Assembly (NCBI GenBank): GCA_963840645.1
Contig: CAWIZL010000004.1
Span: 267,470-331,469 of the forward strand
Reading direction: 5' to 3'
DNA: 64,000 bases
Source: Candidatus Doudnabacteria bacterium
GTDB lineage: Bacteria; Patescibacteriota; Doudnabacteria; UBA920; VMFF01
Part shown: piece after piece, positions 1-64,000 of the stretch
How positions within the stretch are numbered: position 1 is the first letter of the stretch
Layout: each line of letters opens with the position of its first letter
Notes under the pieces: generated by a model
The model's database searches: none
The model's input: the letters and a program-made list of their open reading frames with translations, nothing else
Told to the model about the DNA's origin: nothing
Position numbers and translations under genes: made by a program

Positions 1-1
1 G

Positions 2-253
2 CAGCTGCGAGATAGAGGCATCGTTGCTCTGGAGAAAGCAACCGAAAAGTACCTTGCGCTCATGGCTGGTGCCGGGGAACACGCTGTAATTTCCAAAGCG
101 GGGCTGTCGATCCAGGAAAGCAAAGCTTTGCTCGTGGAAATGCATGATATGCTCGCGGATGCTGGTATCATTTCAGCTCTCACAGAATTTACCAGCTGGG
201 ATGGGTTCGTGAGAATCTGCCAGCATTATCACCCGACCGCGGATGTTCAGTAG
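2..253 (+). CDS. C-terminal fragment of an unidentified protein (open to the left window edge)
   Basis: The frame of ORF 62..253 stays open back to nt 2. No motif recognised. A hairpin terminator follows. Confidence 0.35.
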   Translation, partial: QLRDRGIVALEKATEKYLALMAGAGEHAVISKAGLSIQESKALLVEMHDMLADAGIISALTEFTSWDGFVRICQHYHPTADVQ

Positions 254-254
254 A

Positions 255-299
255 AAACCTGCCGCCCAGCTCTCAATGAGCTGGGCGGTTTCACTTTAA
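255..299. terminator. Bidirectional hairpin terminator between the convergent left-edge ORF and proS
   Basis: 11-bp stem: 262-272 ccgcccagctc pairs with 278-288 gagctgggcgg, loop tcaat. Flanked by aaaacc on the left and tttcacttt on the right. Confidence 0.6.
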
Positions 300-1563
300 C
301 TATTTGTGCTTCTGCTTGCCTATTTCTGCGATGAACTGTTCTGCTGGTGCAACGTGGCTATCTTTTTCACCGCGAGCTTTTATTTCAACCCCGCCTGCTG
401 CTGCAGCTTTTTCAGAAACAACGACCCTGTACGGAATGCCTATCAAATCTGAGTCCTTAAATTTCACGCCAGCGGTTTCGTCGCGGTCATCGAGGAGCAC
501 GTCAATTCCATTCTTCTCCAGCATGTGCACAACCTGGTGCGCCTGTGCCATCACAGCTTCGCGAGCAGCGCCATCTTTGCCAGCAAGTGCAAGCACGTGC
601 ACGTTGAACGGCGCAACAGCTTCTGGCCACGCAATACCAGCGTCGTCGTGGCACAGCTCAACAATCACGCCTATGAGGCGCGAGGTGCCAATGCCGTAGC
701 AGCCCATGACCACAGGCTGCTGCGTGCCATCAGCTGCTGTGTAGTTCAAGTTGAACGGCGTTGAGTACTTTGTGCCGAGCTTGAAAATGTTCCCAACCTC
801 GCACGCTTTTGTCTCGCGCCACTTCGTGGTGCCGCAGTTTGTGCACTCTTGGCGTGGCCCACTGTACACCTCTCGGTTTCTTGCCAAGCCGCACTTCTCG
901 CAAATGAAAATGTCATCCTCGCCTGTTGGGACCTCAACTTGGTACTCGTGGGAAAACTTTGAAAATGATCCACCGCTCGCTTCCGTGAGAATTGCCTTCA
1001 GGCCAAGGCGTTGGTATACCCGTGCATACACTGTCTGCACCTGCTCGTAGTACGCGTCGAGGTCTGCCTGGTCAGCGTGGAAGCTGTACAGATCTTTCAT
1101 GCGGAACTCGCGGCCGCGCATGAGGCCAGACTTTGCACGCAGCTCGTCGCGAAACTTTGTCTGAATCTGGTACGTAGCAACCGGCAAATCGCGGTACGAT
1201 CCAATGCACTTCGCAGCTGCTGGCGTAATAATTTCTTCATGTGTCTGGCGCTAGGGCGTACTCTGTATCAAGTTGCGATTTTAGCTTGAACAGAACATCC
1301 ATTGCATCCCAACGCCCAGTTGCTTCCCAGTTTGCCTTTGGCTGCAGGCTTGGCATGAGCACCTCAGCGCCAACTGTATCCATTTCTTCGCGCACGATTT
1401 GCTCTATTTTCTGCAGCACGCGCAAGCCGAGCGGCATGAACGTGTACACACCAGCTGTGACTTTCTGAATGAACCCGGCCTGCTCAAGCAACCGCGCGTT
1501 TATGGATGGCTCGTCTTTTGGAGCTTCTTTTGAAGTTTTCGAGAATAGTTTTGACTGTAGCAT
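300..1563 (-). CDS. proS: Prolyl-tRNA synthetase (frame interrupted once)
   Basis: Fragments 1237..1584 (MLQSKLFSKTSKEAPKDE..., ProRS N-terminus) and 300..1187 (catalytic plus anticodon-binding part) are colinear. Removing one base near 1245 restores the LAPTHEE motif. ATG at 1563 is preferred over TTG at 1584. Confidence 0.9.
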
Positions 1564-1582
1564 AGTGCTGGTAGTATAAACC

Positions 1583-1605
1583 AAAATCGCCCAAAAGGCG
1601 ATTTT
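1583..1605. promoter_or_regulatory. 9-bp perfect palindrome in the divergent proS / DUF457 control region (possible operator)
   Basis: aaaatcgcc (1583-1591), then caaaa, then ggcgatttt (1597-1605). No gene ends here, so it is not a terminator. Confidence 0.25.
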
Positions 1606-1637
1606 CTGGTAAAATGTAGCTGCACCGAAAATAAAGC

Positions 1638-2077
1638 ATGAAAACCCAAGACCACCTAGCTGCCAGCCCTATCCTTTTTTTGCTCTACCCGTCCATCGGC
1701 TCGTTGGCGTACTCGTGGCAATTGCCAGCTCGCTGCTCATTGACCTAGACCACGTATTTTTATTGGTAGCCGAAAAGGCCTACACCTTCAAAAAAATCAA
1801 GCGCGTTGCTGACCACATTTACGACAAGCCTGGCGGCAGACCAAACAGAGCTTACGTTGACATACTGTACCCATTCCACACAGTTGAGTTCAACGTGGTG
1901 CTGCTCTTGCTGTCCACTGAGGTGCACTGGCTGCTCTACGTGGCAATCGGCTTTGCGTTCCACATTTGCTGCGACGCGCTCCACGACTACTACGAGAAGC
2001 TGCCCGTTTTCCACTGGCTGTTCTGGTTCAACTGGTTGGCTAGTGGTGGAAGAGGCCAACCACATCGTGCACGCTGA
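1638..2077 (+). CDS. YdjM/DUF457-like membrane-bound metal-dependent hydrolase (frame interrupted once)
   Basis: ATG at 1638 gives MKTQDHLAASPILFLLYPSIGSLAY. A frame break near 1713 joins it to ORF 1715..2077 (VAIASSLLIDLDH...). The hydrophobic segments plus conserved H/D pattern are typical of DUF457. Confidence 0.5.
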
Positions 2078-3128
2078 TCACAGCCACGAGCAGGAGCAGG
2101 AGCGCGAAGCCAATGGTGTTTGCCCACTGCTCAACGCTCTCGTTGTTGCGCTTCCCTCGAACTTTTTCTATTACTAAAAACATTACACGCCCGCCATCAA
2201 GTGCTGGGAACGGCAGAATGTTTATGATTGCCAAGTTTATGGACAGGAACGCTGCGAACTGCAAGAGGTAGGAAAATCCGAGCGCAGTTACCTGCCCTGT
2301 GAGCTGCGCAATTTTTACTGGACCGCCAACCTCGCTGAGCGCTGCCTTTGTGTGCACGAGAGCCCACAGCCCACTTGCCTCTGATGAAATTATTTGCCAC
2401 GTGAAGCTGACAGCGTCGTACGGCGCGACGTACCAGGCGTAGCGAAGCTTGCCAACTTCAGAAACCGCAATGCCAACGTAGCCATTGCCGTCAGTTGGGT
2501 TGATTCGGCTGTACGCTGGAATGGTGAGCAACTGGTTGCCTCGCTCAATGCTGAACTGGAGCGTCTGTCCTTGGTGGCTGCTCGTGAAACTGGCGATCTG
2601 GTCTACGCTCGTAATTTGCTGTCCATCAATTGCCTTGACCTGGTCACCTTCCTGCAACCCAGCTGTGGCAGCTGGCGTGTTTGGTGCAACATCAACTATT
2701 GAGATTGACTCAGCGTACATTGAAGTGTGGCTTGGCAGTGGCTGGCCTGGTGCAACTTCAGTTGGCAAGCCGACCATCAGGCAGACCACCAGCAGCAGCC
2801 ACGCTAAAATTACGTTCATGGTCACACCGGCAACCAACGTTGCCAAGCGCGGCCAAAAGCTCTTGTTGCCAAAGCTTCGCGGATTTGCAACGTCTGTTCC
2901 ATCTTCGCCCACAATGCGCACGAAGCCGCCGAGTGGAATCCAGTTCACAGAGTAGATTGTCTCGCCCCGCTTCACGCCAAAAATTCTTGGCGGGAACCCA
3001 AAGCCAAACTCGTCCACCTGCATGCCGCTCTTCTTAGCCACTATAAAGTGGCCAAACTCGTGGGCAATGACGAGCACGGCGAGCAGTACTACAAAAACAA
3101 GGATTGTTTCTACGACGAACAAGAACAT
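2040..3128 (-). CDS. rseP: RseP-type M50 site-2 zinc metalloprotease with PDZ domain
   Basis: Intact 362-aa ORF with an N-terminal HEFGH zinc motif, a central PDZ-like region and multiple TM segments. Confidence 0.85.
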   Translation of the reverse strand: MFLFVVETILVFVVLLAVLVIAHEFGHFIVAKKSGMQVDEFGFGFPPRIFGVKRGETIYSVNWIPLGGFVRIVGEDGTDVANPRSFGNKSFWPRLATLVAGVTMNVILAWLLLVVCLMVGLPTEVAPGQPLPSHTSMYAESISIVDVAPNTPAATAGLQEGDQVKAIDGQQITSVDQIASFTSSHQGQTLQFSIERGNQLLTIPAYSRINPTDGNGYVGIAVSEVGKLRYAWYVAPYDAVSFTWQIISSEASGLWALVHTKAALSEVGGPVKIAQLTGQVTALGFSYLLQFAAFLSINLAIINILPFPALDGGRVMFLVIEKVRGKRNNESVEQWANTIGFALLLLLVAVISVHDVVGLFHH

Positions 3129-3669
3129 TAAATTGTCATTATTTCTTTCTCTTTGGCTGCTGCCAAATCTTTCACCTGCGTGTTGGCAGCATCGACTGCA
3201 ACCTGCAAATCCTTTTTCTCGTTTTCGAGGTCGTCTTTTGTCAGCGCATTCTCGCTCTCTTCGCGGTGCAGCTCTTTCACCATTTCTTCGCGCGCCGTGC
3301 GGATGGCAATGCGCGCCTGCTCTGCGAGGTGGCCGGCGACCTTCACCATTTCCTTACGACGATCTTCTGTCATTGGTGGCACCGACAGCCGAATGACAAT
3401 GCCATCATTGACTGGGTTCAACCCAATGTTAGATGCAATGATTGCCTTCTCAATGGCAGCCATGTTTGACTTGTCCCACGGCTGAACGACAATTGTCTTT
3501 GCATCAGGCGTGTTGAGCGATGCAATGTGTGCAATTGGCGTGCGCGTGCCGTACACGTCAACCTGAACAGTGTCGAGCAACGCAACGCTTGCGCGGCCAG
3601 TGCGCAACGCAGAGAGTCGTGCTTTAGGTGTTCAACGCACTTATCAAATTTTGAGGGGTCAATGGGCAT
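3128..3669 (-). CDS. frr: Ribosome recycling factor (frame interrupted once)
   Basis: MPIDPSKFDKCVEHLKHD (in ORF 3418..3684) continues into ORF 3128..3607 (RTGRASVALLDTVQVDVYG...). The break is near 3610. The stop overlaps the rseP start (TAATG). Confidence 0.9.
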
Positions 3670-3767
3670 GGGGCAAGTAGTCAATAGTTAATAGATACTA
3701 GACCTGTAGAGATAATTTTTCTTTTGATTAGTAGAGATTGCACAATTTAGCTACTAACTATTAACTA
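3670..3767. repeat. Stop-rich inverted-repeat junction element, copy A (frr | BNR gene)
   Basis: Left arm 3676-3694 agtagtcaatagttaatag. Right arm ctactaactattaactag overlaps the upstream gene's stop at 3765. The core resembles copies B and C. Confidence 0.7.
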
Positions 3768-4900
3768 GTAACTATTTATCTGCGAGGCAACAGATAGGCC
3801 GACGTACGTGATCTGCGGCAGCGTGGGGTCAATTGCAATTGCGCCAACCTGGTTGACGCCAGCTGGCAGCACCTGGGTTTGCCACGTTGTGCCTGCGTTC
3901 GTGGTCTTGTACATTGTCCCGCCAATGCTCGTGTATGCTACCATGCCGCTGTCTGTGCTCGCAACCACCCGCGAGAACACGTTCCCAGAGTTGCTGGTTG
4001 GCAACGTGACGTACATCCACTGGCTGCCATTGCTGACAGTTTTGTACAGACCGCTCGCAGTGGCAAGGTACATGTCGCCAGCTTGGGTCTGGTCTAGGGC
4101 GAAGCTGTAGAACAGGCTCACTGGCTGTGCTGACAGGCTCGTTGAACTAAAGTTGAGCGAACTTGCGGTGAGCTGGTTGACCAGCGAGCTTCCACGTCTT
4201 GCCGCTGTTGGTGCTCACCAGCAAGCCTTTGCGCTGAAGCAAAAGGTAGAGGTTGCTGTTGAGGCTGCTCATGCGAATGCCGAGGGCAACATCGCCAGTG
4301 TTCTGGGCTACTGTTGCCCACGTTACTCCGCCATCGTTGCTGGTGATCACAGTGCCCTCAGCCAGGGATGCAAACATTTGCATTGGATTTGCTGGGTTTG
4401 CGGTTACCCCTGTGACCTGGCTGTCTGGGCTCGCATCGTTGTAGGTCTGCGTCCAGGTCGCGCCGCTGTCTGTGCTCACCACAATTTTGCCGTGGGCGCC
4501 GTAGTCTCCAGCAGCAACAATTGCCGCTGGGTTTGACGGGTTCAGGTACAGGTCTTGCACGCTGAAGTTTACGAGGATGTTCTTCCACGTTGCTGCGCTG
4601 TCAGTTGAAACCCACAGGCCACCTGGGCCACCAGCGTAAACGGTGGTGTTGCTCGAAGGTGAGATTTGGAGCGCATTGATTTCTGCGCCCGCAATGCTCG
4701 ACGTTGAGCTCCACCTCGTCTGCTGGCTGCCACGTTGCGCCACCGTCAACTGTCTTGGCAATGCCGAACGTGCCAGAGACGCCCAGGCCGAACGGCGCGA
4801 GCGCGCTGCACCCTGCTGCAATGAGCGGGAAGGCGGCCACCACACAAACTTTCTTCGCAATGCTTTTTATTTTCGGATTCATTTTAAATTTCTTAGACAA
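3765..4900 (-). CDS. BNR/Asp-box repeat (sialidase or Ycf48-like beta-propeller) lipoprotein (frame interrupted twice)
   Basis: Fragments 4601..4900 (signal peptide with LIAAGCS lipobox), 4147..4860 and 3765..4121 are colinear. Six SxDxGxTW-type Asp boxes are present (STDSAATW, STDSGATW, SNDGGVTW, STNSGKTW, TTNAGTTW, TVDGGATW). Confidence 0.7.
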
Positions 4901-5712
4901 TGTTCATGAAAATTTTCTCGAGGGAGAGCTTCTTGTTTGCGTTCTGGGCTAGCTGCTCTAGTCCGCCGAGCAGCAGCTGCACGTTCTTGTACGCTGCTGG
5001 CCTGCCGTGCACCATTGATGCGTGCTCGAGGCTGAGCCAACGCTGGTAGGCTGCTGCGAGTTCGTCTGTTTCTAGCTCCGCAAATTTTTTCACCGCTATG
5101 ATTCTGGCTGGGAGCTGCTCAGACTTCAGACTTGTGAAAGCTGCCGCGTCTTCGCTTACCGATGCGCTCAATTTTTTATCAGCTCTCAGGTCAAACAGCT
5201 CGCCAATTTTTCCATCTACTGAATTGGCACCTGCCATGTCTGCCTCTGCAACGCGTCCAAAGTTCACCACTTGGCAGCGCGACACAATGGTTGGCAGCAG
5301 CGCCTTGCTGTTTGCGCAGATGAGAATGAGCACCACGCTCGGGTTTGGCTCTTCTAAATTTTTCAAAATGCTGTTTGCGGCTTCTGTGCTGACTGCATCA
5401 AAGTTATCTACGATAGCCACAATGTGTGAGGCTGCGTAGGGCCGCATGGAAAGCTTCTGCGCGAGCTCCGCATTGACGCAATAGACGTGTGCTCAAGTTG
5501 CGTATTGTACACGAGCAGGTCAGGATTTTTTGCTGGGTCAGCGCTCGCAGTCCCACCGTTCATTCCAAAAATTTTTCCAGCAAACTCGAGCGCCAATGTG
5601 CGCTTCCCCACTTTGCTTCAGCCGAAAAAAGGTACGCGTGCGAAATGGCATCGCGCTCAAGCGCGTGCTCTAAATACTGCTTCTGTCGGCTATGGCCGAT
5701 TGTGTGCCACAT
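4893..5712 (-). CDS. holB: DNA polymerase III delta-prime subunit (frame interrupted twice)
   Basis: The gene is in three pieces. ATG at 5712 gives MWHTIGHSRQKQYLEHALERDAISHAYLFSAEAKWG. ORF 5408..5611 follows (GKRTLALEFAGKIFG). ORF 4893..5447 is last (NLEEPNPSVVLILICAN...TIVSRCQ). The first break is at C-run 5606-5609. Confidence 0.75.
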
Positions 5713-5738
5713 GGGTACAGTATACCACAGGCAAACAG

Positions 5739-6743
5739 CTACCTCGCTGATAGTATGCTCTTCTTGTAGCTATCTAAATTTTCCAGTGCAATCCCAGTTC
5801 CCTTTGCGACACACAGGATTGCCTCTTCTGCCACGTAGGCTGGCACACCAATTGCCTGGGACACCATTTTGTCTAAGTTGCGCAGCAGCGCGCTGCCGCC
5901 AGTTAAAATCATGCCCTTGTCTATGATGTCTGAGGCGGCTCTGGAGGTGTCTTGCAAAACAGTGCGCACTGCGCGGACAATGTCGCGCAGCTCGTCTTGA
6001 ATTGCCTCAACAACGTCGTTGGTTGAAATGGTGACAGTTCGCGGCAAACCCTGGATCATGTCGCGTCCTTTTATTTCCATAGACTCTTCTTCGCTCACGC
6101 GAATGGCCGAGCCAATGGTAATTTTGATTTCCTCAGCTGTGCGGTCGCCAATTGCCAAGCCGTACTTGCGGCGGATGTAGTCTGCGATTGCCTGGTCAAT
6201 CTTGTTGCCGGCAACGCGCATTGACGTTGAAGTGACAATGCCGCCGAGCGATAGCACTGCAACGTCTGTTGTGCCGCCACCAATATCTATGATGAGGTTG
6301 CCAGATGCAGAGCCAATAGGAATGCCAGCGCCAATTGCAGCTGCAACTGTTTCCTTAATGACGTACGCAGCTTTTGCGCCAGCAGCTGTTGCCGCGTCAA
6401 CCACTGCGCGTCGCTCTGTGCTGGTGATGCCGCCTGGCACTGAGATCATGACCTCTGGCCTGAAGAAGCGTACGTTGCCGAGCGCTTTATTCATGAAGTA
6501 GCGCAGCATTGCCTCAATGACGCGGTAGTCTGCGATGACGCCGTCTTTCATTGGACGCGATGCGACAATTGTCTCTGGTGTGCGACCGAGCATGTCTTTA
6601 GCTTCTTGGCCAACTGCGAGCACGCGGTTGTCTTCTATTGAAATTGCGACCACTGTTGGCTCGTTGATGACAATCCCCTTCTTTGGGATGAAGACGAGCG
6701 TGTTTGCAGTGCCGAGGTCTATGCCGATTTTAGTTTGGAACAT
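5739..6743 (-). CDS. mreB: Rod-shape-determining actin homologue MreB
   Basis: Intact 334-aa ORF. IGIDLGTANTLV phosphate-1 motif and full-length MreB-like sequence. Confidence 0.95.
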   Translation of the reverse strand: MFQTKIGIDLGTANTLVFIPKKGIVINEPTVVAISIEDNRVLAVGQEAKDMLGRTPETIVASRPMKDGVIADYRVIEAMLRYFMNKALGNVRFFRPEVMISVPGGITSTERRAVVDAATAAGAKAAYVIKETVAAAIGAGIPIGSASGNLIIDIGGGTTDVAVLSLGGIVTSTSMRVAGNKIDQAIADYIRRKYGLAIGDRTAEEIKITIGSAIRVSEEESMEIKGRDMIQGLPRTVTISTNDVVEAIQDELRDIVRAVRTVLQDTSRAASDIIDKGMILTGGSALLRNLDKMVSQAIGVPAYVAEEAILCVAKGTGIALENLDSYKKSILSAR

Positions 6744-6745
6744 TG

Positions 6746-7306
6746 TTAAATTTTTTCTAAAATCAGATGAAATAAATGCCAGTTCTTCAAGTCTCCGCTA
6801 GCAAGCTTCTTCCGAATTTTTTCTTCCTTAAATTCCACTTTTTTAAATCCCTCGATTAGATCTTCAACTTCTGCACTGTTCAAGAAAGTCATATTTTGCT
6901 TATTCCATTCATCATCTACACCAAAAAATTGTCCTACAAATATACCCCCCGGCTTCAACGCTTCAACAATTTTTGGCCAGACTTCGAAAAAGTTTTTTTT
7001 GGGCATAAAAGGAAGAGAGTACTGTGCATTGATCAAGTCAAACTTACTTTTTGGAAATTTAAAACTCTCAAACGATTCGGAGTAAAATACAAACTTACCT
7101 GCTATGTCTATGCAAAATTCTTTAGCAGGTTTTTCTTTATCTAGTGCGGCGACCTCTTTAAAATGATCGATCAAATATCTGGTATCTCTAAAAGCTCCAC
7201 TACCTAAGTCTAAAACATCCCCCTTTGATTTAACCAGATTTAAAGCTCTGATTAAAGATGGAGACGGAGGGAGACTTTTTGTTGTACTGTAGTAGCTGTC
7301 CCACAT
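6746..7306 (-). CDS. Class I SAM-dependent methyltransferase in a low-GC segment
   Basis: Intact 186-aa ORF with VLDLGSGAF (motif I) and LKPGGIFV (post-II). A hand-counted 100-nt sample (6781-6880) is 37% GC, against 52% in adjacent mreB. Confidence 0.75.
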   Translation of the reverse strand: MWDSYYSTTKSLPPSPSLIRALNLVKSKGDVLDLGSGAFRDTRYLIDHFKEVAALDKEKPAKEFCIDIAGKFVFYSESFESFKFPKSKFDLINAQYSLPFMPKKNFFEVWPKIVEALKPGGIFVGQFFGVDDEWNKQNMTFLNSAEVEDLIEGFKKVEFKEEKIRKKLASGDLKNWHLFHLILEKI

Positions 7307-7340
7307 AAAATTTAAGAGGGGTTAAACGTTCTAACCCCTC
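7307..7340 (-). terminator. Rho-independent terminator after the GRDP-like gene
   Basis: 9-bp stem: 7316-7324 gaggggtta pairs with 7332-7340 taacccctc, loop 7 nt. On the minus strand it is followed by ttaaatttt. Confidence 0.5.
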
Positions 7341-7370
7341 ATAGTTAACGAATTCTGCAAACGACTCCGA

Positions 7371-7850
7371 TCAGTGGTTCTGCTGAATACTGGGAGGCTC
7401 GCAGCCACCCGTGTCGCAGCCACCGTTGTTACAAATGGAATGGCTGAGCCAATCGTTCTTCGGCTGTTGGCCGAACATTTCCTGATAGAGAAAAAGTGTG
7501 TTCAGCCAGTTGTCGTTCGCCAAACCGCTGTCCGCCATGACGCGGGTGTGCGGCCGATGATGCAAGAAGAAGCCGAGGTAATCTTCGCAGTCTTGCGCAT
7601 ACCGCTCAGTGTTGAGAATGTGGCGATGCCAGATTGCATCCACGTCATGCCCAGGAACAATGGGAACGCCGGGATGAGCCTTGCAAAGCACCAGAAACCT
7701 CTTGTATTCGTCGACCGCTTCGTCAAAACGTACCGAAGACCAGCCGATAAATTCTGGCTTACGAACTAGTTGATCGGCCACATAAGACAAGTCAAATGTG
7801 GGAAAGGAAATACCGCATTGGCGTATAGCCGCCACCATTACCGAAGCCAT
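7371..7850 (-). CDS. Glycine-rich-domain-containing-protein-like (DUF1399-type) protein with Cys/Gly-rich tail
   Basis: Intact 159-aa ORF. DVDAIWHRHILNTERY matches the conserved IWHxH core of the family. The C-terminus is CNNGGCDTGGCEPP. Confidence 0.55.
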   Translation of the reverse strand: MASVMVAAIRQCGISFPTFDLSYVADQLVRKPEFIGWSSVRFDEAVDEYKRFLVLCKAHPGVPIVPGHDVDAIWHRHILNTERYAQDCEDYLGFFLHHRPHTRVMADSGLANDNWLNTLFLYQEMFGQQPKNDWLSHSICNNGGCDTGGCEPPSIQQNH

Positions 7851-7906
7851 TATATTGCCCCTCTATTCGAATTGGGTTTCTTTCCCGAAACCGGAAAGCT
7901 GTCACC

Positions 7907-7935
7907 AATATACAGCTCTATTTGTTAAATGTCAA
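7907..7935 (-). promoter_or_regulatory. Sigma70-type promoter for the GRDP-like gene
   Basis: Minus strand: TTGACA (7935-7930), 17-nt spacer, TATATT (7912-7907). About 55 nt upstream of the ATG at 7850. AGAGGGG lies before the start. Confidence 0.5.
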
Positions 7936-7955
7936 GATAATACTTGGCAAGCATT

Positions 7956-8349
7956 TTATAAATAAAAACTCTCCAGCTTCTCAAAAGTTGCTGCTCGCTC
8001 CACATCGCCAACTTCGTGCGCTTGGTTCACGGACTTGTCTTCCCAGCGCGGATCTACATGAAAGTGCATATGAAAAACTTCTTGGCCAGCAGCTGGCTCA
8101 TTGGCCTGGGCAATGTGAATACCGTCACAGCCCAAACCTTTCTTCACGGCATTTGAGGTTCTGATGAAGCTCAGCCATGATCTTGCTACCAGTTTCAGCA
8201 TCGAGCGTGTAAATATCTTTAATGTGCTTCTTTGGCACAACCAACGGATGGTTTTCCAAAGACATAAATACAATGACGTCCTCGTCCTCGCTCAAAATGT
8301 CCGCTGGTATTTCGTGGTTTATTATTTTGCAAAAAATGCAACCGTTCAT
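7956..8349 (-). CDS. HIT-family nucleotide hydrolase (frame interrupted once)
   Basis: ORF 8125..8349 (MNGCIFCKII...) and ORF 7956..8273 (histidine triad HMHFHV) are colinear. The break is near 8150. Confidence 0.85.
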
Positions 8350-8368
8350 AAATTTTTATATAACTTAG

Positions 8369-9651
8369 CTACTCTTCACCCCGCACAATATCTGCTCCGG
8401 CTGCCTTCAGAATCCCCAAGATGTTTTCGTACTTTCGCTCAACGTGCTCAACGTCGTGGAGCACGCTCTTGCCATCCGCAATGAGCGCTGCAATGATCAT
8501 GACCATGCCGCTGCGAACGTCGAGAGCTCACGTTCGTGCCGTGGAGCGGCGTGGTGCCGGTAATTTCTGCGCGGTGTTGGTCAACAATGTGGCAGTTTGC
8601 GCCCATCTTGGCTAGCTCGTGAATGTAGCCCAGGCGACCCTCGTACATCCACTCGTGCACAGAGAGCTCGTGCCCTCAGCCTGCGTAGCCAGGACTGCGA
8701 ACGGCGGAATGTAGTCAGACATTAAACCTGGGTAAATGTTTGTCTTAATTTTTGCTGCGCGGTACTTGGCCACTGGTTTCTTCACCAAGATTCCGCTTGG
8801 CTGTACCTCAAAGTTCACGCCCATGTCCTTCCACTGGATAGACGCCGCGTACATGAACTGCGGCTGCGCGTGCTCTACAAAAGCTCGCAGCGGGATGCTG
8901 CTGCCAAGTTTGCAAAGCTGGCTGTGACCTCGTTATCGTAAATGACAGCGTGCTCTGCGCCGTGCAGGCTAGCAATGGGCACGCCGTGAATAACCAAGTC
9001 ATGCTGTCCGACATTCTCTATGCGACAGCCAAGTGCGTTTAAAAAGTTGCACAGGTCTTGCACGTGCGGCTCTGTTGCCGCAAGGTGGATGACCGTACTG
9101 CCAGCAGCGCACACAGCTGCCATGATGGCGTTCTCTGTGCCCGTCACGCTCATCTCGTTCAGAATAATTTCAGCGCCAACCAGGCCACCGCGCGGTGCAG
9201 AAATTTCTAGCACCTCTCCCTCCTGTGCCGTTGCGCCAAGTGCAACCATTGCCGCAACGTGCGTATCAATTGGCCGCTTGCCAATGAGGTCTCCGCCTGG
9301 AAACGGCAGCTCAACAGTGCCGAAGCGCGAGAGCAGCGGGCCAATGAGCAGGACAGACCCACGGAACTTTTTGACCAGCAGCGGATTTGGCACTGATGAA
9401 TTCACGCCGCTGCCGTCAATGCTCAAGGTGTGGCTCGCTGCATTGTAGGAAACTTTTGCGCCAAGGTCTGCAACAATTGCCAAGAGGTTGTGGACGTCTG
9501 TGATGTCAGGCACGTTGGAAATGACGCACGGTTTGCCTGCCAGCAAGGAGGCGCAGATAATTGGCAGCGAAGCGTTCACAGATCCAGAAACCCAGAGCCG
9601 GCCAGACAGAGGCTTGCCTCCCTGAATTGTGTAGGTGGACATATAGACCAA
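8369..9651 (-). CDS. murA: UDP-N-acetylglucosamine 1-carboxyvinyltransferase (frame interrupted at least 3 times)
   Basis: The colinear pieces are ORF 8875..9651 (N-terminal 258 aa), 8612..8854, 8448..8660, and a tail ...GILKAAGADIVRGEE ending with a stop at 8369. Confidence 0.9.
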
Positions 9652-9673
9652 TTATACAGTACAATGGGGCTGT

Positions 9674-11000
9674 ATGAAACCAGTCTACCGCTACGGCATT
9701 ATCGCGCTCTGCTTCGTGATTTTTTTTGTGTTTGGCACTGTGCTCGTCATTTTCACGACGGGTGAGGTGTACGACGCGAGCACGCACAGCTTTGTTCGAA
9801 CGGGCATCATTTCTGCTGCGACAGTCCCCAGTGGCGCACAAATTTTTTTGAACGGAAAACTGGCTGGCACCACGCCCGTGCACATCCGGTTCCTCACGCC
9901 TGGAAACTACGACGTGAAAATCACAAAGCCTGGCTACGGTGACTGGGAAAAAACGCTGGCCGTGCGCGGCGACTTCACCACGTACGTGAACCCAGACATC
10001 AGCGCAGTGTACATGTACAAGAGCCAGCCAACCGTGACACAGGTAGCGGCCGACGTGCAAGATTTCAGCGCAGCTGGCGGCACGTTCGTGTACGCAACGC
10101 CCAGCGCTCTCGTGGTGGCCAGCGTAGCTGACCCGAGCAAGCAGAGCGAGTATGCAGCTCCTGCTGCGCTGAACCTTGCGGGAAGCCAGCTCACCACATC
10201 ACCTGGCGGACAGTTCATTTTAATTCAGACTGCCCAGCTAGCAGCCGTGTTTGACGTGTGGCTCGAAAAAATTTACCGTGCTGCCAACAGCACTGCCAGG
10301 CTCTGTCCAAATCACTGACACCGGATCTCTGTACTGGCTGAACGGCACGTCGCTCAGCCAAGTTACGTGGCAGAGCCAGAACGTGGTGGCAACGCCAATC
10401 GCACAAAACGTGCTTGCCTTTGATGCCACAGGCCAAGGCATTTACGCTATTCAAAAAAACAGCCTGGCGTTTCTGCAATCTCCCACACTGCAGCCAACAA
10501 CGCTGCGAGAAAACTTGCCAAACTGGGTGAACGCGCGTCTCTACGTGAACAGCCAGAACCAAATTTTCATTAACGCTGATGGAGCGCTCTACAGCGTGAG
10601 CAGCGGCCTGAGTGCAATTGGCAGCAACGTGCAGACAGTCCTGTTCTACGAATCGTACGGCCAAGTGCTGTTTGCAACCACGAACGAAATCGACCTGTAC
10701 AACGTGACTGCTGGTTCAACGCAGCTCGTGGCAAGGACGTCTGCCACAATCAGCAACCCACAGGCAACGCTGGCGGAAGGATCCGTGTTCTTCATTGGAA
10801 ACGGAGAGCTGCAGACAATTGAGACTGACAGCCGCGACCACCAGAACAGCTACGTGCTGGCGTCGGCTGGTGCAGGGGCAAAGTCCCCGGGGCAGGGGGC
10901 AAAGTCCCCGGGGCAGGGGGCAAAGTTCTACGTGAGCAGCGATGCAAAGTACGTTGTGCTGCTCGACGGTGGCAACCTCACGCAGCTGCAGGTGCGCTAG
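9674..11000 (+). CDS. Membrane-anchored PEGA-domain protein (frame interrupted once)
   Basis: N-terminal TM helix and a PEGA region (SGAQIFLNGKLAGTTPVHIRFLTPGNYDVKITKPGY) in ORF 9674..10318. It continues in ORF 10251..11000. The break is near 10260. Confidence 0.65.
10875..10926 (+). repeat. 21-bp in-frame tandem repeat (2.5 copies) inside the PEGA gene
   Basis: ggggcaaagtccccggggcag occurs at 10875 and 10896, with a partial third copy. It encodes GAKSPGQ GAKSPGQ GAKF. Confidence 0.9.
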
Positions 11001-11406
11001 CATCGAGTGCGGCATTCACCAAAGTATCTGCTGCCTGGTTTTTCTCTCTGCGCACGTGGCTGAACGTAATTTTTTTGAATGAAGGCCTCATGGCCAGAAC
11101 CTGAGATGCCAGTGTCTTGAGCACCGGCTCTTTAATTTTGTACTGGCCGTTGAGCTGCTTGACCACGAGCTCGCTATCAAGGTAGCACTCAACCTCTGCG
11201 TAGCCAGCGTCTCGCGCCCACGCAACAGCAGCAATGAGCGCACTGTACTCAGCGTAGTTGTTCGTCTGCTCGCCAATGGCGCGAGAAATTTCGTGAACCT
11301 TGTTCATGTTGCCAGCAGCACCGCGCTCCCAAAACACTGCCCCAATTGCAGCTGGACCTGGGTTGCCGCGCGCACCGCCGTCTGTGTGGATAGTTAGCGT
11401 ATTCAT
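10978..11406 (-). CDS. rnhA: RNase HI-family ribonuclease
   Basis: MNTLTIHTDGGARGNPGPAAIG, then NNYAEY, then a DSELVVKQ pattern. The ATG at 11406 overlaps the recJ stop (ATGA). TTG at 11460 is less likely. Confidence 0.8.
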   Translation of the reverse strand: MNTLTIHTDGGARGNPGPAAIGAVFWERGAAGNMNKVHEISRAIGEQTNNYAEYSALIAAVAWARDAGYAEVECYLDSELVVKQLNGQYKIKEPVLKTLASQVLAMRPSFKKITFSHVRREKNQAADTLVNAALDASAPAAA

Positions 11407-13062
11407 GCTTGCTTCCTGTAGTCTACCACGCGGAGCTTCACGCGCCGCGCTCCGTTCCACGAATCGTCAATCAGCTCGAACGCCAAATCAACCCTTTCAC
11501 CCGGCTGCAGGCTCTGCGCTGATTTTCCAAACCCGAACGCAATGCACTTCACCGTGCTGCCGCTCGGCAGGCGAACCGTGAGCTGCAGGTGCTTTCCCTC
11601 TTTGCCAACAGGGTTCACGTCCAAAATTTCACAACCACGCAGCATGAAGAGCGGGCTGCGGTTGTCAACGCCAAACGGCTGGAGCTGCTGCACTGCATCG
11701 TACGTCTCTGCTACGACCTCAGCTGGCAGCAGCTCTGCCTCAATGTCTAAAACTTTGGCAAACTTTGCCACGTCTGCGTTCTCGCCCGCGTACGCGAGCA
11801 AATCGCGGTAGAAAATCTCTACGTCTTGCGTCTTTAAGGTGAAGCCTGCTGCAGCTGCGTGGCCGCCGTAGCGAACCAAGTGCTGCTTTGTAGCTGTGAG
11901 CGCATCAACAACGTTGAACCCTCCGAGGCTGCGTGCAGAGCCAGTAGACTCAACCTCGCCACGCTCGAGCACGAGCACTGGCCTAGAAAATTCTTCGACC
12001 AGCTTTCCCGCAACCAAGCCAACCACGCCCTTTGGCCAGTCTGTGCCAGATGCCAAGAGCACTGGGTTTTTTGCAATGAGCTCAAGCTGGCTGCGTGCCT
12101 CAGACATGACGTTCTCTGTTAAAACTTGGCGGCGGGCGTTCAAGGTTTCAAGCTGTGCCGCCAGCTCTGCCGCGCGGGCCGCATCATCTGTCGTGAGGAG
12201 GTCAAACGCAATTGACGCGTGCTCAATGCGGCCAGCTGCGTTGATGCGCGGCGCAACCATGAACCCCAGCGTGTACGTGTCGTACGGCTCGCGCGCAGAC
12301 TTGAGCAGCTCACGCAGCCCAGCCCACTTTGTCTTTGGCAAAACTTTCAGCCCGTAGCCAACCAAAATCCTGTTCTCGCCAATTAAAGAGTGGCAGTCTG
12401 CAACAGTGCCAATGGCAACTAAATCCAAGAACCACTTCTCGTAGCCGCCTGGCAGCTCGTGCATGTCGCGGTACGAGAGCAAGCCACACGCTAGCTTGAA
12501 CGAAACCCCAACTCCAACAAGCTCGTGGTACGGGTACGCGTCACTCGGATTTTTTGGGTTGATGAGCGCGTACGCACCAGGAACTGCGGCCTGTGAGCTC
12601 GTGGTGGTCTGTGATGATAAGGTCAATTCCGTGCGCCTTGCAAAACTCAGCCTCTGCTGTTGAGTTTGTGCCGCAGTCAACCGTAACGACAACGGACACG
12701 TCCTGGGCTGCAATACTTTCAAACGCTGCGAGGTTCAAGCCGTACCCTTCTGTGAATCGATCAGGAATGTACGTGCTCACGTCAGCGCCCAGCACCTTCA
12801 GGCAGCGAAAAATGACAGCGTTGGCTGTAATGGCGTCTGCGTCGTAGTCGCTGTAAATTAAAATTTTCTCCCCACCTGCTACTGCCTCCCAAATTCTGTC
12901 GCACGCAGCTCGCATGTCTTTAAAGAGGAACGGGTCGTGCATGCTCGCGTAGTCTAGGCGCAAGAAATCCGCAGCACCCTCTTGCGGGATGCCGCGGTTC
13001 TTGAGCAGCTGCTCAACCAAGCTCTTCTCTGTTCTCTCTCGAACGTTCCAGACTTTCTGCAT
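11403..13062 (-). CDS. recJ: Single-stranded-DNA-specific exonuclease RecJ (frame interrupted once)
   Basis: ORF 12541..13062 carries the DHH motifs (IYSDYDADAIT, TVDCG, ITDHHE). ORF 11403..12722 carries DHHA1 (GGHAAAAGF) and the OB-like C-terminus. The break is near 12600. Confidence 0.85.
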
Positions 13063-13231
13063 GGGAACAGTATACAGTAGTTAGTAGTTAGTAGTTAGTA
13101 GTTAGTAGTTAGTAGTTAGTAGTTAGTAGTTAGTAGTTAGTAGTTAGTAGTTAGTAGCTAAATTCGAACGGCAGGCTAACGAAAAGAAAGATTTTACGGA
13201 TCCGTCTATTGTCTACTAACCAGTAACTATT
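13063..13231. repeat. Stop-rich junction element, copy D (recJ | gpmI), core inverted relative to copies A-C
   Basis: The left arm is expanded into the TAGTTAG array. The core 13155-13210 (tagctaaattcgaacggcaggctaacgaaaagaaagattttacggatccgtcta) aligns to the reverse complement of the copy C core. Confidence 0.75.
13078..13157. repeat. Heptanucleotide microsatellite (TAGTTAG) x 11.4
   Basis: Perfect 7-nt periodicity counted from 13078 to 13154, plus a trailing tag. Confidence 0.97.
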
Positions 13232-14813
13232 GCCCCCAGCAAGCTCTGCCCTGTCATTTCAGGAGGCTTCTGCATGCCAAACAGCTCTAAAATTGTTGGC
13301 GCAATGTCAGAGAGTGCACCCTCTGGCATGATTGTTGATAGGTTCGGGTAGTCTAGGCGCTGGTCTGGCTGTGCACGCGCTAGCTCTGCGGCCACTACAA
13401 TGAATGGCACGGGGGCTGTTGTGTGGTCTTTGTTTATCTTGCCAGTGTCTGGGTCAACCATGTTCTCACAGTTGCCGTGGTCAGCGGTCACGATGAACAC
13501 GCCACCAACTGCGAGCACGGCATCTGCAATGCGGCCAATCTGAACATCCATTGCCTTCACGGCAGCGGTGGCAGCCTCAAGGTTGCCGGTGTGGCCAACC
13601 ATGTCTCCGTTTGCAAAGTTCACCACGTACAGGTTGAACTTTGGATCTGGAATTTTTGTGAGCAGTGCATCGGTGAGGGCTGCAACAGACATTTCTGGGT
13701 GGTCTGAGTAGTTGTTGGTGTTGTCTGGCTCTGGATGAACGTGCGCTCCTCGCCTGGCAGTGCATCCATTTTACCGCCATTGAAGAACGAGGTCACGTGC
13801 GCAAACTTCTCGCTCTCTGCAGAGTGGTACTGCCCCATGCCAGCTGCTGAAATAACAGACGGCAGGTCATCGACCAAGAGCGTTGGGCCGAACGCGACGT
13901 CAACCGCGATCTTATCCATGTACGATGTCATGGTGACAAAGCACAGGTCATCCAGCTTGGGGTGTGGGTGTTCTATCTGCATGCGCTCTGGCATGACGAA
14001 CGCCAGCGTGAGCTGGAGCGCCCTGTCTTGCCTGAAGTTGAAGAAGATGATGGCATCGCCAGCAGAAACTTTTGCCACTGGTGCGCCGTTCTCTACAATG
14101 ACCGTTGGCTTGATCATCTCGTCGAACACGTTGTGGCTGTAGTTCTCTGCAATGCACGAAAGGGGCGATGAGGCAACCTCGCCGACGCCGTTCACCATTG
14201 CCTGGTACTCCATCTCTGTTTGGTCCCAGTGGTTTCCCCTGTCCATTGCGTAGAAGCGACCAGAAATTGTTGCCACCTTGCCAACACCTATCTCTGAAAT
14301 CTTTTTGTTGAGCTTCTCGAGCGAGCGGAGCGCCACTTTTTCATCTGTGTCGCGGCCGTCCGTTATCATGTGGATGTAAGTCTCCTTAATCCCCTGGTCT
14401 GCTGCGAGCGCGAGCAGGGCGTACAGGTGCTCATCGTAGCTGTGCACGCCGCCTGGGCTCACCATGCCGAGCAGGTGCAGCTTTGAGCTGTTCTTCTTGA
14501 CGTGGGCACAGGCGTTCAAGAATGGTGGCATCTTGAAAAATTCACCGCTCTCAATGGACGTGGTGATGCGCGGCAGGTCTTGCGCCACGATGCGGCCAGC
14601 ACCCATGTTCAAGTGTCCAACCTCGGAGTTGCCAACCTCGCCCCACGGCAGGCCAACGAGCGGGCCAGATGCCTGCAGCGTTGCCGCTGGGTACCTGGCT
14701 ATTAGAGCATTGATGTGCTCTGGCTCTGCGAACGCAATTGCGTTGCCGCGAGAGCGCGGCGCAACGCCGAAGCCATCTAAGATGAGGAGCACAACTTTTT
14801 TGTAGATTTTCAT
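13216..14813 (-). CDS. gpmI: 2,3-bisphosphoglycerate-independent phosphoglycerate mutase (frame interrupted once)
   Basis: ORF 13620..14813 (LLILDGFG..., NSEVGHLNMGAGR) and ORF 13216..13692 (VNFANGDMVGHTG..., TADHGN) are colinear. The break is near 13715. Confidence 0.9.
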
Positions 14814-14830
14814 ATACTCATACTTTATAC

Positions 14831-16024
14831 CTATCCACCGAGTGCTGCAATTGCGGGCAGGCGTGTGCCCGCGAGGTACGCGAGCATCGCGCCGCCAGCT
14901 GTAGAGACAAAGTCAACCATGCTGGTCACCTTTGCGTGGTCGAGCAGGTTCAGCGTGTCTCCGCCGCCAACGACGCCGAACGCAATGCCCTGGCACCGCG
15001 CTGAGAACAGCATGGCAATGCTCACAGACCCGTGCGAGAACTGCGGCTGCTCAAATAGGCCGAGCGGCCCGTTCCAAACCATTTGCCTGGCAGCTTTAAT
15101 AACCTCTGCGAACTTTAAAATGGTAGCGGGGCCAATGTCAAAAATCACCTCGTCTGGGTGCACGTCTGTTGGCGCACACACGCGGATGCTGCTGTAGTCT
15201 GGCTTTGCCACGACAAAATCGACCGGCAGCACAATTTTTTCGCCAAAGTTGCGCAGCACGTCTTGCGCGAGCTGCAGGCTATCCTTTTCGCAAATTGACT
15301 TGCCAATCTCGTAGCCTTTTGCAAAGAGCAGGAGGTTCGCTGGCCCACCTGCAACGAGAATTGCATCGACGCGGCGACCCAGGTTCTGCACAGCACCAAC
15401 TTTGTCAGAAATCTTTGCGCCGCCAACTATGAAGAGCGAGGGGTGCTCTGCAGATGTGGCTATGCGGCTGAGCGCCTTCAGCTCCAGCTCAACGTTCAAG
15501 CCGGCAAACGACGGCAGGTAGCGCTCAACGCGAGACACAGAAGATTCATCCCTGTGCGCCATTGCAAAAGCGTCAAACACGTACAGATCGGCCAAGCTCG
15601 CCAAGGTTTTGGCAAACGTTTCATCGCACGCTTCTTCTTCTGCGTAGAAGCGGATGTTCTCGAGGAGCACCAGGTCGCTGGACTGCATGGCGTGCAGTTT
15701 GTCCTGGCTGTCTTTTTGACGAATGTCTGAATTGAAGAATGCCAGCTGCCCGCTTTCGTTCCCAACAGCGCGCCCCAAAATTTCTGCGAGGCACTGTGCC
15801 TGCGGCATGAGAGACTCTGACGTGTCCCAACCTTTTGGACGACCAGCTTTTGAAACAATGGTTACGCGACAGCCAGCTTCTAGCAAGAACTTCACCGTTG
15901 GCGCTGACTTCTGTATTCTGAAATCGTCCGTGACCGTGGTGCCATCGTGGGGCGCATCCAAATCTAGGCACAGCAGCACTGTCTTGCCGGCTAGATCTTT
16001 TTGCTCACGGATGTAGCGGATCAT
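14831..16024 (-). CDS. pgk: Phosphoglycerate kinase
   Basis: Intact 397-aa ORF with full-length PGK-like sequence (FIVGGAKISDK, GGGDT). Confidence 0.93.
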   Translation of the reverse strand: MIRYIREQKDLAGKTVLLCLDLDAPHDGTTVTDDFRIQKSAPTVKFLLEAGCRVTIVSKAGRPKGWDTSESLMPQAQCLAEILGRAVGNESGQLAFFNSDIRQKDSQDKLHAMQSSDLVLLENIRFYAEEEACDETFAKTLASLADLYVFDAFAMAHRDESSVSRVERYLPSFAGLNVELELKALSRIATSAEHPSLFIVGGAKISDKVGAVQNLGRRVDAILVAGGPANLLLFAKGYEIGKSICEKDSLQLAQDVLRNFGEKIVLPVDFVVAKPDYSSIRVCAPTDVHPDEVIFDIGPATILKFAEVIKAARQMVWNGPLGLFEQPQFSHGSVSIAMLFSARCQGIAFGVVGGGDTLNLLDHAKVTSMVDFVSTAGGAMLAYLAGTRLPAIAALGG

Positions 16025-16128
16025 GGAACAGTAGTTAATAGTTACTAGATAGTAGACAGGTCCAGTAAAATTTTCATTCTATTGATAAGCGGCAGTAATT
16101 TAGCTATTAACTATTACCTATTGACTAC
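16025..16128. repeat. Stop-rich junction element, copy B (pgk | gap)
   Basis: 16032-16041 tagttaatag pairs with 16104-16113 ctattaacta (10/10). The core is aaaattttcattctattgataagcggcagtaatttagcta. The gap stop TAG (16125) lies inside the right arm. Confidence 0.75.
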
Positions 16129-17147
16129 TTGCTTCCCACCATGATGACCTCTTCCACTAAGCGGTTCGAGTACCCAAACTCGTTGTCATACCACGCGACC
16201 ACTTTAGCAAAGTCGCCGTCTATTACTTCCGTAAGTTCTAGGTCAACAATGGCTGATGCTGGGTTGCCAACAATGTCTGACGAAACGAGCGCATCGCTGC
16301 TCACGGTAAGCTTGCCGGTAAAGCGCGGGGTCTTGCTCGCTGCAATAAATGCGTTGTTGATGTCGTCTCGCGTGGCTGGCTTTGCAAGCAGAACGGCGAA
16401 ATCCGAGAGTGAGCCAACTGGGGTTGGCACGCGCACAGACATTCCGTGGAATAAGCCTTTGAGCGCTGGAATTGCCTCTGTTGCCGCAATGGCTGCACCA
16501 GTTGTCGTTGGCACAATGTTGTTCGGTGCACTGCGGGCGCGGCGCATGTCTGTTGAGTGGCCGCCTGGCGGTGGGCCATCAACCAAGTTCTGCTCTGCTG
16601 TCATTGAGTGCACAGTGGTCATCATGAGCTTCTTGATGCCGAACGAATCCTCGAGCACCTGCACGACTGGCGTAATGCAGTTCGTGGTGCACGACGCGTT
16701 TGAAATAATTGGCTCGCCTTTGTAGTTTTGGTCGTTCACTGAGAGCACGTAGGTTGGCGTCTTGCCCTCGTCGTGCGTAGGAGCTGTGATGATCACCTTG
16801 CGAGCACCAGCTTTAATGTGGAGTGCTGCCTTATCGTAGTCTGTGAAGCGGCCTGTTGACTCGATCACCACGTCAATGCCCATCTTTGCCCACGGCAGAG
16901 CTGCTGGGTCTTTCTCTGCGACGACCTCCACGGGCTTGCCATCAACAATGATGTGGTTTGCGTCCCACGTGACCTCGCGGCTGTAGATGCCGTAGTTCGT
17001 ATCGTACTTCAAGAGCTTTGCGAGCACCTCTGGGCTGGTGAGGTCGTTGACTGCCACAACCTCAATTTCTGGTTTCTCTAGCGCGATCTTGAATGCCTGG
17101 CGCCCGATGCGCCCAAAGCCGTTTATTGCCAACTTTATTGTTGCCAT
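16125..17147 (-). CDS. gap: Glyceraldehyde-3-phosphate dehydrogenase
   Basis: Intact 340-aa ORF with INGFGRIGR NAD-binding motif and active site SNASCTTN. Confidence 0.95.
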   Translation of the reverse strand: MATIKLAINGFGRIGRQAFKIALEKPEIEVVAVNDLTSPEVLAKLLKYDTNYGIYSREVTWDANHIIVDGKPVEVVAEKDPAALPWAKMGIDVVIESTGRFTDYDKAALHIKAGARKVIITAPTHDEGKTPTYVLSVNDQNYKGEPIISNASCTTNCITPVVQVLEDSFGIKKLMMTTVHSMTAEQNLVDGPPPGGHSTDMRRARSAPNNIVPTTTGAAIAATEAIPALKGLFHGMSVRVPTPVGSLSDFAVLLAKPATRDDINNAFIAASKTPRFTGKLTVSSDALVSSDIVGNPASAIVDLELTEVIDGDFAKVVAWYDNEFGYSNRLVEEVIMVGSK

Positions 17148-17248
17148 GTTTATTGCTTGGTGGTTAATAGTTACACTTAGTATACAGTATAAGTATTAAG
17201 TAGATGAATTTCGTGCGCTACTGCATACTTATACTAACTACTGTCACA
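17148..17248. repeat. Stop-rich inverted-repeat junction element (arms only, different loop)
   Basis: agtataagtat...taagtag on the left pairs with ctact..atacttatact on the right. AT-rich, built of TAG/TAA units. Confidence 0.55.
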
Positions 17249-17792
17249 CTACGGCTGTGACCAGTCTACGGGCGTGACACCCTTCACGATTTGCCTGGCT
17301 GTGACGACCACTGGGATGAGGCTTCCGGCAGTGGTGTCGTAGAACGCCTCGTACTGCGTGCCTGGCACTGCTGAGTACACGTAGTACGAGCCAGCTGGCA
17401 CTGCAACGGAAAAATTGAGTGCCCCGTCCGCAAGTGGATGGAATACGTCTGGGTGTGCACAGTACAGAGATGAAGCGTTCACGGCAATGGCACACACGTA
17501 CAGCCCGCTGTCTTCTACGGCATCTGGCGAGTACTGCGTTGTGCCCGTGATGTGCGCTGTCGTGAGTGGCGAGGTGAGCGTCTTGAACACGGGCATCGGC
17601 GTTGCCTGCGTGCCACTGTGCGTCGGCACGTGCGCCACTGGAGAAAAGTCAACCACTGAGGCCTGCGAGTAGCTGGCGAGCCCCGTTCGTGTAGACCAAG
17701 GCTCCGAGCGCGCATATGCCGAGCATCACTATCACGAAAACCCTGAGTGCTACGTTGCTTCCCCCTACAGATGTACCTACAATGTCTGGCAT
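17249..17792 (-). CDS. Hypothetical membrane-anchored protein (frame interrupted once)
   Basis: ATG at 17792 gives MPDIVGTSVGGSNVALRVFVIVMLGICALGALVY (TM helix). A break near 17660 joins it to ORF 17249..17656, which is beta-rich (PAGSYYVYS). Confidence 0.4.
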
Positions 17793-17807
17793 ACTTGCTC
17801 TTGTTAC

Positions 17808-18823
17808 TTAGCTCTGGATTTTGCTCAGGAGGACTGCACGGAAACTGCCGTGCGCCTTGAGGTCGCGCTGCATCTGGGCGAGCGGCACGAGCCAGCCTGT
17901 GGCCCAACTTTTGTTGCCACAGATGCCCCGTTGCGCGCACCCCAGCGCAGGGCTTCGGTGACCGGTAAATTTCGCACGCGCGCAGCCATGAACCCAGTTG
18001 AGAAAGCATCGCCCGCGCCAGTTGCCTCAATTGGCTTGTGCGGGTAAATGCCTATGTAGTACAGCTCGCTATCGTGGAAGCAGTACGAGCCTTTCAAGCC
18101 GTCGGTGATGACAACCGTCACGGGCCCTGCTGCGTGCAGAGCGTGCGCGAGCTTCAGCACCTCTTCGTTGCGGCCGACGAGCATCTCTGCCTCCTCTTTG
18201 TTGACGAACAAAATTTCAGTGTGCCTCATGATCGGCCGCAGCTTTGCGAGGCCGAGCCTGAGCTGGAACGTGCCTGGGTTGAACGCCATTTTAATTTCTG
18301 GGTGTGCGCGCATAACTCTCTCAACCTGCGGGTGGAGCACCAGGCCTTTCTTACCTGCGTGCGTCAGGTATATCCACTTTGCCGATGCCACGCCTGCAGG
18401 CAACTTGTACGAGTAGTCCTGGTGCTTAATGAGAATGGTGCGCTCGTCGCCGTGCCACAGCACGACGTGAAAGTTTGTCGGCTTGCCCTTCTGCGTGCTC
18501 ATGAAATCCATGTGCACGTGGTCTGCGTTGAGCGCCTTCAGAATAATGTGAGAGTTGTGGTCATTGCCAACTGTTCCGTACAGGGCTGACTTAAAGCCCA
18601 GACGGGATGAGCCGATCGCCACGTTGGCTGCATTGCCGGCTGACAGCTGGTACAGCTCCTCGTACGGGATTTTACTGCCAAACGCAAAGCAGAGCATTGG
18701 GTGCTCGCCGTTCTTGTCAAAGGTCACGGTTGCCTCGTTCACCCTGAGGAACGTGTCCACGACGCAGTCACCTATGCTCACCACGTCAAACTTTTTTTTA
18801 GCTACCCTGGTTTTCTTTGCCAT
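17808..18823 (-). CDS. PfkB-family carbohydrate kinase (frame interrupted once near the 3' end)
   Basis: MAKKTRVAKKKFDVVSIGD..., then the GAGDAF motif, inside ORF 17825..19009. Shifting frame near 17885 gives a natural tail LVPLAQMQRDLKAHGSFRAVLLSKIQS with stop at 17808. Confidence 0.8.
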
Positions 18824-18824
18824 G

Positions 18825-19826
18825 CTACTTTCCTTTCCTGGATAATGCTTTTCTGGTTGCCTGAATGATTGCGGCAGTGTCCATGCCGTACTTTGCCAAG
18901 AGCTCGCCTGGCTCGCCGCTCTCGCCGAACGTATCCTGCATGCCAACCATTTCAACTGGCACTGGACTGTGGCGCGCCAGCACCTCGCACACGGCGCTGC
19001 CGCAGCCACCCATCACCTGGTGCTCTTCTACGGTCACGACCGCGCCGCACTTCTGGCTAGCAGCCACAACTGCAGCTACGTCAATTGGCTTGATGGTGTG
19101 GCTGTTGAGGACGAGCACTGAGGTGCCCTCTTTTGCCAGGTCTTCTGCTGCGAGCAGCGCGCTGTACAGAATGGTGGCCGCTGCCAATAATTGCCACGTC
19201 TGTGCCATCGCGCAGCAGCTGGGCTTTGCCAATCTCAAATGCCATGTGCTCAGTGGTGAACACAGGGCCGGGTCGCGCGTGAAGCGAAGGTACACTGGGC
19301 CAACGCGGCGTCCAGCTGCAATGGTGGCTTTTCGAGTTTGAATAGAGTCGCACGGCACGACCACTGCCACGTTGGGCAGCACGCGCATGGTGGCAACGTC
19401 TTCGAGCGCCTGGTGCGTGGCGCCATCTGGCCCAACTGAAACGCCCGTGTGTGCGCCCGCGATTTTCACGTTTGCCTGGCTGTACGCAACGCTCACGCGC
19501 GCCTGGTCCCAGCTGCGGCCAGGAGAAAAAGTTGCGTACGAAGAAACGAACGGAACTTTGCCGCTCAGCGCCAAGCCTGCTGCAATGCCCATGAGGTTCT
19601 GCTCTGCAACGCCAACTTCAAAGAAGCGGTCTGGGAATTTTTTTCCAAACGCAGCAGCACGCGTTGACTCTGCGAGATCACCGGTCAGAACGACAACGTT
19701 CTCGTTCTCGTCGCCGAGGTCGAGCAAGCCTTCGCCGTAGCCATTGCGCGTTGGCACGTGCTCAATGTCAGGCCTGCCCACTTTTGGGTTCAGCTGTTCG
19801 AGCGATGGAAGTTCAAAGTTTGCCAT
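18825..19826 (-). CDS. tkt: Transketolase, C-terminal (pyrimidine-binding plus C-terminal domain) subunit, with two compensating frame breaks
   Basis: The ORF stays open. Residues about 185-220 read as junk, while ORF 19081..19353 carries the expected GPVFTTEHMAFEIGKAQLLRDGTDVAIIGSG. Confidence 0.85.
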   Translation of the reverse strand: MANFELPSLEQLNPKVGRPDIEHVPTRNGYGEGLLDLGDENENVVVLTGDLAESTRAAAFGKKFPDRFFEVGVAEQNLMGIAAGLALSGKVPFVSSYATFSPGRSWDQARVSVAYSQANVKIAGAHTGVSVGPDGATHQALEDVATMRVLPNVAVVVPCDSIQTRKATIAAGRRVGPVYLRFTRDPALCSPLSTWHLRLAKPSCCAMAQTWQLLAAATILYSALLAAEDLAKEGTSVLVLNSHTIKPIDVAAVVAASQKCGAVVTVEEHQVMGGCGSAVCEVLARHSPVPVEMVGMQDTFGESGEPGELLAKYGMDTAAIIQATRKALSRKGK

Positions 19827-20710
19827 TAGTCTTGCTCACTTTCTATTTTGCCGTGCAGGGTGCGCAGCTCGCGCAGCGCAACAGCCTCTTGCTCTTTCCG
19901 CGGCGGCGCTCCAGAAACATCCTGCGTTCCCGGCGGATTGCCGTGCCACTCGTACCTGCCCTGCATGTACCCAACGCCCATGCCTGGAATGGTGTGCGCG
20001 ATAATGCACGTTGGCTTCTCGTAAATAGCAGCGGCCTCCATGCACGCGTCAACAACCATCTGTGCGTTGTTCCCGTCAATTTCTATTACGTGCCAGCCGA
20101 ATGACTCGTACTTTTGGCGGAATGGCTCGAGCGGCATTACGTCTTCTGTGTAGCCATCAATTTGAATGTTGTTGCGGTCAACGATCATGGTGAGGTTGTG
20201 CAGCTTGTTCTTGCCCGCAAACATAGCAGCTTCCCAAACCTGCCCCTCGTTGTGCTCGCCGTCGCTCGCAACGCAGTAGATGCGGTGCTGCTCGTGGTTC
20301 ATACGGGCTGCGATGGGCCATGCCAACAGCCTGCGACGTTCCCTGGCCAAGGGGACCAGAAGAATTCTCAATGCCAGGGCAGCCCAGGTTGTGCGGGTGT
20401 CCCTGCAGGCGCGAGTTTATTTTGCGCAAGCTGGATAGCTCTTCTTTTGGAAAGTAGCCAGCCTCTGCGAGCGTGGCGTAGAGCACAGGGCAAATGTGGC
20501 CACACGACAGCACCAGGCGATCACGGCCTGGCCACTTTGGATCTTCTGGCCTGCTGGTCCATCACGTGGAAGTAGAGCGCGGCAAAAACGTCTGCCATAC
20601 CCAAACGGCCCAGCAGAGTGGCCAGAGGCTGCGGCAACGAGCATCTCGATGATGTCCTGCCGAATGTCGTTTGCCTTGAGCTTAAGTTGGTGGACCGCTA
20701 GCTTCTCCAT
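19826..20710 (-). CDS. tkt: Transketolase, N-terminal (TPP-binding) subunit (frame interrupted at least twice)
   Basis: MEKLAVHQLKLKANDIRQDIIEMLVAAASGHSAGPFG starts at ATG 20710. It continues through ORFs 20178..20513 and 19826..20371 (GDGEHNEGQVWEAAMFA). The stop overlaps the next start (TAATG). Confidence 0.85.
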
Positions 20711-21338
20711 TCGTGTTTGTTTCTGCTTGAATTTTTTCGTACTCGCCGAGGGCTGATCCAACAACAAGGTAGTCTGCGCCAGCTTGTGCAGCACGACGTG
20801 CGGTGCTCGAATTGATGCCGCCATCTACCTCAATCGTAACATTTTTCTGGGAATGCCTCAATTTCACAATTTTTTCGAGGGTTTGCTCTATAAATTGCTG
20901 GCCTTGGTAGCCCGGCTCAACGCTGAGCAGCACCACTTGGCCAAACAGGTCTAGGCACGTTTCGATTTCTTCGACTGGGGTTTGCGGGTTCACAGACAGG
21001 CCGGGTTCAATTTTCATGCTGCGCAATTTTCCCACGAGCGTGGCGAGCTGCTCCCTGCCTGCAGCTGCCTCAAACGGAAACAGCACAGTATTGAAGCCGG
21101 CAATTTTTGCATCTAGAAAGTACTCTTCGGGGTTCTCGCACATCAGGTGCAGCTCCCACGTGTACGCCGGGTTCAGCGGCTCAATGTCGGCAACGTGCAC
21201 CGTGGTGCGCGGCGTAAACTTTCCATCAGACACATCAACCTGGATGCGCTCCACTGCCGGAATCTTTAAAATGGATTCCACTTTTTCGTGGAATGCCTCA
21301 ACAGTATCTTCTAAAATAGACGGGACAATGACTGCCAT
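20682..21338 (-). CDS. rpe: Ribulose-phosphate 3-epimerase
   Basis: MAVIVPSIL...VDVSDGKF...SVEPGYQGQ...VDGGI pattern. ATG at 21338 lies directly after the rpiB stop. Confidence 0.85.
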   Translation of the reverse strand: MAVIVPSILEDTVEAFHEKVESILKIPAVERIQVDVSDGKFTPRTTVHVADIEPLNPAYTWELHLMCENPEEYFLDAKIAGFNTVLFPFEAAAGREQLATLVGKLRSMKIEPGLSVNPQTPVEEIETCLDLFGQVVLLSVEPGYQGQQFIEQTLEKIVKLRHSQKNVTIEVDGGINSSTARRAAQAGADYLVVGSALGEYEKIQAETNTNGEASGPPT

Positions 21339-21339
21339 G

Positions 21340-21792
21340 CTACCTTCGGCTGTGCTCAATGTCCGAAATTTCTTCGAGCCTGCGAATGTGGCGCTGCTCG
21401 AAGGAAAACTTTGTGTTCAGAAACTTTGCAACTATGCGCTCGCACAGCTCTGGAGACGCAAAGTCTGCTGGCAGGCACAGCACGTTCGCATCATCGTCGT
21501 GGCGCGCAGACACAGCGACTGCCTCGTCCCACGCAACAACGGCGCGCACGTTCTTGAACTTGTTCGCGACAATGCACACGCCCTGGCCAGAGCCGCACAG
21601 CACAATGCCGCTGTTCTTTGCTGGGTCTTTTGACACAGCCACAGCAACTTTTTTGCTGTAGTCTGGGTAGTCATCGCCTGGCTTCATCTTTTTATCGCCA
21701 ACATCAATGAATGCAATTTTGCGCGACCTCAGGTACTTTGCAATGTCTTCTTTGATTTTGTAACCTCTGTGGTCTGATCCTAGGTACAGCAT
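21340..21792 (-). CDS. rpiB: Ribose-5-phosphate isomerase B
   Basis: Intact 150-aa ORF of the RpiB/LacAB family (GSDHRGYKIKE, CGSGQGVCIVANK). Confidence 0.9.
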   Translation of the reverse strand: MLYLGSDHRGYKIKEDIAKYLRSRKIAFIDVGDKKMKPGDDYPDYSKKVAVAVSKDPAKNSGIVLCGSGQGVCIVANKFKNVRAVVAWDEAVAVSARHDDDANVLCLPADFASPELCERIVAKFLNTKFSFEQRHIRRLEEISDIEHSRR

Positions 21793-21797
21793 GGTGG

Positions 21798-22523
21798 TTA
21801 GCGTTTACTTTTCTCGTACTGAACCATCTCAACAAAATCTGGGTGCAGGCTCGCGCCGCCAACGAGCAGGCCATCAATCTCACGGTCAAGGAAGCTCTTG
21901 AAATCCTGGCCATTGGCGCTGCCACCGTACAGCACTTTCTTGACCTTGAACTTTATCTTCAGCGACATGGCAATGCGCTCTGCGTGCTCAGGCTTCTCAA
22001 CGTGGACAGCGTGCCCAGAGCCTGCGCTAATTGCCCAGACAGGCTCGTACGCGAGAACCACTTTCTCTGGGTCAATGCCTGCCAAATCCTCGCGCGCCTG
22101 CGCGTGGAGGTGCGCCATGGTGTCGCCTTCCTGCATGCCGTACTCTAGGCCGTAGCCGAGGCACAGCACTGGGATAAGCTTTGCCGCAAGGGCAGCGTGC
22201 AGCTTGAGGTTCACCTCGTGGTCTGTTTCGCCGAGAGATCTCACCTCGGAGTGTCCCACGAGCACGTACTTCACGCCAAACTGCTTCACGAGAGAGCTTG
22301 AAACTTGACCTGTGTACGGGCCGCCCTCTTCCCAAAAAATATTCTGGCAGCCCAAGGTGACCCTGCTCGACTTGGCGCCAAGTCCCAGCAAGCCCAGGTA
22401 CGGTGCTGGCGGGCAGATGACGACCTTATTTTTCGTCTTGACCTTGGCAACGCTCGCCACAATCTTGCTCGCCTCTTTCAAGGTGGCAGGGTTCAGCTTC
22501 CAGTTTGCGATGATGAGTTTCAT
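21798..22523 (-). CDS. tpiA: Triosephosphate isomerase
   Basis: Intact 241-aa ORF with IIANWKLN, VLVGHSEVR and AYEPVWAI motifs. Confidence 0.92.
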   Translation of the reverse strand: MKLIIANWKLNPATLKEASKIVASVAKVKTKNKVVICPPAPYLGLLGLGAKSSRVTLGCQNIFWEEGGPYTGQVSSSLVKQFGVKYVLVGHSEVRSLGETDHEVNLKLHAALAAKLIPVLCLGYGLEYGMQEGDTMAHLHAQAREDLAGIDPEKVVLAYEPVWAISAGSGHAVHVEKPEHAERIAMSLKIKFKVKKVLYGGSANGQDFKSFLDREIDGLLVGGASLHPDFVEMVQYEKSKR

Positions 22524-22544
22524 GCGTGCGCTGTGTTCTTTTCG

Positions 22545-23545
22545 CTACTTTAAAAATTTTGCTGCGTCCTCTGGCGGCACTGGGTTTATTGGAATGCCGG
22601 TCGCGTACTCAAAGCCAGCCCAAATGGTGAGGCGCGGGAAAATGACCATGTGCCAGTGGTACGCGCGCTCGTCGTGGGTAACGCTCGGCTTCTCGCCACG
22701 GCTGTAGGGCAAGGTGTGGATGTACACGTTGAGCGGCGGATCGTCCAGCTTGACGTAGAGCTGCGCCAGAACCATTTTGTACAGGTACGCGAGCTCTGTA
22801 ACCTCAGCCTCTGTAACGTCTTGGTACTTTGCGCTGTGCCGCTTCGGCAGAATCCAGGTCTCAAAGGGACTGCGCGATGCGTACGGTGCAATGGCCACGA
22901 ACAGCTCAGTCTCGAACACGATGCGCTCTGCCTGGTGGTGCTCCTCTTCCATGATAGCACAGTATATGCACTCACCGTTCTGCTGGTAGTAGTGGAAGCA
23001 GCCAGAAATTTCATCGTTAATTCCAGGTGGCACGAACGGCGTTGCAAGGATTTGGTAGTGCGGGTGGATGGCGCTCGCCCCAGCATCGCGCCCGTGGTTG
23101 TAGAAAATTTGCACGTACTGAATGTTGCGCTGGTTTTCAAAATCGATGAGGCGTTGGCGGAATAGGTCTAGGCACAGCTCGACGGTCTGCACAGACTGCA
23201 GCGCCACAGGTTCGTCGTGCTTGCGCGTCACGATGACCTCGTGCTCGCCAGTGCCGGGCCTGCTCACGTAGAAGTCTTCGTGGGCAGACGGCAGCGGCCT
23301 GTGCGTGACAGCCTCAAACTTGTTCTGAAGAATGCGCAGCTGCCAGTCGCCGCTCGCCGGCACACGAACAATTTCTACGTTCTCTTTTTCGTGCTCGCCC
23401 GGGCAGAACACGCACCCAGGTGCAACCTCGGGCAAAGTTGGCGGCAGGGTCGGCCAGATTTATTGAACTCGTCTAAGCGCGCGGCGCGCTTGGGCGCAAT
23501 GAGCACCCAGTGCTTTGATATTGGGTTTTGGCGGAACTGGGACAT
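22545..23545 (-). CDS. galT: Galactose-1-phosphate uridylyltransferase-like HIT-superfamily enzyme (frame interrupted once)
   Basis: ATG at 23545 gives MSQFRQNPISKHWVLIAPKRAARLDEF. The break is at G-run 23447-23449. ORF 22545..23435 follows (CVFCPGEHE..., HPHYQI). Confidence 0.8.
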
Positions 23546-23551
23546 TTGGCG

Positions 23552-24130
23552 TTACGGGGTAATCTTGAAATTTTGCACGAACGGCATGAAGTCGGATGAG
23601 TAGGCAACGCCAGAACCGCTTATGATGAAAAATTTACCGTTGCCGCTTACGATTGCCAGCTGCTGAATTGGAATGGTTTTGGCAGGAGCCACCGCGAGCA
23701 TTTTAACAGCTACTCCGTTCGCGGTGGTGAAGTCTGTCTCGCTCTGCACCTTTAGCTCAGACAGCTCCTTCTGATTTTCAGCAGCAGTCGTTGGAATAAC
23801 CACGAAGCTCTCGTCATAGTTAGCGGGGTTCTCGAATGATACCATGCCCACGGGCGTCACATCGCCGGGGCTAACTTCGAGCACCCAGCTTGGGCGGTAG
23901 CTGACCGAGTAGCCCTGCTCTGAGTTTGTGTAAACTTTATTTGGCTGAGCCAGCGTTGGGTAGGATGAATCTGTGCTGAAGCGATTGCCGACAACCACGA
24001 CGTAGCCAACCAACAGAACTCCCGCACACAGGAGCAGCGCGATCGCGTACGCAAAGTACCTGTCGTGGTACACGCGCCTCTTCAAGACGTGAACTTTTTT
24101 CTTTTGCTCTTTCTTTTCCTCGGCTGCCAT
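23552..24130 (-). CDS. Hypothetical single-pass membrane protein
   Basis: Intact 192-aa ORF with a K/E-rich N-terminus, one TM helix (YAIALLLCAGVLLVGYVVVV) and a beta-rich ectodomain. Confidence 0.5.
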   Translation of the reverse strand: MAAEEKKEQKKKVHVLKRRVYHDRYFAYAIALLLCAGVLLVGYVVVVGNRFSTDSSYPTLAQPNKVYTNSEQGYSVSYRPSWVLEVSPGDVTPVGMVSFENPANYDESFVVIPTTAAENQKELSELKVQSETDFTTANGVAVKMLAVAPAKTIPIQQLAIVSGNGKFFIISGSGVAYSSDFMPFVQNFKITP

Positions 24131-24135
24131 ACTTT

Positions 24136-24561
24136 TTATTTTTTAATGTTTTTTGTACGTTCTAGGTAGTTCTGTAGAATGACCTGCGCGGCCAAGCTGT
24201 CTATGCCACGCTTGCCCTTATCTGTTTTTCCTGATTTCTGAAAAAACTGCGCGTGCTGCTGGGCAAACTGTGAGCTGAAGCGCTCGTCAACCAATTCAAC
24301 CGGAACACTCGGCGCCACATCTTCAAGCCCGCTCTTGAACGCAAGTGCCGCAGCGGTTGTTTCTGTTTCACCTCCTCCGACAGAAATTGGGTAGCCGAGG
24401 ACTGTTGTCTCAACGTCGTGCTCCCGCAAGAGCTGGGCATACTTTTCCGCAAAGTTTTCCCGCGGAAAAATCTCCAGCTCGAACGCGAACACGTGCTCCT
24501 CGTCGCTGATTGCTGCGCCAATGCGCACGCTGCCGTAGTCGAGCGCTAAAATTTTACCCAC
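24136..24561 (-). CDS. ruvX: YqgF/RuvX putative pre-16S rRNA nuclease / Holliday junction resolvase-like
   Basis: Intact 141-aa ORF. ILALDYGSVRIGAAISD is the typical N-terminus. Confidence 0.85.
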   Translation of the reverse strand: MGKILALDYGSVRIGAAISDEEHVFAFELEIFPRENFAEKYAQLLREHDVETTVLGYPISVGGGETETTAAALAFKSGLEDVAPSVPVELVDERFSSQFAQQHAQFFQKSGKTDKGKRGIDSLAAQVILQNYLERTKNIKK

Positions 24562-25819
24562 CGCTCTTCTCCCCGAGCGTCACCTTGGTGCTCAGCTTTG
24601 ATTTGCCGCGCAGCACGCCGAACGTTACCACATCCCCTGGATTCATGTTTTCAACGAGGCTCTCGAGCGTGGTGCTTGCATCGAGTGCCGTGCCATTGAC
24701 GCTGGTAATGATATCACCGTCCTTCAAGCCTGCCTTGTCAGCAGCGCTGCCAGCGACAATAGCTGAGCCGCCATCGCCGCTCGTGTCATTCAGCCACGCA
24801 CCGTACGAAACTGGCAAGTTGTTCTGCTGGGCAATTTCTGGGTCGAGCAGCACGTACTGCACGCCCAGGAACGGCTTCTCAATTGTGCCGTACTTCTGGT
24901 AGAGCTGGATGTCGCGGCTGGCATCGTTGGAAGGAATTGCAAACCCCACGAGCTGGCCCTGCTCGTCAATTGCGGTGTTCATGCCAATGACCTGACCTGT
25001 TGCGTTGAGCAGCGGGCCGCCAGAGTTGCCCGGGTTAATGGCTGCGTCAGTTTGAATGACGTCTTCGAGCGTCTCGCTGCTGCCCTCGTCGCCAGCTGTC
25101 ACTGTCCTGTCAATGCCAGATACCACGCCAGTGGTGACCGTGTTGCTGTACTCGCCGAGGGAGTTGCCAATGGCAATGACCTGCTGGCCAATCTGAACCT
25201 GGGTCGAGTTGGCCAGCGAGAGCGTCGGCGCATTCTTAATGGAAACTTTCAGGAGGGCAATGTCGTTGAGCGGGTCGCGCGAGAGCACTGTTGCGGTGTA
25301 CTTCGTGCCGTCGCTCGTGTACACAGCGTACTGCGCTGTCGCGTCTGAGACAACGTGCTTGTTGGTGAGGATCATGCCATCTGACGTAATGAAGAAGCCG
25401 CTGCCAGCTGCAACAGGCTCAAAGTCTGGAGCTGTTGACGTGGGCGTTGGCGCTGGCATGTTTGGCTCACCAAACCCGAACGGTGAAGTGAAAAACTGGT
25501 TTGGGTTATTTCCAAAGCTGTCTGCTGTCGGCGAATTTTGGTCATTCACGTTCTCTGATACGACAATGGACACAACTGCTGGGCTTGCCTTTGCCACGAC
25601 GTCAACGACGCTCCCACTGCCGCTGAGTGCTGCAGGGTTCTGGTTCACCAAACCTGTGTTCACACCTGAGGTAGTGGCAAACCGGTAGACAAAGTACGAC
25701 CCAGCTGCACCAGACGCAACGCCGAGCACGAGCACCAAGACGACAATCGTGATGGCCAAGCCACCAGACAGGCGCGTGGCACGAACTGAATCTTTTGTTT
25801 CCTGTGGATTTTCTTCCAT
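24554..25819 (-). CDS. htrA: HtrA/DegP-type trypsin-like serine protease with PDZ domain
   Basis: Intact 421-aa ORF with an N-terminal TM helix, TNKHV, DIALLK and GNSGGPLLN catalytic motifs, and a C-terminal PDZ. Confidence 0.87.
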   Translation of the reverse strand: MEENPQETKDSVRATRLSGGLAITIVVLVLVLGVASGAAGSYFVYRFATTSGVNTGLVNQNPAALSGSGSVVDVVAKASPAVVSIVVSENVNDQNSPTADSFGNNPNQFFTSPFGFGEPNMPAPTPTSTAPDFEPVAAGSGFFITSDGMILTNKHVVSDATAQYAVYTSDGTKYTATVLSRDPLNDIALLKVSIKNAPTLSLANSTQVQIGQQVIAIGNSLGEYSNTVTTGVVSGIDRTVTAGDEGSSETLEDVIQTDAAINPGNSGGPLLNATGQVIGMNTAIDEQGQLVGFAIPSNDASRDIQLYQKYGTIEKPFLGVQYVLLDPEIAQQNNLPVSYGAWLNDTSGDGGSAIVAGSAADKAGLKDGDIITSVNGTALDASTTLESLVENMNPGDVVTFGVLRGKSKLSTKVTLGEKSGG

Positions 25820-25840
25820 GTTTTTAGAGCCTTTCCTTTA

Positions 25841-27610
25841 CTATACCATACTTTCTAGCTCATCTACGTAGCGGGTGAACAGCTTGGTTCCGTTAGCCCA
25901 GAACTTTGGATCTTCGAGGTCAAAGCCAAATGGCTGTACGGCTTCCTGTGGCGTTTTGCTGCCGCCGAGAGCCAGCAGCTCCTTGTACTTTTCTACAAAG
26001 CCTGGCATGCCCTGCTTGTACTTTTCGTAAAGGGAGAACACGAGGAGGTTGCCGAACGAGTACGCGTACACGTAGAACGGCGTGTGGTAGAAGTGCGGAA
26101 TGTACGACCACCACTGGCCGTAGCTGTCGTCTAGGTTCATGCTCGTGCCAAACATTTCACGCTGGGTTTGCAGCCAGTAGGCGCTGAGGTCTTCTGCGCT
26201 GACGTGGCCATGCTTTGCAACGTGGGCATGCGCGAGCCGTTCAAACTGGAACATTGCAGTTTGGCGAAAAATTGTCGAGGTGGCGTGTGAGATTCTCTCT
26301 GTGAGCATTGAAATCTTTTCCTGCTTGGACTTGGCAGTTTTCAGTGCTGCATCGAAGACAATCATCTCGCCAAAGATACTAGAAGTCTCGGCGAGCACCA
26401 GCGGTGGGTACGCCACAATGTACGGCAGTTTCTGGGTGAGCGTATCTTGGATTGCGTGGCCCATCTCGTGCGCGAGTGTCTCTACGTCTCGCTCAGAGCC
26501 AAGGTAGTTGAGGAGCACGTACGGCCTGTGGCCAGGTGGCATCTGCATGCAGAATGCTCCGCCACGCTTGCCGTCGCCTGCATACACGTCAACGGCTCCC
26601 CCGTTCACCAAGCTGTAGAAAATTTCTGCGAACTGCGCATCGAAGCTAGCGTACGCAGCGCCAACTGTTTTCACAGCCTCTGCGTACGAAGCTTTCTTTG
26701 AACGCACACTTGGCAGTGGCGCGTAGCGATCGTACTGCTCGAGTTTTGGAATGCGAAGCAGCTTTGCCTTAATTTTGTAGAAGCGCTCAACCTGCGCGTA
26801 GCTACCTCGCACGGCTTTCACCAGTGCATCAACGCTCCCCTGCGTGAGGCTATTGCTGATAGTACGGAATGTTTCTGGTGACTCGACCTTGCGCAGTTCG
26901 CCGTTGTGTCGGTGGTCAACGAGCAGCATGTTGTACACGTGCACGAACAGTGGCACGTCACGTTTCAATGTGGTGCTGAAAGCCTCTGTGCCAGCTTTGC
27001 GCACCTTGCGGTCTGGGCTGTACAGCAGCTGGAGCACCTCTGGCTCGCCCAAAGTTTTTTCCTTGCCTGCAATTGTCACCTTTGACTCTAGGCGTGCATC
27101 GAGCTTATCGAGCAGGTCGCTCCAACCAGCGCGCGACGTCACAGATTTCAAATTTAAAATCTTTTCCTCTGGCGACGACAGCTGGTACTTCTTGTTGTCG
27201 AAGAGCTTCTTCAAAATTATGCCGTACTGCCCAAAAGTTTTATCCTTCGCAAACTTTTCCAGGCTCTTGTTTACAGCTAGCTCTAAATCAAAAAAGACGA
27301 GGTGGCTGTCAACGTCAACGCCTGCCACCTGCAGCTGCTGCAGCAGCCCGCTGAACTTTGGATCTTTCGTGTTCTTCGAGAAGCCCAGCTCTGCGTACGC
27401 GTACACCAAGGTCTGTGCCTCTGCCATTTTAGAAAGCTCCTTGAGGGCAGCCAGGACCTGCTTTGCCGTGTACGTTGCCACTTTGCCGCTATGCTTTTTC
27501 TCAAATGTAACAGCAGACCTCAAGAGGCTTGCAGCATCCTTCTTTATCTTCGGATCATCTGGACTTTTATAAAAAATCGACAGGCCCCACTCTATTGGAA
27601 GTTTTGCCAT
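25841..27610 (-). CDS. pepF: M3B oligoendopeptidase F
   Basis: Intact 589-aa ORF with the HEMGHAIQ zinc motif. Length and layout fit PepF. Confidence 0.85.
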   Translation of the reverse strand: MAKLPIEWGLSIFYKSPDDPKIKKDAASLLRSAVTFEKKHSGKVATYTAKQVLAALKELSKMAEAQTLVYAYAELGFSKNTKDPKFSGLLQQLQVAGVDVDSHLVFFDLELAVNKSLEKFAKDKTFGQYGIILKKLFDNKKYQLSSPEEKILNLKSVTSRAGWSDLLDKLDARLESKVTIAGKEKTLGEPEVLQLLYSPDRKVRKAGTEAFSTTLKRDVPLFVHVYNMLLVDHRHNGELRKVESPETFRTISNSLTQGSVDALVKAVRGSYAQVERFYKIKAKLLRIPKLEQYDRYAPLPSVRSKKASYAEAVKTVGAAYASFDAQFAEIFYSLVNGGAVDVYAGDGKRGGAFCMQMPPGHRPYVLLNYLGSERDVETLAHEMGHAIQDTLTQKLPYIVAYPPLVLAETSSIFGEMIVFDAALKTAKSKQEKISMLTERISHATSTIFRQTAMFQFERLAHAHVAKHGHVSAEDLSAYWLQTQREMFGTSMNLDDSYGQWWSYIPHFYHTPFYVYAYSFGNLLVFSLYEKYKQGMPGFVEKYKELLALGGSKTPQEAVQPFGFDLEDPKFWANGTKLFTRYVDELESMV

Positions 27611-27617
27611 TCTGTAG

Positions 27618-28952
27618 CTACGTTAAAATTTTAGGTGCGCGCTTGCCGACTGCAACGGTGTGCTCAAAGTGTGCAGATAGGCTGCCATCTTCTGTTAGAA
27701 TTGACCAGCCGTCATCTGCGAAAGCAACAGCGTAGCGGCCTGCGTTCACCATTGGCTCAATGGCAATGACCACGCCTGCTTCAAGCTTTGTGCCAGTGCC
27801 TGGGTGCCCGTAGTTTGGAACCTGTGGATCCTCGTGCACAGTGTAGCCAACGCCGTGGCCAACCAAGTCGCGTACAATGCTGAAGCCGTGGCGCTCAACG
27901 TACTGCTGGATTGCGTTGCCAATGTCGCCCGTTGTGTTGCCCTCAACTGCCTGCTGAATGCCCAGGGCCAGTGCGTGCTGCGTCACGTCTAAAAGTTCCT
28001 GAACTTCTTTTGAAACTTTGCCCACTGCAACCGTAGTGGCAGTGTCTGTGTAGCGACCCTTGTACTCCATGCCAATGTCGAGGCCAACGATGTCGCCATC
28101 GTGTAAAATTTCGCGCTTCGATGGAATGCCGTGCACGACAACGTCGTTCACAGATGTGCACAGTCCTGCTGGGAACAAATTGTCTGGGTCATCGCCAACC
28201 CCCTTGAAGGCGGGGCGGCCGCCAGCTGCAACAATCTGTGCCTCGGCAAACTCATTCAGCTCCCACGTCGAAATACCGGGAACCGCACGCTTTGCCGTGT
28301 CCCGCAAAATTTTATTGATGATTGTTCCACCCTCAGCGATGAGGGCGATGTCCTGCTCAGTTTTTACGCTTGCTTTCGAATGCATGAATGTTCTGTTGAA
28401 TTCGTTCATGGCAGCCTCTGCAACTGTGCCAGTGCCGCTCACCTTTACAAACTTGTACTGGACCTTGAGGTAGCTGACGACACCCGCAATGTTCTTCCTG
28501 TAGTACCTGAACCGGTTCGCGAGCGCAGTTGGTGTGTCATCAGTGCGTCCCCTGCCGCGCGTCCTCTCAAAAATAGTGCTGCGCGGTACCCACAGGTACA
28601 GCACGAGCACGCGGTCTTTTGTACGACCATTCTGGTTCAAAAGTTTCAGCACCAGTTTTGCCTCGCCGAGCATCTTTGGCGTGCCGTTGAAGAGTATTCC
28701 CAAGCCATCGGGCACAGACAAAATTTCACGCTTGAAGATTTCTCTCACCAGGCTCGTTGGCGCAACTTTGCCGCTGTCCATGGCTGCACGCAGAGCACGC
28801 GATCTCCTCTTCCTTAAAATTTCTCCCATATCCAGGTCGTACATGCGCCTTCGCGCCAGCAGTAAATTTGCCTGGGTTGCCTTGCCAGCACCTGGGTCAC
28901 CGAGCAGAACTACGTTGAGTGGTGGCAAAGCTTCCTTCATTTTACACTCCAA
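27618..28952 (-). CDS. map: Fusion protein: adenylate-kinase-like P-loop domain plus type I methionine aminopeptidase
   Basis: Intact 444-aa ORF. Residues 1-190 carry GDPGAGKATQ (P-loop) and RGRGRTDDTP (the Adk R-x-DD motif). Residues 195-444 are MetAP-like (HGIPS, DIVGLDIG, GHGVG, EPM, FEHTV). Confidence 0.8.
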   Translation of the reverse strand: MECKMKEALPPLNVVLLGDPGAGKATQANLLLARRRMYDLDMGEILRKRRSRALRAAMDSGKVAPTSLVREIFKREILSVPDGLGILFNGTPKMLGEAKLVLKLLNQNGRTKDRVLVLYLWVPRSTIFERTRGRGRTDDTPTALANRFRYYRKNIAGVVSYLKVQYKFVKVSGTGTVAEAAMNEFNRTFMHSKASVKTEQDIALIAEGGTIINKILRDTAKRAVPGISTWELNEFAEAQIVAAGGRPAFKGVGDDPDNLFPAGLCTSVNDVVVHGIPSKREILHDGDIVGLDIGMEYKGRYTDTATTVAVGKVSKEVQELLDVTQHALALGIQQAVEGNTTGDIGNAIQQYVERHGFSIVRDLVGHGVGYTVHEDPQVPNYGHPGTGTKLEAGVVIAIEPMVNAGRYAVAFADDGWSILTEDGSLSAHFEHTVAVGKRAPKILT

Positions 28953-29595
28953 GCGCTACATCAATGGCAGCTGCAACCTCTTCAACAGCACCCATGCCGT
29001 CAATGTCGTGGAGCACAGTAGCCGTGCGCAGGAAATCTACAACTGGGAGCGTGACGTGCTCGTACGTATCCAGGCGCTTGTTGATGACCTCTGGCGTGTC
29101 GTCCGAGCGCTTCTCCAGCTTGCCGCCGCACACTCCACACCGCTGGTGCGGATCGTCGCTGGTCACCGCAGACGTTGCGCAGTCAACGCACTTCACGCGG
29201 TGCAGCAGGCGCACCATTGTTTCACCTCGCGTGATGGTGATGTATACGGTGTGCACCTTCTCGCGGCCCATGCCGTGCAGCATCTCGAGAACCAGGTGCG
29301 CCTGGTTCAGCGTGCGCGGTGAGCCGTCTACAATGACGGGCGTCTCAGGCTGCACGCCGGTAATCTTCTCAGAAATCACACGCTTCCAAATGTCATCGTT
29401 GACGAGTGCACCAGAGTCAGTGAGCCCCTTTACCTCTCTGCCAAAGTCACTGTCCTCGCGGCTCACCTGGCGCAGGAGCGCGCCCATCTCAATGTAGTCT
29501 CCGTGCAGCTTGTGCTTGAGGATCTGCGCCTGTGTTCCCTTGCCAGAACCTTGGGGGCCGATAAAAATAACGGCATCAATTTTGTTGTCGTCCAT
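28942..29595 (-). CDS. adk: Adenylate kinase (long form, Cys4 lid)
   Basis: Intact 217-aa ORF with IGPQGSGKGTQ and lid cysteines C-VD-C ... C-GV-C. Confidence 0.9.
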   Translation of the reverse strand: MDDNKIDAVIFIGPQGSGKGTQAQILKHKLHGDYIEMGALLRQVSREDSDFGREVKGLTDSGALVNDDIWKRVISEKITGVQPETPVIVDGSPRTLNQAHLVLEMLHGMGREKVHTVYITITRGETMVRLLHRVKCVDCATSAVTSDDPHQRCGVCGGKLEKRSDDTPEVINKRLDTYEHVTLPVVDFLRTATVLHDIDGMGAVEEVAAAIDVALGV

Positions 29596-29612
29596 GGGCT
29601 AAGTATAGCAGC

Positions 29613-31022
29613 TTACCCTTTCAAATCAAACTCTTTGTCGCCCCAGGCTGTCGGGGCTGCTGTCTCGTTGTCAGACATGTACTTCTTGAGCTCGTTGATG
29701 CGGTCGCGCACCTGGGCTGCCCGTTCGTACTCTTGCCTGCCTGCGACGAGCACCATTTCGCCCTGCAGGCGGTCAACCATTTTCTGCACCTCTGCCTTTG
29801 GCAGCTTTGGCAGGCCAACGTCAGTGCGCTGGCGCACGTCTTCATCTTCGCTGCGGGCGAGCTGGTCAACCTTGCCCGAGCGCTGCCAGTCAAACGCCTT
29901 GAACACAATGCTGTGGTACAGGTGGCGCGCGTGCTCTTTGGTGTTCTGGTCAACCTCTGCCATGAGAGACACTGAATCGTACAGCTCTTTTGCGCCGCGC
30001 TCTACCATTTCCATGCTCCACCACGGACGTGCAGATGCCCACCAGTACTGGTCAGAGTGGAGCGCGCGGTCGAGCATTTGCCGCGCCTGTGGGTAGTCAG
30101 CCGCATTTTTGTCAGCGCTGTGCATGGTCGCCACTGCCAAGTCTGTGAGCTCCCACTGCATGGTGTGGATCTCGTTGCTCGGGTCGCGCCACCGCGAAAA
30201 CGGCGCATTGCGCTCGAGGTCTTTTTCCATGAGCGCCCACGTTGATGCAACGGGCATCACAGCCTCAGTTTTCTTGAACTCGCCGAGCAGCTCTGAGATA
30301 CGGCACGTGCTCAGCTCTGGCGACTTGTACATTTCAAAGAGCAGCATGTCGAGGCCAGGCCTGTGGTGGCCAAACGTCTCGCCGTCCATTGCGGTCAGTA
30401 GGTACTCATCTCGCGCGAGCCTGTCGCCCAGAGTTTGCACCAGCAAGTTGCCAGTGCCAATTTGGCCTGACAGAATGACCCAGCTCATGCGGCGCTCGCG
30501 GAAAAAAAGGCTCAGGGCTGGCGTGGCCTCGTCTATGTAAATGGTGTCGTGGCTCAGCTCTTTGCCGTGCGGGAACGACAGCTCGTCTATGATAACCCAC
30601 CTGTACCCGCAGCTCGCAACAATTGGCGCGAGCTTTGGGTCAAACGCCATTTCAGGTGGAAAGAAACCTTGTGGCTTGAATAGGTCACCAAAGTAGAAAC
30701 GCAGCGTCTCTTCGTTCAGTTCAATTTGGCGCACGACTTCGTCCTGCGGCAGGAACGGCAGCATTGCGTGGTACTTTGCAGAGCCTGTCAGCTCTAGCTG
30801 TCCACGTTCCAAGAGCGTCTTCATGCTGTCAATCACGTCTGTGCAACCGTACTTGTCGAGCAGCTCCAGCAAGACGCCGTTCGCGTTCATGGTAATTTTT
30901 GCTGATGGCGCATCCAGCAGTCCACGAAAAATTTTACGGTACGACTCGTCTGCAACGCGCTTCACCCAGTACTCTTTCTGGGTCGGCGGCTGGTAAATGT
31001 GCAGAAAGTTTGCCCACTTCAT
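29613..31022 (-). CDS. Glycoside hydrolase family 57 enzyme with C-terminal UVR motif
   Basis: Intact 469-aa ORF. FLHIYQP, YHAMLPFLP, FFPPEMAF and MDGETFGHH are GH57-like. The tail QEYERAAQVRDRINELKKY matches the UvrB/UvrC UVR helix-hairpin motif. Confidence 0.75.
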   Translation of the reverse strand: MKWANFLHIYQPPTQKEYWVKRVADESYRKIFRGLLDAPSAKITMNANGVLLELLDKYGCTDVIDSMKTLLERGQLELTGSAKYHAMLPFLPQDEVVRQIELNEETLRFYFGDLFKPQGFFPPEMAFDPKLAPIVASCGYRWVIIDELSFPHGKELSHDTIYIDEATPALSLFFRERRMSWVILSGQIGTGNLLVQTLGDRLARDEYLLTAMDGETFGHHRPGLDMLLFEMYKSPELSTCRISELLGEFKKTEAVMPVASTWALMEKDLERNAPFSRWRDPSNEIHTMQWELTDLAVATMHSADKNAADYPQARQMLDRALHSDQYWWASARPWWSMEMVERGAKELYDSVSLMAEVDQNTKEHARHLYHSIVFKAFDWQRSGKVDQLARSEDEDVRQRTDVGLPKLPKAEVQKMVDRLQGEMVLVAGRQEYERAAQVRDRINELKKYMSDNETAAPTAWGDKEFDLKG

Positions 31023-32515
31023 ACGTGCGTGGCTAGGGATTCAACCCTCTTGAACTGCAAAATTCTGTCGTACAGGTCGTTGTACTTGCGCGCTGGCAGC
31101 TCCCACGAGAACGACTGCCCCATGCCGCGCACCACGAGCCTGCGCCACGCAACAGCATTCTGGTACACCTCTGTGGCTCGCGCAATTGCCATGAGCAAAT
31201 CCTGCGGCGAGTACTCTGAGAACGAGAACCCGTTGCCAGTGTCATCGCGGTAGCTGAAGTCTGTCACGGTGTCGTGCAGGCCGCCTGTCTCGTGCACGAT
31301 TGGCACAGAGCCGTAGCGCAGGCTGATGAGCTGTGAAATGCCGCACGGCTCAAAGCGCGATGGCATGAGGTACATGTCAGAGCCAGCGTACACCTTTGAG
31401 GCCATCTCGTCTGTGAACGGCGAGTACACGCCAATTTTCTTTGGGTACTTGCGGGCAGCTCGGTTGAAGAAGTTGAGGTACTCGCGGTCTCCAGTGCCAA
31501 CCACGATGAGCTGCACCGGCAGCTTGATGAGCGTCGGGAACGCGCGCACCACGAGCTCAAAACCTTTCTGCTCTGTGAGCCTGTTCACCATGCCAATGAG
31601 CGGCGTATCGGCGTTCACGTCTAGCCCAACCTCGCGCTGCAAGAGCGCCTTGTTCTCTGCTTTTTTGTCCAGCGAGTCTGTGTCGTAGTTCAGGTACACG
31701 TACGAGTCGAACTTTGGGTTGAATACGCCGTAGTCAATGCCGTTGATGATGCCGTGAACCTTTGCGCGATTCGCGCGCAAGAGGCTGTCAAGTCCACAGC
31801 CAAACTCTTTCGTTAAAATTTCTGCGGCGTAGCGCACGCTCACCGTGTTCACCGCATCTGCAAACGTGATGCCACGGCGCATGAAATTGAGGTGCTCTGG
31901 GTCAACTGCTCCGTTCACTGGATCTGTGCGGCCGCTGTCGAGCTTCTTTCCACGACCTACGTTGCCCCAGTCAGGCGAACCCTGGAACAGCAGGTTATGG
32001 ATGGTGAACAGCGTTGGGGTTTCGTGGTGCACGAGCTGTGGCACTACCGCTGCGTGCCAATCGTGGCAGTGCAGAATGTCTGGCTGGCTGAAGCCGCTAC
32101 CAACGTTGCCTGCACTGCGTGCCACCAGCTCGTTGATGCAGGCGAGCACGGCGACGTCAAAAAATAAAAAGCGCAAACCCTCGTCGTCGTAGCCGTAGAG
32201 GCGCATGCGCTTTCCGAACAGTTCTTCATTGCAAACCAGGTACACGTCTGCTGCACCGTGGTCTTGCGTGACAATTTTCTTCAGGCTCACGGGGTACTTC
32301 TCGCCATGCACTTCAACAAAAATTTCTTGGATGATACCTTGGCACTCAAGGTTCTGCTTCTTTATGCTTCCGTGGAACGGAATGAACGTGCTCACCTTGT
32401 GTCCCTGCGCCACCAGTGCGCGTGGCAGCTGCTGCACCACGTCACCGAGGCCGCCGGACTTTGCGTACGGCGCACACTCAGCTGCTACGTGGACAATGTG
32501 GAGTTGCTTGGGCAT
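31019..32515 (-). CDS. glgA: Glycogen/starch synthase (GT5)
   Basis: Intact 498-aa ORF. AAECAPYAKSGGLGDV is the N-terminal signature. The stop overlaps the GH57 start. Confidence 0.9.
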   Translation of the reverse strand: MPKQLHIVHVAAECAPYAKSGGLGDVVQQLPRALVAQGHKVSTFIPFHGSIKKQNLECQGIIQEIFVEVHGEKYPVSLKKIVTQDHGAADVYLVCNEELFGKRMRLYGYDDEGLRFLFFDVAVLACINELVARSAGNVGSGFSQPDILHCHDWHAAVVPQLVHHETPTLFTIHNLLFQGSPDWGNVGRGKKLDSGRTDPVNGAVDPEHLNFMRRGITFADAVNTVSVRYAAEILTKEFGCGLDSLLRANRAKVHGIINGIDYGVFNPKFDSYVYLNYDTDSLDKKAENKALLQREVGLDVNADTPLIGMVNRLTEQKGFELVVRAFPTLIKLPVQLIVVGTGDREYLNFFNRAARKYPKKIGVYSPFTDEMASKVYAGSDMYLMPSRFEPCGISQLISLRYGSVPIVHETGGLHDTVTDFSYRDDTGNGFSFSEYSPQDLLMAIARATEVYQNAVAWRRLVVRGMGQSFSWELPARKYNDLYDRILQFKRVESLATHV

Positions 32516-32530
32516 ACGTTGACAGTATAC

Positions 32531-32575
32531 AAGAAAAAAGCAAACCTCGCTGTGGCTTTACGCGCAGCGAGGTTT
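32531..32575 (-). terminator. Rho-independent terminator after the giant surface-protein gene
   Basis: 11-bp stem: 32542-32552 aaacctcgctg pairs with 32565-32575 cagcgaggttt. On the minus strand it is followed by gcttttttctt. Confidence 0.75.
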
Positions 32576-32602
32576 GAGACCGTTAAACCTTTAACGATTT
32601 TG

Positions 32603-35600
32603 CTACCCATTCGTGATCCTTGGGGTGATCGCGCTCCCCACCGGCAGGCTGAGGTCTGCCGCGTTCGCCGGCACAACGGTCGAGAAGTCGCCGGCAATGT
32701 GCCAGGAGTTGTACACGGCGAGGGACGGGTACGGGTGCGGCTCACCGTCTGGGCTGATCCAGTAGACCGTGCCCTTTGATACAACATCTACGCCAGGCGG
32801 GTGGGCCGCTGTCGACGTGGCAATGTTGGAGGCCCTCTGCATCATCACCGAGCTCAGGCGTGGTCACCACGAGCACGTTCGAGAACTTGTAGCCGAGAGC
32901 CGTGAACACGGAGGCCGAGGTGAAGGCGTACCGACTGCCGTCTGACACCAGGTACACGGTCGGGTCTGATGCCGTGCGGACGAGCGCGCCAGAGTTTGGC
33001 GGAAGGTTGGCTGCAATGGGGTTTGCCAAATCAGCAGGAGTTGCGTTCGTGGCATCCGAGAACGTGAAGCCGTACGAGTTCAGGATGCCAGGATCAGTCA
33101 CCCCGAAGCGCACGCCACCAGACACGACGTAGAAGGTTCCCGCATCATTGATGAGCCCAACCGATGCTGGAGCAGGAAGTATGGACGCAGGACCAGCGGG
33201 TGCTGGTGAACTCCCAGGCTGAGACCCTGGTGTTGGAGCAGGTGTCGGGGTCGGAGTCGGAGGTGGGTAGTAGATTGGTCCGCTGCTGCCACTGCCGCCA
33301 CTGCTTCCACCACCGCCAGAACCAGACGAGGCTGCTGGGGTCGTGAAGCTGAACTCGGCAGAGCTGACGCCATTGCTCGTCACAATGTAGTAGTACGTCG
33401 TACTTGCGACCAGGGACGGGAGGAGCACGCTGTGAGAGGTGACCGTTGGAGACGTGTCGGCGAGTGACGTGGTGGTTGTGTACACGCCGGTTGACGTGCC
33501 GTACGAAACCTGGGAGTTCCCCGCGTTCGAGGTTGTCCACGTGATGGTTGCACTCGAGGAAGAAGCGCTTGACGCTACCGCAGACACCACCAGTGCCACC
33601 GGCGTCACAGGCTCGATGCCGTTGATGCTGACCCAGTGCCAACCATGTTCGTGGCCGTGACCGTGAACGTGTACGCCTGGCCGTTCGTCAGGCCGGTGAC
33701 GACGTGCGAGAGCGAGGTTGAGCCAGCGTTCGAGTCAGTGCCGCCCGACGGGCTAGAAATCACCGTGTAGCCGGTGATGGCCGTACCGCCGTTGAAGCCG
33801 GGGGCGGTGAACGTCACCGTGGCGCTGGCGTTGCCGGCCGTGGCAGTCCCAATGGTCGGAGCGTTCGGCACGACAGCATTCACCGTGTACGTGAGGTTCG
33901 ATGGGTTCGTGAGAGATCCGCTGTTGGTCGGCGTCAGGGTGATGGTGCCTGCAACAGTCGGCGTGATGGTGAACGTCTGGGCCGTGGACGAAGAGGAAAA
34001 GGTCAGCACGGTGGCCGAGAGGCTGCCGGCGCCAGAGCCTGTCGGCGTCAGGGTGATGGTGCCCGTGTACGGGCCATTCGGGGTGACCGTGAAGTTTGTC
34101 GAGGCAGCACCAGCGTTGCCGCTGGATGGACCTGTGAACGTGAAGGTGGTTGCATTTGTTGAACCTATAGCTCCAATGTAGGATCCAGTATTTGAGGCTG
34201 TTTCCCATGCTGTTCCAGCAGGGACGTAGTCTGTTCCATTGAAAGCGGCTTCAGCACTGCCACCACCAATTGGTAGGTAGCTTTCAGGAGCGATGGGAGA
34301 TCCTGTTACGTTAGGCGTAAAACTCGTAGGCAAGCCACTCTCGACGCTTGCCAAGCCACACCCGTTGCTGCAGTAATCTGTCATTGTCAGGTTTATGCCT
34401 GTGTCTGTTTGGGTGCTCGTAGGAAGGCTTCTGGCATCAATGCCCACGTCTACGTAGTTCGTCCCTCCAACGTCAAGGAGACGTGCCTCTGATTTAATGA
34501 CCACAAACGTATCGCCGTTCGAGATGCCTGTAGTGCTAGGGGCCAAGGTTAACGTATTCGCTGTTGAGCAGCCCGTAATTGCGTACGCTGTGCCAGCTTT
34601 TGTCCCGCTGGTCATGAGCGCCCAGCGATCAAGGGGGCAGCCAGCAGGCACAGCCGCGCCAACACCCCCAATGTAGGATGTGAAAGGCGTACCAGACACA
34701 GACATTGTGAAAGTTTCTTGTGTACCTGGTGGATCAACCTCGCTCGACACTGTGTAGCTTTGCCCTGACCCTCCCCAGTTTAGCTGAGTAGCTGCACCGT
34801 AAGTCACGCCATCGAGTGCCCACGCCAGCGTCACGTTCGATGCTGACGTGTGCGTCAACTTCAGAGCGCTTCCTGTTTGGTTAGTGCTGTACGTTGGATT
34901 TTGAATTGCCACCCCAGTGATATTTTTCAGCGTGTCTGTGTTGTAGTTACCGCGCGTGTCTGTGACCAAGACATCTCTGTTGTACTCTGGATTTGGTACG
35001 TTGTTAGGGTTTGGGCTGATTCCTACGTACGGAGTGTTTGATCCCTGCTCAGCGTTGTAGCCAATGAACGATTGCTGTGTTTGTTCAAAGGTCGAGTTTG
35101 CCGGTGCGTACTTCTCGAACATTGTGCCACCTGTTGTTGGAGCACAAATGTTGTTGTAAATACTGAGGTTCATGATCAAGCTTTGGCTGTCATCAGTATC
35201 GCCCAGTGTCACACAGTCAAAGTTGTTTCCAAGGAATGTGTTGTTGGCAATCGTTACTCCATCAATGAACTGGTTCTGTGCAAAACCAAGATCTATCTGA
35301 GACATGATCTGTCGATAGCCATACTGCGCAAAAATATTATTGGTGATTGTTTCTCCTCCGCCTGCTAGCCCCCCAACGTAGCCTCCTGTGGGCGAAAAAA
35401 GTAAACCGTGGTGATCTTGTCATGAACACGTTGTGGTCCCACGTTGTGCCTCGCACTAAACCAGCTGCCCTGTAGGTGCCGTAGATAATGTTGTACCTAA
35501 CGAGGTTTGGAGTTGATGGGGTTGGGTTATCGAGCCCAGCAATAGGAAGGACGTAAGAGAAACCTCCCAGTGTTGAACCAGAGGTTCCGCTGCCCGTAAT

Positions 35601-38600
35601 GCGGTTGTCTTGAATTAAGTTTCCAGTCCACTGGCACGAAGGGCTGTTTTGTCCCTCAATGAAGTAGTCGTCTAGAACGTTGTTGTTGGTGAACGTTCCA
35701 CCTGAGAAGGTTGAAGCCCCTGTAAGAGTAGTCAAGTCGCAGGTCGCCAAGTAGCGGAAGTCATTGACGTAGTTTTGCGATATGTCGAAGTTTGACGTTG
35801 TGCCATAAAAGTTAATGTTTGCTCCATTGAAGGATGTCCTCAGAGACGACGAGAACCAAGAGTTCGCGTTGGCCTGGAAAGTATTTGTTGGCGTGAAGGT
35901 CTGAGTTTGGTCAGAAGAACCTAACCCCAGGATGTTGTTGGTCATACGCATTGTATTGTATGAGAAAGAAGCCTGGCGGTTTGTGGTGTTGTCTAAGTTT
36001 GAGAACTCGATAAAAGAGTCAGTGGAATCTTTCATAATGTACCGTATGTCGCTGTTACCGACAACAAGGGAGTTATACTGCCGAACCCCAGACGGTATGA
36101 TCATAGTAGCAGCGGTAAATGAGTCCCCTGAGGAACCAGTAAAAGACACGCTCCCCGTCAGTGCACCCCCAGGATTGCCAGCACCGTAATTCCCTCCGTA
36201 GAGGAGAGCATAGCTCTTGTCGTAGTTCATGTAGCAACCACTGCTGGTAACTGACTGTTCATTCAAGAAAGAGCACGAAGTCAGCGCAGGGTTTGTCAGA
36301 GAAAGACTTAGGCTATTGTCCCCAATTCTACCAGGCTGTTCCTGCTGCATTGCTGATAGGTCCGCTTCCAATTCCCAAACCTGTATGAGTTGCATCGAGG
36401 TAGGAGTTTGAGTTGGTATCTGTTATGGTCTGGCTTACTGCATTATTCCATGTAAACTGGCTTGGGTCTCCCCACAGAAAAGCAGGTTTGTTGAGCCACA
36501 TCTGGCCGCTGCCTGCTGATGTAACATTGATCGCTGTTTCGGCACCTGTGCAGTACGGGTTAGCAGTGGTACCCCCCTGTGGCCAACCGAGAGAAACGCT
36601 GCTCCCAGAAATACCGACAACGCACAGTGGGGTAGATTCTGGAATAAGACACGTGGCAACAGATCCACAGGTTTTCATTGGGCTAGTTCCAGTGTCGTTT
36701 GTGGTCGGCTGAACAGGAGGTGCGGGAGGAGGCGTTACGCCGTTTATGGCGTACGGGTACCCAACAGACGTAGGAGACTGTGGAAGGTTTAGCTCTACTA
36801 AATCACCAACAGCTAAACCTGCGGGTAAAGAACTTACCGCGGTAATATTGTTTGTTGACCCAACACTGCCAGTTACCCAGCCGCCAGCGTTCCCCGCACA
36901 GAAAGGCGTAGGGTAAGCAGTTTGATCAAGACAGCCAGAGTAGAAACGACCGCTTACAATAAGGTTTGGATTGTTAGCACCACTGCCGATCCAGAATGCG
37001 CCCCCTGGCATTGTTTGCAGTACTCCGTACTGGTTAATGTTCAGGAAGTTATCATTTGAAGAAGAAGCTCCGTGCACTTCAAGTAGAGCTTTGTTATCTA
37101 TTACCAGGGCTCCGTAGGTAGTTGAGTTTGTGCCATTAATTGTCAAGGCATCGCCTATGCCGCCATTATAGACGTTGTTGCTCAACTCAATTCCCAACCC
37201 TGCTGGGATATGTACTGTGACACCAGAATTAATCACTACAAGATCCGCGTTCGTGGCTGCTCCTGGCACACCAGGCAATACAAAAACTGTGCTACCCATA
37301 ACTGGCAGCCCCACTCCCCCAGCAGCTGTACAGCTTCCACCTGTTCCCCCTGAAGTACTTGCCCACACAGAAGGACTGCTCCAGTTACCAGATGCCACGG
37401 CGTAGCAAATTGCTGGTGTTGGTACTGCTGGCGTTACTGAAACAATGTTTGAGGGAGCTGAGTTTCCGGTGCTATTTTCAGCGATAACCTCGAAATCGTA
37501 ACTCTGCGCGTTGGTGAGACCTGTCACCGTTTCTGTTGTCTGAGATGGTGGTAAAGTAGCGTACAAGGTAAAGCTTCCTCCTCCTGTCATCTTGTCGTAC
37601 ACGAGGTAGTTGCTAATAGCCGTACCTCCGTTAAATGAAGGAGCTGACCAAGAGAGAAAAGCCTTTGTGTTGCCAGAAACTCCAGAAAGTGACTGCGGTG
37701 GGCTGGATACAGTGAAGGCGATAGTTACACTGTACGCCTGGCTACCTGTTCCACCAGCAGTGGCAACTGCTTGTACTGTAAAGCTAGCCGTTTGCGGTGT
37801 TGTGGGTGTTCCAGAAATCGTGGTTGTTGATCCTGTGCTCGTGGTATCCAAAGTCAGGCCAGATGGTAAAGTTCCAGAAGAGACTGACCACGTGTACGGT
37901 CCAGAGCCACCAGACACAGTGAGTGTTTGGGAGTACGGCGTGCCGGGAGCACCATTCGGTAAGGTGCTCGGAGTCACCACAACCGGAGGAACAGTTTCGC
38001 TGCCCACTGTGTAGAAAGTAGATGGGCTGCTCTGGTTGCTGTACGAAGTCAAAAGCCACGAAGCTGAACGCAGTGCGTTTGAGAACCTAAATTCATCCAT
38101 CTTGCCAGGCGCATGGCTTGGTGCCATGAGAAGCAACGGGCTAGAAGTCGCTTCATAGCCTACGGCACCATTGCCATTGGTTGATGAACTGTCGAGCACC
38201 CCGTTGACGTACCAAGATGTTACTGCTCCGTGCTGGGTTACCGCAAGGTCATACCAAGTATTTGCATTTAAAGAAGTAGCTGTGGACACGCTGAAGCTCC
38301 TCCCGAAAGGATCAAAGTACAAAAACCGAAGAGTGGAGCTAGAACCGTTAGCGTTATCGAAAATCTGAAAGCCGTTATCTACACCGTCACCATGCGTGAC
38401 TGTTTCCCAAGCGCCATCAATTGAAAAGCTGCTCCTGTTGACCCACATTTCAAGGGTCATGTCTCCTGTCGTTGTGTTCGTTGCGCTCGGATCTCCATCA
38501 TTCACAGAATCAGTTGAACCGTTGAAGTTCAACGCGTTGCCGATCTCTCCCGTGGTTGACTTGGTTGAGGTGTTGGCAGCCGCAGTGCCGTTGTTACCGT

Positions 38601-39157
38601 TTGATGTAGAATCAGCTACTACAGTGGTGGCGGCACTGTCGTCTAAGTGCTGTACTATTTGGTAGTTTGAGTCCCACACAGCTGTTTTATTGCTCTGGTC
38701 TGTGCTTATGGAAGGATTTCCATAACACATGTAGATTACTGAGCCAGCAGAGAGGCTTGGCACCTGCACCCAAGCGGTAAGCGCACCAGTGGAGGCCGTG
38801 TAGCTCTGAACCTCAAAATTTAAAGTACTGGCGCATGATGCTGAGCTTGAAAAAATAATATCGAACCCACTTGAATTTGTTACCTTGCCCCCAGTGCCAG
38901 TCAACTGGAGGTAGCTCGAGCTTCGGTATGCTCACGAGCATTGGAAAATTGGTCTGAGTTCCTGATGCCAGGGAAGTATTTGAGGTGACGGTGATTGCCC
39001 TGTAGTTCTGCCATGCTGCCTGGGCAGCGGTCGCGTGCAAGCCGAGAAGCACGGCAGCGCAGAACGCTGCCGCGTTCAGGTACCTGAGTAGCCTGCTGCC
39101 ACCCATTTTTTTAGCACTCTCTGCAAAACTCTCTAACAGACTCTTGAGCGTGGTCAT
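32603..39157 (-). CDS. Giant secreted surface protein (frame interrupted at least 5 times; could be 2-3 adjacent genes)
   Basis: Six colinear fragments: 38813..39157, 36328..38904, 35337..36395, 33605..35305 (open to about 35395), 32742..33608 and 32603..32848. Domain order is signal peptide, DUF2341, LamG, Ig-like, FN3, beta-helix-like region, Ig-like/FN3, G/S/P/T linker, then three C-terminal repeats. Recognisable pieces include ...HATAAQA/AWQNYRAITV, ...YMCYGN, LPSGLTLD and SAPSFNGGTAISNY. Confidence 0.6.
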
Positions 39158-39260
39158 GTACTTTGTTTTTTCTTAGGTCTTTATTTCAAGGGTAATCGTT
39201 AACTTAGCCACCAGCATAGGCTACTTCGCCATGTACTTCTTCAGGTACTGCCCTGTCTAC

Positions 39261-40534
39261 CTACTCGTAGCTGTGCATCACCAATTGTGCCTCAACTGCC
39301 TTGATCGTCTCAATGACAACGGCCACAACAATGAGCAAGCTGGTGCCGCCAATGGTCAGAGATTGAGAACTGGTGAAGCTCTCCAGCGCAAACGGCAGCA
39401 CAGCTATCAAGCCCAAGAACACGGCACCGAACGCTGTGATGCGGTTGAGCACGGTAGACAGGTACTCTGATGTCTGCTTGCCTGGTCGCAAGCCTGGAAT
39501 GAATCCGCCGTTGTTCTGAATGTTCTCAGCAACGTCCTCTGGGTTGAACACCACAGACGTGTAGAAGTACGTAAACAGGACAACGAGCAAGAAGTAAATA
39601 ATGCCGTAGTAGGTTTGGTTCTGGAAGAACGCAATTGTCGTAGCTGCAAAGTGCGCCACAGCAGGCGTACGAGCTGTCAGGAAAAAATTAGCTGCCAACC
39701 CTGGAAACAGCAGAATAGAGATTGCGAAAATAATAGGGATAACGCCTGCCTGGTTCACGCGCAGCGGCAGGTACGTGCTCGTGCCGCCGTAGGTCTTCGT
39801 GCCACGGATGCTCTTTGCGTACGTCACCGGAATGTTGCGCGTTGCCTCAGTCACCACAACGACGCCTGCTATAACGATGAGACCCACGATGAGGAACCCA
39901 ATGACCTCGGGCAGCTCTGATGGGGTGTAGAGGCAGATACCTGCGATAGCGCCTGGGGCAAACGTGAAATAATACCCGCAAAGATAATAAGTGAAATGCC
40001 GTTGCCAATGCCGTACTCTGTGATGAGCTCACCGAGCCACATCATGATCATGGTGCCAGTCGTCACGGCGAGCAGCGTGGTGAACCACTGGAACGCCGTG
40101 AACGAGCCGATTGGGGCTGTGCCAGTTGCGCCAGCTTGGAGCAGGTGAATGGTGCCGAAAGCCTGCAGCATTGCCAGAGGAATGGTGAGGTAGCGCGTGT
40201 ACTGGTTGAGCGTCTCGCGTCCTGCTTCGCCCCCTTCTTTCTGAAGCTCTGTCCACGATGGAATGATGATGGTGAGCAGCTGGACAATAATGGAAGCCGT
40301 AATGTACGGACCAACGCCGAGCAGCACAATGGAAAGGTTTGAAAGGCCGCCGCCAGAGAACACGTCGAGCAAGTTCAAGAACTGGTTCTGGTTGAAGAAG
40401 TTCCTGAGGTTTGCCACGTTCACAGCTGGAATTGGGACGTGCGTCAAAACACGCGTCAGCAGCAGCAGGCCGATCGTAATGAGGACCTTGTTCCTCAGGT
40501 CAGGCGTTTTCCAAATTTGCAGGAACTTATCCAT
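39261..40534 (-). CDS. secY: Preprotein translocase subunit SecY (frame interrupted once)
   Basis: ORFs 39869..40534 and 39261..39887 are colinear, multi-TM and SecY-like throughout. The break is near 39880. Confidence 0.9.
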
Positions 40535-40647
40535 AGGTGCAGGTAGTTGGTAGTTAGTAGTTGATAGCTGGAGCCGATAGTTAGTATAGGGTAGCAGATG
40601 GTAACGCGCAAACGTGCGGATGCGATCTATTAACTACCAACTATTAA
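40535..40647. repeat. Stop-rich junction element, copy E (secY | rplO), core in the copy D orientation
   Basis: 40544-40556 tagttggtagtta pairs with 40631-40643 taactaccaacta (13/13). gtgcggatgcgatcta resembles the gcggatccgtcta core end. Confidence 0.75.
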
Positions 40648-41085
40648 CTATTTGTTCTTGTGTTCCCCGCCAGCTGCCTTGATGAGGGCGACTGCACTCT
40701 CAGAAGCAGGCACGCTCACGTTGAGCTTGCGCTTGAGCTCGCCGCCGCTCACTATTTTTGCGATTTCATTGCGCTGGATGAGGTTCTTTGCGCGGAGGCT
40801 CGCGAGCGTGATGGCTTCGCCATCGGCGAACGCGTTGAGCTTGCCGAGGCGAATTGCCACTGCCTTGTCGCCAATAGCCTTGAAGCCGCGCAGCTTTGGC
40901 ATCTGGCGGATGATTGGCTGGCGTCCACCCTCAAACCCTGGGCGCACGTTGCCACTCTTGCGGGCGCGCTGCCCCTTTGCGCCACGCGTTGAGTACGTGC
41001 CGTGGCCAGAGCCAAGCCCGCGGCCAACAACTTTGCGGCGCTTGGTGGATCCTTTGTAAACCTTGAGTTCGTGTAGTTTGATCAT
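40648..41085 (-). CDS. rplO: 50S ribosomal protein L15
   Basis: MIKLHELKVYKGSTKRRKVVGRGLGSGHG... ATG at 41085 is chosen within ORF 40648..41121. Confidence 0.92.
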   Translation of the reverse strand: MIKLHELKVYKGSTKRRKVVGRGLGSGHGTYSTRGAKGQRARKSGNVRPGFEGGRQPIIRQMPKLRGFKAIGDKAVAIRLGKLNAFADGEAITLASLRAKNLIQRNEIAKIVSGGELKRKLNVSVPASESAVALIKAAGGEHKNK

Positions 41086-41095
41086 AAAATTTTCT

Positions 41096-41644
41096 TTAAG
41101 CAGCTGCGGCTGTTGCTGCACCGAGTCCGCGACGCTCTTTGAGCTGCTGCTTGCTCTTCATCACCTTGAACGCTTCGAACACAGCCTTCACGTTGTTCAC
41201 CTTGTTGGATGAGCCAATCATTTTGCTGAGAATGTTCTTCACGCCAGCAAGCTCTAAGACGCTCCTGAGTGCACCGCCGGCAATGATGCCGGTACCAGGC
41301 GCTGCTGGCAGCAAGACAATGCGGCTCGAGCCGTACTTTAAATCTACGCGGTAGGGAATGGTTGACTTATCCAAAGGCACGGTGACCATCACCTTCTTGG
41401 CTGCGTTCACAGCTTTGTTCACAGCCTCTGCTACGTCTACGCCCTTGCGCAGGCCAATGCCAACCTTGCCACGCCTGTCGCCAATGACGACGAGTGCGCG
41501 GAAGCGCATGCGCTTGCCGCCGGCAACCACGCGCGTGACGCGCTTGACCTCAACGACCTTCTGGTCAAACTCTTTTGGCTGGCGGTCGCCGCGGTCACGT
41601 CCGCCGCCGCGGTTTCCAAATTCTCGTTTCTTTTCTGGTGGCAT
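41096..41644 (-). CDS. rpsE: 30S ribosomal protein S5
   Basis: Intact ORF. VKRVTRVVAGGKRMRFRALVVIGD is typical S5. It lies directly next to rplO with no L30 gene between. Confidence 0.93.
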   Translation of the reverse strand: MPPEKKREFGNRGGGRDRGDRQPKEFDQKVVEVKRVTRVVAGGKRMRFRALVVIGDRRGKVGIGLRKGVDVAEAVNKAVNAAKKVMVTVPLDKSTIPYRVDLKYGSSRIVLLPAAPGTGIIAGGALRSVLELAGVKNILSKMIGSSNKVNNVKAVFEAFKVMKSKQQLKERRGLGAATAAAA

Positions 41645-41664
41645 GGTGGTGAGGTTAAAAAAAT

Positions 41665-42029
41665 CTAAAAGGTTAAGCCTGCTTCGCGGGCAGCATCTGC
41701 GAGCGCCTTGACGCGGCCGTGGTACTGGAAGCCGCCGCGGTCAAACACAACTACGCTAATCTTAGCAGCCTTTGCCTTTTCGGCAATGAGGGTTCCAACT
41801 TTTGCAGACTGCTCTGTTTTGGTACCAGCAACTTTCAGCCCCTCACCAAATCAGCCGTAGATGCTGCTGCTAAAGTTTTACCCGCCTCATCGTCAATGAG
41901 CTGCGCGTAAATGTGCTGGTTGGCGCGGAAAACCGCCAAGCGTGGGCGAGCTGCTGTGCCGTGCACAACAGAGCGAACACGTGCGTGCCTGCGTACCCTC
42001 TTCACTATCTTTTGCTGCTCTTTGTTCAT
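41665..42029 (-). CDS. rplR: 50S ribosomal protein L18 (frame interrupted once)
   Basis: [19 protein letters not shown]...[20 protein letters not shown] lies in ORF 41835..42188. The break is at C-run 41839-41842. The tail is ...[29 protein letters not shown]. Confidence 0.88.
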
Positions 42030-42039
42030 ACGTGTAGGC

Positions 42040-42597
42040 TTACTTTCCGCCGCCAACTGCCTTGACGACCTTACCTGCCTTGCGGCGCACAACTTCATCA
42101 GAGTACTTAATGCCTTTGCCCTTGTAAGGCTCTGGCTTCTTAAGCTCGCGAACGTTAGCTGCAAACTCGCCGACGAGCTGCTTATCAATTCCCGAAATGG
42201 TGATGGTGCTCTTGTCTATGGTCACGTTCAGGCCTTCTGGCACGTGCACCTCAACTGGGTGCGAGAAGCCGAGGCTCATGGTCATGACCTTGCCAGCTAC
42301 TGAGGCACGGTACGCAACGCCCACAATTTCAAGCTTTTTCTCAAAGCCTGAGACAACGCCAGTGACAGCATTTGCCACGAGCGAGCGCGTGAGACCCCAC
42401 AGCGAACGGTCCAGCTTGTTGTCTGCGTTGTCAACGGTGATGTTCACGACACCGTCTTCAACTGCAACGTGCGCGTGTGCGTGCACCAGCACAGAGACCG
42501 TACCCTTTGGCCCAGTCACCCGGACAGTGCCTGCATCTCCAGGTTCAACCTTGACGCCCGCTGGAATTGGTATAATTTTTTTGCCGATTCTTGACAT
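42040..42597 (-). CDS. rplF: 50S ribosomal protein L6
   Basis: Intact 185-aa ORF starting [17 protein letters not shown]. Confidence 0.93.
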
Positions 42598-42615
42598 ATA
42601 GTTACGTTTGAAAAA

Positions 42616-43035
42616 TTACCAGACTTGGCACAGCACTTCGCCGCCAGTTTTAGCCTTGCGCGCTGCCCTGTCTGTCATTAAGCCCTGCGACGTTGACAGC
42701 ACGGTGATGCCAGTGCCGCCGTTCGCCTTTGGAATCTTGTCAGAGGGAGCGTAGATGCGCTGGCCAGGCTTGCTCACGCGGTGAATCTCCATGATCACAG
42801 GGTCGCCAGAGCTATCGTACTTGAGCTTTACCTCAATGGTCTTGAACCTGTCCGCCGTAGCCTTGGCGAAGGCGGATGATTCGTGCACAGTCACACCGCC
42901 AAGGTAGCCCTCGGCCACCAAGACGTTTGCCAGGCTCAGCTTCATTTTTGAGTACGGCAGCAGTACCACAGCCTTGTGGACTGCGAGACCGTTGCGAACC
43001 CTCGTTAACATGTCTGCGATTGGATCTGTGAACAT
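42616..43035 (-). CDS. rpsH: 30S ribosomal protein S8
   Basis: Intact 139-aa ORF starting MFTDPIADMLTRVRNG. Confidence 0.93.
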   Translation of the reverse strand: MFTDPIADMLTRVRNGLAVHKAVVLLPYSKMKLSLANVLVAEGYLGGVTVHESSAFAKATADRFKTIEVKLKYDSSGDPVIMEIHRVSKPGQRIYAPSDKIPKANGGTGITVLSTSQGLMTDRAARKAKTGGEVLCQVW

Positions 43036-43049
43036 AGTGTTGAGTTAAG

Positions 43050-43244
43050 CTACCAGGATGACTTTGAGACGCCGGGGATCTCGCCCCGCGAGGCTAGCTC
43101 ACGGAAGCAGATGCGGCACATGTCAAAGTCTCTCATGTACCCGCGGTTCCTGCCACACTTCCAGCAGCGGCGAACCACGCGGGTTGGGAACTTTGGCTTT
43201 GTGCGCGACCTGAGAGCCTTAGCTATTAATGATTTCTTTGCCAT
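43050..43244 (-). CDS. rpsN: 30S ribosomal protein S14, type Z (zinc-binding short form)
   Basis: 64 aa with CWKCGR...CRICFRE (Cys4). Confidence 0.92.
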
Positions 43245-43256
43245 ATGGTTGGTAGG

Positions 43257-43808
43257 TTAGTTAGATTTGCCATCACCGAACGGGAAGCCGAATGCCTTGA
43301 GCAGCGCACGGCCTCTGTCGTCTGTCTTTGCGTCTGTCACCACTGAGACCTCAAAGCCAAACGTGTGCTCCATGCTGTCCTCAGAAATTTCTGGGAACAC
43401 TGTCTGCTCGCGGATGCCGACGTGGTAGTTGCCGCGGCCGTCGAACGCCTTTGGCGAAATGCCGCGGAAGTCTCGCACGCGCGGGAGGTCAACGTTCACG
43501 AGCTTGTCTATGAAGTCGTACATCCTGTCACCGCGCAGCGTTGTCACCAAGCCGACCACCTGGTTCTCGCGAATCTTGAAGCCTGCAATAGACTTGCGTG
43601 CCATTGTCTTCACTGCCTGCTGGCCTGTGATCTTCTTGAGGTCAGCCATGATTGCCTCGAGCAACTTTGGATCCTTCAAGGTTTTGCCAACGCCAGCATT
43701 GATGACCACTTTCTTAACCTGTGGCACTGCGTTGACGTTCTTCAAGCCGAGCTCTTTCTGGAGAGCTGGCCGAATTTCTTTACTGTACTGTGTGCGGAGT
43801 CTGTTCAT
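43257..43808 (-). CDS. rplE: 50S ribosomal protein L5
   Basis: MNRLRTQYSKEIRPALQKELG... ATG at 43808 is chosen within ORF 43257..43841. Confidence 0.92.
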   Translation of the reverse strand: MNRLRTQYSKEIRPALQKELGLKNVNAVPQVKKVVINAGVGKTLKDPKLLEAIMADLKKITGQQAVKTMARKSIAGFKIRENQVVGLVTTLRGDRMYDFIDKLVNVDLPRVRDFRGISPKAFDGRGNYHVGIREQTVFPEISEDSMEHTFGFEVSVVTDAKTDDRGRALLKAFGFPFGDGKSN

Positions 43809-43813
43809 ATAGT

Positions 43814-44131
43814 TTAAATTGCTTTGCCGCAAGCTTTGCACACGCGCTGCTTTGTGCCGTTGTCTAAGAACGCGTGCCCAATGCGCGTTGCCTTGCCGCA
43901 GTGCGGGCAGATGAGCGTGACCTTTGAGGCTGGCATGCGGGCTGCAAAAGAGATTTGCGTGCCAGGCTTGCCTGTGCCAGCTTTCTTGAAGCGGTGGTGA
44001 ATGTTCATGCCCTCGACAACGAGCATGTTTGTCTTGCGGTCAACCTCGTTGATCTTGCCAGACTTGCCCTTGTCCTTGCCCACGGTGACGGCAACTGTGT
44101 CGCCTTTCTTTAAATTTGTAGTGTCTTTCAT
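43814..44131 (-). CDS. rplX: 50S ribosomal protein L24 with a Cys4 (CPHC...CKAC) C-terminal segment
   Basis: KKGDTVAVTVGKDKGKSGKI is the KOW motif. The C-terminus is ICPHCGKATRIGHAFLDNGTKQRVCKACGK. Confidence 0.9.
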   Translation of the reverse strand: MKDTTNLKKGDTVAVTVGKDKGKSGKINEVDRKTNMLVVEGMNIHHRFKKAGTGKPGTQISFAARMPASKVTLICPHCGKATRIGHAFLDNGTKQRVCKACGKAI

Positions 44132-44140
44132 GGGAATGAG

Positions 44141-44510
44141 TTAAATGACCTCTGGGGCTAAGCTGATAATTTTTGCAAAGCCCTTGTCGCGCAGCTCGCG
44201 AGGAATTGGCCAAAATGCGCGTGCCCTTTGGCTCGAGGCTGCCCTTGTCTACGAGCACGCCTGCGTTATCGTCAAAGCGAATGTAGGAGCCGTCTTTGCG
44301 GCGCACTTCCTTGCGCGTGCGCACGATGACCGCGTAGACTTTGTCGCCCTTCTTCACCTGGCCCTTTGGGGATGACTCGCGCACAGAGCCTGCCACAACG
44401 TCCCCGAGCCTCGCGTAGCGGTTCGAGTTCTTTCCGTTCACGGAGAAAAGCGCGACGGTTTTAGCGCCTGTGTTGTCTGCTATGTTGATCCATGAACGTA
44501 CTTGAAGCAT
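44141..44510 (-). CDS. rplN: 50S ribosomal protein L14 (frame interrupted near the 3' end)
   Basis: [17 protein letters not shown]... The frame is lost near 44205-44220. The shifted frame gives the canonical tail [22 protein letters not shown] with stop at 44141. Confidence 0.9.
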
Positions 44511-44549
44511 TGGGGAGTAGTTAGTATAAGTAGTTAGTAGCCTGAAACG

Positions 44550-44801
44550 TTACACCTTTTTCACTGCACGGAAGTGCTTGTCCTTTGAAATTGGTGCGCT
44601 CTCCGCGATTTCGACCTTGTCCCCAACGTGGAACTCATTGGCCTCATCGTGAGCCTTGAACTTCTTGGACACCTTGTACGTCTTCTTGTACTTTGGGTGG
44701 CGCTTGTGGGAGTCAACCCTGACCACAATGGTTTTATCCATTTTGTCTGAGACGACAGTGCCGACCATTGTTCGCTTTGTTGCTTTCGTTGTTGCTGGCA
44801 T
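44550..44801 (-). CDS. rpsQ: 30S ribosomal protein S17
   Basis: Intact 83-aa ORF with GTVVSDKMDKTIVVRV. Confidence 0.92.
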   Translation of the reverse strand: MPATTKATKRTMVGTVVSDKMDKTIVVRVDSHKRHPKYKKTYKVSKKFKAHDEANEFHVGDKVEIAESAPISKDKHFRAVKKV

Positions 44802-44806
44802 ATGGT

Positions 44807-45013
44807 TTAGGCTGCTCCTGCCTTCTCTTTAATGATGGTCATGGTGCGGGCAATGCTCTTTTTGACGTTCGCGACTTCCTGCTTGTTCTTGAGCTCTTGG
44901 CCAGCAAGCTTGAAGCGGAGCGAGCGGAGCTGCTCGCGCATAGCGGTAAGGTCTGCACGGAGTGCAGGCTCTGCCTTTGCCCTTATTTCTTTTTTCATTT
45001 CAAGTGCTTTCAT
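44807..45013 (-). CDS. rpmC: 50S ribosomal protein L29
   Basis: Intact 68-aa helical ORF in the conserved L16-L29-S17 position. Confidence 0.88.
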   Translation of the reverse strand: MKALEMKKEIRAKAEPALRADLTAMREQLRSLRFKLAGQELKNKQEVANVKKSIARTMTIIKEKAGAA

Positions 45014-45035
45014 GTGAGTTCAGTTAGTCCTTACC

Positions 45036-45449
45036 TTAATCGTGCTTCGTAATAAACTTTGTCTTAATTGGGAGCTTGTACGCTGCGAGCCTCATTGCTT
45101 CTTTTGCCTGTGTCTCTGTGACGCCGTCCATCTCGAAGAGCACCTTGCCTTTCTTGACGACAGCCACGAAGTGGTCTACAGCACCTTTGCCTCCGCCCAT
45201 TGGGCTCTCGTTGCCATGGACAGTGACAGGCTTGTCTGAGAACACCCGAATCCACACCTGGCCTCCGCGCTGGATGTAGCGGGTCATTGCGCGACGAGCT
45301 GCCTCGATCTGGCGAGCTGTCATCCACGCATTCTCGAAAGCCTTCAGCCCGTAGCTGCCAAACGCAAGGTAGTTGCCTGCCATTGCCTTGCCCTTTGTGC
45401 GGCCTCGGTGCTGCTTCCGGTGCTTCATTTTTTTAGGAATCATTGCCAT
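45036..45449 (-). CDS. rplP: 50S ribosomal protein L16
   Basis: Intact 137-aa ORF with [15 protein letters not shown]. Confidence 0.93.
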
Positions 45450-45554
45450 GGGAGCAAGTAGTTAGTATAAATAGTTATTAGACGGATCCGCAAAATTTTT
45501 CATTCTATTGGTAGGCTGTCGTAGTTTAGCTACTGAATACTTATACTAACTACT
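45450..45554. repeat. Stop-rich junction element, copy C (rplP | rpsC)
   Basis: 45457-45473 agtagttagtataaata pairs with 45538-45554 tacttatactaactact (16/17, the mismatch being a G-U equivalent). The core is tagacggatccgcaaaatttttcattctattggtaggctgtcgtagtttagcta. The rpsC stop (45546) lies inside the right arm. Confidence 0.8.
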
Positions 45555-46211
45555 CGCCCTTGCTGGTGGGCGCTGCTCAAACTTCTCGCCTTTGTTGATC
45601 CAGACCTTCACGCCGATCGTGCCGTAGGTGGTGAACGCTGTTGCGCGGGCAAAATCTATGTTTGCGCGGAGCGTGTGGAGCGGGAGCTTGCCCTGCGCCA
45701 GCCACTCTGTGCGCGCAATGTCTGCGCCGCCCAAGCGTCCGCCAACAGCTATCTTCACGCCAATTGCACCCGCGTTCATGACCTGCTCAATGGACTGCTT
45801 GATCAGCCTCCGGAACGCAACGCGCTTCTCGAGCTGTTCACAGATCCCCTGCGCAATAACCAGAGCCTGGAGGTTAATGTCGCGAATCTCTTCAATGTTG
45901 ATCTTGAGGTCCTGCTTGATGCCCAGCTTCTTGGCAATCTTCTTCTTGAGGTCTTCAATGCCACCGCCGCCCTTGCCAATGATCATACCTGGCTTTGTTG
46001 ACTTGATCACCACGATGATTGCGCCGTCGTTGAGGCGCTCAATGTCAATGCGCACGATGCCTGCGCGCTTGAGCTGCTCCATGAGGTAGTCGCGGATCTG
46101 CACGTCCTCTTTGAGGGTCTGCGCGAACATGCGCGGTGAAGAGTACCACTTGGATTTCCAGGTGTCTGTGATCTTCAGTCTGAGGCTAGTTGGAGAAATT
46201 TTATGGCCCAT
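45546..46211 (-). CDS. rpsC: 30S ribosomal protein S3
   Basis: Intact 221-aa ORF with MGHKISPTSLRL and a KH domain. Confidence 0.93.
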   Translation of the reverse strand: MGHKISPTSLRLKITDTWKSKWYSSPRMFAQTLKEDVQIRDYLMEQLKRAGIVRIDIERLNDGAIIVVIKSTKPGMIIGKGGGGIEDLKKKIAKKLGIKQDLKINIEEIRDINLQALVIAQGICEQLEKRVAFRRLIKQSIEQVMNAGAIGVKIAVGGRLGGADIARTEWLAQGKLPLHTLRANIDFARATAFTTYGTIGVKVWINKGEKFEQRPPARASS

Positions 46212-46258
46212 GGGACAGTAGTTAGTATGAGTAGTTAGTAGTCGGGAACAGAGACCAG

Positions 46259-46866
46259 CTAGACTCCGCTCTTGCGGTTGAACATTCTGCGCTTCTGCGT
46301 GACCTTGTTCTGTTTCACCTGGCGGCCAGTCTTGTCTGTCTCACTGTGCTGGACTGCCTTGGTTGCCTGCGTGTCGCCTGCGTTGCCTTCCTCTTCACCA
46401 CCTGGCTTGGCCTGCTTGATGAGTGTTTCATCTTTAGGCGTGGCGCGCGGGGCATCAAAGTGTGCAACCTTGCGGTTAGACTTTCGCTCTTCGAGCACAA
46501 CGTGGATGTGTGTGGTTGGCCTACGAATCTCGGTTGCCCGGCCCTGAGCCTTTGGCATCATGCGCTTGAGCTTTGGCCGCTGTCGCACGAGATGCTCTTG
46601 ATGAACAGGTCTTGCGGCTTGAGCTTGTTGTTGTTCTCAGCGTTTGCAATGGCAGAGCGCAGTAGAGTTACTGCAAAGCGTGCACCTTTCTTAGAGGTGA
46701 ACTGCAGCTGGGTGAGCGCCTCGAGCGCCCACGTGCCACGGACAACGTCTGTGACCAGGCGCATCTTGCGCGGGCTAATTCGAATGTAGCGCGCGTGCGC
46801 CTCAACCGTGACAGGTGCTGCCACTGCTGCTTTAGCGTTATTCTTTTGTGCGACTGCTTGTGCCAT
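46259..46866 (-). CDS. rplV: 50S ribosomal protein L22 with a C-terminal extension of about 85 aa (frame interrupted once)
   Basis: ORF 46558..46866 (ARYIRISPRKMRLVTDVVRG) joins ORF 46259..46588 (KLKRMMPKAQGRATEIRRPTTHIHVVLEE plus a K/E/T-rich tail). The break is near 46575. Confidence 0.88.
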
Positions 46867-46934
46867 GATTTTATGCCTACTGAATACTTATACTGACTAC
46901 TTGCCTTTTGCCTTTGCCGGTTCTGCTGCTTCTG

Positions 46935-47234
46935 TTAGCTTTGCCTTCTCAGCTGTTGGGCTGCTGCTTCCTCAGCCTTTGCTATCTTGCCGCCGTGCCT
47001 GTAGAACTTGCGCGTTGGTGAAAACTCGCCGAGCTTGTGCCCAACCATGTTCTCAGTGACAAACACTGGCACGTGCGTCTTGCCGTTGTGAACCTCAAAC
47101 GTGAAGCCCACAAACTCTGGGGCAATCGCGCTGTCGCGCGCCCAAGTCTTGAACTTGTCGCCGCGCTTGCCAGCTGCAACTCGCTTCACGAGCCGCTCGT
47201 CTATGTATGGACCTTTCTTTAGTGATCGTGACAT
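46935..47234 (-). CDS. rpsS: 30S ribosomal protein S19 (true 3' end may be 46897 after a frame correction)
   Basis: [15 protein letters not shown]... An alternative frame from about 46955 gives [20 protein letters not shown], with a TAG inside the usual AGTAG arm. Confidence 0.9.
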
Positions 47235-47340
47235 GGGCTCAGATAGTTAATAGAGAATAGAAAATAGGCGAACTGTGATACTTTTTGCTGTACTTGATAT
47301 GCGCATGTGCTTTAGCTATTGACTATTTGCTATTGCCTAC
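47235..47340. repeat. Stop-rich junction element, diverged copy G (rpsS | rplB)
   Basis: agatagttaatag on the left, ctttagctattgactatttgctattgcc on the right. The rplB stop (47337) lies inside the arm. Confidence 0.55.
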
Positions 47341-48172
47341 TGTGCCCTTCGCTTAACAATGAACCTGCTGCTCGGCTTCTTCTTGTCGCGGGTTCTCACG
47401 CCCATTGCGTGCTTGCCCCACGGCGTCTTCGGGTACTTCATGCCGATTGGGTTGTGGCCTTCACCTCCACCGTGAGGGTGGTCAACTGGGTTCATGGCTT
47501 TACCGCGAACAGTTGGTCGCCAGCCCATGAGGCGCTTGCGGCCAGCTTTGCCGATGCGGACATTTTCCCAGTCAATGTTTGAGACCTGGCCAACAGTGGC
47601 CATGCACAGCTCAGAAACTTTGCGGATTTCGCCGCTCGGGAGCTTGAGGAGTGCCCAGCCTGCATCAATTGCCTGCAGCGTTGCTGCACTGCCTGCGCTG
47701 CGAGCCATTGCACCTTTGCGGTTTGGCTCAATTTCAATGTCGTGCACGAGGCTGCCAGCTGGAATGTTCTTGAGCATCATCCTGTTGCCAGGGGTTGGGT
47801 CTGCCTTTGCTGATGCAATCACGCTGTCGCCAACCTTTGTGCCGTGCGGTGCAATGATGAAGCGCTTCTCGCCGTCCTTGTAGCTGACGAGCGACAGGAA
47901 CGATGAGCGACCTGGTGCGTACTCAACGGTGAGCACTTTTCCCGGAATGTCCATTTTATCTGAGCGAGAGTAGTCGACAATACGGCTGACCTTGCGGGAA
48001 CCGCCGCCGCGGTGGCGAACGGTGATCTTGCCGCTGAAGTTTCTGCCACCAGACTTTGCCTTAGAGCGCAGAGCGACTTTGGCGTCTTGTGCCTCTTGTC
48101 CAAAATAGAGTAGTCTGTGACTGACTGGATTCGCCTGCCTGCGCTAGTTGGTTTGTAAATCTTTACTGCCAT
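47337..48172 (-). CDS. rplB: 50S ribosomal protein L2 (frame interrupted at least twice)
   Basis: MAVKIYKPTSAGRR starts at ATG 48172. ORF 47337..47954 carries MDIPGKVLTVEYAPGRSS...HPHGGGEG. The middle segment (GGRNFSGKITVRHRGGG) is in a third frame. Confidence 0.9.
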
Positions 48173-48176
48173 ATAT

Positions 48177-48509
48177 TTAAATTGTTGCGTCGCTAATGGT
48201 CTCGCCATCCTTGAGCGTCACGATTGCCTTTTTCCACGGCGAAGTTGTGCCGCGCGTCTTGCCGAACGTGCGGGACTTGCCCTCAACGTTCAATGTATTC
48301 ACAGCGGTAACGTGCACATCGTACACGGCTTCAATTGCCCTGCGCACAGACAGCTTGTTTGCCTTTGCGTGCACCTTGAAAACAAACTTGCCACCTGGTG
48401 CCATTGTGTAGCTCTTCTCTGAGACAATTGGCTTCACGAGAATGCGGTACGCATCCCCAGTGTCAAGCTTTGCCTCTCTCTTTACATTTTCTTTCTTATC
48501 GTCTGCCAT
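48177..48509 (-). CDS. rplW: 50S ribosomal protein L23
   Basis: Intact 110-aa ORF with ILVKPIVSEKS. Confidence 0.9.
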   Translation of the reverse strand: MADDKKENVKREAKLDTGDAYRILVKPIVSEKSYTMAPGGKFVFKVHAKANKLSVRRAIEAVYDVHVTAVNTLNVEGKSRTFGKTRGTTSPWKKAIVTLKDGETISDATI

Positions 48510-48513
48510 AAAA

Positions 48514-49154
48514 TTACTTTAGGTACGTTTTCTCAATGACCGCGAGGCTTGCCTCGGGCACGAGCACTGCATCGTGCTTCAGCAGGTCAACGAGGTTCAG
48601 GCTGTTTGCGCTAATGACTTTGACGTTCTTCAAATTTGCAGATGAGCGCGCAATGCTTGTGTCAACCTTTGGCAGCACGAACAAAAACTTGCGCGCCTTT
48701 GTGGCAACTTTGCCGTTGATGCCTTTGAGCATTGCGACCATGTCCTTTGTCTTTGCTGCTGGCATTGCGATTTCGGAAAATACAATGAAGTTTGATGAAG
48801 ACGCCTTGTCGCTGAGTACCATGTAGAGTGCTTTGCGCCACTGCTTCTTGTTCATCTTGAGAGACCAGTTGCGGTCATTGGTTAGGCCAGGGCAACGCCA
48901 CCGTGACGCCAGATTGGTCCGCGGGTTGAACCTGCGCGGGCGCGACCAGTTCCCTTTTGCTTCCACGGCTTAATGCCGCCACCGCTCACATTGCCGCGGG
49001 TCTTCGTGTTTGAAATTGTTTCGCGGGCGTTTGCGAGCTGCACGCGCACTGCCTGCTGGATGAGCTCAACCTCAGACTTCACCTCAAAGATAGCAGGATT
49101 GAGATCCGCCTCACCAGTGGTTTCTAGTTTCGAGTTGTAGATAGGAGTCTTCAT
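48514..49154 (-). CDS. rplD: 50S ribosomal protein L4 (frame interrupted once)
   Basis: ORF 48882..49154 ([16 protein letters not shown]) and ORF 48514..48966 are colinear. The break is near 48930. Confidence 0.9.
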
Positions 49155-49180
49155 GGTAGTTAACGGCTATTAACTATTAC

Positions 49181-49843
49181 CTATTTCTTCTTGTCTTTCT
49201 TCACAGCTTGCACTGGCTCGAGGTCTTTGATCTTGCCAGTTGAAACAACCTGGACAACACCGTTGCGGTGGCCAGGTACTGCGCCGCTGACTGCGATGAG
49301 CTTGCGCTCAAGGTCAATGTCAACGATCTGGAGATTTTTTACGGTGACGTTCACGCCGCCCATGCGGCCTGCCATGCGAAGACCTTTGCGAACGTGCTGT
49401 GGGTAGCGCTGCCCAATGGAACCTACTGCGCGAGGCTTGTCGTGGCCGTGGGATGCAGGCATACCTTTGAAGCCGTGTCGCTTCATTGCACCTGCAAAGC
49501 CACGACCCTTCATGACGCCGCTCACGTCTACGATTTCGCCAACCTGGAAGTTTGAAATATCAATTTGGCTGCCAACCTCAATGCCTGCCATGTCTTCACC
49601 TTCTGCGCGGAACTCTCTGATAACGGCAAAGGCCTGACCCTTTGTGTGGCCAGACACTGATTTGCTGATGTTCTTCTTCTTGCCAAAGCCAACCTGGACC
49701 GCTGCGTACTTGTCTTTGCCTGTGGTGGTCTTAACCTGCGTAACTGTGACAGGGCCTGCTTCGAGCACGGTAACAGGCACCACCGTGCCTGAAGGCAGGA
49801 AGTGCGATGTCATGTTCAGCTTTTTAGCGAGGGTAAACTTCAT
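49181..49843 (-). CDS. rplC: 50S ribosomal protein L3
   Basis: MKFTLAKKLNMTSHF...GKGFAGAMKRHGF. ATG at 49843 is chosen within ORF 49181..49891. Confidence 0.92.
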   Translation of the reverse strand: MKFTLAKKLNMTSHFLPSGTVVPVTVLEAGPVTVTQVKTTTGKDKYAAVQVGFGKKKNISKSVSGHTKGQAFAVIREFRAEGEDMAGIEVGSQIDISNFQVGEIVDVSGVMKGRGFAGAMKRHGFKGMPASHGHDKPRAVGSIGQRYPQHVRKGLRMAGRMGGVNVTVKNLQIVDIDLERKLIAVSGAVPGHRNGVVQVVSTGKIKDLEPVQAVKKDKKK

Positions 49844-49858
49844 AGTGTGTTTGATTCT

Positions 49859-49978
49859 TGGATTCGCAGGCTTGAGGCAAGTTCGAGGCAAAGTGTGAGG
49901 ATTTCTCGAGGCGTAGTCTACTACGGTGAGAGAAATCCGAACACTTTAACAAAGAAATTGACCAAGCCTGCGAATCCA
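49859..49978 (-). promoter_or_regulatory. 120-nt rod-like nested hairpin just upstream of rplC
   Basis: Four nested stems. Outer 16 bp: 49859-49874 tggattcgcaggcttg pairs with 49963-49978 caagcctgcgaatcca. Then aaagtgt/acacttt, then ggatttctc/gagaaatcc, then cgtag/ctacg. Confidence 0.55.
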
Positions 49979-49980
49979 AC

Positions 49981-50033
49981 CCAAATAAAAAACCGAGACG
50001 ATCCGCTTGCTTGCACAAATAAACCGTCTCGGT
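49981..50033 (-). terminator. Terminator-like hairpin plus U-run inside the rpsJ-rplC spacer (possible attenuator)
   Basis: 9-bp GC-rich stem: 49992-50000 accgagacg pairs with 50025-50033 cgtctcggt. On the minus strand it is followed by ttttttattt. Confidence 0.5.
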
Positions 50034-50196
50034 TCTTCAGTAAGCTGTATTGGATTCTGCTGAGCCAGCTAATTAAGCTGGAAATTGAATTTTTAACCTG
50101 CGTGCGGCTTGGTTTGGGTTCAGAGGTTGTCGCCCATTCTGCGAAGTTCTCTGTTTCCTTGCCTTGCCTACTAAATACTTACACTGACTACTTTCC

Positions 50197-50517
50197 CTAG
50201 TTCATCTTGATCTCCACGTCCACACCAGCTGGGAGATTGAGGTTCGTGAGAGAATCAATCGTTTTTGGAGTTGGATCGCTGATGTCAATGAGGCGCTTGT
50301 GCACCCGCATCTCAAACTGCTCTCGGCTGTCTTTGTGCACGAACGTTGAGCGAAGCACTGTGTACTTCGTCTTCTCCGTTGGCAGAGGGATTGGACCTGT
50401 GATCTGCGCGCCACTGCGCTTAGCTGTATCGACAATCTGCTTTGCAGACTGGTCAATGAGCTTGTGGTCGTACGCTTTGATCTTTATTCTGATTCTAGAC
50501 TTTGCCGCCTGGTCCAT
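50197..50517 (-). CDS. rpsJ: 30S ribosomal protein S10
   Basis: Intact 106-aa ORF with [17 protein letters not shown]. Confidence 0.93.
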
Positions 50518-50542
50518 TGTAATTATTAAGGAATTCTTGGTT

Positions 50543-50571
50543 ATTTTATACTAGTCTCACGGTTTTGTCAA
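50543..50571 (-). promoter_or_regulatory. Sigma70-type promoter of the S10 operon
   Basis: Minus strand: TTGACA (50571-50566), 17-nt spacer, TAAAAT (50548-50543). The 8-bp inverted repeat tctcacgg/ccgtgaga brackets the -35. Confidence 0.55.
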
Positions 50572-50612
50572 AGAGCTAGAAACGTCCGTGAGAACCCCTC
50601 AGACAAACCCGC

Positions 50613-50644
50613 GAGGCTCAATTCCAATTAAGGAATTGAGCCTC
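50613..50644 (-). terminator. 13-bp hairpin directly after tuf (terminator or stabiliser; weak U-tract)
   Basis: 50613-50625 gaggctcaattcc pairs with 50632-50644 ggaattgagcctc. It lies 10 nt below the tuf stop (50655). Confidence 0.45.
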
Positions 50645-50654
50645 TTCGGGCGAT

Positions 50655-51846
50655 CTACTTTATGATGGAAACCACGACACCAGCGCCTACAGTGTGGCCT
50701 CCTTCGCGGATGGCGAAGCGCTGCTTTTCTTCAAGGGCGACTGGAGTTAATGAGCTTCACGGTGAACTTCACTGTGTCGCCTGGCATAACCATTTCCTGG
50801 CCTTCTGGCAAGGGTAACTTCGCCGGTCACATCTGTTGTGCGGATGTAGAACTGTGGCTTGTAGCCTTTGAAGAACGGAGTGTGGCGACCACCTTCTTCT
50901 TTCGTCAAGATGTAAACTTCGCCTTCGAACTCGGTGTGAGGCGTAACGCTGCCTGGCTTAGCCAAGACCTGTCCGCGCTCTACGTCGTCTTTCTTTGTAC
51001 CGCGGAGCAAGATACCTGCGTTGTCGCCAGCCATACCTTCATCGAGCTGCTTGTTGAACATTTCAATACCAGTGATGACAGTCTTTGCTGTTGGGCTGGA
51101 TACCGACGATTTCGATTTCTTCGTTGATCTTAACGATGCCGCGCTCAATACGGCCTGTAACCACAGTGCCACGGCCTTCAATAGAGAAGATGTCTTCAAT
51201 TGGCATGAGGAACGGCTTGTCTGTGTCGCGAACTGGGTCTGGGATGAACGTGTCGAGTGCATCCATGAGCTTCATGATTGAAGGTTCGCCAATCTCTGAC
51301 TGGTCGCCTTCAAGAGCTTTAAGAGCTGAACCGCGGATAATTGGGTGTTGTTGCCCTGGGAAGTCGTACTTTGTGAGAAGGTCGCGAATTTCTTCTTCAA
51401 CGAGGTCGAGAAGTTCTTTGTCGTCAACCATGTCAAACTTGTTCATGAAAACGACAATGTAAGGTACGCCCACCTGCTTAGCAAGCAAGAATGTGCTCAC
51501 GGGTCTGAGGCATTGCGCCGTCAGTTGCGGAAACAACCAAGATAGCGCCGTCCATTTGGGCGGCACCTGTGATCATGTTCTTGATGTAGTCAGCGTGGCC
51601 TGGGCAGTCTACGTGTGCGTAGTGGCGCTTTTCTGTTTCGTATTCTGCGTGAGACGTGTTGATGGTAATACCGCGAGCTTTTTCTTCTGGAGCATTGTCG
51701 ATGGAATCGTACGCACGAGCCTTTGCAAAGCCCTTCTTTGCCAAAACTGTGGTGATTGCAGCTGTGAGCGTTGTCTTGCCGTGGTCAACGTGGCCAATGG
51801 TACCAACGTTCACGTGGACTTTGCTTCGTTCAAACTTATCTGCCAT
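50655..51846 (-). CDS. tuf: Elongation factor Tu (frame interrupted at least 3 times)
   Basis: The gene is in four colinear pieces. [26 protein letters not shown] starts at ATG 51846. It continues through ORFs 51478..51879, 51063..51566 and 50747..51262. The tail is [30 protein letters not shown] with stop at 50655. Confidence 0.92.
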
Positions 51847-52047
51847 GTCCTTATCCTTATGTAGCCCGAGCACGTGCACCGCGAGGGTGTCAACTCTTTT
51901 TTCCTATTCCTAGGATCCAGGGCAAAGTTAATTGTTTGTTAAATTCTTATGTCTTTCGGGCTAACTTTTCTTGGAAATGGCCTCGCACAACGCGCGCTGC
52001 GGGATCATTCACAAAAAAAGCTTCTCGAAAGCTTTGACGCTATTGGG

Positions 52048-52077
52048 AGTTTAACAGAGATTGTGCAAACCTGTCAA
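52048..52077 (-). promoter_or_regulatory. Candidate promoter upstream of tuf
   Basis: Minus strand: TTGACA (52077-52072), 18-nt spacer, TAAACT (52053-52048). A weak A/T hairpin plus T-run lies at 52013-52035. Confidence 0.35.
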
Positions 52078-52085
52078 ATGTCGCG

Positions 52086-52253
52086 CTACTGGGGATCGGT
52101 TTCCTTGAGGTCTGTAGTGTGCTCTTTGAAATCTTCCTGTATTTTGACTAGCTCTGGATCAACCACTTCAGTGTTATCTGGCAAAATCTCTACTTGATCC
52201 TTCGTGACAGGGTTTTCTGAACGGTTTTCTATATTTTTTGAAATATTTTCCAT
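52086..52253 (-). CDS. Small acidic hypothetical protein (55 aa), possibly translated from a leaderless mRNA
   Basis: MENISKNIENRSENPVTKDQVEILPDNTEVVDPELVKIQEDFKEHTTDLKETDPQ. An extended -10 TGGTATAAT (52268-52260) ends 6 nt before the ATG. Confidence 0.35.
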   Translation of the reverse strand: MENISKNIENRSENPVTKDQVEILPDNTEVVDPELVKIQEDFKEHTTDLKETDPQ

Positions 52254-52270
52254 GTCTCTATTATACCACC

Positions 52271-52312
52271 AAAAATACAAAAGAGACGAAGTCGTGGTAC
52301 GACGTTCGTCTC
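52271..52312 (-). terminator. Strong rho-independent terminator ending the 55405-52349 operon
   Basis: Nested 13-bp stem from 52283 to 52312: gagacgaa-gtcgt, loop ggt, acgac-g-ttcgtctc. On the minus strand it is followed by ttttgtattttt. Confidence 0.7.
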
Positions 52313-52348
52313 TCAGGTGTTTGGAGCCTGGCTTGGTAGCCGGCTCCG

Positions 52349-52948
52349 CTAGAAATGTTCCTCCATTTTAGCGTTGAGGCGCGTGGTGAGAAATTCCTTC
52401 CACACGCGCGTGGTGGCAATCATCATCTTCATTTTCTCTGCCCGGTTGGGCAGGTACCAATCAATGATGACGCCATCAAGTTTCGGTACGTTTGGAACGG
52501 CGTCTTCCATGTTCATGAAGATTCCGTTCCACTTGTCTCTCGCAACGTCAGCTGGCTTGCCGTCCTCCCACTTGAAGAGGTCGGAAAATTCCAGCCCGTC
52601 GCTGAATACCAGCACGTGGTCGCCGGCAACCAGGTGGTCTTCGTGGATCGTATTGAGGATCCCGAACACCAGTTCGCTGCGCTTCTCGTTGTGGAGGGTT
52701 TTAATTACCTCCTCACGGGTTTCTTCGATGTCTGACTGCCCATCACCTTTCGGTGCGTGGGCAGCGATGTCTACTTTCCTAATGAGGTTGTAGGCCCCAC
52801 TTGCGCCGAGACGGTGGAACAGGATTTGCACCCTGTAGCCTCGGTTTGTCGATTGCGATACCATGTCCGAATTGAGTCGAAGCTCCAGCTGCTCGGTGAG
52901 GAGTTTTGGATCCCCAGAACTGCTGTCAACGAACACGTCATACTTCAC
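52349..52948 (-). CDS. Hypothetical protein with alternating beta/alpha, vWA-like pattern
   Basis: Intact 199-aa ORF. The GTG start overlaps the upstream stop (GTGA). YDVFVDSSSG, VQILFHR, HVLVFSDGLE and VIIDWYL resemble vWA strands with a degenerate MIDAS motif. The assignment is tentative. Confidence 0.5.
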   Translation of the reverse strand: MKYDVFVDSSSGDPKLLTEQLELRLNSDMVSQSTNRGYRVQILFHRLGASGAYNLIRKVDIAAHAPKGDGQSDIEETREEVIKTLHNEKRSELVFGILNTIHEDHLVAGDHVLVFSDGLEFSDLFKWEDGKPADVARDKWNGIFMNMEDAVPNVPKLDGVIIDWYLPNRAEKMKMMIATTRVWKEFLTTRLNAKMEEHF

Positions 52949-53584
52949 TGGCGGGGCAACTCAATCGCGTTGAGTTCAGCCACTCGCCGCTCTACAGCGG
53001 CTCGCGCCTTGAGTAGCAGAGGTATCCGTGATGTTGGGTTTGCGTCATGCCACTGGCGGGATCAGTTCTTCGGTGGTTGGCGTTTCTTTTCCATCGATGT
53101 TTTTGATCACAACCAGGTTCAAGCCCTTGCCCTGCTTTATCCCTTTCTCACGGATGTCCGTGAGCCACTCTGGAGTGACAGCCCGTTCAGGGAAATCGCG
53201 ACGAACGGTGATGCTCTCCCAGCTCGGGACAAACGTGCTGACAGGTCGCACCGCCACAAAATAGTAGGCAGCGAAAGCGACCAGCAACCCGAACACGATA
53301 CCTGTGGCAATCCAGCTTACCGGAACGTGATCGCCATCGGATTTCTGATCGGCGTATACGTCGCTTGCTACGGATACGTGAAGCTCCGTATGCCTCACCG
53401 GAGTAGGGGTTTGCACTGGATCTGGAGAAGGTTGTGCTGCGGGAAGTACTTGTGGCACCTCCCGCAGAAACGGTTTTTGGTTTGGACTCACTGGAGGTGG
53501 TGCAGTCCGCTTTTCTATCGTTCTACCGCCGCCGAGTCTTCTCGGCGACGGCTGCTTTACACCCGACAATGGGTACATATCCAC
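52945..53584 (-). CDS. Hypothetical proline-rich single-pass membrane protein (frame interrupted once)
   Basis: ORF 53045..53584 has a P-rich N-terminus and a TM helix (WIATGIVFGLLVAFAAYYFVAV). A frame change near 53050 adds the tail ...IPLLLKARAAVERRVAELNAIELPRQ, ending at 52945. Confidence 0.5.
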
Positions 53585-53587
53585 TCC

Positions 53588-55405
53588 TTATGTTTTGTGT
53601 GCTGCTATACCTTTTTCCAGATCCGGCAGCCTTTGCTCATCTGCCGTCGGCGTTTGACCCTCAATCTGAAACTTCTTCTGCCTGCGCAGCTCAGCGGCGG
53701 CGCTCCTCTGCGCTTCCTCTGACGAACGTTGTTGAACAGCGCGGTCGAATTCGGCTTGCGCATTACGCCTCGCGGTGATCTTGCCCTTCTCGTCGTCGGT
53801 AAATTGAACGATGAGGGGTTCGATCTTGGTCAAAACATCGAGGGCGGGCAGTCTTGGATCAAATGCTGCTATTAAGGCTTCCAAGTCCGGATCCGCCAGA
53901 GCCAACGGTGCCGCGTCCTTCGCAGACTTTGCGATGCGGGCACTGGGGCCACTCTGGAGGTACCTGTCACGGTCGAGCTTGCCTTCCAGCAAGCGCATCA
54001 TCGAATCAATCAGGTCCCCAACTCCCGGCAGGTAAACTTCGCCGTGCACCCTTCGGTACCCAGCGAGTAATTCTGCGCGGTAGGTTCTCTGTTCTTTAAT
54101 GGCGGCGAGGAGCTCCTGCAGCGGAACTTCTGCACTCTGCACGTCTGCCTTGTAAGCAACGTTTGCAACTTCAATTGGGTCTGGCGCCGGCTTTGCGGCT
54201 TCTTTGAGGTCAGCTTGGTAGGCGGCCATATCGGCTTCGTACTTTGCATTCGCCTGCGCGAGGCGCTCTGAATTGCGCGCGGCACGGAGGGCGAGTTCGT
54301 TCTTGGCCAAATCTTGTGTCGAGCGCACCTTGTCAGTCAGTTTTTGCTCCTGCTCAACAAAGTACTTCGGCAGAGGCGTCGTGACGAGCATCTCGATGAA
54401 GATGCTCACGAGGAAGCAAACTGGAACCATCCAGGTTCCCAGGCTCGTACCTGCCAGAGTAGAATCACTGGCAATTTGGCTGAGCCGGTACCAAACGAAC
54501 GCTACAGTGGCAATGAAGAGGACGCTCATTGCGCCGATCCCCACGACCCACTTCGCGCTATCCGGTGCCTGTGGCTTGCCGTACCTGTTCTTCACCGTAG
54601 AATCAAGCTTTGCGAATACCGCGAGAGCTCTTTGTACGTGAGGAGGTGGTGGCACTGCTCCACTCCGAAGAGTATGAGCAAGTTGCTGAGGACTGCGATG
54701 ACGAAGATCACTGCGAACGTTGCCACTGGCCCCATGACAGTTCTGGTGACCTCAATGTTCAGAGATCCCTCGACCAAGGCCATGATGACCGACGATGCGA
54801 TGGTCACAATGAATGCAAGCTTTGCAGCTGGCATCATGACGCTGAGGAGACTTCGCTTCGGATCGCCAACCGCAGAAACACGGTTCGTCGTCAGATCGAC
54901 TGTGTACTGCTCCCACTCCTTCTCCGCCGGTGAAGAGCCGTCCTGTTCAAGGACAACCTCTCCCCTGACCGGTTCAGGAATTTGGACCGCCTGCTGAACG
55001 GGAGGTTCTATCTCCCCTTCAGCAATTTGGACCCCGCTCGCGGGTGACGTGCTCGATGACGTCAATGAATCGCCCGCGCGCCTCAGCTTCTTCTGCCTGG
55101 CGCTTTGCGGCCAGCTCTACCTTGAGAATCGGCCACCTGCTCAGAGTATCTCTCAGCCATGCGCCGTTCTCCTGAATGTGCGGGGCGACCGCGGTGTTCT
55201 CGAATTCTTTCCAGCCGTCCGCAGCGTCTAAAGCAACGCTCTCGCACAGCTCGTAAAAGTTATCGTGGTTAGTGTCAAAGGCAGCCGCGGTGCGCGACAG
55301 CCTCTTCGTGGCAATGTTATCCAGGTGGATGAGCATGCTACTGGTGTCATACATCTCGTTGCTGTTTGCCGCCAACTCTTCGGCGTTTTTGTTTTCGCTT
55401 TGCAT
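53588..55405 (-). CDS. Hypothetical membrane protein of about 600 aa, with about 5 TM helices and a long coiled-coil C-terminal half (frame interrupted twice; may be up to 3 ORFs)
   Basis: ORFs 55019..55405, 54592..55065 and 53588..54655 are colinear. The junction at C-run 55032-55035 restores ...HVTRER/VQIAEGEIEPP. The second junction is near 54640. AGGGAGG lies before the ATG at 55405. Confidence 0.5.
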
Positions 55406-55547
55406 ACTAATACTTAACCTCCCTATATTCTAAAGTTGAACTTCTGCTACAGGTGCCAAGCAAAGGATAAGTAAGATTGCACTCAACCTATGCACGGCAC
55501 CTGGCCGCAGAAATCAACCTGTATTCGGTTGTAAAAGTACTGGTCGC

Positions 55548-55576
55548 ATTTTAACATTTATAAATGATATTGTCAA
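55548..55576 (-). promoter_or_regulatory. Sigma70 promoter for the 55405-52349 operon
   Basis: Minus strand: TTGACA (55576-55571), 17-nt spacer, TAAAAT (55553-55548). The leader is about 140 nt. Confidence 0.6.
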
Positions 55577-55638
55577 TAGTTAGACCTTATATTTTTATTA
55601 ATTAGCAAAAATACCAATATACCATGACTTTTAGCCTA

Positions 55639-55667
55639 TTGACATATAGTTAAAATACTGGTATAAT
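55639..55667 (+). promoter_or_regulatory. Perfect-consensus sigma70 promoter for the plus-strand island genes
   Basis: TTGACA (55639-55644), 17-nt spacer, TATAAT (55662-55667). The leader is about 140 nt and ends in AAGGAGG, 8 nt before the ATG at 55815. Confidence 0.7.
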
Positions 55668-55814
55668 AGTATCAAATAAAATAATTTACGGCTTCACGCA
55701 AGCTTACTCTTCACTAGCAAGAAAAGCTTACACGAGGCTATAAACCCAGAAACTCCCAGTGTTTGCCTCAAAACACTGGAACGCACCAAAAACCCACAAG
55801 GAGGGTTTGAGACG

Positions 55815-56729
55815 ATGTTTACAAAGAAATGCTTCACCGTGCGCATCGCTGTATTGTTGCTGATGGTATTCGGGTTCAATACCCTTGCCGCAGCAGCTGA
55901 ACAAATCCAAGCCAAAAAGCTTGGCCCAATTGCCAGCCTCGAAAAAGCCGGCAAATCAATGTACTTTCTGACCTCGCTGCTCGACGAGAAAGGCAACAAG
56001 CTTGATCCAGCAGACAACGGCAAGTGGCCTGATGGAAGCTTCACCCTTCCCGACGACGCGGTCGAAGACAAAGAAGGCACGTTCGCCTTCCTGGCTGCCA
56101 TCAATGACAGCCCGACCAAAGCAAAGGGCAAGAAAGCTCAAGGCTTCCACAAAGGCACGCCTCTTGGATGTCCTCCTCCTACTGAGAAGGTCATCGAAAA
56201 AGCAATCACGAAAGAGCACGATCTCTTCGAGCTCACGGTGACCAAGACCATCAAGGTAGGAGAAGTTGCAACGTTTGAGAAGTTCTCAGACGGCAGCGCT
56301 TTCTACACAGTGGAGGTGGATCAGACCACCAAAGGGGTAACAGAATTCAACCAGAGCGATAACACCTTTACGCTCACCGGCAAAAAGGTTGGTAGAAACA
56401 TCATCACGGTGTGGGTCGCGACGGACAAAAAGATCCGCGAGTTGATCAACGTTGACGTTGTGGCAGCAGCACCCGCTGCTGGCACAGGCTCTGGAACTTC
56501 AGCCATAACAATTGCAACCTGGACAGTTGGTGGTGTGATTGTCCTCCTCATGTTGCTGGTGTTGCTGGTAATTTTTCTGGTGAGCAAGGCGAAGCCGAGG
56601 CACACTCTTGGTCTCTTTTTCAGAACAGACTACCCGGACGAACCAGTTTCTACAGAGAGCACTCAGCACGTGGCGCCTACACAGGCACCGCCCGCTCGAG
56701 ATGACGACGACCGCTACGAGCGAGTGTAG
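55815..56729 (+). CDS. Hypothetical type I membrane protein (signal peptide, Ig-like ectodomain, C-terminal TM anchor)
   Basis: Intact 304-aa ORF with signal peptide ...FNTLAAAAEQ, a beta-rich segment TVTKTIKVGEVATF...FTLTGKKVGRNIITVWV, and a TM helix WTVGGVIVLLMLLVLLVIFLV. A strong SD precedes it. Confidence 0.65.
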   Translation: MFTKKCFTVRIAVLLLMVFGFNTLAAAAEQIQAKKLGPIASLEKAGKSMYFLTSLLDEKGNKLDPADNGKWPDGSFTLPDDAVEDKEGTFAFLAAINDSPTKAKGKKAQGFHKGTPLGCPPPTEKVIEKAITKEHDLFELTVTKTIKVGEVATFEKFSDGSAFYTVEVDQTTKGVTEFNQSDNTFTLTGKKVGRNIITVWVATDKKIRELINVDVVAAAPAAGTGSGTSAITIATWTVGGVIVLLMLLVLLVIFLVSKAKPRHTLGLFFRTDYPDEPVSTESTQHVAPTQAPPARDDDDRYERV

Positions 56730-56858
56730 CCGTAAAACACATTTGTCATGGGAGAGCCAAGCAACGATAGGCCGGCGAAATACCGCTACTTCCGAAAGGG
56801 AGCATGTAAGTAACCACCATTTGACTTTTGCACTTCATTGAACATCGTACACCGCAAG

Positions 56859-56890
56859 TCTACGTCCAAATCTTGGATGTAGATTTTTTG
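56859..56890 (+). terminator. Rho-independent terminator
   Basis: 10-bp stem: tctacgtcca, loop aatct, tggatgtaga (one G-U pair), followed by TTTTTTG. Confidence 0.7.
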
Positions 56891-56943
56891 CTTTTGAGGC
56901 AAAATACGCTATAATTTTAATATAAATTCTCTACGCCACACTA

Positions 56944-57921
56944 ATGTTCAACAACTGGTTTCGAGATAGAGACAACGGCGAACGTGGCCACCACGACAGT
57001 GAAGTCGAGGTTGATCTTACAGACAGCACTGGACGCACCATTGGCACGCAGATAATGCCACGATCTGAGGCTCTTGAACACGGCTACGACCTCATTGACG
57101 CACCAGAGCGCGAGCGTCTGGCAGATGAAATAACCTTGCAAGCTGGAGAAGTTGCGCAGCACGAGGGCGTTCTCCACCAGGGCTTCAACGTGAACCAGAG
57201 GATGAACATTGCGAACCCTGAAGTGCCGCACTTTTTAACTGAGAGAGCCAATGAATCTAGGTCGTTTGGACAAAAAACAAAAACCTTCATTGTTGGCTTG
57301 GTTGCCGGCACAGATGCAGCTGCTGCAATTACGTACAAAACCGCAGTGGGCGCAGGCGTTCGCAGTGCGATTAAGCACACCCTAAACTTTGCTGCACCTG
57401 GAGCTGGTGCTGCTGTTGGCGCTGTTGTGGGTGGATCGTGGGAGGGTGTAAAAGCTTCGCGCCAAGAGAGCCAGCGTGTTGAGGCTGAGCAGGCTCGTTA
57501 CAGAGAGGCACTGGAGGCGATCACGGGTACAGAAGATCGCATGGAAGAGCTCTTGAAGATGCGCAATGAGAGCGACGTGGAGCACCTATCTCCAGAGCAG
57601 CAGCACGTGCTCGAACAGTACCGCGCGGTTAAAAAAGATAGGAAAAAAATTGGCATCGCAATCCTGAAAGGCGCTGCGATTGGCTGCCTGGGCGGTGCTG
57701 TCGGCGGCGCACTCATTGAGGTGGCAAGCTACGGCTTGCACCACCTAGCTGACCTTGAAAAATTAAAAGCCGCTGGAGACGCCGTGAAGAAAGTTTTCCA
57801 GTACACGGTCAAGCCGGGTGCTCCAAATGTTTTCAGATTTGAAAACAAAGATGTTGTCCAAGACATGAGCAAGAGCACATGGAACACGGTCAAGGAATGG
57901 TACAGAAGCTCACGGAATTGA
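56944..57921 (+). CDS. Hypothetical protein with two glycine-zipper-like hydrophobic segments and a central charged helix
   Basis: Intact 325-aa ORF with GLVAGTDAAAAITYKTAVGAGV/APGAGAAVGAVVGG and GAAIGCLGGAVGGALIEV. TATAAT lies at 56910-56915. It may continue into the next ORF by a frame change. Confidence 0.55.
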   Translation: MFNNWFRDRDNGERGHHDSEVEVDLTDSTGRTIGTQIMPRSEALEHGYDLIDAPERERLADEITLQAGEVAQHEGVLHQGFNVNQRMNIANPEVPHFLTERANESRSFGQKTKTFIVGLVAGTDAAAAITYKTAVGAGVRSAIKHTLNFAAPGAGAAVGAVVGGSWEGVKASRQESQRVEAEQARYREALEAITGTEDRMEELLKMRNESDVEHLSPEQQHVLEQYRAVKKDRKKIGIAILKGAAIGCLGGAVGGALIEVASYGLHHLADLEKLKAAGDAVKKVFQYTVKPGAPNVFRFENKDVVQDMSKSTWNTVKEWYRSSRN

Positions 57922-57979
57922 TAAGCCGAGCAATAAGTTAATCAACGAAGGCGTCAGGAAGCTGGCAGCAATCAACAAC

Positions 57980-60009
57980 GTGGAAATTACTGAAGATCAC
58001 CTCACGCAAGCAGCCCAAGCCGTACACAACCACGTTGCTGACGGCGTTCGTGATACGGCAATGCAGGCAAACTTTCCACTGCACCACCTGGAATCTCTCA
58101 ACGGTTTAATCGAGAGCGCCGGTGGCCAGCCAGAACAGCTGACGCAGATCATAACAGCTCCAGGAGTTGACACGCTCATCCCCCAGCTTGAGTACGTAGA
58201 CGGCGGGACTTCTGATGAGCTTGAAAAAATTGGGGTTCTGGCTTTGCTCGCAGCTGCTGGGGCTGGCGCTGCTGCAGGCACTGCGATGCTGCTGCGGAAA
58301 AAAAGACGCGGTGAAGAAAAAGAATCCGACAACGAAGAAGGTGCGGCGCAAGAACCTGAAGCACGTGCAGCAGAAGAAAAACCAGAGGTGCCCAGACCCA
58401 GAAGCAGATCACAAAGGTGACGAGTTTGCTTGGCACCAAGCCCGAGAAAAAATTAGAGAGAGCTTTGGGAGAATCAGGTCTGGAATACAGGATGCTGAGG
58501 CTGCCCTGTTGGCTGGAGAGATTGAACGCGCGCAAGACTTCTACAGAAACGCAGAAGATACTTTCTATAACATCTCTGTAGAAGATCTACGCGCAGCGCA
58601 AGCCACTGACAGAAAAGATAGCCTGGGCACAGAGCTCCCACGACCTCCAGGGCAAAATCATAAAAGCAAGCCAGGACGCTGAGGCAACCAAGAGAACAGT
58701 CCACACACCAGACGAACCTCCTGCCAAAACCCGAACGGAAATAGAAAATATCGAGAAAGAAAAGCTGGCCGAAAAAGAGAGGCAGTGGCGTTTTGTGCTC
58801 GATGAAACAGAATCAGCCCTTCGCAACAACGAACTAGAGCTGGCTGAGCAGCTGCTCGGACAGGCCAACGATACTGGAATTGATTTTGCGAGAAGGGCGC
58901 GCGCTCTTTCAAACGCGAGCGGCAACAACGAGAGTGGGCAGGCCTACTCAGAGCTTAAACGTAGAGAAAATAAACTGCTAGAGGAACTGTCTGAACGAAT
59001 GAAAGCCGAGGTTAAAATAGAACCAGAGGCTGCGCCAGCTGAACCAAAAGAAGCTCGCCACGTAAAACGTGATTACAGCGAAGCGCAGGTCGAAAGAGCG
59101 GCTGCGATAATCGAAAAAGCCTTCGACTCTGCTGACTCTGAAATTATTTTTCTCGATGAAGACCCTGCGGTTGGGTTGCAAAAAATTCTCTCTGTTTTGG
59201 GTAAGATCGATGAGCTGGCAAACCAACGAGATACGCCTGCGCGCGTGAAAAAAATATACAGCGACGAATGTTATAGTTTGGTCAATAGAATTCACGAAGC
59301 GGGACACGACAATGTAGCTGTGCAGCTCTGGAAAAAGATAGGCCGCGGGGAGCCACTGCCTTTCACAACGGCGGAAGAAGAGACAAACGTAGGCTTGGAT
59401 AACCTAGAGAGACTCAATCACGATATTGAGCAATCTCTCTTGGCGGGAGACACGGCCGGTGCTGCAGAACTACAAGAACAGTTTGCAGCTGAAGTCGCCT
59501 CAATGCCTTTTTCCCTAAACAGGCTAGCAACTAACGAAAAAATCTCAGCACAGGAAAGACTGGATGATATTCAAGCTGCTAACCGCGCGCTGTACGGAGG
59601 AGCTGGTGAGCCTACTTTTGTAGAGCCATCCACAGAGACCAAGCTGACCAAGAAACAGGCTGCCATTTTCGAACGCGCGAAATCCGAAGGCATAAACTTG
59701 TACCCGGAGATGGCGACAAAGTGGAACGAATTTACGCTACCAAGAGAAAGAGGTGGCACGCTGTGGAGCTTAGTTGACAGACAGCTACTCACGCCGAAAG
59801 AAGCTTTAGACATAATTGACGAAATAAAGAGCGTCAAAGAATGGCGCACAAAGAAAGTAAACCTATCTGAACTCACGGATGCTTTCCAGATCCTCTTAAA
59901 AAAGAAGCAGGTCAAGGCTATAAAAAGTGCCGTCGAGGAGATGCGCAGCATGAACGCTGCAATGGATGCGGCGTACAATGAGGCCAAGAAAAAAGGTAAC
60001 AAAAAATAA
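57980..60009 (+). CDS. Hypothetical single-TM, long coiled-coil protein of about 675 aa (frame interrupted twice)
   Basis: ORFs 57980..58420, 58215..58682 and 58795..60009 (the last frame open from about 58630) are colinear, with breaks near 58400 and 58640. One TM helix (GVLALLAAAGAGAAAGTAMLL). The rest is K/E/A-rich helical sequence. Confidence 0.5.
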
Positions 60010-60011
60010 TT

Positions 60012-60329
60012 ATGCAGTCACTCACAGAGCTACAGGAAAAATACACCGCTCAGTTTTTCCAAGATTTCAAGCTACAGAAAAGCAGCGCTGAAACTCAAGA
60101 AAAAATCTTGGCAATGGTTTCGCACCGCCTTTTAGACGTTGCGGTGACAACGTGCATTGCTGCGATGAATGGCGAGCAGCTCGAACGTTTCTCGGCTACG
60201 CTCGCAGACCCAGAAAAAAATCAGGGAAAGATAAGTTCTATTGCCGCAGAGATTCCTGGGCTGCAAGCAGCTATTGAGCAGGCTTACCTACGGGAGTACG
60301 AAGTTTTAAAGGGAAGCTTCGTGCTGTAG
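60012..60329 (+). CDS. Small helical hypothetical protein (105 aa)
   Basis: Intact ORF starting 3 nt after the previous stop: MQSLTELQEKYTAQFFQDFKLQKSS... Confidence 0.55.
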   Translation: MQSLTELQEKYTAQFFQDFKLQKSSAETQEKILAMVSHRLLDVAVTTCIAAMNGEQLERFSATLADPEKNQGKISSIAAEIPGLQAAIEQAYLREYEVLKGSFVL

Positions 60330-60344
60330 AACGAAAGCTCTTTG

Positions 60345-60385
60345 AATAGGCTTTTCGTGTATAAAAGCACGGAACGCCTATTTTT
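60345..60385 (+). terminator. Rho-independent terminator
   Basis: aataggc(ttttcgtg tataaaag cacggaac)gcctatt, followed by TTT-A-TT. Confidence 0.55.
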
Positions 60386-60425
60386 ATTGGCTTTTCTCAT
60401 ATATAAGACTGGCCACTGGCACTAT

Positions 60426-60454
60426 TTGACATATTATATATAATATAGTATAAT
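60426..60454 (+). promoter_or_regulatory. Second perfect-consensus sigma70 promoter
   Basis: TTGACA (60426-60431), 17-nt A/T-only spacer, TATAAT (60449-60454). The leader is about 145 nt and ends in GGGAGGAG before the ATG at 60601. Confidence 0.7.
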
Positions 60455-60600
60455 AGGTGTTCACAGGTTGAGAAGGTTTGCCAACATCTAGCAACCCTCC
60501 CCTGCCTGCGAACAACGCTCACGCGTTGAAGTTCGGCTGGCCACCGCAAGGGTGTTTACACCCGAAGGGTGCACATTTAAAAACTCTGGGAGGAGTTGGC

Positions 60601-61386
60601 ATGAATGTTACAAGTGCAATTGAAGGATTGAAAAAGTTTCTTCTCTGGATTTTCCCGTACAAGTGGCTCGAGACCCTCATCGACATAGCGGTTGCAACGT
60701 GGGGTGCCAAAACAATTCTCGAGGGCCAGTCGCGGAAAAACACCTCCCCCACTTTGTGAACTACAACAGTGGTGGAAACTCAAACGCATTCAATGACCTT
60801 CTGCGGGATTTTGAAAAAATGCCAGATGCCGCAGCGAGAGCCGACACCATCAGGACGTGGCTTCTACGGTGGGCGAAAACCGACCACAGGAGGGCGGAAC
60901 ACTTGAAGCTCTCTATAGCAAAAAAAGCCTTAGGAGCGGGTACACTAGACCCAAAATCCTCTGGGTACGGATACGCAATGCAAGACCTGCTCGATCTTGC
61001 CACAGCTGGTCGCTTCGCAGACGAACGCGGCGACGGAGATCGCACACAGAGAGCCGAAGAACTTGGCCTGGTCATGCCGCACTACGGCATGTACTTTGAC
61101 CAAAAAATCCTGGGGTGGGTTAAACGAGAGTTTACCCGCTTCCATGGGCCTAAACGTATGTCGGTTTTATCTGTTACGTGGGACATCGTACTGCTGGCAC
61201 TCCAGGTGCTCTCAGTTGTTGTGTTCCTCGGACTAGCCGCCTTAGTGCTCATGGCACTGTGCGTTGGGTTGCTCGTTCTCAGCCTGGCATACCCCGTAAT
61301 AGGGTTGCTAGTGTTTATTGCCACGGCCGTAGCCGGCTTGGTGGGTCCTCGTACGAACAAAAACAAAAGAGACAGAAGGAGAATAG
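60601..61386 (+). CDS. Hypothetical membrane protein (frame interrupted once; 3' end 61386 or 61502)
   Basis: MNVTSAIEGLKKFLLWIFPYKWLETLIDIAVATWGAKTILEG. A break near 60730 joins it to the ORF 60663..61502 frame. There are 2-3 C-terminal TM helices (VLSVVVFLGLAALVLMALCVGLLVLSLAYPVIGLLVFIATAVAGLVG). Confidence 0.5.
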
Positions 61387-61387
61387 A

Positions 61388-62461
61388 ATGGAAAAGTTCT
61401 TTAAAGGATTGTGGTTCATCGTGCTGGCTATCGCTGCCTACACCTGTTTTCACTTTAGCCGGTGGGAGACGCTTGCCTTCATTGGCGTGCTTGCGGCACT
61501 GACACTGTGGCAAACAAACAAGGGTCTGGCAACGGCCATCTTCGCGTTAGCCGTATACTCTCTCTTGTGGAATTGGAGTTCGTCCCACAATTCGGGAACT
61601 GTCCAGCTCACGCAACGGCTCTTCGGCAACGGCAAAGACCACCTCAAGAATGGCCTTGTCAGGCTCGACCAATCCACCACAGCGGACAGGTGGATTAAGT
61701 ACCAGGTCAAACAGGATACATGGCCCATCAAGTGCTGCCGCAAGAACAACTTTGACCGCAAGACGGGTCAACTGCTCCACACCGATATTGGCACTCAAAC
61801 GCCACTCCCCCTCGAAGCGGGTACGGTAGTGCAAAGTGCCTTCTCTACAGCCGAACAGGAACAAAAAACCTGGGACATGGGAACCTGGTACGAAGGTAGA
61901 AAGTACCTACCAGTAAACATTTTACGAGAGGGCACTCACGGCAAACTCTTTGAGTTCGGTGATACGTCTATGATCTACCTGGTAGACCCAGATGACCTGG
62001 TGGAGGTCGACACCGACAAGGTTAACGGAACCACCGCGGTTTCGGAAAAACCAAAGGTTAGGCCAGCCAATACAAAGAAGGCTGCCACGCCACCACCAGT
62101 TGCCTCCTACGAGAGGAACGGCACCGTGCCAGGTACGTGGCAAGCAGCAGAGGGCGTCATTCGCCCAACCCTGATGGTCACGCTGTCAGGGCAAGACCCA
62201 GCCGAAGTTGCGGTTGGCGTTGTGCACCCAGGCTCTATTGTATGGGTGACCCAGCAACCTGGCGAGACCGAGGATCCAGGCAGCGATGTCCAGGTCACGG
62301 TAGCTGGGAAAAAGGTTGCATTCGATGAGTGCAGCCTCAAAAACTTCTGCAGCTTCAGCGTTCTGGCCAACAACCAGACGCAGGTGCCGCAAAACGTAAC
62401 CATAAACAATATATCGAGGAGGAAACACGTCGTGACCGTTTACGGCCTCGACGCGTTCTAA
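61388..62461 (+). CDS. Hypothetical protein with two N-terminal TM helices and a beta-rich ectodomain
   Basis: ATG at 61388 is preceded by AGGAG. MEKFFKGLWFIVLAIAAYTCF...LAFIGVLAALTLW... 357 aa, in the frame of ORF 61178..62461. Confidence 0.6.
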   Translation: MEKFFKGLWFIVLAIAAYTCFHFSRWETLAFIGVLAALTLWQTNKGLATAIFALAVYSLLWNWSSSHNSGTVQLTQRLFGNGKDHLKNGLVRLDQSTTADRWIKYQVKQDTWPIKCCRKNNFDRKTGQLLHTDIGTQTPLPLEAGTVVQSAFSTAEQEQKTWDMGTWYEGRKYLPVNILREGTHGKLFEFGDTSMIYLVDPDDLVEVDTDKVNGTTAVSEKPKVRPANTKKAATPPPVASYERNGTVPGTWQAAEGVIRPTLMVTLSGQDPAEVAVGVVHPGSIVWVTQQPGETEDPGSDVQVTVAGKKVAFDECSLKNFCSFSVLANNQTQVPQNVTINNISRRKHVVTVYGLDAF

Positions 62462-62492
62462 AAGCCAGTGAGACTCTCGCTGGCTTCAACCA

Positions 62493-62536
62493 GGGCAGAC
62501 CCACGCAACCGCGTGTGGCCTGCCCTTCTTTTTTTT
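62493..62536 (+). terminator. Rho-independent terminator between convergent genes
   Basis: gggcag-a-cccacgc, loop aacc, gcgtgtgg-c-ctgccc, followed by ttctttttttt. Confidence 0.75.
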
Positions 62537-62546
62537 AAAAAATTAC

Positions 62547-62831
62547 CTACTCCCCAGTTAGATCGGTGACCTGTTCAAGCACATCGCCGTCTATTTCATC
62601 CTCGGCTTTCCTATCAATGGCATCCATTTCGAGTTGAGACCTTTCAAGGTTCTTCGCAATGCCATCAACCGAGTTGCTGATAGCTTCTAAATTTTGCAGT
62701 GCCTCTTTGTCGTCTTCCTGCATCTCTTGAACCGTTGCCTGGGCGCTGGCAGCCAAAACTTCCAGCTCATCGAGTGCTGCATCAATCTCTTGTGGTCCCA
62801 TGCCATTCTCTAACGTTGTGACGTTATCCAT
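62547..62831 (-). CDS. Small, very acidic helical hypothetical protein (94 aa)
   Basis: Intact ORF: MDNVTTLENGMGPQEIDAALDELEVLAASAQATVQEMQEDDKEALQNLEAISNSVDGIAKNLERSQLEMDAIDRKAEDEIDGDVLEQVTDLTGE. Confidence 0.5.
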   Translation of the reverse strand: MDNVTTLENGMGPQEIDAALDELEVLAASAQATVQEMQEDDKEALQNLEAISNSVDGIAKNLERSQLEMDAIDRKAEDEIDGDVLEQVTDLTGE

Positions 62832-62855
62832 ATTTTTATTCTTACCAATCAGAGC

Positions 62856-64000
62856 TTAGGCTGCTCGCCTTAGATCGTCTTCATCTGGGGCAAAGAAAGC
62901 TTCCAGGTCAACGTTCACCTCACCCTGTGGAACCTTTAAAAATTTTGAGTAAGCCTTAACAATGCTCGTGAAGCTTGCCTGGTCTAGCTCGCGATTGGCC
63001 TGAAACTTCATTTTCTTGAAGAGGAACGGCAGGTCAATGGAGTGCGCGGCAGAGTTCGCACCATACCTGCGCCCCATAAATTTATTCCACTTACGAACTG
63101 CTGCGTCCAAGCTGACTTTTTTAACGGCCTGCTCTGCTGCCTCAACTGCAGGCTCAGTGTCAACTGCCGACCGCCCATTCACAACTTCCAGCCTTGGCCG
63201 GCTTCCAGCCTGCGGCTGCAAAGGCCTGCCATCTTTGATGCGAACAAATTCATCACGTTTGTGCCTGTACGGGTTTGCGCCAGCTTCAACTTTTACAATT
63301 TGCGCTTTCACCTCACGCTTCTTTTTGGCAATAGCTTCTTGGCGTTCCCTGATCGGCCCCTGTCCTTTGCCAAAGCCTCTCGGTGTTGCTGAATGACCTC
63401 GTGCCTCTTAATCTGCCTATCTGACATTCCCGCTACTTTCAGGGCAGCCTCGAGGCGCGACATGCGCTGCTCAGCAGCATCTAGCTCGGCTTGCTTTTCC
63501 TTGTGGACAACCTCTGCAAGAGAGGCTTCCAAATCGACTTCGCGATCTTTACCGCTGAGGTCTTCCAGTTCTTTTTCGAATGGCCGTAGCTTTTCAGCGT
63601 AGCTAGCTATGAGCCTATCTGCCACGCTGTCTCTCTTGTCAATGTGTACCTGATTCTTGCCGTTGCGATGTTCGAGCTTTACCTGGACAGCGCTCCTCTC
63701 ATGTGACAGCTTAGCTTGCTCGCCATCTAATTTCTTTAACTGGTGTTCGAGCGACGCTACTCCTGGCATCTCCATTCTCCGGAGATCGGCAATTGCCCGT
63801 TCAATCTCAGTTCTTGAGGTGTTGAGGGCTGTACTGCGAGCATCGACGAGCTTCATTTTCCCCTTGAGCTTCACGGCACGCTCTTCGTGCATATCAGCCC
63901 AAAACTGCTTGTGCGCAATCTCCACCTTGGCGACCACACGGTTCACCAGTGGAATTTTGTACACGCCTTCGTAGATGCGCGATGCAAGGGACTTGGCAGC
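62856..64000 (-). CDS. Hypothetical coiled-coil protein, 5' end beyond the window (frame interrupted once, or two coupled genes)
   Basis: The frame of ORF 63308..63964 is open to nt 64000. One extra base at 63355-63360 joins ...HREALAKDRG to PIRERQEAIAKKKREVKAQIVKVEAG (ORF 62856..63311). Otherwise the two are coupled by a GTGA overlap. Confidence 0.5.

Follow-up and report, generated by a model that had tools for sequence, protein, structure and literature searches.

What is a conserved stretch of about 55 nt, apparently usable in either orientation, doing in the gene junctions of a bacterium with very little space between its genes? Genomes of the CPR/Patescibacteria are about 1 Mb in size, tightly packed and generally regarded as repeat-poor, and the stretch of DNA analysed here (64,000 nucleotides, hereafter the window) is placed in Candidatus Doudnabacteria (Patescibacteria/CPR) by its RpsC, PGK and GpmI proteins. 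By RpsC its relatives are L001 (96%, Logan SRR30280140), L003 and L052 (90%, ENA GROS21) and L005 (79%, the best GTDB representative); by GpmI they are L173 (86%, JGI 3300056815) and L174 (83%, ENA ERZ25039472). Spurious 1-nt insertions are frequent in the window, at about one in every 300 nt. Four of them, judged against L003, break tuf into five tblastn segments, and gpmI and recJ are broken as well; exact base counts, lengths and stop positions given below are therefore uncertain.

A sequence-only reading of the window had proposed five copies of this core (A to E), and all five strings that it quoted are present where it placed them. Copies A to D are secure, but E is not detectable as a core, and a sixth copy, F, had been overlooked:

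3699-3753, minus strand: core copy A, identical to the quoted string
13155-13208, plus strand: core copy D, which reads TAGCTAAATTCGAACGGCAGGCTAACGAAAAGAAAGATTTTACGGATCCGTCTA
16053-16106, minus strand: core copy B, identical to the quoted string
40565-40629, plus strand: the E string
45479-45532, minus strand: core copy C, identical to the quoted string
47265-47318, minus strand: core copy F, in the rplB-rpsS junction

The core family formed by A, B, C, D and F is real and is not a resemblance among AT-rich spacers. Leave-one-out nhmmer profiles recover each member (E-values of 2.7e-5 for A, 1.9e-11 for B, 8.8e-13 for C, 1.1e-6 on the plus strand for D, and 5.7e-6 for F), against a next-best window match of E >= 0.28; the motif TAGCTAAAYT occurs four times in the window versus 0.19 expected, and a degenerate pattern for the core centre four times versus 0.09. 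With the end anchors removed, the interiors of B, C and D are 0.68-0.76 identical, compared with 0.53 +/- 0.055 for shuffles. That the cores might look alike only as AT-rich spacers do, the outcome by which the family was to be refuted, would suit E, whose interior identity to the other cores (0.38-0.52) is not above that shuffled expectation, and in part the interior of F, which is partly no closer to the other cores than shuffled sequence; given the profile E-values and pattern counts, we consider the chance of this negligible for the family as a whole. The centre of element E shows no detectable membership of the core family in either orientation, and a profile of 12 copies does not detect it at E<=1000 in a 200-nt target with all filters off. 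These 12 secure copies comprise five in the window and seven in relatives (L001, L173/L051 and L174).

How free, then, is the orientation of the core? Mapped by tblastn with a relative's proteins, gap, pgk, gpmI, recJ and rnhA all lie on the minus strand, with the gpmI stop at 13216-13218 and the recJ ATG at 13062; since both genes that flank D are on the minus strand, the plus-strand copy D is inverted relative to transcription and to A, B, C and F. The core thus does occur in both orientations, through D, with E lending no support. Counted over the window and its relatives, as had been proposed, 11 of the 12 secure copies face forward relative to transcription and only D is inverted (one of five in the window, none of seven in the relatives), so that the earlier claim of orientation independence was overstated, secure as the one inverted copy is. 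Counted by independent junction (seven), six are forward and one is securely inverted (two with the undetectable E), a bias that is not significant.

The core forms the middle part, largely unpaired, of a palindromic intercistronic repeat element of about 100-170 nt, in which it is flanked by two arms. The elements of the window are laid out as follows, all positions on the minus strand unless stated otherwise:

3669-3774, minus strand: element A, upstream of frr; 5′ arm 3774-3754 (four TAGs at period 7), core 3753-3699, 3′ arm 3698-3672, then ATG 3671-3669
13209-13239, minus strand: 5′ arm of element D, overlapping the last gpmI codons and the stop at 13216-13218
13063-13154, minus strand: 3′ arm of element D, TAGCTA(CTAACTA)x11 CTGTATACTGTTCCC, adjoining the recJ ATG at 13062
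13076-13157, plus strand: the 3′ arm of element D read on this strand, 11.7 perfect AGTAGTT units
16025-16127, minus strand: element B, between gap and pgk; stop TAG at 16127, 5′ arm to 16107, core 16106-16053, 3′ arm 16052-16025, ATG at 16024
40535-40650, minus strand: junction element E, between rplO and secY; typical arms, with four TAGs at period 7 and CTA at period 7
45450-45554, minus strand: element C, between rpsC and rplP; 5′ arm 45554-45533 with the in-frame stop TAG at 45548, core 45532-45479 (containing CGGATCCG), 3′ arm 45478-45450, ATG at 45449
47235-47339, minus strand: element F, between rplB and rpsS; 5′ arm 47339-47319 with four TAGs at period 7, core 47318-47265, 3′ arm 47264-47235, ATG at 47234

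Directly after core D the plus strand reads GTCTATTGTCTACTAACCAGTAACTATTGCCCCC.

Elements always lie between co-directional genes and run from stop to ATG. On the coding strand the 5′ arm, which has no C and is rich in TAG, begins at the stop codon of the upstream gene or overlaps it. Its reverse complement forms the 3′ arm, which has no G and ends in CC(C) next to the downstream ATG. This CC(C) stands immediately 5′ of the ATG in about 14 of 19 junction modules, and in most cases the element ends 0-1 nt from the ATG. Arms are 17-92 nt long and built of tandem 6-7-nt units, their complementarity reaching, for example, 82% over 28 nt in C, and a GGG...CAG / CTG...CCC clamp is predicted to close the stem at its foot, bringing stop and start together. 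The two anchors of the core, TAGCTAAA and GTCTA, are themselves the innermost arm units, which the sequence-only reading had not noticed; the former is the last AATAGCT unit and the latter the complement of TAGAC. Three to four TAGs recur at an exact 7-nt period, in units of AATAGNN, along the 5′ arm of each of A, B, E, F and the rplC-rplD module, matched by CTA at a 7-nt period in the corresponding 3′ arms, a spacing that places a stop in every reading frame of both strands. The 25-mer AGTAGTTAGTATAAGTATTCAGTAG, with its complement, represents another type of arm, present in C and in a hairpin upstream of gap. Because 5′ arms lack C and 3′ arms lack G, an arm cannot pair with itself; within the family, however, a 5′ arm pairs with the 3′ arms of other elements as well as with its own, and such interchangeable arms are as expected of shared terminal inverted repeats. 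As the arms are mutually inverted repeats, an inverted copy would still fit its junction. At D the arm encodes the C-terminal tail of GpmI (...AIVTG*) in place of the variable 9-18-residue tail of relatives, and so supplies the gpmI stop codon.

Arms also occur without a core, and of the roughly 24 junctions of the S10/spc cluster eight hold the module in some form. The core-less modules in the window are these:

14814-14833, minus strand: solo 5′-type arm between pgk and gpmI, TAGGTATAAAGTATGAGTAT, then ATG
17179-17251, minus strand: core-less hairpin upstream of gap, with the 25-mer 5′ arm, a 14-nt loop and a 3′ arm
44511-44540, minus strand: solo 3′-type arm between rpsQ and rplN, with a counterpart in L001 and a degenerate form even in L003
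46212-46243, minus strand: solo 3′-type arm between rplV and rpsC, CTACTAACTACTCATACTAACTACTGTCCC, adjoining the ATG, with a counterpart at the same L001 junction
46877-46899, minus strand: solo 5′-type arm between rpsS and rplV
49155-49183, minus strand: miniature core-less arm pair between rplC and rplD, TAGGTAATAGTTAATAG CCG TTAACTACC, then ATG
50168-50199, minus strand: solo 5′-type arm just past the rpsJ stop, between rpsJ and rplC

The distribution of these modules differs among close relatives. L001 has cores at the F and C junctions and solo arms at the same three junctions as the window, its arms being made of 6-nt AGTATC/AGTATA units. L003 and L052 (RpsC 90%) have plain spacers of 4-45 nt there, save for a degenerate 3′-type arm between rpsQ and rplN. 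Among the glycolytic genes, full elements are found at gap-pgk and pgk-gpmI in L173/L051, and at gap-pgk, pgk-gpmI and recJ-rnhA in L174; in the window the recJ and rnhA genes overlap. The pgk-gpmI junction, where both of these relatives have a complete arm-core-arm element, holds a 17-nt arm alone in the window. The junction between gpmI and recJ, which carries D in the window, is 12-18 nt long in L173 and L052 and holds a tRNA-Thr in L174. In all, gpmI-recJ, pgk-gpmI, recJ-rnhA, rplO-secY and S10-operon junctions vary among the window, L001, L003/L052, L173 and L174, and these presence/absence differences indicate that elements have been both gained and lost on a short timescale. We infer D to be an inverted, lineage-specific copy.

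An alternative account of the inverted copy is that the core acts as an inverton, a DNA switch flipped at each locus by site-specific or homologous recombination between its inverted-repeat arms, with a resulting change in downstream expression. Such a switch would share with our elements a segment set between inverted repeats and found in both orientations among paralogs, and the apex of another Doudnabacteria family (L008, described below) likewise occurs in both orientations. Invertons have an internal promoter and an invertase nearby; here the core holds no promoter-like sequence in either orientation, and the window ORFs include no invertase or recombinase near it. Moreover, the orthologs compared keep their orientation (C and its L001 counterpart; F and its L001 counterpart; B and its counterparts in L173 and L174), and the emptiness of the D junction in relatives speaks for an insertion and not a flip. 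We therefore regard an invertible switch as very unlikely.

The reading that we prefer, to which we give a probability of about 0.5, is that the element is a palindromic intercistronic repeat of the Correia/ERIC/RUP/MITE-like kind, co-transcribed with its neighbours, whose arms form an mRNA hairpin that masks the downstream start. Its mobility, the mRNA hairpin and the effect on downstream translation are all inferred. The MITE-like origin suggested by the sequence-only reading fares well on several counts: the element is small (100-170 nt), non-coding and multi-copy (five secure cores and at least eight arm-only modules in 64 kb); it has terminal inverted repeats, albeit as arms of variable length in tandem 6-7-nt units; and it is polymorphic in presence between related genomes. 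The same suggestion fails on target-site duplication, none being seen in comparison with the empty junctions of L003, L052 and L173; relative to these, the spacer is replaced all the way from stop to ATG, together with part of the gpmI tail, and is not simply interrupted. No transposase, recombinase or RAYT was found among 30 window ORFs (64 kb of an approximately 1-Mb genome) or in the relatives' contigs, and Y1_Tnp has no match in the ORFs scanned. One ORF in L174 with an HTH_38 domain was considered as a transposase and set aside, as it is isolated and no catalytic domain adjoins it. An element that ends 0-1 nt from the ATG is hard to obtain from random insertion, which points to functional selection or growth in place. 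The ATG-abutting ends, the variable tandem arms and the lack of a target duplication thus leave room for a role selected by the host.

Among the closest known miniature repeats are the Correia elements (CREE/NEMIS) of Neisseria, which are about 100-155 bp long, intergenic, and have terminal inverted repeats around a conserved core; they are co-transcribed, form a hairpin that is an RNase III substrate, occur in either orientation and vary in presence among strains, and their long form carries stop codons in all frames (PMC2649163, PMC2229807). Binding by both RNase III and IHF has been described for them (PMC2649163). Correia elements differ in having fixed 26-bp repeats and a TA duplication, whereas the elements here have variable tandem 6-7-nt arms, lack a duplication and span exactly from stop to ATG; neither the IHF site nor the end promoters of Correia are evident in the Doudnabacteria element. 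Its host, Candidatus Doudnabacteria, belongs to another phylum than Neisseria, and its ends (GGG..CAG / CTG..CCC with heptad arms) set it outside the Correia family; the likeness is one of anatomy, and sequence kinship is not to be expected. ERIC/IRU of enterobacteria and RUP of pneumococcus are similarly imperfect palindromes of about 107-127 bp, transcribed, intergenic and found in either orientation (PMC2229807), but their sequences and hosts are unrelated and they have not been reported to abut a start codon or to be made of heptad repeats. How ERIC affects an mRNA varies with the orientation of the element and with refolding induced by the ribosome (PMC2229807), and stop codons in all six frames are known in intergenic miniature repeats such as RUP (PMC2229807). 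REPINs, mobilised by RAYTs, also consist of two inverted units around a less conserved spacer in a hairpin of about 90-110 nt, leave solo units as decaying remnants, and have spacers diverse in both length and sequence and a long vertical inheritance (PMC3337134). Each REP unit, however, is a short palindrome, whereas the arms here are C-free or G-free and do not self-pair; the REPIN spacer pairs, whereas our core is unpaired; and no RAYT was found in the ORFs scanned. A full-text search of the literature found no report of such repeats in the host phylum, and none seems to have been described there before.

If the family is a non-autonomous miniature repeat, as its multiple copies and its gain and loss between close relatives suggest, it could have spread through some transposase or through ectopic recombination between its interchangeable arms, and the solo arms and core-less pairs would be its apparent products of decay or deletion. 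Having inverted repeats for arms, an inserted element would show both neighbouring genes the same kind of sequence in either orientation, and its all-frame TAGs would let it end an ORF that it had truncated. Inside operons it would presumably be co-transcribed, its arms pairing in the mRNA so that the upstream-stop region engages the bases just ahead of the downstream AUG; translation of the downstream gene may then depend on ribosomes finishing the upstream one, that is, on translational coupling. The hairpin could also be a site for RNase III or for mRNA stability.

Predicted folds of the region from stop-24 to ATG+5 are in keeping with such pairing, with the arms paired and the core as the loop. 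Scoring of 11 arm-core-arm elements predicts for nine of them that the 12 nt leading up to the AUG pair with the upstream-stop region (P 0.5-0.9); the two lower values are 0.34 for the L173 pgk-gpmI element and 0.57 for D. For C (-37.5 kcal/mol, z -4.3) and for F (-27.6, z -2.8) the predicted hairpin is clearly more stable than shuffles, while those of B, D and the L001 counterpart of C (z about -0.2) are no more stable than shuffled sequence.

What constraint acts on the core itself? RNAalifold places no consensus pairs in the core over eight copies. Orthologous cores are 0.69 (C and its L001 counterpart) and 0.56 (F and its L001 counterpart) identical, compared with 0.665 at fourfold-degenerate sites between the same two genomes; as a whole, the core drifts at about the neutral rate. 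Kept across four genomes are TAGCTAAA, the 10-mer TACCAATCAA and the A-run that follows it, and what the core needs appears to be limited to these short motifs. Copies differ from one another by 25-45%, which gives no sign of a recent burst. Over about 55 nt, mean identity is 0.60 among within-genome paralogs, 0.58 among orthologs and 0.56 among other pairs, differences that are not significant and give no indication of concerted evolution.

The motif conservation raises the question of whether the core works in cis, on mRNA or DNA, as a functional element that depends on its orientation. It might be an A-rich single strand on which ribosomes stand by or S1 lands, or a protein site at TACCAATCAA and its A-tract, D then being a non-functional or differently acting inverted copy. 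That this 10-mer and A-run are the best conserved part across four genomes, that 11 of the 12 secure copies share one orientation with respect to transcription, and that predictions leave the core unpaired at the hairpin apex all fit such a role. Yet the overall divergence of orthologs is about neutral, the motif is degenerate within the window (TATCAATAGA, TACTAATCAA, GCTAACGAAA, TATCAAGTAC), the bias in orientation by junction (6:1 secure, 6:2 with E) is not significant, and core-less arm pairs and solo arms fill equivalent junctions; on balance we think a cis-acting core unlikely, though worth keeping in mind.

A sense-strand scan for sigma-70-like promoters and intrinsic terminators has no match in any core and Rfam none at its gathering threshold in the whole window, which agrees with the earlier judgement that the core is not a plain promoter or terminator. 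The lone match of the promoter and terminator scan is weak, antisense and in A. Readings by eye of -35/-10 pairs through core and arms in both orientations gave inconsistent spacing, and were dropped, as were a small ATG-led core ORF (MKI.../MKN...), present in four of 12 copies only with no conserved ORF running through the core, and the IHF consensus WATCAANNNNTTR, of which the copies match ATCAA but not TTR. The window contains no tRNAs. Its RplP protein, looked up by exact match, has no recorded counterpart. A metagenome-wide pattern scan returned, among the matches listed, chance ones only, none with arms or a full-length profile match.

The feature of the core that had drawn attention was its GGATCC-centred palindrome, proposed as a symmetric protein-binding site. 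The two palindromes, ACGGATCCGT at 13196-13205 in D and CGGATCCG at 45483-45490 in C, are indeed perfect and in place, as would suit a symmetric binding or methylation site at the functional heart of the core. They are confined to these two copies, however; A, B, F and all seven copies of the relatives are without it, among them C's ortholog in L001 (RpsC 96%), where CAATCCGCTCTA stands at that position. C and D, at an identity of 0.72-0.73, are close paralogs, so that the shared palindrome counts as a single inherited feature. GGATCC alone occurs 12 times in the window versus about 6.8 expected. Because it is restricted to C and D and missing from the ortholog of C, we conclude that the palindrome is incidental, an accident inherited in one sub-lineage and without a role; as the functional site of the core it is highly improbable.

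The arms offer a different candidate for activity. Other Doudnabacteria have stop-to-ATG hairpins of the same design with different arm and loop sequences: in L008 a family has AATAGNN arms around a CTGCAG apex (the apex found in both orientations, as noted above), and three further unrelated junction hairpins in that genome are each complementary to themselves only; the arms of L013 are of a TAGGTTR type. Arrays of (TAGNNNN)n occur in L007/L011, L013 and L033, some of them immediately ahead of intrinsic terminators. L008 and L013 have eight to nine runs of three period-7 TAGs and about 40 other CPR loci have zero; about 0.08 per 20 kb is expected by chance.

It is conceivable that such arms are themselves active, (UAGNNNN)n being the sites of an oligomeric RNA-binding protein akin to HutP or TRAP that gates the hairpins, with the core as no more than a linker joining two binding faces. 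HutP binds three XAG motifs with 4-nt spacers at two sites 12-17 nt apart and melts a hairpin (PMC2425495), and the (XAG-N4)x3 of the Bacillus hut terminator resembles the arrays here in its run of at least three period-7 UAGs, set on the 5′ side of a hairpin that controls downstream expression by opening (PMC2425495). Three to five period-7 TAG units are found in the window, L008, L013, L007/L011 and L033, the triplet being always TAG while the 4-nt spacers vary, and arrays also stand alone just before intrinsic terminators. The hut system, however, is a single regulatory site with a known protein, whereas the arrays here are many and dispersed, and no protein like HutP (PF09021) was seen among the window ORFs tested. 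The closest relatives, L001 and L173, have the same elements with 6-nt AGTATC/AGTATA units and no periodic TAG, and the period-7 TAGs are explained equally well as all-frame stops, a known trait of miniature repeats (PMC2229807). A HutP-like array is in our view distinctly unlikely.

A broader possibility, which we hold to be rather unlikely, is that the junction elements, far from being selfish passengers, are a host system of operon punctuation: hairpins would take the place of Shine-Dalgarno initiation and tune translational coupling, UAG arrays would act as all-frame terminators or as HutP/TRAP-like binding arrays that open the hairpin, and the core would be a single-stranded standby platform. 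Read by eye and not as a systematic survey, most ribosomal-operon genes of the window and of L003 show no evident GGAGG-type Shine-Dalgarno sequence before their starts.

Whether mobile repeat or host device, these elements mean that about a third of the S10/spc junctions, in the most conserved operon of the cell, together with several glycolytic junctions, carry a palindromic repeat that runs from stop to start. Stop codons and C-terminal tails that derive from a repeat are a practical hazard for gene callers, and long heptamer arrays are one for assemblers. If the elements are tolerated passengers, they would show how a miniature repeat may survive in spacers of 10-30 nt by bringing its own all-frame stops and a G-free end compatible with a start codon. 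If instead they are used by the host, they would provide a simple and testable way to couple or grade operon expression in a lineage without evident Shine-Dalgarno sequences in its ribosomal operons.

At the junction between gpmI and recJ, where the window carries core D (the only securely inverted copy of the junction-element core), a relative, L174 (ENA ERZ25039472; GpmI, 83%), has a 404-nt insert (7887-8292) in which the opposite strand encodes a tRNA-Thr(GGT). The longest tandem array of the window also lies at this junction, between core D and the recJ start: it comprises 11.7 copies of AGTAGTT, all perfect (13076-13157; score 164), and is likely to be a slippage-prone tract of variable length. 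A second perfect tandem repeat, of 21 nt (GGGGCAAAGTCCCCGGGGCAG, 2.5 copies), occupies 10875-10926, where the surrounding ORFs have no Pfam match.

Single-base insertions outside homopolymers disrupt the essential genes tuf, gpmI, recJ, tkt, murA and proS in the window, with four in tuf when L003 (a relative with 90% identical RpsC) serves as reference, and L174 has damage of a like kind. The insertions in the window suggest a long-read assembly that was left unpolished, rather than pseudogenes. Three of the disrupted genes are located as follows:

50655-51846, tuf
13228-14813, gpmI
11406-13062, recJ

Other Doudnabacteria carry comparable features. L008, a different Doudnabacterium (RpsC, 70%), has a separate family of junction elements, whose arms are of the AATAGNN type and whose CTGCAG apex occurs in both orientations (AACTGCAGC vs CCTGCAGTT). 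In four further loci (TAGNNNN)3-5 arrays are solitary and lie immediately 3′ of stop codons, and several of these arrays immediately precede an intrinsic terminator, so the TAG array is also found where no complementary arm accompanies it.

L008 6790-6861, 7496-7519, 7947-7970, 13338-13401 and 14852-14868, junction elements
L013 3211-3227 and 17001-17031, (TAGNNNN)3-5 arrays
L033 2669-2699, (TAGNNNN)3-5 array
L007 3214-3237, (TAGNNNN)3-5 array
L011 3414-3444, (TAGNNNN)3-5 array

Start-codon context was read at element-free window junctions (e.g. 43245, 42598, 44802) and at L003 junctions, where ribosomal-operon starts are preceded by AAC(C/T)AT or similar G-poor strings and no GGAGG-type Shine-Dalgarno sequence is present; the TGA stop codon is rare (1 of 25 in L003). 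Within the S10 ribosomal-protein operon, the rpsJ/rplC spacer (49850-50165) is unusually long, at ~350 nt, and holds a hairpin followed by a T-run (GAACCGAGACGG...CGTCTCGGTTTTTT) that is conserved in L003, where the corresponding region is 6291-6509. Rfam gives no match here; a role as an attenuator or as the leader of a ribosomal-protein gene is possible.

Follow-up and report, generated by a model that had tools for sequence, protein, structure and literature searches.

Within a stretch of 64,000 nucleotides of Doudnabacteria DNA (the window), the junctions between consecutive genes of several operons hold a family of repeats that is real, apparently undescribed, and best filed as small palindromic mobile DNA. 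Judged from their sequence, the copies and half-copies probably make up a lineage-restricted, non-autonomous palindromic dispersed repeat of the kind represented by MITEs (Correia, ERIC, RUP) and REPINs. They are marked as a dispersed repeat by a homologous core that sits at unlinked junctions in either orientation, by junctions that are filled in one genome and empty in another, by neutral evolution, by half-copies and by the tandem expansion of an arm. The initial annotation of this DNA did not recognise the family, and Rfam yields no match to it either. Among the roles then listed, a domesticated MITE comes closest, with the difference that neither a transposase nor a target duplication was found in the window.

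Between 0 and 55 kb nearly all genes of the window lie on the minus strand. They comprise the S10-spc-secY ribosomal-protein operon (39-50.5 kb), a cluster of sugar and glycolysis genes that ends gap-pgk-gpmI-recJ (11-19 kb), and the pair BNR-frr (3-4 kb). For S3, the identity is 96% with a metagenomic protein and 74-79% with proteins that bear the name Doudnabacteria. Indels of 1 nt break many conserved genes of the window relative to a close relative; the sequence is probably an uncorrected long-read assembly. These indels leave the finding unaffected, because homologous elements are present in independent assemblies (Logan, ENA and NCBI), so that the repeats are not an assembly artefact. 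Nor does an alternative genetic code complicate the reading of gene ends, since TGA, TAA and TAG all terminate conserved genes.

A full copy spans about 100 bp (98-169 bp from copy to copy) and consists of a TAG-rich arm of about 25 nt, a core of 46-49 nt and a complementary, CTA-rich arm. The core is A-rich, and its length keeps to 46-49 nt in all ten copies available from the window and from two relatives, L001 and L011. In five spacers of the window it is homologous and reads roughly CTAAA-TAC...ACCAAT-AAAAGAAAAATT...GGATCCGT. The arms, 17-28 nt long and 78-94% complementary, are tandem repeats of units of 6-7 nt (AGTAT, AATAG, TAGTTAG). They fall into two subfamilies, an AGTAT type of period 6-7 and an AATAG/TAGTTAG type of period 7, and in all copies of the window they are symmetric about the core at register 0. 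Read along the coding strand, every long copy has the same order: stop codon, C-free TAG-rich arm, loop, G-free CTA-rich arm, short C-rich tail and ATG. The window thus contains five core-bearing copies, one of them with its core flipped, two variants, and about six half-elements, solo arms or mini forms (Table 1). The stop-proximal arms among the half-elements always begin at the stop codon, and the start-proximal ones always end beside the ATG.

Table 1. Members of the repeat family in the window, named by the flanking genes in order of transcription (upstream/downstream).
Form	Junction	Positions	Strand	Particulars
Full element	S3/L16	45450..45554	minus	Core 45476-45537, core match E 1e-15; MFE -34.4, z -4.6; left arm AGTAGTTAGTATAAGTATTCAGTAG, includes the S3 stop TAG; right arm CTAATAACTATTTATACTAACTACT, then TGCTCCC, then ATG
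Full element	L2/S19	47235..47340	minus	Core 47260-47324; arms of four AATAG / CTATT units, 7-nt period
Full element	gap/pgk	16025..16128	minus	Core 16048-16112; AATAG-type arms
Full element	BNR/frr	3670..3767	minus	Core 3694-3759; arms TAGTTAATAGTTAGTAG / CTATTAACTATTGACTA
Full element	gpmI/recJ	13063..13231	minus	Core 13149-13213, in opposite orientation to the other copies
Variant	L15/secY	40535..40647	minus	Family-type arms (17 nt, 94% complementary), unrelated 59-nt loop
Variant	x/gap	17148..17248	minus	AGTAT-type arms 17179-17203 and 17218-17242, 14-nt loop, no core
Solo start-proximal arm	S17/L14	44511..44549	minus	CTACTAACTACTTATACTAACTACT, then CCCCA, then ATG
Solo start-proximal arm	L22/S3	46212..46258	minus	20/24 complementary to the solo arm across the L22 gene
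Solo stop-proximal arm	S19/L22	46867..46899	minus	TAGTCAGTATAAGTATTCAGTAG
Mini hairpin	L3/L4	49155..49180	minus	TAGGTAATAGTTAATAG, CCG, TTAACTACC; arm units only
Solo stop-proximal arm after S10	S10/L3	50160..50196	minus	TAGGGAAAGTAGTCAGTGTAAGTATTTAGTAG
Short stop-proximal arm-like spacer	pgk/gpmI	14814..14830	minus	GTATAAAGTATGAGTAT; full element here in L011

The pairings quoted in the initial annotation prove exact (40544-40556 with 40631-40643, 13/13; 45457-45473 with 45538-45554, 16/17; 16032-16041 with 16104-16113, 10/10). A genuine family does lie where it had placed one, at BNR/frr, gpmI/recJ, gap/pgk, x/gap, L15/secY, S3/L16 and L2/S19, and the short forms that it had pointed out at S17/L14, L22/S3, S19/L22, L3/L4 and S10/L3 are equally found. 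A profile of the core matches the window five times (E 1e-12 to 1e-15), twice in L001, and in two of the three full elements of L011, the third (gap/pgk) having been recognised by eye and alignment. In the gpmI/recJ copy of the window the match falls on the plus strand, and in the other copies on the minus strand. In a search for inverted repeats the family elements came out as the longest local ones of the window, with arms 48-50 nt apart in four copies. Perfect inverted repeats of 12 nt with loops of 30-130 nt occur at three loci in 64 kb where, by our own calculation, chance would give about 0.4; these loci are two family elements and the S10/L3 leader. The paralogous cores are 40-75% identical to each other. 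Copies that differ to this extent look old, and the window genome gives no sign of current mobility. Stops in all frames of the element exclude a conserved open reading frame; a small one in the core was considered and set aside, an ATG being found in just two copies.

The placement of the family is narrow. Each of the 13 copies and half-copies occupies a co-directional stop-start junction: eight of the 21 junctions of S10-spc-secY, all four from x to recJ, and BNR/frr. Their host operons are thus those of ribosomal proteins, of gap-pgk-gpmI and of frr, while some 35 other co-directional junctions of the window, together with its promoter and terminator spacers, hold neither copy nor half-copy. 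Promoters or terminators were not predicted inside the elements in the region scanned (38.5-51 kb), and an intrinsic terminator or a promoter-bearing repeat was accordingly discarded as an identity. The copies lie within transcription units, where they stand in place of the native stop codon and of the entire native spacer. It is the first TAG of the element that closes the upstream gene, and 0-8 nt separate the other arm from the next ATG, which bears out the earlier observation that the stop lies in one arm and that the other arm ends close before the start. Among upstream genes, 12 of 13 end in TAG at the elements and 13 of 40 elsewhere in the window (our own count); L2 and S3 end in TAA in the four relatives (4/4) that lack the element at these places. 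The element thus supplies the stop codon of the upstream gene. In the L2/S19 copy the stem even reaches into the last L2 codons, GGGCACAG being paired with CTGAGCCC. The native spacer was found on neither side of an element; it is missing, not displaced. Comparison of filled with empty orthologous sites shows no visible target-site duplication. A duplication of TA could be hidden by arms made of TAG/CTA repeats.

Junction-only placement (13/13) is not predicted for a purely selfish element and counts against a mobile origin. It invites a reading in which the host selected the hairpins for translational coupling. The arm that follows the stop would mask the G-poor leader of the next cistron, and a ribosome terminating in the 5' arm would melt the stem, or cross its base to the ATG, so that downstream ribosomal proteins would be made only together with the upstream ones, the core being an irrelevant loop. 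Stem-loops of this kind are familiar from ribosomal-protein operons and phage RNA, where a stem between stop and start can tie downstream initiation to upstream translation. The elements resemble them in lying between an upstream stop and a downstream start, which is a functional analogy only: coupling stem-loops are unique, locus-specific sequences, and do not form a dispersed, polymorphic family with a shared core. The geometry is certainly invariant, with the stop within ~10 nt of the beginning of the 5' arm, the stem ending 0-8 nt before the ATG and the AUG unpaired; yet the same arrangement would result from any insertion where the spacer is very short. It also suits coupling that most genes here lack a Shine-Dalgarno sequence, that only highly expressed operons, in which stoichiometry is important, contain the elements, and that the L2/S19 stem enters the conserved C-terminal codons of L2 and has changed their codon choice. 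Against this, homologous cores at unlinked junctions, in either orientation, require dispersal whatever the function. We consider that coupling is unlikely to account for the family, and both the relatives and the arms themselves weigh on this judgement.

Among the relatives, L001 (SRR30280140; 86% nucleotide identity over the operon) has full elements at L2/S19 and S3/L16, and solo arms at S19/L22, L22/S3 and S17/L14. L010, whose S3 belongs to the 90% cluster of that of the window, has no full element in 8.3 kb, and a solo arm at L22/S3; the solo arm of this junction is thus orthologous in the window, L001 and L010. Arm-like sequence at S17/L14 recurs in L001 and L003. L003 and L012, which come from one genome (S3 90%, GAPDH 91%), show no element in 41 kb, with spacers of 1-58 nt, and in L006 and L007 (S3 81-82%) the spacers measure 1-20 nt. 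L011 (ERZ25039472; GAPDH 88%) carries full elements at gap/pgk, pgk/gpmI and recJ/rnhA, and none at x/gap or gpmI/recJ, both of which are occupied in the window. In the same way, S3/L16 and L2/S19 are filled in the window and L001, reduced to spacers of 9-31 nt in L010 and L003, and to 3-5 nt in L006 and L007. L15/secY shows a mini form only, of ~35-36 nt, in L001 and L010, that of L010 consisting of an arm with a stub of core. Occupancy that differs in this way across relatives implies that the elements are gained and lost one junction at a time. Close relatives that manage with spacers of 1-30 nt and no element speak against a need for coupling. Solo arms are present in genomes that lack full elements (L010, L003), and the arms may be older than the cores. 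The initial annotation had set against its own reading an insertion polymorphism accompanied by target-site duplications and by an inconsistent relation to stop and start codons: the polymorphism is there, whereas the duplications are not, and the relation to stop and start is consistent.

The arms tell a similar story. Compared with dinucleotide-shuffled sequences, the S3/L16 copy alone folds clearly better (z -4.6); the six other window copies that were folded range from -0.5 to -2.0, and the S3/L16 copy of L001 has largely lost its pairing (z -0.5), which does not favour coupling. The initial annotation had proposed that pairing is conserved while sequence is not, through compensatory changes. 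This is not supported. Within a subfamily, the left arm of a copy finds an equally good partner in its own right arm and in that of another copy, and the excess of self-pairing along the diagonal (permutation p 0.013 and 0.0006) is due to the existence of the two arm subfamilies. RNAalifold, run on ten copies, returns no consensus pair. Mismatches of the G:T and A:C types number 22 and 35 in the family, hence no excess of G:U in the sense RNA, in a test that is weak here, since terminator-like hairpins also lack the asymmetry (5 versus 6). Neither covariation nor G:U excess thus comes to the help of coupling, and neither does the start-proximal arm of the gpmI/recJ copy, which has grown to 11.7 perfect CTAACTA heptamers (13076-13157, a tandem repeat with 100% matches), about fourfold beyond its partner. 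The window and L001 agree at 68% of four-fold degenerate sites, and their cores at the same junctions are 71% and 52% identical: the cores evolve at about the neutral rate. Pairing at register 0 about the core, as in all window copies, is what a decaying DNA palindrome would be expected to look like. Altogether, the evidence says that pairing is under no selection, or only weakly so, and the tests that were run give no support to a dedicated RNA device.

Saturation with stop codons was ascribed by the initial annotation to the 7-nt period. It holds in the window genome, where the left arms close all three sense frames in six of seven copies, with a probability of 0.07-0.27 each under shuffling. 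It fails in the homologous copies of L001 and L011, which use units such as TATCAG and close only one or two frames in four of five cases. Saturation is thus a by-product, and not a conserved property of the family, because a stop-containing unit recurs at a period not divisible by three.

The same arrays of TAG could be thought to have a meaning at the RNA level. A ring-shaped protein akin to HutP might bind the stop-proximal arms as UAG (NAG) triplets of 7-nt period, and downstream translation would be switched between a protein-bound state and the hairpin. HutP does recognise three UAG motifs in successive units of 7 nt (PMC2425495), and AATAG-type arms offer three or four UAG triplets, four nt apart, in the copies at 16025 and 47235, in that of L011 at 6180 and at L15/secY of L010. 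Furthermore, when the L22/S3 solo arm of the window is set beside that of L010, all four repeat units (4/4) differ, each at the same position of the unit, as a changed specificity of a trans-acting factor would bring about. The unit of the start-proximal arm reads CTACT in the window, ATACT in L001 and CCACT in L010. However, no HutP or TRAP domain is found among the ~55 open reading frames of the window, the motif is matched neither by AGTAT-type arms nor by those of L001, and heptad arms elsewhere are built of unrelated units without AG. The symmetry of palindromic DNA explains the UAG array equally well. We hold such a protein array to be extremely improbable.

A palindromic dispersed repeat finds its closest parallels among known small elements. 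Bacterial MITEs are 100-200 bp long, their transcripts fold end to end into long stem-loops, stops in all frames are found in several of them and TA termini in many (PMC2229807). Like Correia elements (CREE/NEMIS), ERIC/IRU and RUP, the present family has copies of ~100 bp that end in TA...TA and enclose a conserved core between terminal inverted repeats of ~25 bp; as in the 155-bp Correia element and RUP, stops occur in all frames. It also shares with these MITEs a predicted end-to-end stem-loop, a position between genes with co-transcription, and sites that are filled or empty among relatives (PMC2229807, PMC2649163). Unlike them, it has no target-site duplication and no partner IS among the open reading frames of the window, its arms are arrays of 6-7-nt tandem units instead of unique sequence, and its copies take over stop and spacer, abut the ATG and occupy, in the window, intra-operon junctions only. 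REPINs are made of two inverted REP sequences and a spacer, REP singlets being remnants (PMC3116915). The likeness extends to two inverted units of ~25 nt around a less conserved spacer, to a hairpin of ~100 nt, to single units that may be read as remnants, and to transcribed extragenic positions near stop codons (PMC3116915, PMC12306157). Yet each REP is itself a GC-rich palindrome, whereas the arms described here are C-free (stop side) or G-free (start side) and therefore do not pair with themselves; REPINs are accompanied by a gene for a REP-associated tyrosine transposase (RAYT), of which the window has none, and they are random over extragenic space, which the present elements are not. 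Finally, Rickettsia palindromic elements are also small palindromes that settle in a reduced genome at sites of low harm, gene ends included (PMC2229807), but they are translated in frame inside genes, whereas the elements of the window terminate the upstream frame at once.

Precedent among MITEs also suggests processing. Correia elements are bound by RNase III and either cleaved or protected (PMC2649163), and ERIC alters the stability of flanking transcripts (PMC2229807). By analogy, AU-rich stems of ~20-25 bp might be cleaved by RNase III or another endonuclease, or block exonucleases, and leave units with protected ends and short, G-less leaders. Stems of 17-28 bp are in the substrate range of RNase III; the elements are co-transcribed and have no internal promoter or terminator; and entire cistrons are bracketed by solo arms complementary to each other, as L22 is in the window and in L001 and as a 5-kb block is in L016, a Doudnabacteria bin (MFD04780.bin.2.152). 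But the gene for the enzyme was not found in the window, many stems are broken by internal loops of 2 nt every 5 bp (the L2/S19 copy is a case in point), relatives do without the elements, and the sequence evolves neutrally. A primary role as processing sites or mRNA stabilisers appears very doubtful.

Searches outside the window gave the family no name. Rfam has no match in the window at the gathering score, and at E<=10 it returns only generic models of microRNA-precursor hairpins, at 16-20 bits for thresholds of 62-90. A strict pattern of the core, TAGCTAAAYTACNNNNGCYNAYCAAT, has no match in 185,579 species genomes, two chance matches without arms in JGI metagenomes, and one in viral contigs, a chance locus that is also matched in the JGI metagenomes. 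No transposase, RAYT or other mobilising gene appears among the ~55 open reading frames of the window, and in the literature we found no description of such elements in Doudnabacteria, CPR or Patescibacteria. Other identities were tried and rejected. Integron attC sites do not fit: the arm ends are TAG.../...CTA without GTTRRRY, and on either side lie no cassettes but ribosomal and glycolytic genes that are conserved, as is their order. CRISPR or TIGR arrays are tandem, while these elements are single hairpins separated by genes. In our own reading, the IHF site WATCAANNNNTTR is unmatched.

If the family is a palindromic dispersed repeat, its peculiar niche may have a simple origin. In the polycistronic mRNA the two arms would pair and loop the insert out, stop and start would stay adjacent, and termination-reinitiation would be preserved in a genome mostly devoid of Shine-Dalgarno sequences. 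Insertions would then be tolerated in ribosomal-protein, glycolytic and frr operons because the hairpin loops them out. Such a filter would explain the stop-start niche and would leave room for a secondary use in coupling or processing. The arms would evolve at the DNA level, as inverted tandem repeats subject to slippage and possibly to template-switch correction of quasi-palindromes, and rough complementarity would be kept in this way without selection on RNA. The half-elements would be decay products or precursors. As for spread, it could be due to transposition by an unseen enzyme, or to ectopic conversion between arm-bearing junctions. The latter may explain at one stroke why duplications and a transposase are missing, why one core is flipped and why genomes without full copies have solo arms. 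For an element of the MITE or REPIN kind three traits remain unusual: confinement to the stop-start junctions of highly expressed operons, a clean substitution of stop and spacer with no target duplication, and arms made of tandem units.

The pattern is not restricted to one lineage. We collected 46 S10-spc loci from species-representative genomes, in which the nearest S3 is only 79% identical, so that the species of the window is not represented among them; the core of the family is absent from all 46. In L016, nearly every operon junction has a hairpin, belonging to several unrelated families with arms of tandem units (AATAGCG, TACGAAA, AATTTCA, AAGATTG, GGGTAGA, CATGAAG) and to a GC-rich family of 106 nt. 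Copies are 92-96% identical within a family, one of them lies in a spacer that is not a junction, and in one family the final codons with the stop (AAAGTTTAA) are shared by two different upstream genes. These copies show recent spread of such elements in the class. Similar hairpins occur in other Doudnabacteria-like loci and in loci of Moranbacteria, Portnoybacteria and Komeilibacteria, and at the distant locus L027 the loop of a junction hairpin has 18 nt identical to the core of the window, and further similarity to it.

Over these loci, 100 of 326 co-directional spacers of 40-170 nt contain an inverted repeat that was not equalled in any of 100 shuffles; that many S10-spc operons of Patescibacteria show this architecture in unrelated sequences is a point in favour of coupling. 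Among long arms that do not belong to terminators, 23 of 47 are internally periodic, 14 of these 23 with a period of 7. Closure of all frames by stops is enriched, yet confined to a minority (7 of 41 arms, for 2.5 expected). Mismatches of the G:T type are about as frequent as those of the A:C type (52 versus 49) in 87 junction hairpins from other genomes. Hairpins of the same geometry and of unrelated sequence, in distant Patescibacteria, could indicate function, and the recurrence of the 7-nt period keeps a functional reading alive, at a low probability. In its general form, this reading would make 7-nt-periodic stop-to-start hairpins a punctuation of mRNA in Patescibacteria lacking Shine-Dalgarno sequences, either handing the ribosome to the next ATG, in an analogue of shunting, or serving as processing sites. 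The arm units would co-evolve with a trans-acting partner, and the family of the window would be the version of one lineage. We regard this as quite unlikely.

Whatever their origin, the elements alter the ends of genes: S3, L2 and L15 are affected in their stop codons and in up to a few residues at the C-terminus. They make spacers longer than annotation pipelines expect, and they may be used as markers at the level of strains. If they are mobile palindromes, they would, to the extent of our search, be the first family of small dispersed repeats reported from a bacterium of the candidate phyla radiation. Even tightly packed genomes of ~1 Mb would then carry such DNA, and the stop-start junction would be a specific safe site for it, with a hairpin able to loop the insert out. 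If they are functional, the 7-nt-periodic junction hairpins of several classes of Patescibacteria would bear on the way in which internal cistrons are initiated without Shine-Dalgarno sequences.

Hairpins at gene junctions recur in other Patescibacteria. In the Doudnabacteria genome MFD04780.bin.2.152 (L016, 6000-16450), nearly all junctions of the S10-spc operon carry one. At least seven unrelated repeat families account for these hairpins; the arms are made of tandem units, and certain copies are 92-96% identical to one another. Across 46 S10-spc loci of Patescibacteria species-representative genomes (L013-L058), L016 among them, 326 co-directional spacers measure 40-170 nt, and 100 of them have an inverted repeat unmatched by any shuffle. 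Half of the long arms display internal periodicity, with a period of 7 predominating.

One of these loci, L027, is distant from the window: its S3 protein is just 50% identical. It has a hairpin with different, GC-clamped arms, the loop of which includes AATCAAAAGAAAAATTAT, an 18-nt identity with the core of the full palindromic element at the window's BNR-frr junction (the 3670 copy), and goes on with CCGTCT..TAACTATT. This could be a distant homologue, or the match could be due to chance.

Further observations concern solo arms, the half-elements of such repeats. At the L22-S3 junction, the window arm (46217-46242) and its orthologue in L010 (2197-2235), a locus whose S3 falls in the same 90% cluster, show five differences, of which four are T/C and occupy the equivalent position of each repeat unit (CTACT versus CCACT), while peculiarities specific to individual units are retained; all units of this arm have thus changed in parallel. 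Furthermore, in the window, in its close relative L001 and in L016, complementary solo arms bracket whole genes.

With reference to the genes themselves, comparison with L001 reveals many conserved window genes broken by single-base indels, which are not limited to homopolymers (examples in the table). The window indels are probably errors left uncorrected in a long-read assembly; breakage of the same kind is seen in L011, a relative with 88% GAPDH identity. Between 52349 and 62461 the window has nine ORFs in a row, distributed over both strands and 128-427 aa long, that matched no Pfam domain. Most window genes lack a Shine-Dalgarno sequence, though GGAGG is present at a few (55405, 55815); the common context before ATG is ACC, CCC or ACCAT.

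Features of the window and of related loci
Feature	Locus	Position	Strand	Remark
Hairpin, L16-L29 junction	L027	11105-11232
Complementary solo arms around L22	window	46878-46901 with 46217-46242		20/24 complementary
Complementary solo arms around L22	L001	920-935 with 1553-1576		15 nt exact
Complementary solo arms around 5-kb block	L016	12741-12784 with 17712-17755		44 nt, 75%
Indel-broken secY	window	~39932
Indel-broken L14	window	~44209
Indel-broken L22	window	~46576
Indel-broken S19	window	~46956
Indel-broken L2	window	47819-47954
Indel-broken L4	window	48882-48966
Indel-broken EF-Tu	window	50.7-52 kb
Indel-broken frr	window	~3610-3660
Structured RNA, S10-L3 spacer	window	49885-50165	minus	conserved in L003, L006, L007
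Near-consensus sigma-70 promoter (TTGACA, 17 nt, TAAAAT)	window	50543-50571	minus	upstream of S10

Finally, further features lie at the start of the S10 operon. A terminator-like hairpin after EF-Tu precedes the near-consensus sigma-70 promoter upstream of S10, and the S10-L3 spacer, about 300 nt long, holds a structured RNA kept in three relatives (L003, L006 and L007). Besides two 5' helices, it has a terminator-like hairpin of considerable length (GAACCGAGACGG...CGTCTCGGTTTTTT). RNAalifold predicts 43 consensus pairs, and 16 of them stay paired despite two-sided changes in at least one sequence; a search of Rfam gave no match for this RNA. It is a candidate for an attenuator that would respond to a ribosomal protein, sited after S10 instead of before it.

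Follow-up and report, generated by a model that had tools for sequence, protein, structure and literature searches.

Autoregulatory leaders of ribosomal protein operons are lineage-specific. The E. coli S10 leader combines L4-mediated, NusA-dependent transcription attenuation with translational control, and in that organism both L4 and S8 exert their control on translation. S10 is also the transcription factor NusE. The candidate phyla radiation (CPR) is large and mostly uncultured, with reduced genomes and unusual ribosomes. A different kind of structured sequence, the MITE-like imperfect palindromes of 100-160 nt exemplified by the enterobacterial ERIC and the Correia/NEMIS elements of Neisseria, is found in transcribed intergenic regions. 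The E. coli S10 leader is reported to be confined to Gammaproteobacteria (PMC3616713). An L4-Archaeoglobi leader candidate lies directly upstream of rplC-rplD-rplW-rplB (Eckert and Weinberg 2020, PMC7247131) and is the only described leader before rplC in the literature that we found. The same literature yielded no ribosomal protein leader for the CPR or Patescibacteria.

We analysed a 64,000-nt stretch of Doudnabacteria DNA, hereafter the window. One strand carries tuf, rpsJ and the whole S10-spc cluster up to secY, a ribosomal cluster of about 25 genes that includes the gene for S8; 3' of rplC, the genes from rplD to secY continue on the same strand with short gaps. An exact-protein look-up found no identical protein on record for either S10 or L3 of the window. 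Its L3 is 73-75 % identical to that of Candidatus Doudnabacteria metagenome-assembled genomes and 89-90 % identical to that of metagenomic relatives. No tRNA or tmRNA was found in the 64-kb window.

The spacer between rpsJ and rplC is 353 nt long (50196..49844, minus strand) and strongly structured, with a minimum free energy of -128.8 kcal/mol compared to -87.2 +/- 5.5 for 100 shuffles (z = -7.6), none of which folds as well. The original prediction, made by reading the sequence, had placed along the transcript the S10 stop, a hairpin with a U-run, a rod of four stems and then rplC, and all of these were found as described. Only details shift: the outer stem of the rod has 17 bp where 16 were claimed, and the rod lies 14 nt from the rplC ATG where 15 were given. 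Two hairpins 5' of the terminator-type hairpin, which we call H1 (50168..50106) and H2 (50081..50065), had been missed. The accompanying claim that the S10 and L3 genes are normally adjacent holds for most phyla compared, in which the gap is 12-60 nt, but not for several others, since it reaches 120-460 nt in Planctomycetota, Anaerolineales, Elusimicrobia and other Patescibacteria.

Long spacers at this position are the rule among relatives of the window. A genome scan found one of 142-453 nt in 19 of 19 Doudnabacteria-like loci, and 8 further distinct loci reached via protein look-ups have spacers of 210-358 nt; in locus L087 the 156 nt measured become about 213 nt with a corrected start codon. 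The remaining spacers of the same cluster are mostly 3-50 nt. Every Doudnabacteria-like relative examined has a long spacer with a hairpin and a T-run at this site, the U-run being weakened in the closest two (UUUUCC in L081, an interrupted run in L086).

We dissected the spacer by comparison with about 30 Doudnabacteria-like relatives. All of its parts are present in L086 (89 % L3 identity), while in L081 (90 % L3 identity) the upstream 190 nt are present and the rod is absent, as a clean indel of 122 nt. We lean towards reading the spacer as a composite of a cis-acting leader or attenuator (Part A) and a palindromic repeat inserted between its U-run and the rplC start (Part B, the rod). The first explanation offered for this DNA, an attenuator or autoregulatory leader, fits the upstream half with its conserved, covarying and locus-specific H1, H2 and terminator-type hairpin T but not the rod; the second, an inserted MITE or a small structured RNA, fits the rod, given the indel against L081 and a dispersed family, but not Part A. 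Positions of all features are listed in Table 1.

Table 1. Features of the rpsJ-rplC region, in window coordinates
Feature	Position	Strand	Description
Promoter-like site	50543..50571	-	TTGACA-17-TAAAAT, 11/12 match, 5' of rpsJ
rpsJ (ribosomal protein S10)	50197..50517	-	intact, 106 aa; 96 % identity to Doudnabacteria S10
Stop-codon-rich segment	50167..50193	-	AAGTAGTCAGTGTAAGTATTTAGTAGG; half-copy of a GTAG-type hairpin-arm family
Part A	50168..49983	-	H1 + linker + H2 + T + U-run
H1	50106..50168	-	outer pairs P0, stem P1 CAGAG/CUCUG, asymmetric internal loop, apical stem P2 UCGC/GCGA
H1 internal loop	5' AACU 50148..50145; 3' CAAC 50129..50126	-	
A-rich single-stranded linker	50088..50098	-	GGUUAAAAAUU; consensus GAAGAUUAAAAAUU; conserved in alignments
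H2 hairpin	50065..50081	-	CCAGCUUAAUUAGCUGG; consensus AGC-nnAAnnn-GCU
T, long terminator-type hairpin + U-run	49983..50037	-	base AAGAACCGAGACGG / CGUCUCGGUUUUUU
Rod (Part B)	49858..49979	-	imperfect palindrome of 122 nt; outer stem of 17 bp without mismatch, plus a large internal loop and three inner stems
rplC (L3)	49181..49843	-	first gene 3' of the spacer; ATG 49843..49841

Coding explanations of the spacer were considered and rejected. A 132-aa antisense ORF (49802..50200) has all frames broken in L086, the sense-strand ORFs of 31 and 64 aa both cross the non-conserved rod, and the rod indel of 122 nt is not a multiple of 3. The stop-rich arm that had been noticed next to rpsJ is real (50193..50167); other members of its GTAG-type hairpin family occur elsewhere in the window, and the segment is not kept in L081. 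The Rfam/Infernal scan suggested with the original prediction produced no relevant family for the spacer: at the gathering score Rfam 15 matches neither the window nor any of 35 related loci, and a search at E <= 10 gave nothing credible for the spacer, for L010 or for a full-length rod. The sole leader-type match was L20_leader on L010, at 16.8 bits and E 0.8.

Within Part A, the GC-rich 9-bp hairpin already recognised corresponds to the core stem of T (50033-50025 / 50000-49992). The full hairpin (50037..49987) has a folding energy of -26.9 kcal/mol and is followed by the U-run UUUUUUAUUU at 49992..49983. We aligned 13 sequences including the window, defined as group 1, in which H1 and H2 together have 91.3 % paired cells and 14 of 19 pairs are compensatory, a result that 0 of 500 shuffles reach; H2 contributes compensatory changes at 3 of its 6 pairs, and H1 is also supported by RNAalifold. 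T is conserved in all 13 sequences: its base is invariant in sequence, the G.U pairs above the base are likewise invariant, and the upper stem covaries. In a sister group of 12 sequences (group 2), 13 of 21 pairs of H1 are compensatory, again with 0 of 500 shuffles doing as well. Covariation across the rpsJ-rplC spacers, one of the checks originally proposed, is thus found in both groups.

Part A occurs in single copy and at this site only in the relatives examined. A covariance model of the group-1 H1-H2 region (R3) matches this spacer and no other position in 405 kb, once per locus, with the match in the window at 50059-50160 and 78 bits. Part A is a locus-specific element and not a repeat. 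It is an RNA leader that was previously uncatalogued, being without match in Rfam 15 or in the literature that we found.

The two groups are not linked by covariance models. Such a search detected no homology between the group-1 and group-2 versions of H1, which share only the loop motif (AAGU / NAAC in most relatives) and a small AGC...GCU hairpin. The H2 of the window is the counterpart of the apical hairpin AGCnnAAnnnGCU within the H1 of the sister group; the group-2 model matches 50067-50079 and does not detect the H1 of the window. As a separate observation, the H2 and T region of group 2 has an unexpected similarity to E. coli 23S rRNA 1258-1295; bL17 has been linked to the folding of H47-49 (PMC9935924).

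The 11/12 promoter-like site 5' of rpsJ is also present in L081 and L016, and leaves rpsJ a 5' UTR of about 26 nt beyond it. We presume that it starts the transcript carrying rpsJ and the spacer. It is the only good promoter-like site, since a consensus scan of the minus strand of the spacer found none. In L016 a weak 9/12 site lies within the end of rpsJ, where a further promoter may exist. One could suppose that T simply marks an operon boundary, a constitutive tuf/rpsJ terminator, with rplC served by a separate promoter (which in the window might be located in or next to the rod) and with H1 and H2 as stabilisers of the 3' UTR. T is indeed a strong hairpin with a good U-run, and such an arrangement is seen in the Paceibacteria-like loci L018, L019, L024, L028 and L032, where a terminator directly 3' of rpsJ is followed by a TTGACA-17-TAATCT-like promoter before rplC. 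In the relatives of the window without an insert, however, only 4-30 nt separate the end of the T-run from the rplC ATG, for example 4 nt in L016, 6-7 in L002-L004, 10 in L096, 16 in L015 and 19 in L090. Where the distance is 4-22 nt (L002-L004, L007, L011, L015, L016, L090 and L096) no promoter fits, and the downstream genes must therefore be transcribed through T. An operon boundary would moreover be at odds with the lack of a promoter-like site in the spacer of the window, and would leave unexplained the conservation of the H1 loop, the antiterminator covariation of group 2 and the invariant G.U pairs of T. We consider it improbable. Because rplC and the later genes are obligatorily read through T in the insert-less relatives, we favour an attenuator-type leader; that the stretch from T to rplC is promoter-free is suggested by these comparisons together with the consensus scan.

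Alternatively, Part A may be a translational operator, in which a ribosomal protein bound to H1, T or both blocks ribosome loading at rplC and the U-run is incidental or secondary. The E. coli precedents for L4 and S8 act on translation, T adjoins the rplC start in insert-less relatives, and Shine-Dalgarno sequences are absent from the genes here, so that local structure may dominate initiation. This arrangement would be uncoupled, however, by the 70-175 nt of unrelated hairpin sequence that lie between T and the ATG in the window, in L086 and in about half of the relatives. Apart from the two closest relatives, L081 and L086, where it is weakened, the U-run is preserved throughout, and the alternative pairing of group 2 aims at the terminator 5' arm. 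A purely translational role of this kind seems doubtful to us.

The alternative pairing of group 2 joins the 3' strand of P1 in H1 to the complementary 5' arm and loop of the terminator, and the two covary. The pairs read CTATTTAC/GGTAAATAG in L014 and CTATTTGC/GGCAAATAG in L015, and extend over 12 nt in L012. Cognate duplexes have a mean of -11.4 kcal/mol versus -6.7 for non-cognate ones, with 0 of 20,000 permutations as low, and are stronger than P1 itself. The sister group is accordingly predicted to have a mutually exclusive terminator and antiterminator in the classical layout, with H1 as the sensor helix. For group 1, folding of truncated alignments and inspection gave no convincing antiterminator; the only alternative pairing is a local AACC/GGUU mini-hairpin inside the 5' arm of T. 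We infer attenuation in the window's own group by analogy.

The attenuation mechanism that we propose would operate as follows. Transcription would begin at the rpsJ promoter and pass through rpsJ; H1 and H2 would then fold in the nascent RNA before the polymerase reaches T and the U-run. T would either terminate transcription or be read through, and read-through alone would express rplC, rplD and the rest of the cluster of about 25 genes as far as secY. Part A would in this way probably be regulatory, setting the output of the downstream ribosomal proteins relative to S10. The conserved internal loop of H1 is the probable binding site for a ribosomal protein encoded in the cluster. An excess of this protein on H1, and possibly on T, would raise termination, a negative feedback loop. 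The switch of the sister group would lie in the H1 3' strand, which could pair either with its own 5' strand, allowing the terminator to form, or with the terminator 5' arm and loop as the antiterminator, while in the window's group the protein may act directly on T.

To look for a ligand we scanned E. coli rRNA for the architecture of the H1 loop, using the pattern helix, A, G/C, U, helix ... helix, N, A/U, A, C, helix. The S8 site in helix 21, 16S 596-598/640-643, matches best; within real rRNA helices there was just one further match, at the base of 23S H76. At the S8 site, AaGu / aaACu is the bacterial SSU consensus. The core of the S8 site consists of the G597-C643 pair with a base triple, the invariant A642 and the A595-(A596-U644) triple (PMC4176348). 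Exact AAGU / AUACU is confined to L014-L016, L020 and L029, the last a Paceibacterota locus. The H1 of group 2 retains the bulged A, the G-C pair, the U and the invariant A, and the equivalent of G597-C643 is G-C in 12 of 12 group-2 sequences and in most of group 1. The A equivalent to A642 and the U equivalent to U598 are invariant across all groups. The position of A640, by comparison, varies in all groups between A, U, C and G, and the U598-A640 pair and the A595-(A596-U644) triple are not kept across H1. In the window, L086, L081 and L090 a C replaces the equivalent of G597 (AACU/CAAC).

Many genes of the window contain frameshifts, and single-base details of the spacer could be assembly errors; despite this the AACU loop is probably genuine, because it is common to three independent relatives. 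The resemblance of H1 to the S8 site, as judged from these loop sequences, would then be weakest in the window's own clade. We put forward S8 as the best single candidate ligand for H1, a tentative proposal from motif similarity that may well not hold. L4 would by precedent be the next candidate, because it controls the E. coli S10 leader. Mimicry of the L4 site in 23S domain I was also considered and rejected for lack of meaningful similarity.

We now turn to Part B. All four stems attributed to the rod are present: the outer stem (49858-49874 / 49963-49979), which is 100 % complementary over its 17 bp, and the inner stems aaagtgt/acacttt, ggatttctc/gagaaatcc and cgtag/ctacg. Compared with L086, the window differs at four positions in the outer stem and two in an inner stem, every one of them compensated. 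A longer homologue of the rod is found at the same rpsJ-rplC site of L010 (59 % L3 identity). Outside this site, at least two copies came to light when metagenome contigs were scanned for the pattern; both lie between dnaG and rpoD, in L088 and L089, which are Doudnabacteria contigs by RpoD similarity. A covariance model built from five copies (R1), with 15 of 37 pairs compensatory, added a second, diverged copy in L088, located between a deoxyhypusine-synthase-like and a PAD-like minus-strand gene and antisense to both. L088 thus holds two copies within 4.6 kb, and the family comprises at least six: at rpsJ-rplC in the window, L086 and L010, at dnaG-rpoD in L088 and L089, and at the second L088 site.

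The rod is polymorphic at these other sites too. The dnaG-rpoD site is empty in the relatives L098 and L099, whose gaps are 2-5 nt. With R1, neither the L099 counterpart of the second L088 site nor any other part of the 93 kb searched from Doudnabacteria relatives (of which about 43 kb are unique), L098 and L099 included, gave a rod. A search of viral contigs found no rod either. It had been suggested that additional copies would point to a MITE; for the rod such copies exist in other genomes, but no second one was found in the 64-kb window (17-mer with 3 mismatches, blastn, nhmmer and covariance model), and Part A has none.

Full-length copies of the rod are 165-220 nt long, with a large internal loop at the centre and unpaired sequence that is conserved, and end in TA-GGACTTACGCG...CGCGTAAGTCC-TA. 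The TA is found at both ends of three full-length copies and could belong to the repeat itself. The copy in the window has neither the family terminal repeats nor the side branch, and its own termini differ; the terminal repeat does not occur in the window beyond chance, and no target-site duplication is visible around its rod. By comparison with the full-length copies, the 122-nt rod of the window is a truncated member of the family. Because of the 122-nt indel against L081 and the copies at other loci, we regard the rod as a dispersed, insertion-polymorphic palindromic element resembling MITEs and ERIC, and as not part of the leader. About half of the relatives carry an unrelated long hairpin at the position of the rod, between T and the ATG, and the site is for this reason either permissive of hairpins or favoured by them.

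It is conceivable that the rod has become a selected cis-acting RNA, such as a site of RNase III processing or a stabiliser at the 5' end of the rplC-proximal mRNA, repeatedly recruited before housekeeping genes. The four stems are maintained by compensatory changes, whether the window is compared with L086 or all six copies with one another, and the unpaired segments are conserved in sequence too. On the gene-sense strand G.U pairs exceed A.C mismatches by 8 to 2, 5 of 6 copies are in sense orientation, and some long hairpin stands at the same position in the relatives just mentioned. With 3-4 independent events, however, the bias in orientation does not reach significance, and the antisense strand has an even lower minimum free energy than the sense strand. 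One copy is antisense to its neighbours, and the element is missing from L081, which is 90 % identical, and from the dnaG-rpoD sites of L098 and L099. Selection for such a function is in our judgement unlikely. The preserved pairing could reflect selection at the RNA level, constraints at the DNA level or palindrome-templated repair. As an inserted repeat, the rod would be a passive stable hairpin on read-through transcripts that at most tunes mRNA processing or stability.

A further explanation is a small RNA acting in trans, encoded by the rod or by the spacer as a whole, such as a divergent 6S-like rod with a central bubble. The size and internal loop of the full-length copies and their conserved unpaired sequence would be in keeping with this, and the two diverged copies on the L088 contig would suit paralogous RNA genes. 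Neither 6S nor any other Rfam family matches, even at E <= 10; the copy in the window is truncated and has no flanking promoter or terminator, and orthologous sites and the 93 kb of relatives (about 43 kb unique) lack the element. We regard a small RNA as very improbable indeed.

A bolder version of our hypothesis is also conceivable. A single attenuator placed after rpsJ, sensing S8 through a mimic of helix 21, would throttle a super-operon of about 25 genes and leave S10/NusE constitutive. Independently of this, the rod would be a functional RNA module repeatedly recruited 5' of core genes such as rplC and rpoD. We think this full scenario rather unlikely, and keep to the composite of leader and inserted repeat.

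A leader that splits S10/NusE from the remaining cluster would give a handle on the balance of ribosome synthesis in the CPR. Part A offers a candidate RNA-protein pair that is open to test, and its sister-group version would provide a clean terminator/antiterminator switch with three-way covariation. With the rod, a family of palindromic repeats is defined for Patescibacteria. The rod also serves as a warning that a long structured spacer in these genomes can combine a regulatory core with an insertion.

Compared with known systems, the rod family resembles ERIC and Correia elements as 120-220-nt imperfect palindromes that sit in short intra-operon spacers in both orientations, with presence/absence polymorphism, TA-flanked terminal inverted repeats and substitutions that preserve pairing. 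It differs from them in its unrelated sequence and in its host phylum, Patescibacteria, and the copy in the window lacks the family terminal repeats. The L4-Archaeoglobi candidate shares the position before rplC, but it is archaeal and of another structure, and Part A has no Rfam match. With the S8 site of 16S helix 21 and of the E. coli spc mRNA, H1 has in common an asymmetric internal loop, a bulged A, a G-C pair (in group 2 and most of group 1) and a U, together with a 3' bulge of two nucleotides, the second of which is always A (AaGu / aaACu); like H1, the spc mRNA site is internal to a ribosomal operon. It differs in that the A640 equivalent is variable here and the window's clade has C for G597, and in that the spc site acts on rplE translation and not via a terminator. 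The E. coli S10 leader has no sequence or Rfam similarity to Part A. It nevertheless serves the same gene cluster, several hairpins there likewise lead to an attenuator hairpin with a U-run shortly before the first regulated start, and feedback by a protein encoded downstream, as in E. coli, is what we propose here by analogy. The main difference is one of position: the E. coli leader lies 5' of rpsJ, whereas the element described here lies 3' of it, so that S10 would escape the control exerted on the rest of the cluster.

About half of the relatives carry a long hairpin exactly where the rod, a 122-nt imperfect palindrome, sits in the window, between the terminator U-run and rplC. The sequences of these hairpins are unrelated, and the arms of several are made up of ACGAAT-like repeats. 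This recurrence suggests that the site directly upstream of rplC is a hotspot for hairpins or that a hairpin there gives a benefit.

The window also contains a second hairpin family, separate from the rod, with stop-codon-rich arms (AGTAGTTAGTATAAGTA... / ...TACTAACTACT) tagged by GTAG/CTAC. These hairpins occupy intergenic spacers, among them rpsC-rplP and rplO-secY within the ribosomal cluster, where the spacers of L081, a rod-less relative with 90% L3 identity, measure merely 31 and 45 nt. A half-copy lies at the start of the rpsJ-rplC spacer.

Location of features in the window and in the comparison loci (L-numbers)
Feature	Sequence	Position or loci	Strand
GTAG/CTAC hairpin	window	45454-45557	
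GTAG/CTAC hairpin	window	40544-40643	
GTAG/CTAC hairpin	window	3675-3777	
GTAG/CTAC hairpin	window	17179-17242	
GTAG/CTAC half-copy	window	50167-50193	
Perfect 13-bp hairpin	window	50612-50642	minus
Frameshifted genes	window	51879..39264	minus
Long hairpin at rod position	relatives	L006, L008, L009, L012, L013, L014, L017, L020, L021, L035	
Sister-group H2 and terminator	L010	2765-2825	
Sister-group H2 and terminator	sister group	L013, L017, L021, L011	
Long rpsJ-rplC gap	other lineages	L039, L040, L050, L052, L054, L061, L062, L074 and others	

Between tuf and the promoter-like site of rpsJ lies a perfect 13-bp hairpin (GAGGCUCAAUUCC UUAAU UGGAAUUGAGCCUC) that has no U-run. The interval from tuf to rpsJ holds an extra YbjQ_1-family gene in L087, L090 and L091, accompanied in the latter two by a 104-aa ORF, and a 148-aa ORF in L093.

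Compared with the intact L081 orthologues, many essential genes are disrupted by frameshifts: tuf is split into about five pieces, and rplD, rplB, rplV, rplN, rplR and secY each into two. This looks like either the mark of a long-read assembly prone to indels or decay of the genes themselves. No tRNA, tmRNA, rRNA or any Rfam family reached gathering score across the 64 kb (1-64000), and genes surrounding the rpsJ-rplC spacer have no recognisable Shine-Dalgarno sequences.

Zambryskibacteria/Paceibacteria-like loci (L018, L019, L024, L028, L032) have a different layout, in which rpsJ is directly followed by a terminator, then a TTGACA-17-TAATCT-like promoter, a short conserved leader (AAGCCAAACGGCGUUUUUUAU) and rplC. 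Long rpsJ-rplC gaps of 120-460 nt are found in Planctomycetota, Anaerolineales and Elusimicrobia too. Because none of the tested long gaps of these three lineages has an Rfam match, additional uncatalogued leaders may occupy this position.

In the sister group, the H2 and terminator segment of the leader (ACAUAAGUA ... GCGGGU(G/A)AA(U)AAGCCCGCU) resembles positions 1258-1295 of E. coli 23S rRNA (ACAUAAGUAACGAUAAAGCGGGUGAAAAGCCCGCU, helix 47 region), a likeness absent from the window's own group. Judged by this resemblance, the sister-group segment could be a second rRNA mimic.

Follow-up and report, generated by a model that had tools for sequence, protein, structure and literature searches.

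An orphan block of predicted membrane and coiled-coil proteins in a variable slot beside tuf in a Candidatus Doudnabacteria bacterium

Introduction

Why does a Candidatus Doudnabacteria genome carry, directly upstream of tuf, a run of genes that resemble no characterised family, and do these genes form a single system? The window analysed here, a stretch of 64,000 nucleotides, changes character to the right of tuf, and an earlier note made from the DNA letters had read this region as one dedicated cell-envelope structure or host-contact apparatus. Protein families enriched in the CPR are mostly unannotated, and a transmembrane helix is present in 76 of 106 of them (PMC6744442).

Results

Once frameshift fragments are merged, the list of open reading frames with their translations resolves window positions 52080-64000 into about 12 genes, designated P1 to P13, in the places and the number previously reported. 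P1-P4 lie on the minus strand, P5-P10 on the plus strand and P11-P12/13 again on the minus strand, the whole block sitting upstream of tuf. The organism is a Patescibacterium near Candidatus Doudnabacteria, its ribosomal protein L3 being best matched by metagenome-assembled genomes of Candidatus Doudnabacteria and Patescibacteria. Indel errors are abundant across the 523,761-bp contig bearing the island; the ribosomal-protein genes contain about 10 frameshifts in 12.5 kb, and tuf is broken into five pieces. Since essential genes (tuf, L2, L4 and secY) are split at the same rate as those of the island, the island's frameshifts are sequencing errors that persist in the assembly. Codon usage resembles that of the core genes (RSCU r = 0.86; GC3 0.57 versus 0.65), suggesting that the island is native in character, and neither tRNA genes nor flanking or internal long repeats were found in the region.

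No island gene scored above threshold in Pfam, NCBIfam, PHROGs or PADLOC. This contrasts with the Pfam-rich remainder of the window, where 9 of 10 large open reading frames sampled have clear Pfam domains, and bears out the change of character described to the right of tuf. Walker A, LPXTG and lipobox motifs were not found in the island proteins, and ATPase, nuclease, integrase and capsid signatures are absent from the island, as had been stated. Components of a machine, such as a motor, ATPase, secretin, pilin or sortase, were likewise absent from the results of Pfam, NCBIfam and motif searches. Localisation and topology were assigned throughout from hydropathy and the positive-inside rule. 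Hydropathy places membrane segments in seven genes (P3, P4, P5, P6, P7, P9 and P10); that many island products are membrane proteins therefore stands, the count of "at least 8" does not. The coordinate pairs that accompanied the latter count also number seven. Coiled-coil-like composition in at least four genes was confirmed, with A/E/K/L/Q/R making up 50-58% of P4c, P7, P11 and P13.

The leftmost gene, P1 (52086-52280, minus strand), is a doubtful small acidic open reading frame. Its start is likely the ATG at 52253, giving 55 aa, and because this codon directly follows an extended -10 element (TGGTATAAT), the transcript may be leaderless; the exact sequence is absent from the protein collection and no homologue was found. 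P2 (52349-52948, minus strand) encodes a soluble protein of 199 aa with predicted alternating helices and strands, which forms a singleton cluster and had no match in Pfam, PHROGs, PADLOC, NCBIfam or further searches. A vWA-like fold had been tentatively suggested for it; P2 has no Pfam match and no DxSxS motif, its AlphaFold2 model (pLDDT 40) is uninformative, and the suggestion is not supported. P3 (53045-53584, minus strand; 179 aa) is predicted to span the membrane once (residues 92-110), between a basic, Pro-rich N-terminus and a C-terminal domain of 70 aa, and matched no family in Pfam, PHROGs, PADLOC or NCBIfam. P4 (53588-55405, minus strand), about 610 aa after bridging two frameshifts (near 55040-55060 and 54640-54670), would begin with a soluble part of about 190 aa, cross the membrane with four helices and end in 260 aa of coiled-coil type; it is preceded by a GGAGGT Shine-Dalgarno sequence and had no family or structural match in Pfam, PHROGs, PADLOC, NCBIfam or the PDB.

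On the plus strand, P5 (55815-56729; 304 aa) opens with a signal-peptide-like sequence, which is followed by a putative ectodomain of some 200 aa; towards the C-terminus come a membrane anchor and then a tail of 50 aa. Its searches gave sub-threshold hints only (T2SS-T3SS_pil_N, E 0.088; PDB chain 2yrl_A, "KIAA1837 protein", E 0.68), and an independent Logan contig reproduces both P4a and P5 exactly. P6 (56944-57921; 325 aa), in which a charged helical stretch separates two Gly/Ala-rich hydrophobic segments, had no PDB match of note and shows a weak likeness to the G/A-rich part of a giant protein at the related locus L106 (Smith-Waterman z 3.7). P7 (57980-60009), about 680 aa once two frameshifts (within 58200-58417 and 58582-58679) are bridged, has an acidic N-terminus of 85 aa and a single membrane helix with RKKRR after it, and its C-terminus is long, charged and helical and contains the sequence HEAGH; the protein matched nothing in Pfam, PHROGs, PADLOC, NCBIfam, the PDB or phages. 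P8 (60012-60329; 105 aa) is probably a very divergent member of DUF5663. It did not match Pfam's own DUF5663 model, yet it resembles L106_107 (Smith-Waterman z 7.4; phmmer 4.6e-5), which itself matches PF18908 at E 2e-10, and a two-sequence DUF5663 profile ranks the P8 frame first among the 1244 open reading frames of the window (E 0.0028).

The right-hand genes have more to be compared with. P9 (60601-61502, plus strand; frameshift near 60660-60750, 3' end uncertain within 61386-61502) starts with a short hydrophobic stretch, continues into a conserved, soluble domain of helices and ends in membrane helices; it is homologous to g456 of L161, the closest relative found (phmmer 5e-20, 38% identity, Smith-Waterman z 34). 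P10 (61388-62461, plus strand; 357 aa) begins with three predicted membrane helices, followed by a beta-rich domain that closes with the motif IYLVxPxxL, a linker of Pro, Thr and Ala and, at the C-terminus, a beta domain carrying two conserved Cys residues (model pLDDT 49). It matches g373 of L161 at 2e-12. When 1.84 billion proteins were searched exhaustively with HMMER, for this one island protein, the only matches were P0008 (8.6e-10) and P0010 (3.8e-4), the latter adjoining the P9 homologue within the fusA-tuf gap of L161. P11 (62547-62831, minus strand), a very acidic helical protein of 94 aa (net charge -21), has a homologue at locus L167, where it is likewise convergent to the P10 homologue (Smith-Waterman z 11.2; phmmer 3e-7); small acidic proteins occupy its position in L161, L001 and L002. 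P12/P13 (62856-64000, minus strand; frameshift in 63311-63407, cut by the window end) is probably a single frameshift-split gene, whose N-terminal part is of coiled-coil type and whose C-terminal domain bears an SxDxxVxxWNK motif. P13 resembles L001_520 (Smith-Waterman z 9.9) and L002_690 (z 5.8), and a profile of the L001/L002 coiled-coil family places it first in the window (E 4e-7). The links of P8, P6/P7 and P13 to relatives are weak and may be partly compositional.

How is the island expressed? All four hairpin terminators described earlier were recovered (-21 to -32 kcal/mol, z -3.6 to -5.6, each followed by a T run). One closes the P4-P3-P2 unit (52271-52312, minus strand; -26.3 kcal/mol, z -3.8, then a U run), others lie 3' of P5 (56856-56886, plus strand) and of P8 (60344-60385, plus strand; -27.2 kcal/mol, z -5.6), and the fourth, a bidirectional hairpin with T/A runs on either side, separates convergent P10 and P11 (62492-62536; -25.2 kcal/mol on the plus and -32.4 kcal/mol on the minus strand). 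The transcription units they bound number five or six rather than four, P5 being monocistronic between a perfect promoter and its terminator, and P6 having its own TATAAT at 56910-56915, where transcription of P6-P8 may restart.

Three near-perfect sigma-70 promoters were found in the island. The P4 unit is preceded by TTGACA-17-TAAAAT (55548-55576, minus strand; 11/12, with TG) and a leader of 135 nt, whose long hairpin lies at about 55430-55520 (leader fold -55 kcal/mol, z -6.4). The other two match the consensus at 12/12, before P5 (55639-55667, plus strand; with TG, a leader of 140 nt and the Shine-Dalgarno sequence AGGAGG) and before P9-P10 (60426-60454, plus strand; with a 140-nt leader and the Shine-Dalgarno site GGGAGGAG). 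Promoter-like sites are in excess (17 observed versus 6.3 expected). Such promoters had been held to set the island apart; the core promoters are as good (S10, 11/12; tuf, 10/12), and hence strong promoters are not specific to the island. The claim of strong Shine-Dalgarno sites stands in that none of 26 core genes has one; within the island, sites of at least 5 nt are limited to P4, P5, P9 and P10.

The left boundary of the island is the tuf promoter (TTGACA-18-TAAACT, 52048-52079, minus strand), and it is at window position 52079 that blastn similarity to L161 (77-78%) stops. Ribosomal protein L3 is 90% identical between the two. Synteny with L161 would place the island in the fusA-tuf gap, fusA itself being absent from the window. 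This gap is a lineage-wide variable slot. It measures 0.74-5.1 kb in L001-L019 and L084-L095, 9.6 kb in L161 and at least 7.4 kb in L106, where no fusA occurs within 7.4 kb of tuf; in the outgroup Patescibacteria L021, L102 and L105 it is only about 0.13-0.17 kb. Slot content differs even between L001 and L002, despite EF-G proteins that are 91% identical. In L161, the stretch from the P9 homologue to tuf contains a 1405-aa giant protein and a DUF5663 protein, a pair it has in common with L106 (giants in relatives are 1400-1565 aa). Equivalent promoters are found at tuf (10/12) and before the P9 homologue (12/12) in L161, as are Shine-Dalgarno sites, and copies of this locus from five samples are 99.95-100% identical.

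Shared occurrence and gene order in relatives had been named earlier as a test of the single-system reading, and most of the island fails it. Clear homologues were identified in L161 (P9 and P10) and L167 (P10 and P11) only, with weaker links for P13 and P8, and no relative of P1-P7 was detected among 43 related loci. Recurrence is thus limited to 3-5 of the 12 genes and to the right-hand third of the island. The word-indexed search is blind to relatives without common 5-mers, as P9 and P10 demonstrated, and remote homologues of P1-P8 may exist in other places, including parts of the L161 genome beyond the 21 kb covered.

Discussion

We consider it somewhat better than an even chance that the island is a native, strongly expressed and fast-diverging locus of membrane or envelope proteins in a variable slot, and not a single conserved machine. 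To judge from gene order, the slot would interrupt the str operon in this Doudnabacteria-like lineage, lying between fusA and tuf in the relatives. Two layers can be envisaged. The first, kept in relatives, would be the P9-P10 membrane operon, with its perfect sigma-70 promoter, canonical Shine-Dalgarno sites and a leader some 140 nt long, facing acidic P11 and the coiled-coil protein P12/13. The second, P1-P8, would be genome-specific and stand in place of the relatives' DUF5663 protein and giant of 1400-1565 aa, with P8 perhaps a remnant DUF5663 partner and P6 and P7 perhaps functional counterparts of the giant.

Might the roughly 12 genes instead all belong to one new multi-protein system, a dedicated apparatus for the envelope or for host contact that is strongly expressed? 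The compact block of divergent and convergent operons with consensus promoters and clean terminators would suit such a system, as would products that are mostly membrane-anchored or coiled-coil, the arrangement of P9-P10 with P11 and probably P12/13 that is kept in relatives, and the at least 2.3% of a 524-kb genome devoted to the island. Few of these genes recur, however, and from the P9 homologue to tuf L161 carries its giant and DUF5663 protein instead; no machine-type component was detected, and the neighbouring core operons are likewise under strong promoters. We therefore think a single apparatus unlikely. What survives of the earlier interpretation is a set of real, largely membrane-anchored orphans with strong expression signals, not a 12-gene machine.

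We judge it equally improbable that P5-P8, and perhaps P4, descend from the DUF5663-giant pair by divergence, rearrangement and fragmentation at the same locus, with no replacement. P8 resembles DUF5663 and adjoins long P7; P6, P7 and the giants all have G/A-rich hydrophobic segments followed by basic or charged helices (Smith-Waterman z 3.7-3.8), and an HExxH motif occurs in both P7 and the L106 giant. A profile of the two giants, however, gave no match in the window (best E 0.39), gene order and strand are unlike those of the relatives' pair, the likenesses are compositional, and chance alone would supply an HExxH in about one of ten such regions.

A variable slot full of orphans, with GC3 somewhat below that of core genes, also recalls many defence and mobile islands. 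A horizontally acquired element, prophage remnant or anti-phage defence island is nevertheless very unlikely here, as PHROGs gave no integrase, capsid, terminase or any other match, PADLOC gave none, no similarity to phages, plasmids or viral contigs was found, and tRNA genes and long repeats are absent, while codon usage tracks the core and relatives keep some of the island in synteny; no evidence favours a phage, plasmid or defence origin. That decaying pseudogenes or misassembly produced merely gene-like frames, as the many indels and split genes might suggest, is scarcely credible given equally split essential genes, long intact frames with native codon usage, the exact P4a and P5 on the Logan contig and homologues of P9, P10 and P11 in other assemblies.

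What, then, might a fast-diverging membrane-protein locus contribute to the cell? P4 and P7 would be bitopic or polytopic, their large coiled-coil domains probably facing the cytoplasm; P5, P10 and P3 would be proteins with small ectodomains, and P8, P11 and P12/13 soluble, charged helical partners. By the positive-inside rule, and given that signal peptides are absent, most of the coiled-coil mass is predicted to lie in the cytoplasm or on soluble proteins, which weakens the picture of a surface fibril. A cytoplasmic coiled-coil mass is also a poorer fit to an envelope-exposed locus driven by selection. Strong promoters, together with the Shine-Dalgarno sites of P4, P5, P9 and P10, would make the membrane proteins abundant, and their exposed parts would contribute to the outer face of the cell, for example in host-cell contact or as phage receptors. 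Under diversifying selection, and with genes replaced in a slot that tolerates recombination, the sequences would then probably become unrecognisable even between fairly close genomes.

Results

To the right of tuf, long ORFs are densely packed on both strands, and none of the products of this island (window 52086-64000) scores above threshold in Pfam, NCBIfam, PHROGs or PADLOC, whereas of ten large ORFs in the window's left-hand 52 kb, nine have clear Pfam domains. The change of character that an earlier note had described at this point is therefore real, as is its observation that the genes fall into no family that can be named. The assembly is unpolished long-read sequence, as shown by its split essential genes: alignment to a relative's EF-Tu divides tuf (50658-51879) into five pieces in different frames, and L4 (48517-49154), L2 (47337-48172), L22, L14, L18 and SecY (secY, 39264-40534) are split by frameshifts as well. 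The essential genes contain about 10 frameshifts per 12.5 kb, or roughly one indel for every 1.2 kb of core coding sequence, so that about 10 are to be expected in the island. Neighbouring overlapping ORFs were merged to give P4 (55405 to 53588), P7 (57980 to 60009), P9 (60601 to about 61502) and P12/13 (64000 to 62856), and the count of about 12 genes proposed earlier held after this merging of fragments, with P1 (52086-52280) doubtful as a gene. P1-P4, P11 and P12/13 lie on the reverse strand and P5-P10 on the forward strand. An independent Logan contig reproduces P4a, a piece of P4, and P5 exactly; an exact P5 is carried by a contig of ERR11571140.

Seven island sequences are on record exactly, all on one 523,761-bp contig; when about 15 billion proteins are clustered at 90% identity, each of the seven is a singleton. 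No significant match was obtained in PDB sequence searches with P2, P5, P6 and pieces of P7 and P4 (P7c and P4c), no match in scans of genome and metagenome collections with P10 and P5, and none at E < 0.05 by tblastn of island proteins against 160 fetched loci. The word-indexed protein search with all island ORFs concatenated (3755 aa) likewise returned 0 matches, a weak negative since such a search misses relatives that share no 5-mers with the query. P10, the sole island query in an exhaustive HMMER search of 1.84 billion representative proteins, had three real matches, namely itself and two library proteins, P0008 (E 8.6e-10) and P0010 (E 3.8e-4).

The best matches of ribosomal protein L3 are to Candidatus Doudnabacteria and other Patescibacteria genomes (72-76% identity), and the synteny of the S10-spc operon with relatives is fully kept. 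P0010 is located on a 485,598-bp ENA scaffold, L161 (ERZ19399433, GROS21-1 scaffold_8), whose core proteins resemble those of the window more closely than any others found (amino-acid identity 90% for L3, 97% for S10, 81% for L23 and about 76% for L4); no closer genome was found. The L161 locus is near-identical across its copies (99.95-100%). Nucleotide similarity between L161 and the window, at 77-78%, extends from L23 through tuf and the tuf promoter and ends at 52079, the exact left edge of the island. The distance between fusA and tuf is 0.13-0.17 kb in the outgroups L021, L102 and L105; in relatives it is 0.74 kb (L011), 0.76 kb (L010), 3.2 kb (L002 and L004), 5.1 kb (L001) and 9.6 kb (L161), and in L106 fusA is absent within 7.4 kb upstream of tuf. 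The gap genes of these relatives likewise encode coiled-coil or membrane proteins without Pfam domains, except for a small Phd/YefM-like gene and a DUF5663 gene. Conserved flanks thus appear to enclose a stretch of variable length and content, with the tuf flank directly visible and the fusA flank one that we infer by synteny, and on sequence grounds the locus can be described as a hypervariable island.

The gene order in L161 is tuf, a giant protein of 1405 aa, DUF5663, a P9 homologue, a P10 homologue, a 105-aa acidic protein, a 225-aa protein, the Phd-like gene and fusA. The giants of L161 (locus positions 3776-7993) and L106 (2425-7122, 1565 aa) are homologous to one another (z 31), lie beside tuf, have no Pfam domain and in both cases follow a DUF5663 gene. 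A HELTH motif is present in the L106 giant, and the C-terminus of the L161 giant resembles, by eye, a family-2 glycosyltransferase. The Phd/YefM-like gene (about 110 aa; Pfam E 4e-4, weak) directly follows fusA in most Doudnabacteria-like genomes (L001 4522-4866 and L161 12289-12615, and also L002, L004, L008-L019, L086 and L089); it has no obvious toxin partner, and no copy was detected in the window. Neither the giants nor the Phd-like gene, searched as profiles, matched any of the 1244 six-frame ORFs in the window.

The right third of the island has counterparts in these relatives. The L161 homologue of P9 is g456 (38% identity, phmmer 5e-20) and that of P10 is g373 (27% identity, 2e-12); in L161 the pair is adjacent and co-oriented between fusA and tuf, convergent with the small acidic gene, and the 12/12 promoter and the Shine-Dalgarno sites of P9-P10 are kept. 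Profile searches with the P9 and P10 families returned only L161 proteins, apart from the P10 query itself. In L167, a 1-kb JGI contig, a P10 homologue is convergent with a clear homologue of P11 (Smith-Waterman z 11.2), and the profile of a coiled-coil family from L001 and L002 has P13 as its top match among the 1244 six-frame window ORFs (E 4e-7). By these homologies and profile matches, P9, P10, P11 and probably P12/13 form a lineage-conserved, fast-diverging module. P9 has several C-terminal helices. P10 has three N-terminal helices and two beta-rich domains with a Pro/Thr linker between them, its secondary structure being taken from a low-confidence AlphaFold2 model (three-sequence alignment, pLDDT 49); Foldseek of this model against the PDB gave generic beta-sandwich matches alone (E 0.009 or weaker). 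L001_542, which resembles P10 in architecture and carries a 'VYLVETDRL' motif, was rejected as a homologue, as the P10-family HMM misses it at E up to 5, and is an architectural analogue only.

For P1-P7 no relative was detected. The island proteins were described by hydropathy and composition, with motifs scanned separately. P4 has a soluble N-terminus, four membrane helices and a 260-aa C-terminus of coiled-coil type; P7 has one helix followed by RKKRR and about 580 charged helical residues, and by the positive-inside rule the large coiled-coil parts of both are probably cytoplasmic. P3 has one membrane helix, P5 a signal-like N-terminus, an ectodomain of about 200 aa and a C-terminal anchor, and P6 two hydrophobic stretches rich in Gly/Ala, while P2, P8, P11 and P12/13 have no hydrophobic segment. 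The motif scan found no Walker A, LPXTG, lipobox or MIDAS motif in the island proteins. A HEAGH sequence of the HExxH type at 59290-59310 in P7 (P7c residue 238) is probably meaningless, given that about 0.1 such motifs are expected by chance in the island.

The hint of a vWA domain in P2 was not sustained: no family, VWA-type models included, was matched in Pfam at E up to 0.1, NCBIfam and the PDB were also empty, and in place of the DxSxS of a MIDAS P2 reads D-S-S-S-G. Like vWA domains, P2 shows alternation of strands and helices, with 'DSSSG' close to its N-terminus and 'VFSDG' in a strand, but the pattern suits other alpha/beta folds equally well. Its single-sequence AlphaFold2 model (pLDDT 40) is unusable for judging a Rossmann-like fold; the low confidence of this model and that of P10 is due to a lack of alignments. 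A TIR-like assignment, considered from the N-terminal 'YDVFVDS' of P2, was dropped for want of HMM support. P8 is not reported by the DUF5663 model (PF18908) at E up to 0.1 and does not reach its gathering threshold. It does resemble L106_107, a DUF5663 member (E 2e-10), with a Smith-Waterman z of 7.4 and a phmmer E of 4.6e-5 on a tiny database, and it ranks first among the 1244 window ORFs with a two-member DUF5663 profile (E 0.0028), making P8 a possible DUF5663 remnant.

Promoters matching the consensus at 12/12 positions precede P5 (55639-55667) and P9-P10 (60426-60454), and one at 11/12 precedes P4 (55576-55548); in all, 17 promoter-like sites were observed against 6.3 ± 2.6 expected. The earlier note had set near-perfect promoters and strong Shine-Dalgarno sites in the island against a core mostly lacking both. 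The second half of this contrast stands, canonical sites of at least 5 nt occurring ahead of P4, P5, P9 and P10 and in 0 of 26 core genes examined; the first does not, as the S10 (11/12) and tuf (10/12) promoters equal those of the island. All four hairpin terminators proposed earlier fold strongly and are each followed by a T run. P5 is monocistronic, and transcription of P6-P8 probably begins anew from a TATAAT at 56910-56915. Leaders of 135-140 nt precede the three promoter-proximal genes and have no common motif or element and no Rfam family match; that of P4 (135 nt) contains a long hairpin at 55430-55520 on the reverse strand (-55 kcal/mol, z -6.4), possibly a 5' structure with a regulatory or stabilising role. 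An extended -10 element, TGGTATAAT, lies at 52253-52268 on the reverse strand and is identical to that of the P5 promoter. It is only 7 nt ahead of the ATG of P1, a small acidic ORF, which suggests that the P2 terminator and the tuf promoter flank a transcript without a leader.

The island is unlikely to be a mobile element, a defence island or an artefact, given its native-like codon usage (RSCU r = 0.86 against the core, with GC3 slightly lower, 0.57 vs 0.65), the absence of tRNA genes and of long repeats in the part of the island inside the window, which the repeat scan covered, the lack of any match in phage, plasmid and viral-contig searches, and the Logan copy. In agreement with what had been read from the sequence, Walker A motifs are absent, and Pfam and PHROGs detect no integrase, capsid, terminase or other phage hallmark; the sole PHROGs signal is to one family of unknown function (E 0.005). 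PADLOC defence models reach only E 0.006 or weaker, on coiled-coil stretches. Neither do Pfam and NCBIfam find pilin, ATPase, secretin or SLH domains above threshold, the only envelope-machine signals being sub-threshold ones to Gram_pos_anchor (E 0.031) and T2SS-T3SS_pil_N (E 0.088).

Elsewhere in the window, there are 23 copies of the heptamer TAACTAC where 2.4 would be expected, including a tandem array of 11.7 perfect copies (13076-13157) just upstream of an ORF ending at 13062. It precedes the starts at 16024, 44510 and 46211 by 6 nt, is also present near 40534, 45443 and 49154, and stands at Shine-Dalgarno-like spacing ahead of several core genes that have no such site, where it may act as an alternative signal for translation initiation. 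The 21 kb of L161 sequence contain no copy. A second cluster, at 32742-38904 on the reverse strand, encodes large probable surface proteins with recognisable domains (Laminin_G_3, He_PIG, fn3, DUF2341 and purple acid phosphatase N-terminal) together with a 352-aa ORF (35337-36395) that has none. A 444-aa ORF at 27618-28952, also on the reverse strand, joins adenylate kinase (residues 16-164) to methionine aminopeptidase M24 (205-436) and is either a genuine adk-map fusion or a pair of genes that an indel error has run together.

Discussion

The best-supported model makes the island a native, hypervariable slot within the str operon, holding lineage-restricted, membrane-associated proteins that are predicted to be strongly expressed, and its content is best described as a small conserved module plus genome-specific genes. 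The products would be membrane or envelope proteins that possibly face a host or phage, a role that we infer in outline only. The P9-P13 module could itself be one apparatus. A bolder reading, which we consider improbable, would combine P9-P10, P11 and P12/13 with swappable neighbours (P1-P8 here, the giant and DUF5663 in relatives) into a Doudnabacteria-specific, highly expressed, envelope-spanning attachment structure, with exposed parts exchanged between lineages or diversified, and hence an organelle of a new kind with which ultra-small bacteria contact a host. The single 12-gene apparatus suggested by the earlier note is not supported, because most of the island genes fail the synteny test in relatives.

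A native hypervariable slot has counterparts in other bacteria. Flexible or hypervariable islands at conserved chromosomal sites encode envelope components, as in HVR2 of SAR11, between rRNA genes, and in the islands of Prochlorococcus. Like these, the locus described here is a fixed slot with highly conserved core flanks, its content varies among related genomes, envelope or membrane products dominate, and base composition is native-like. Unlike these, it is situated within the str operon of a Patescibacterial genome of roughly 0.5 Mb, and its cargo is made up of coiled-coil and membrane orphans in place of glycosyltransferase or O-antigen genes.

What is the relation of the island to the DUF5663-giant pair of L161 and L106? 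The two share chromosomal position and G/A-rich hydrophobic segments, and the weakly DUF5663-like P8 adjoins the long membrane and coiled-coil protein P7. However, strand and gene order are reversed, the Pfam model misses P8, and the giants have no significant similarity to island ORFs. A literature search for DUF5663 yielded no paper naming the domain.

Protein families enriched in the CPR are in many cases unannotated, have transmembrane helices, are mostly membrane or extracellular and have been proposed to act in cell-cell interaction (Meheust et al. 2019, PMC6744442). Given this excess of unannotated transmembrane families, a cluster of orphan membrane genes is typical for the group, in which such proteins are common. 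Whereas the CPR-enriched families of unknown function are widespread across the CPR (Meheust et al. 2019, PMC6744442), those of the island are either singletons or, in a set of 1.84 billion representative proteins, common to just one to three further assemblies.

At least 12 kb of orphan genes, several with strong expression signals, within one of the most highly conserved bacterial operons in a 0.5-Mb genome presumably encode something important. The fusA-tuf slot is easily located and could serve as a marker for comparing variable envelope genes across Doudnabacteria. If the island proteins shape the cell surface or host contact, they would be candidates for the attachment biology of Patescibacteria other than Saccharibacteria.
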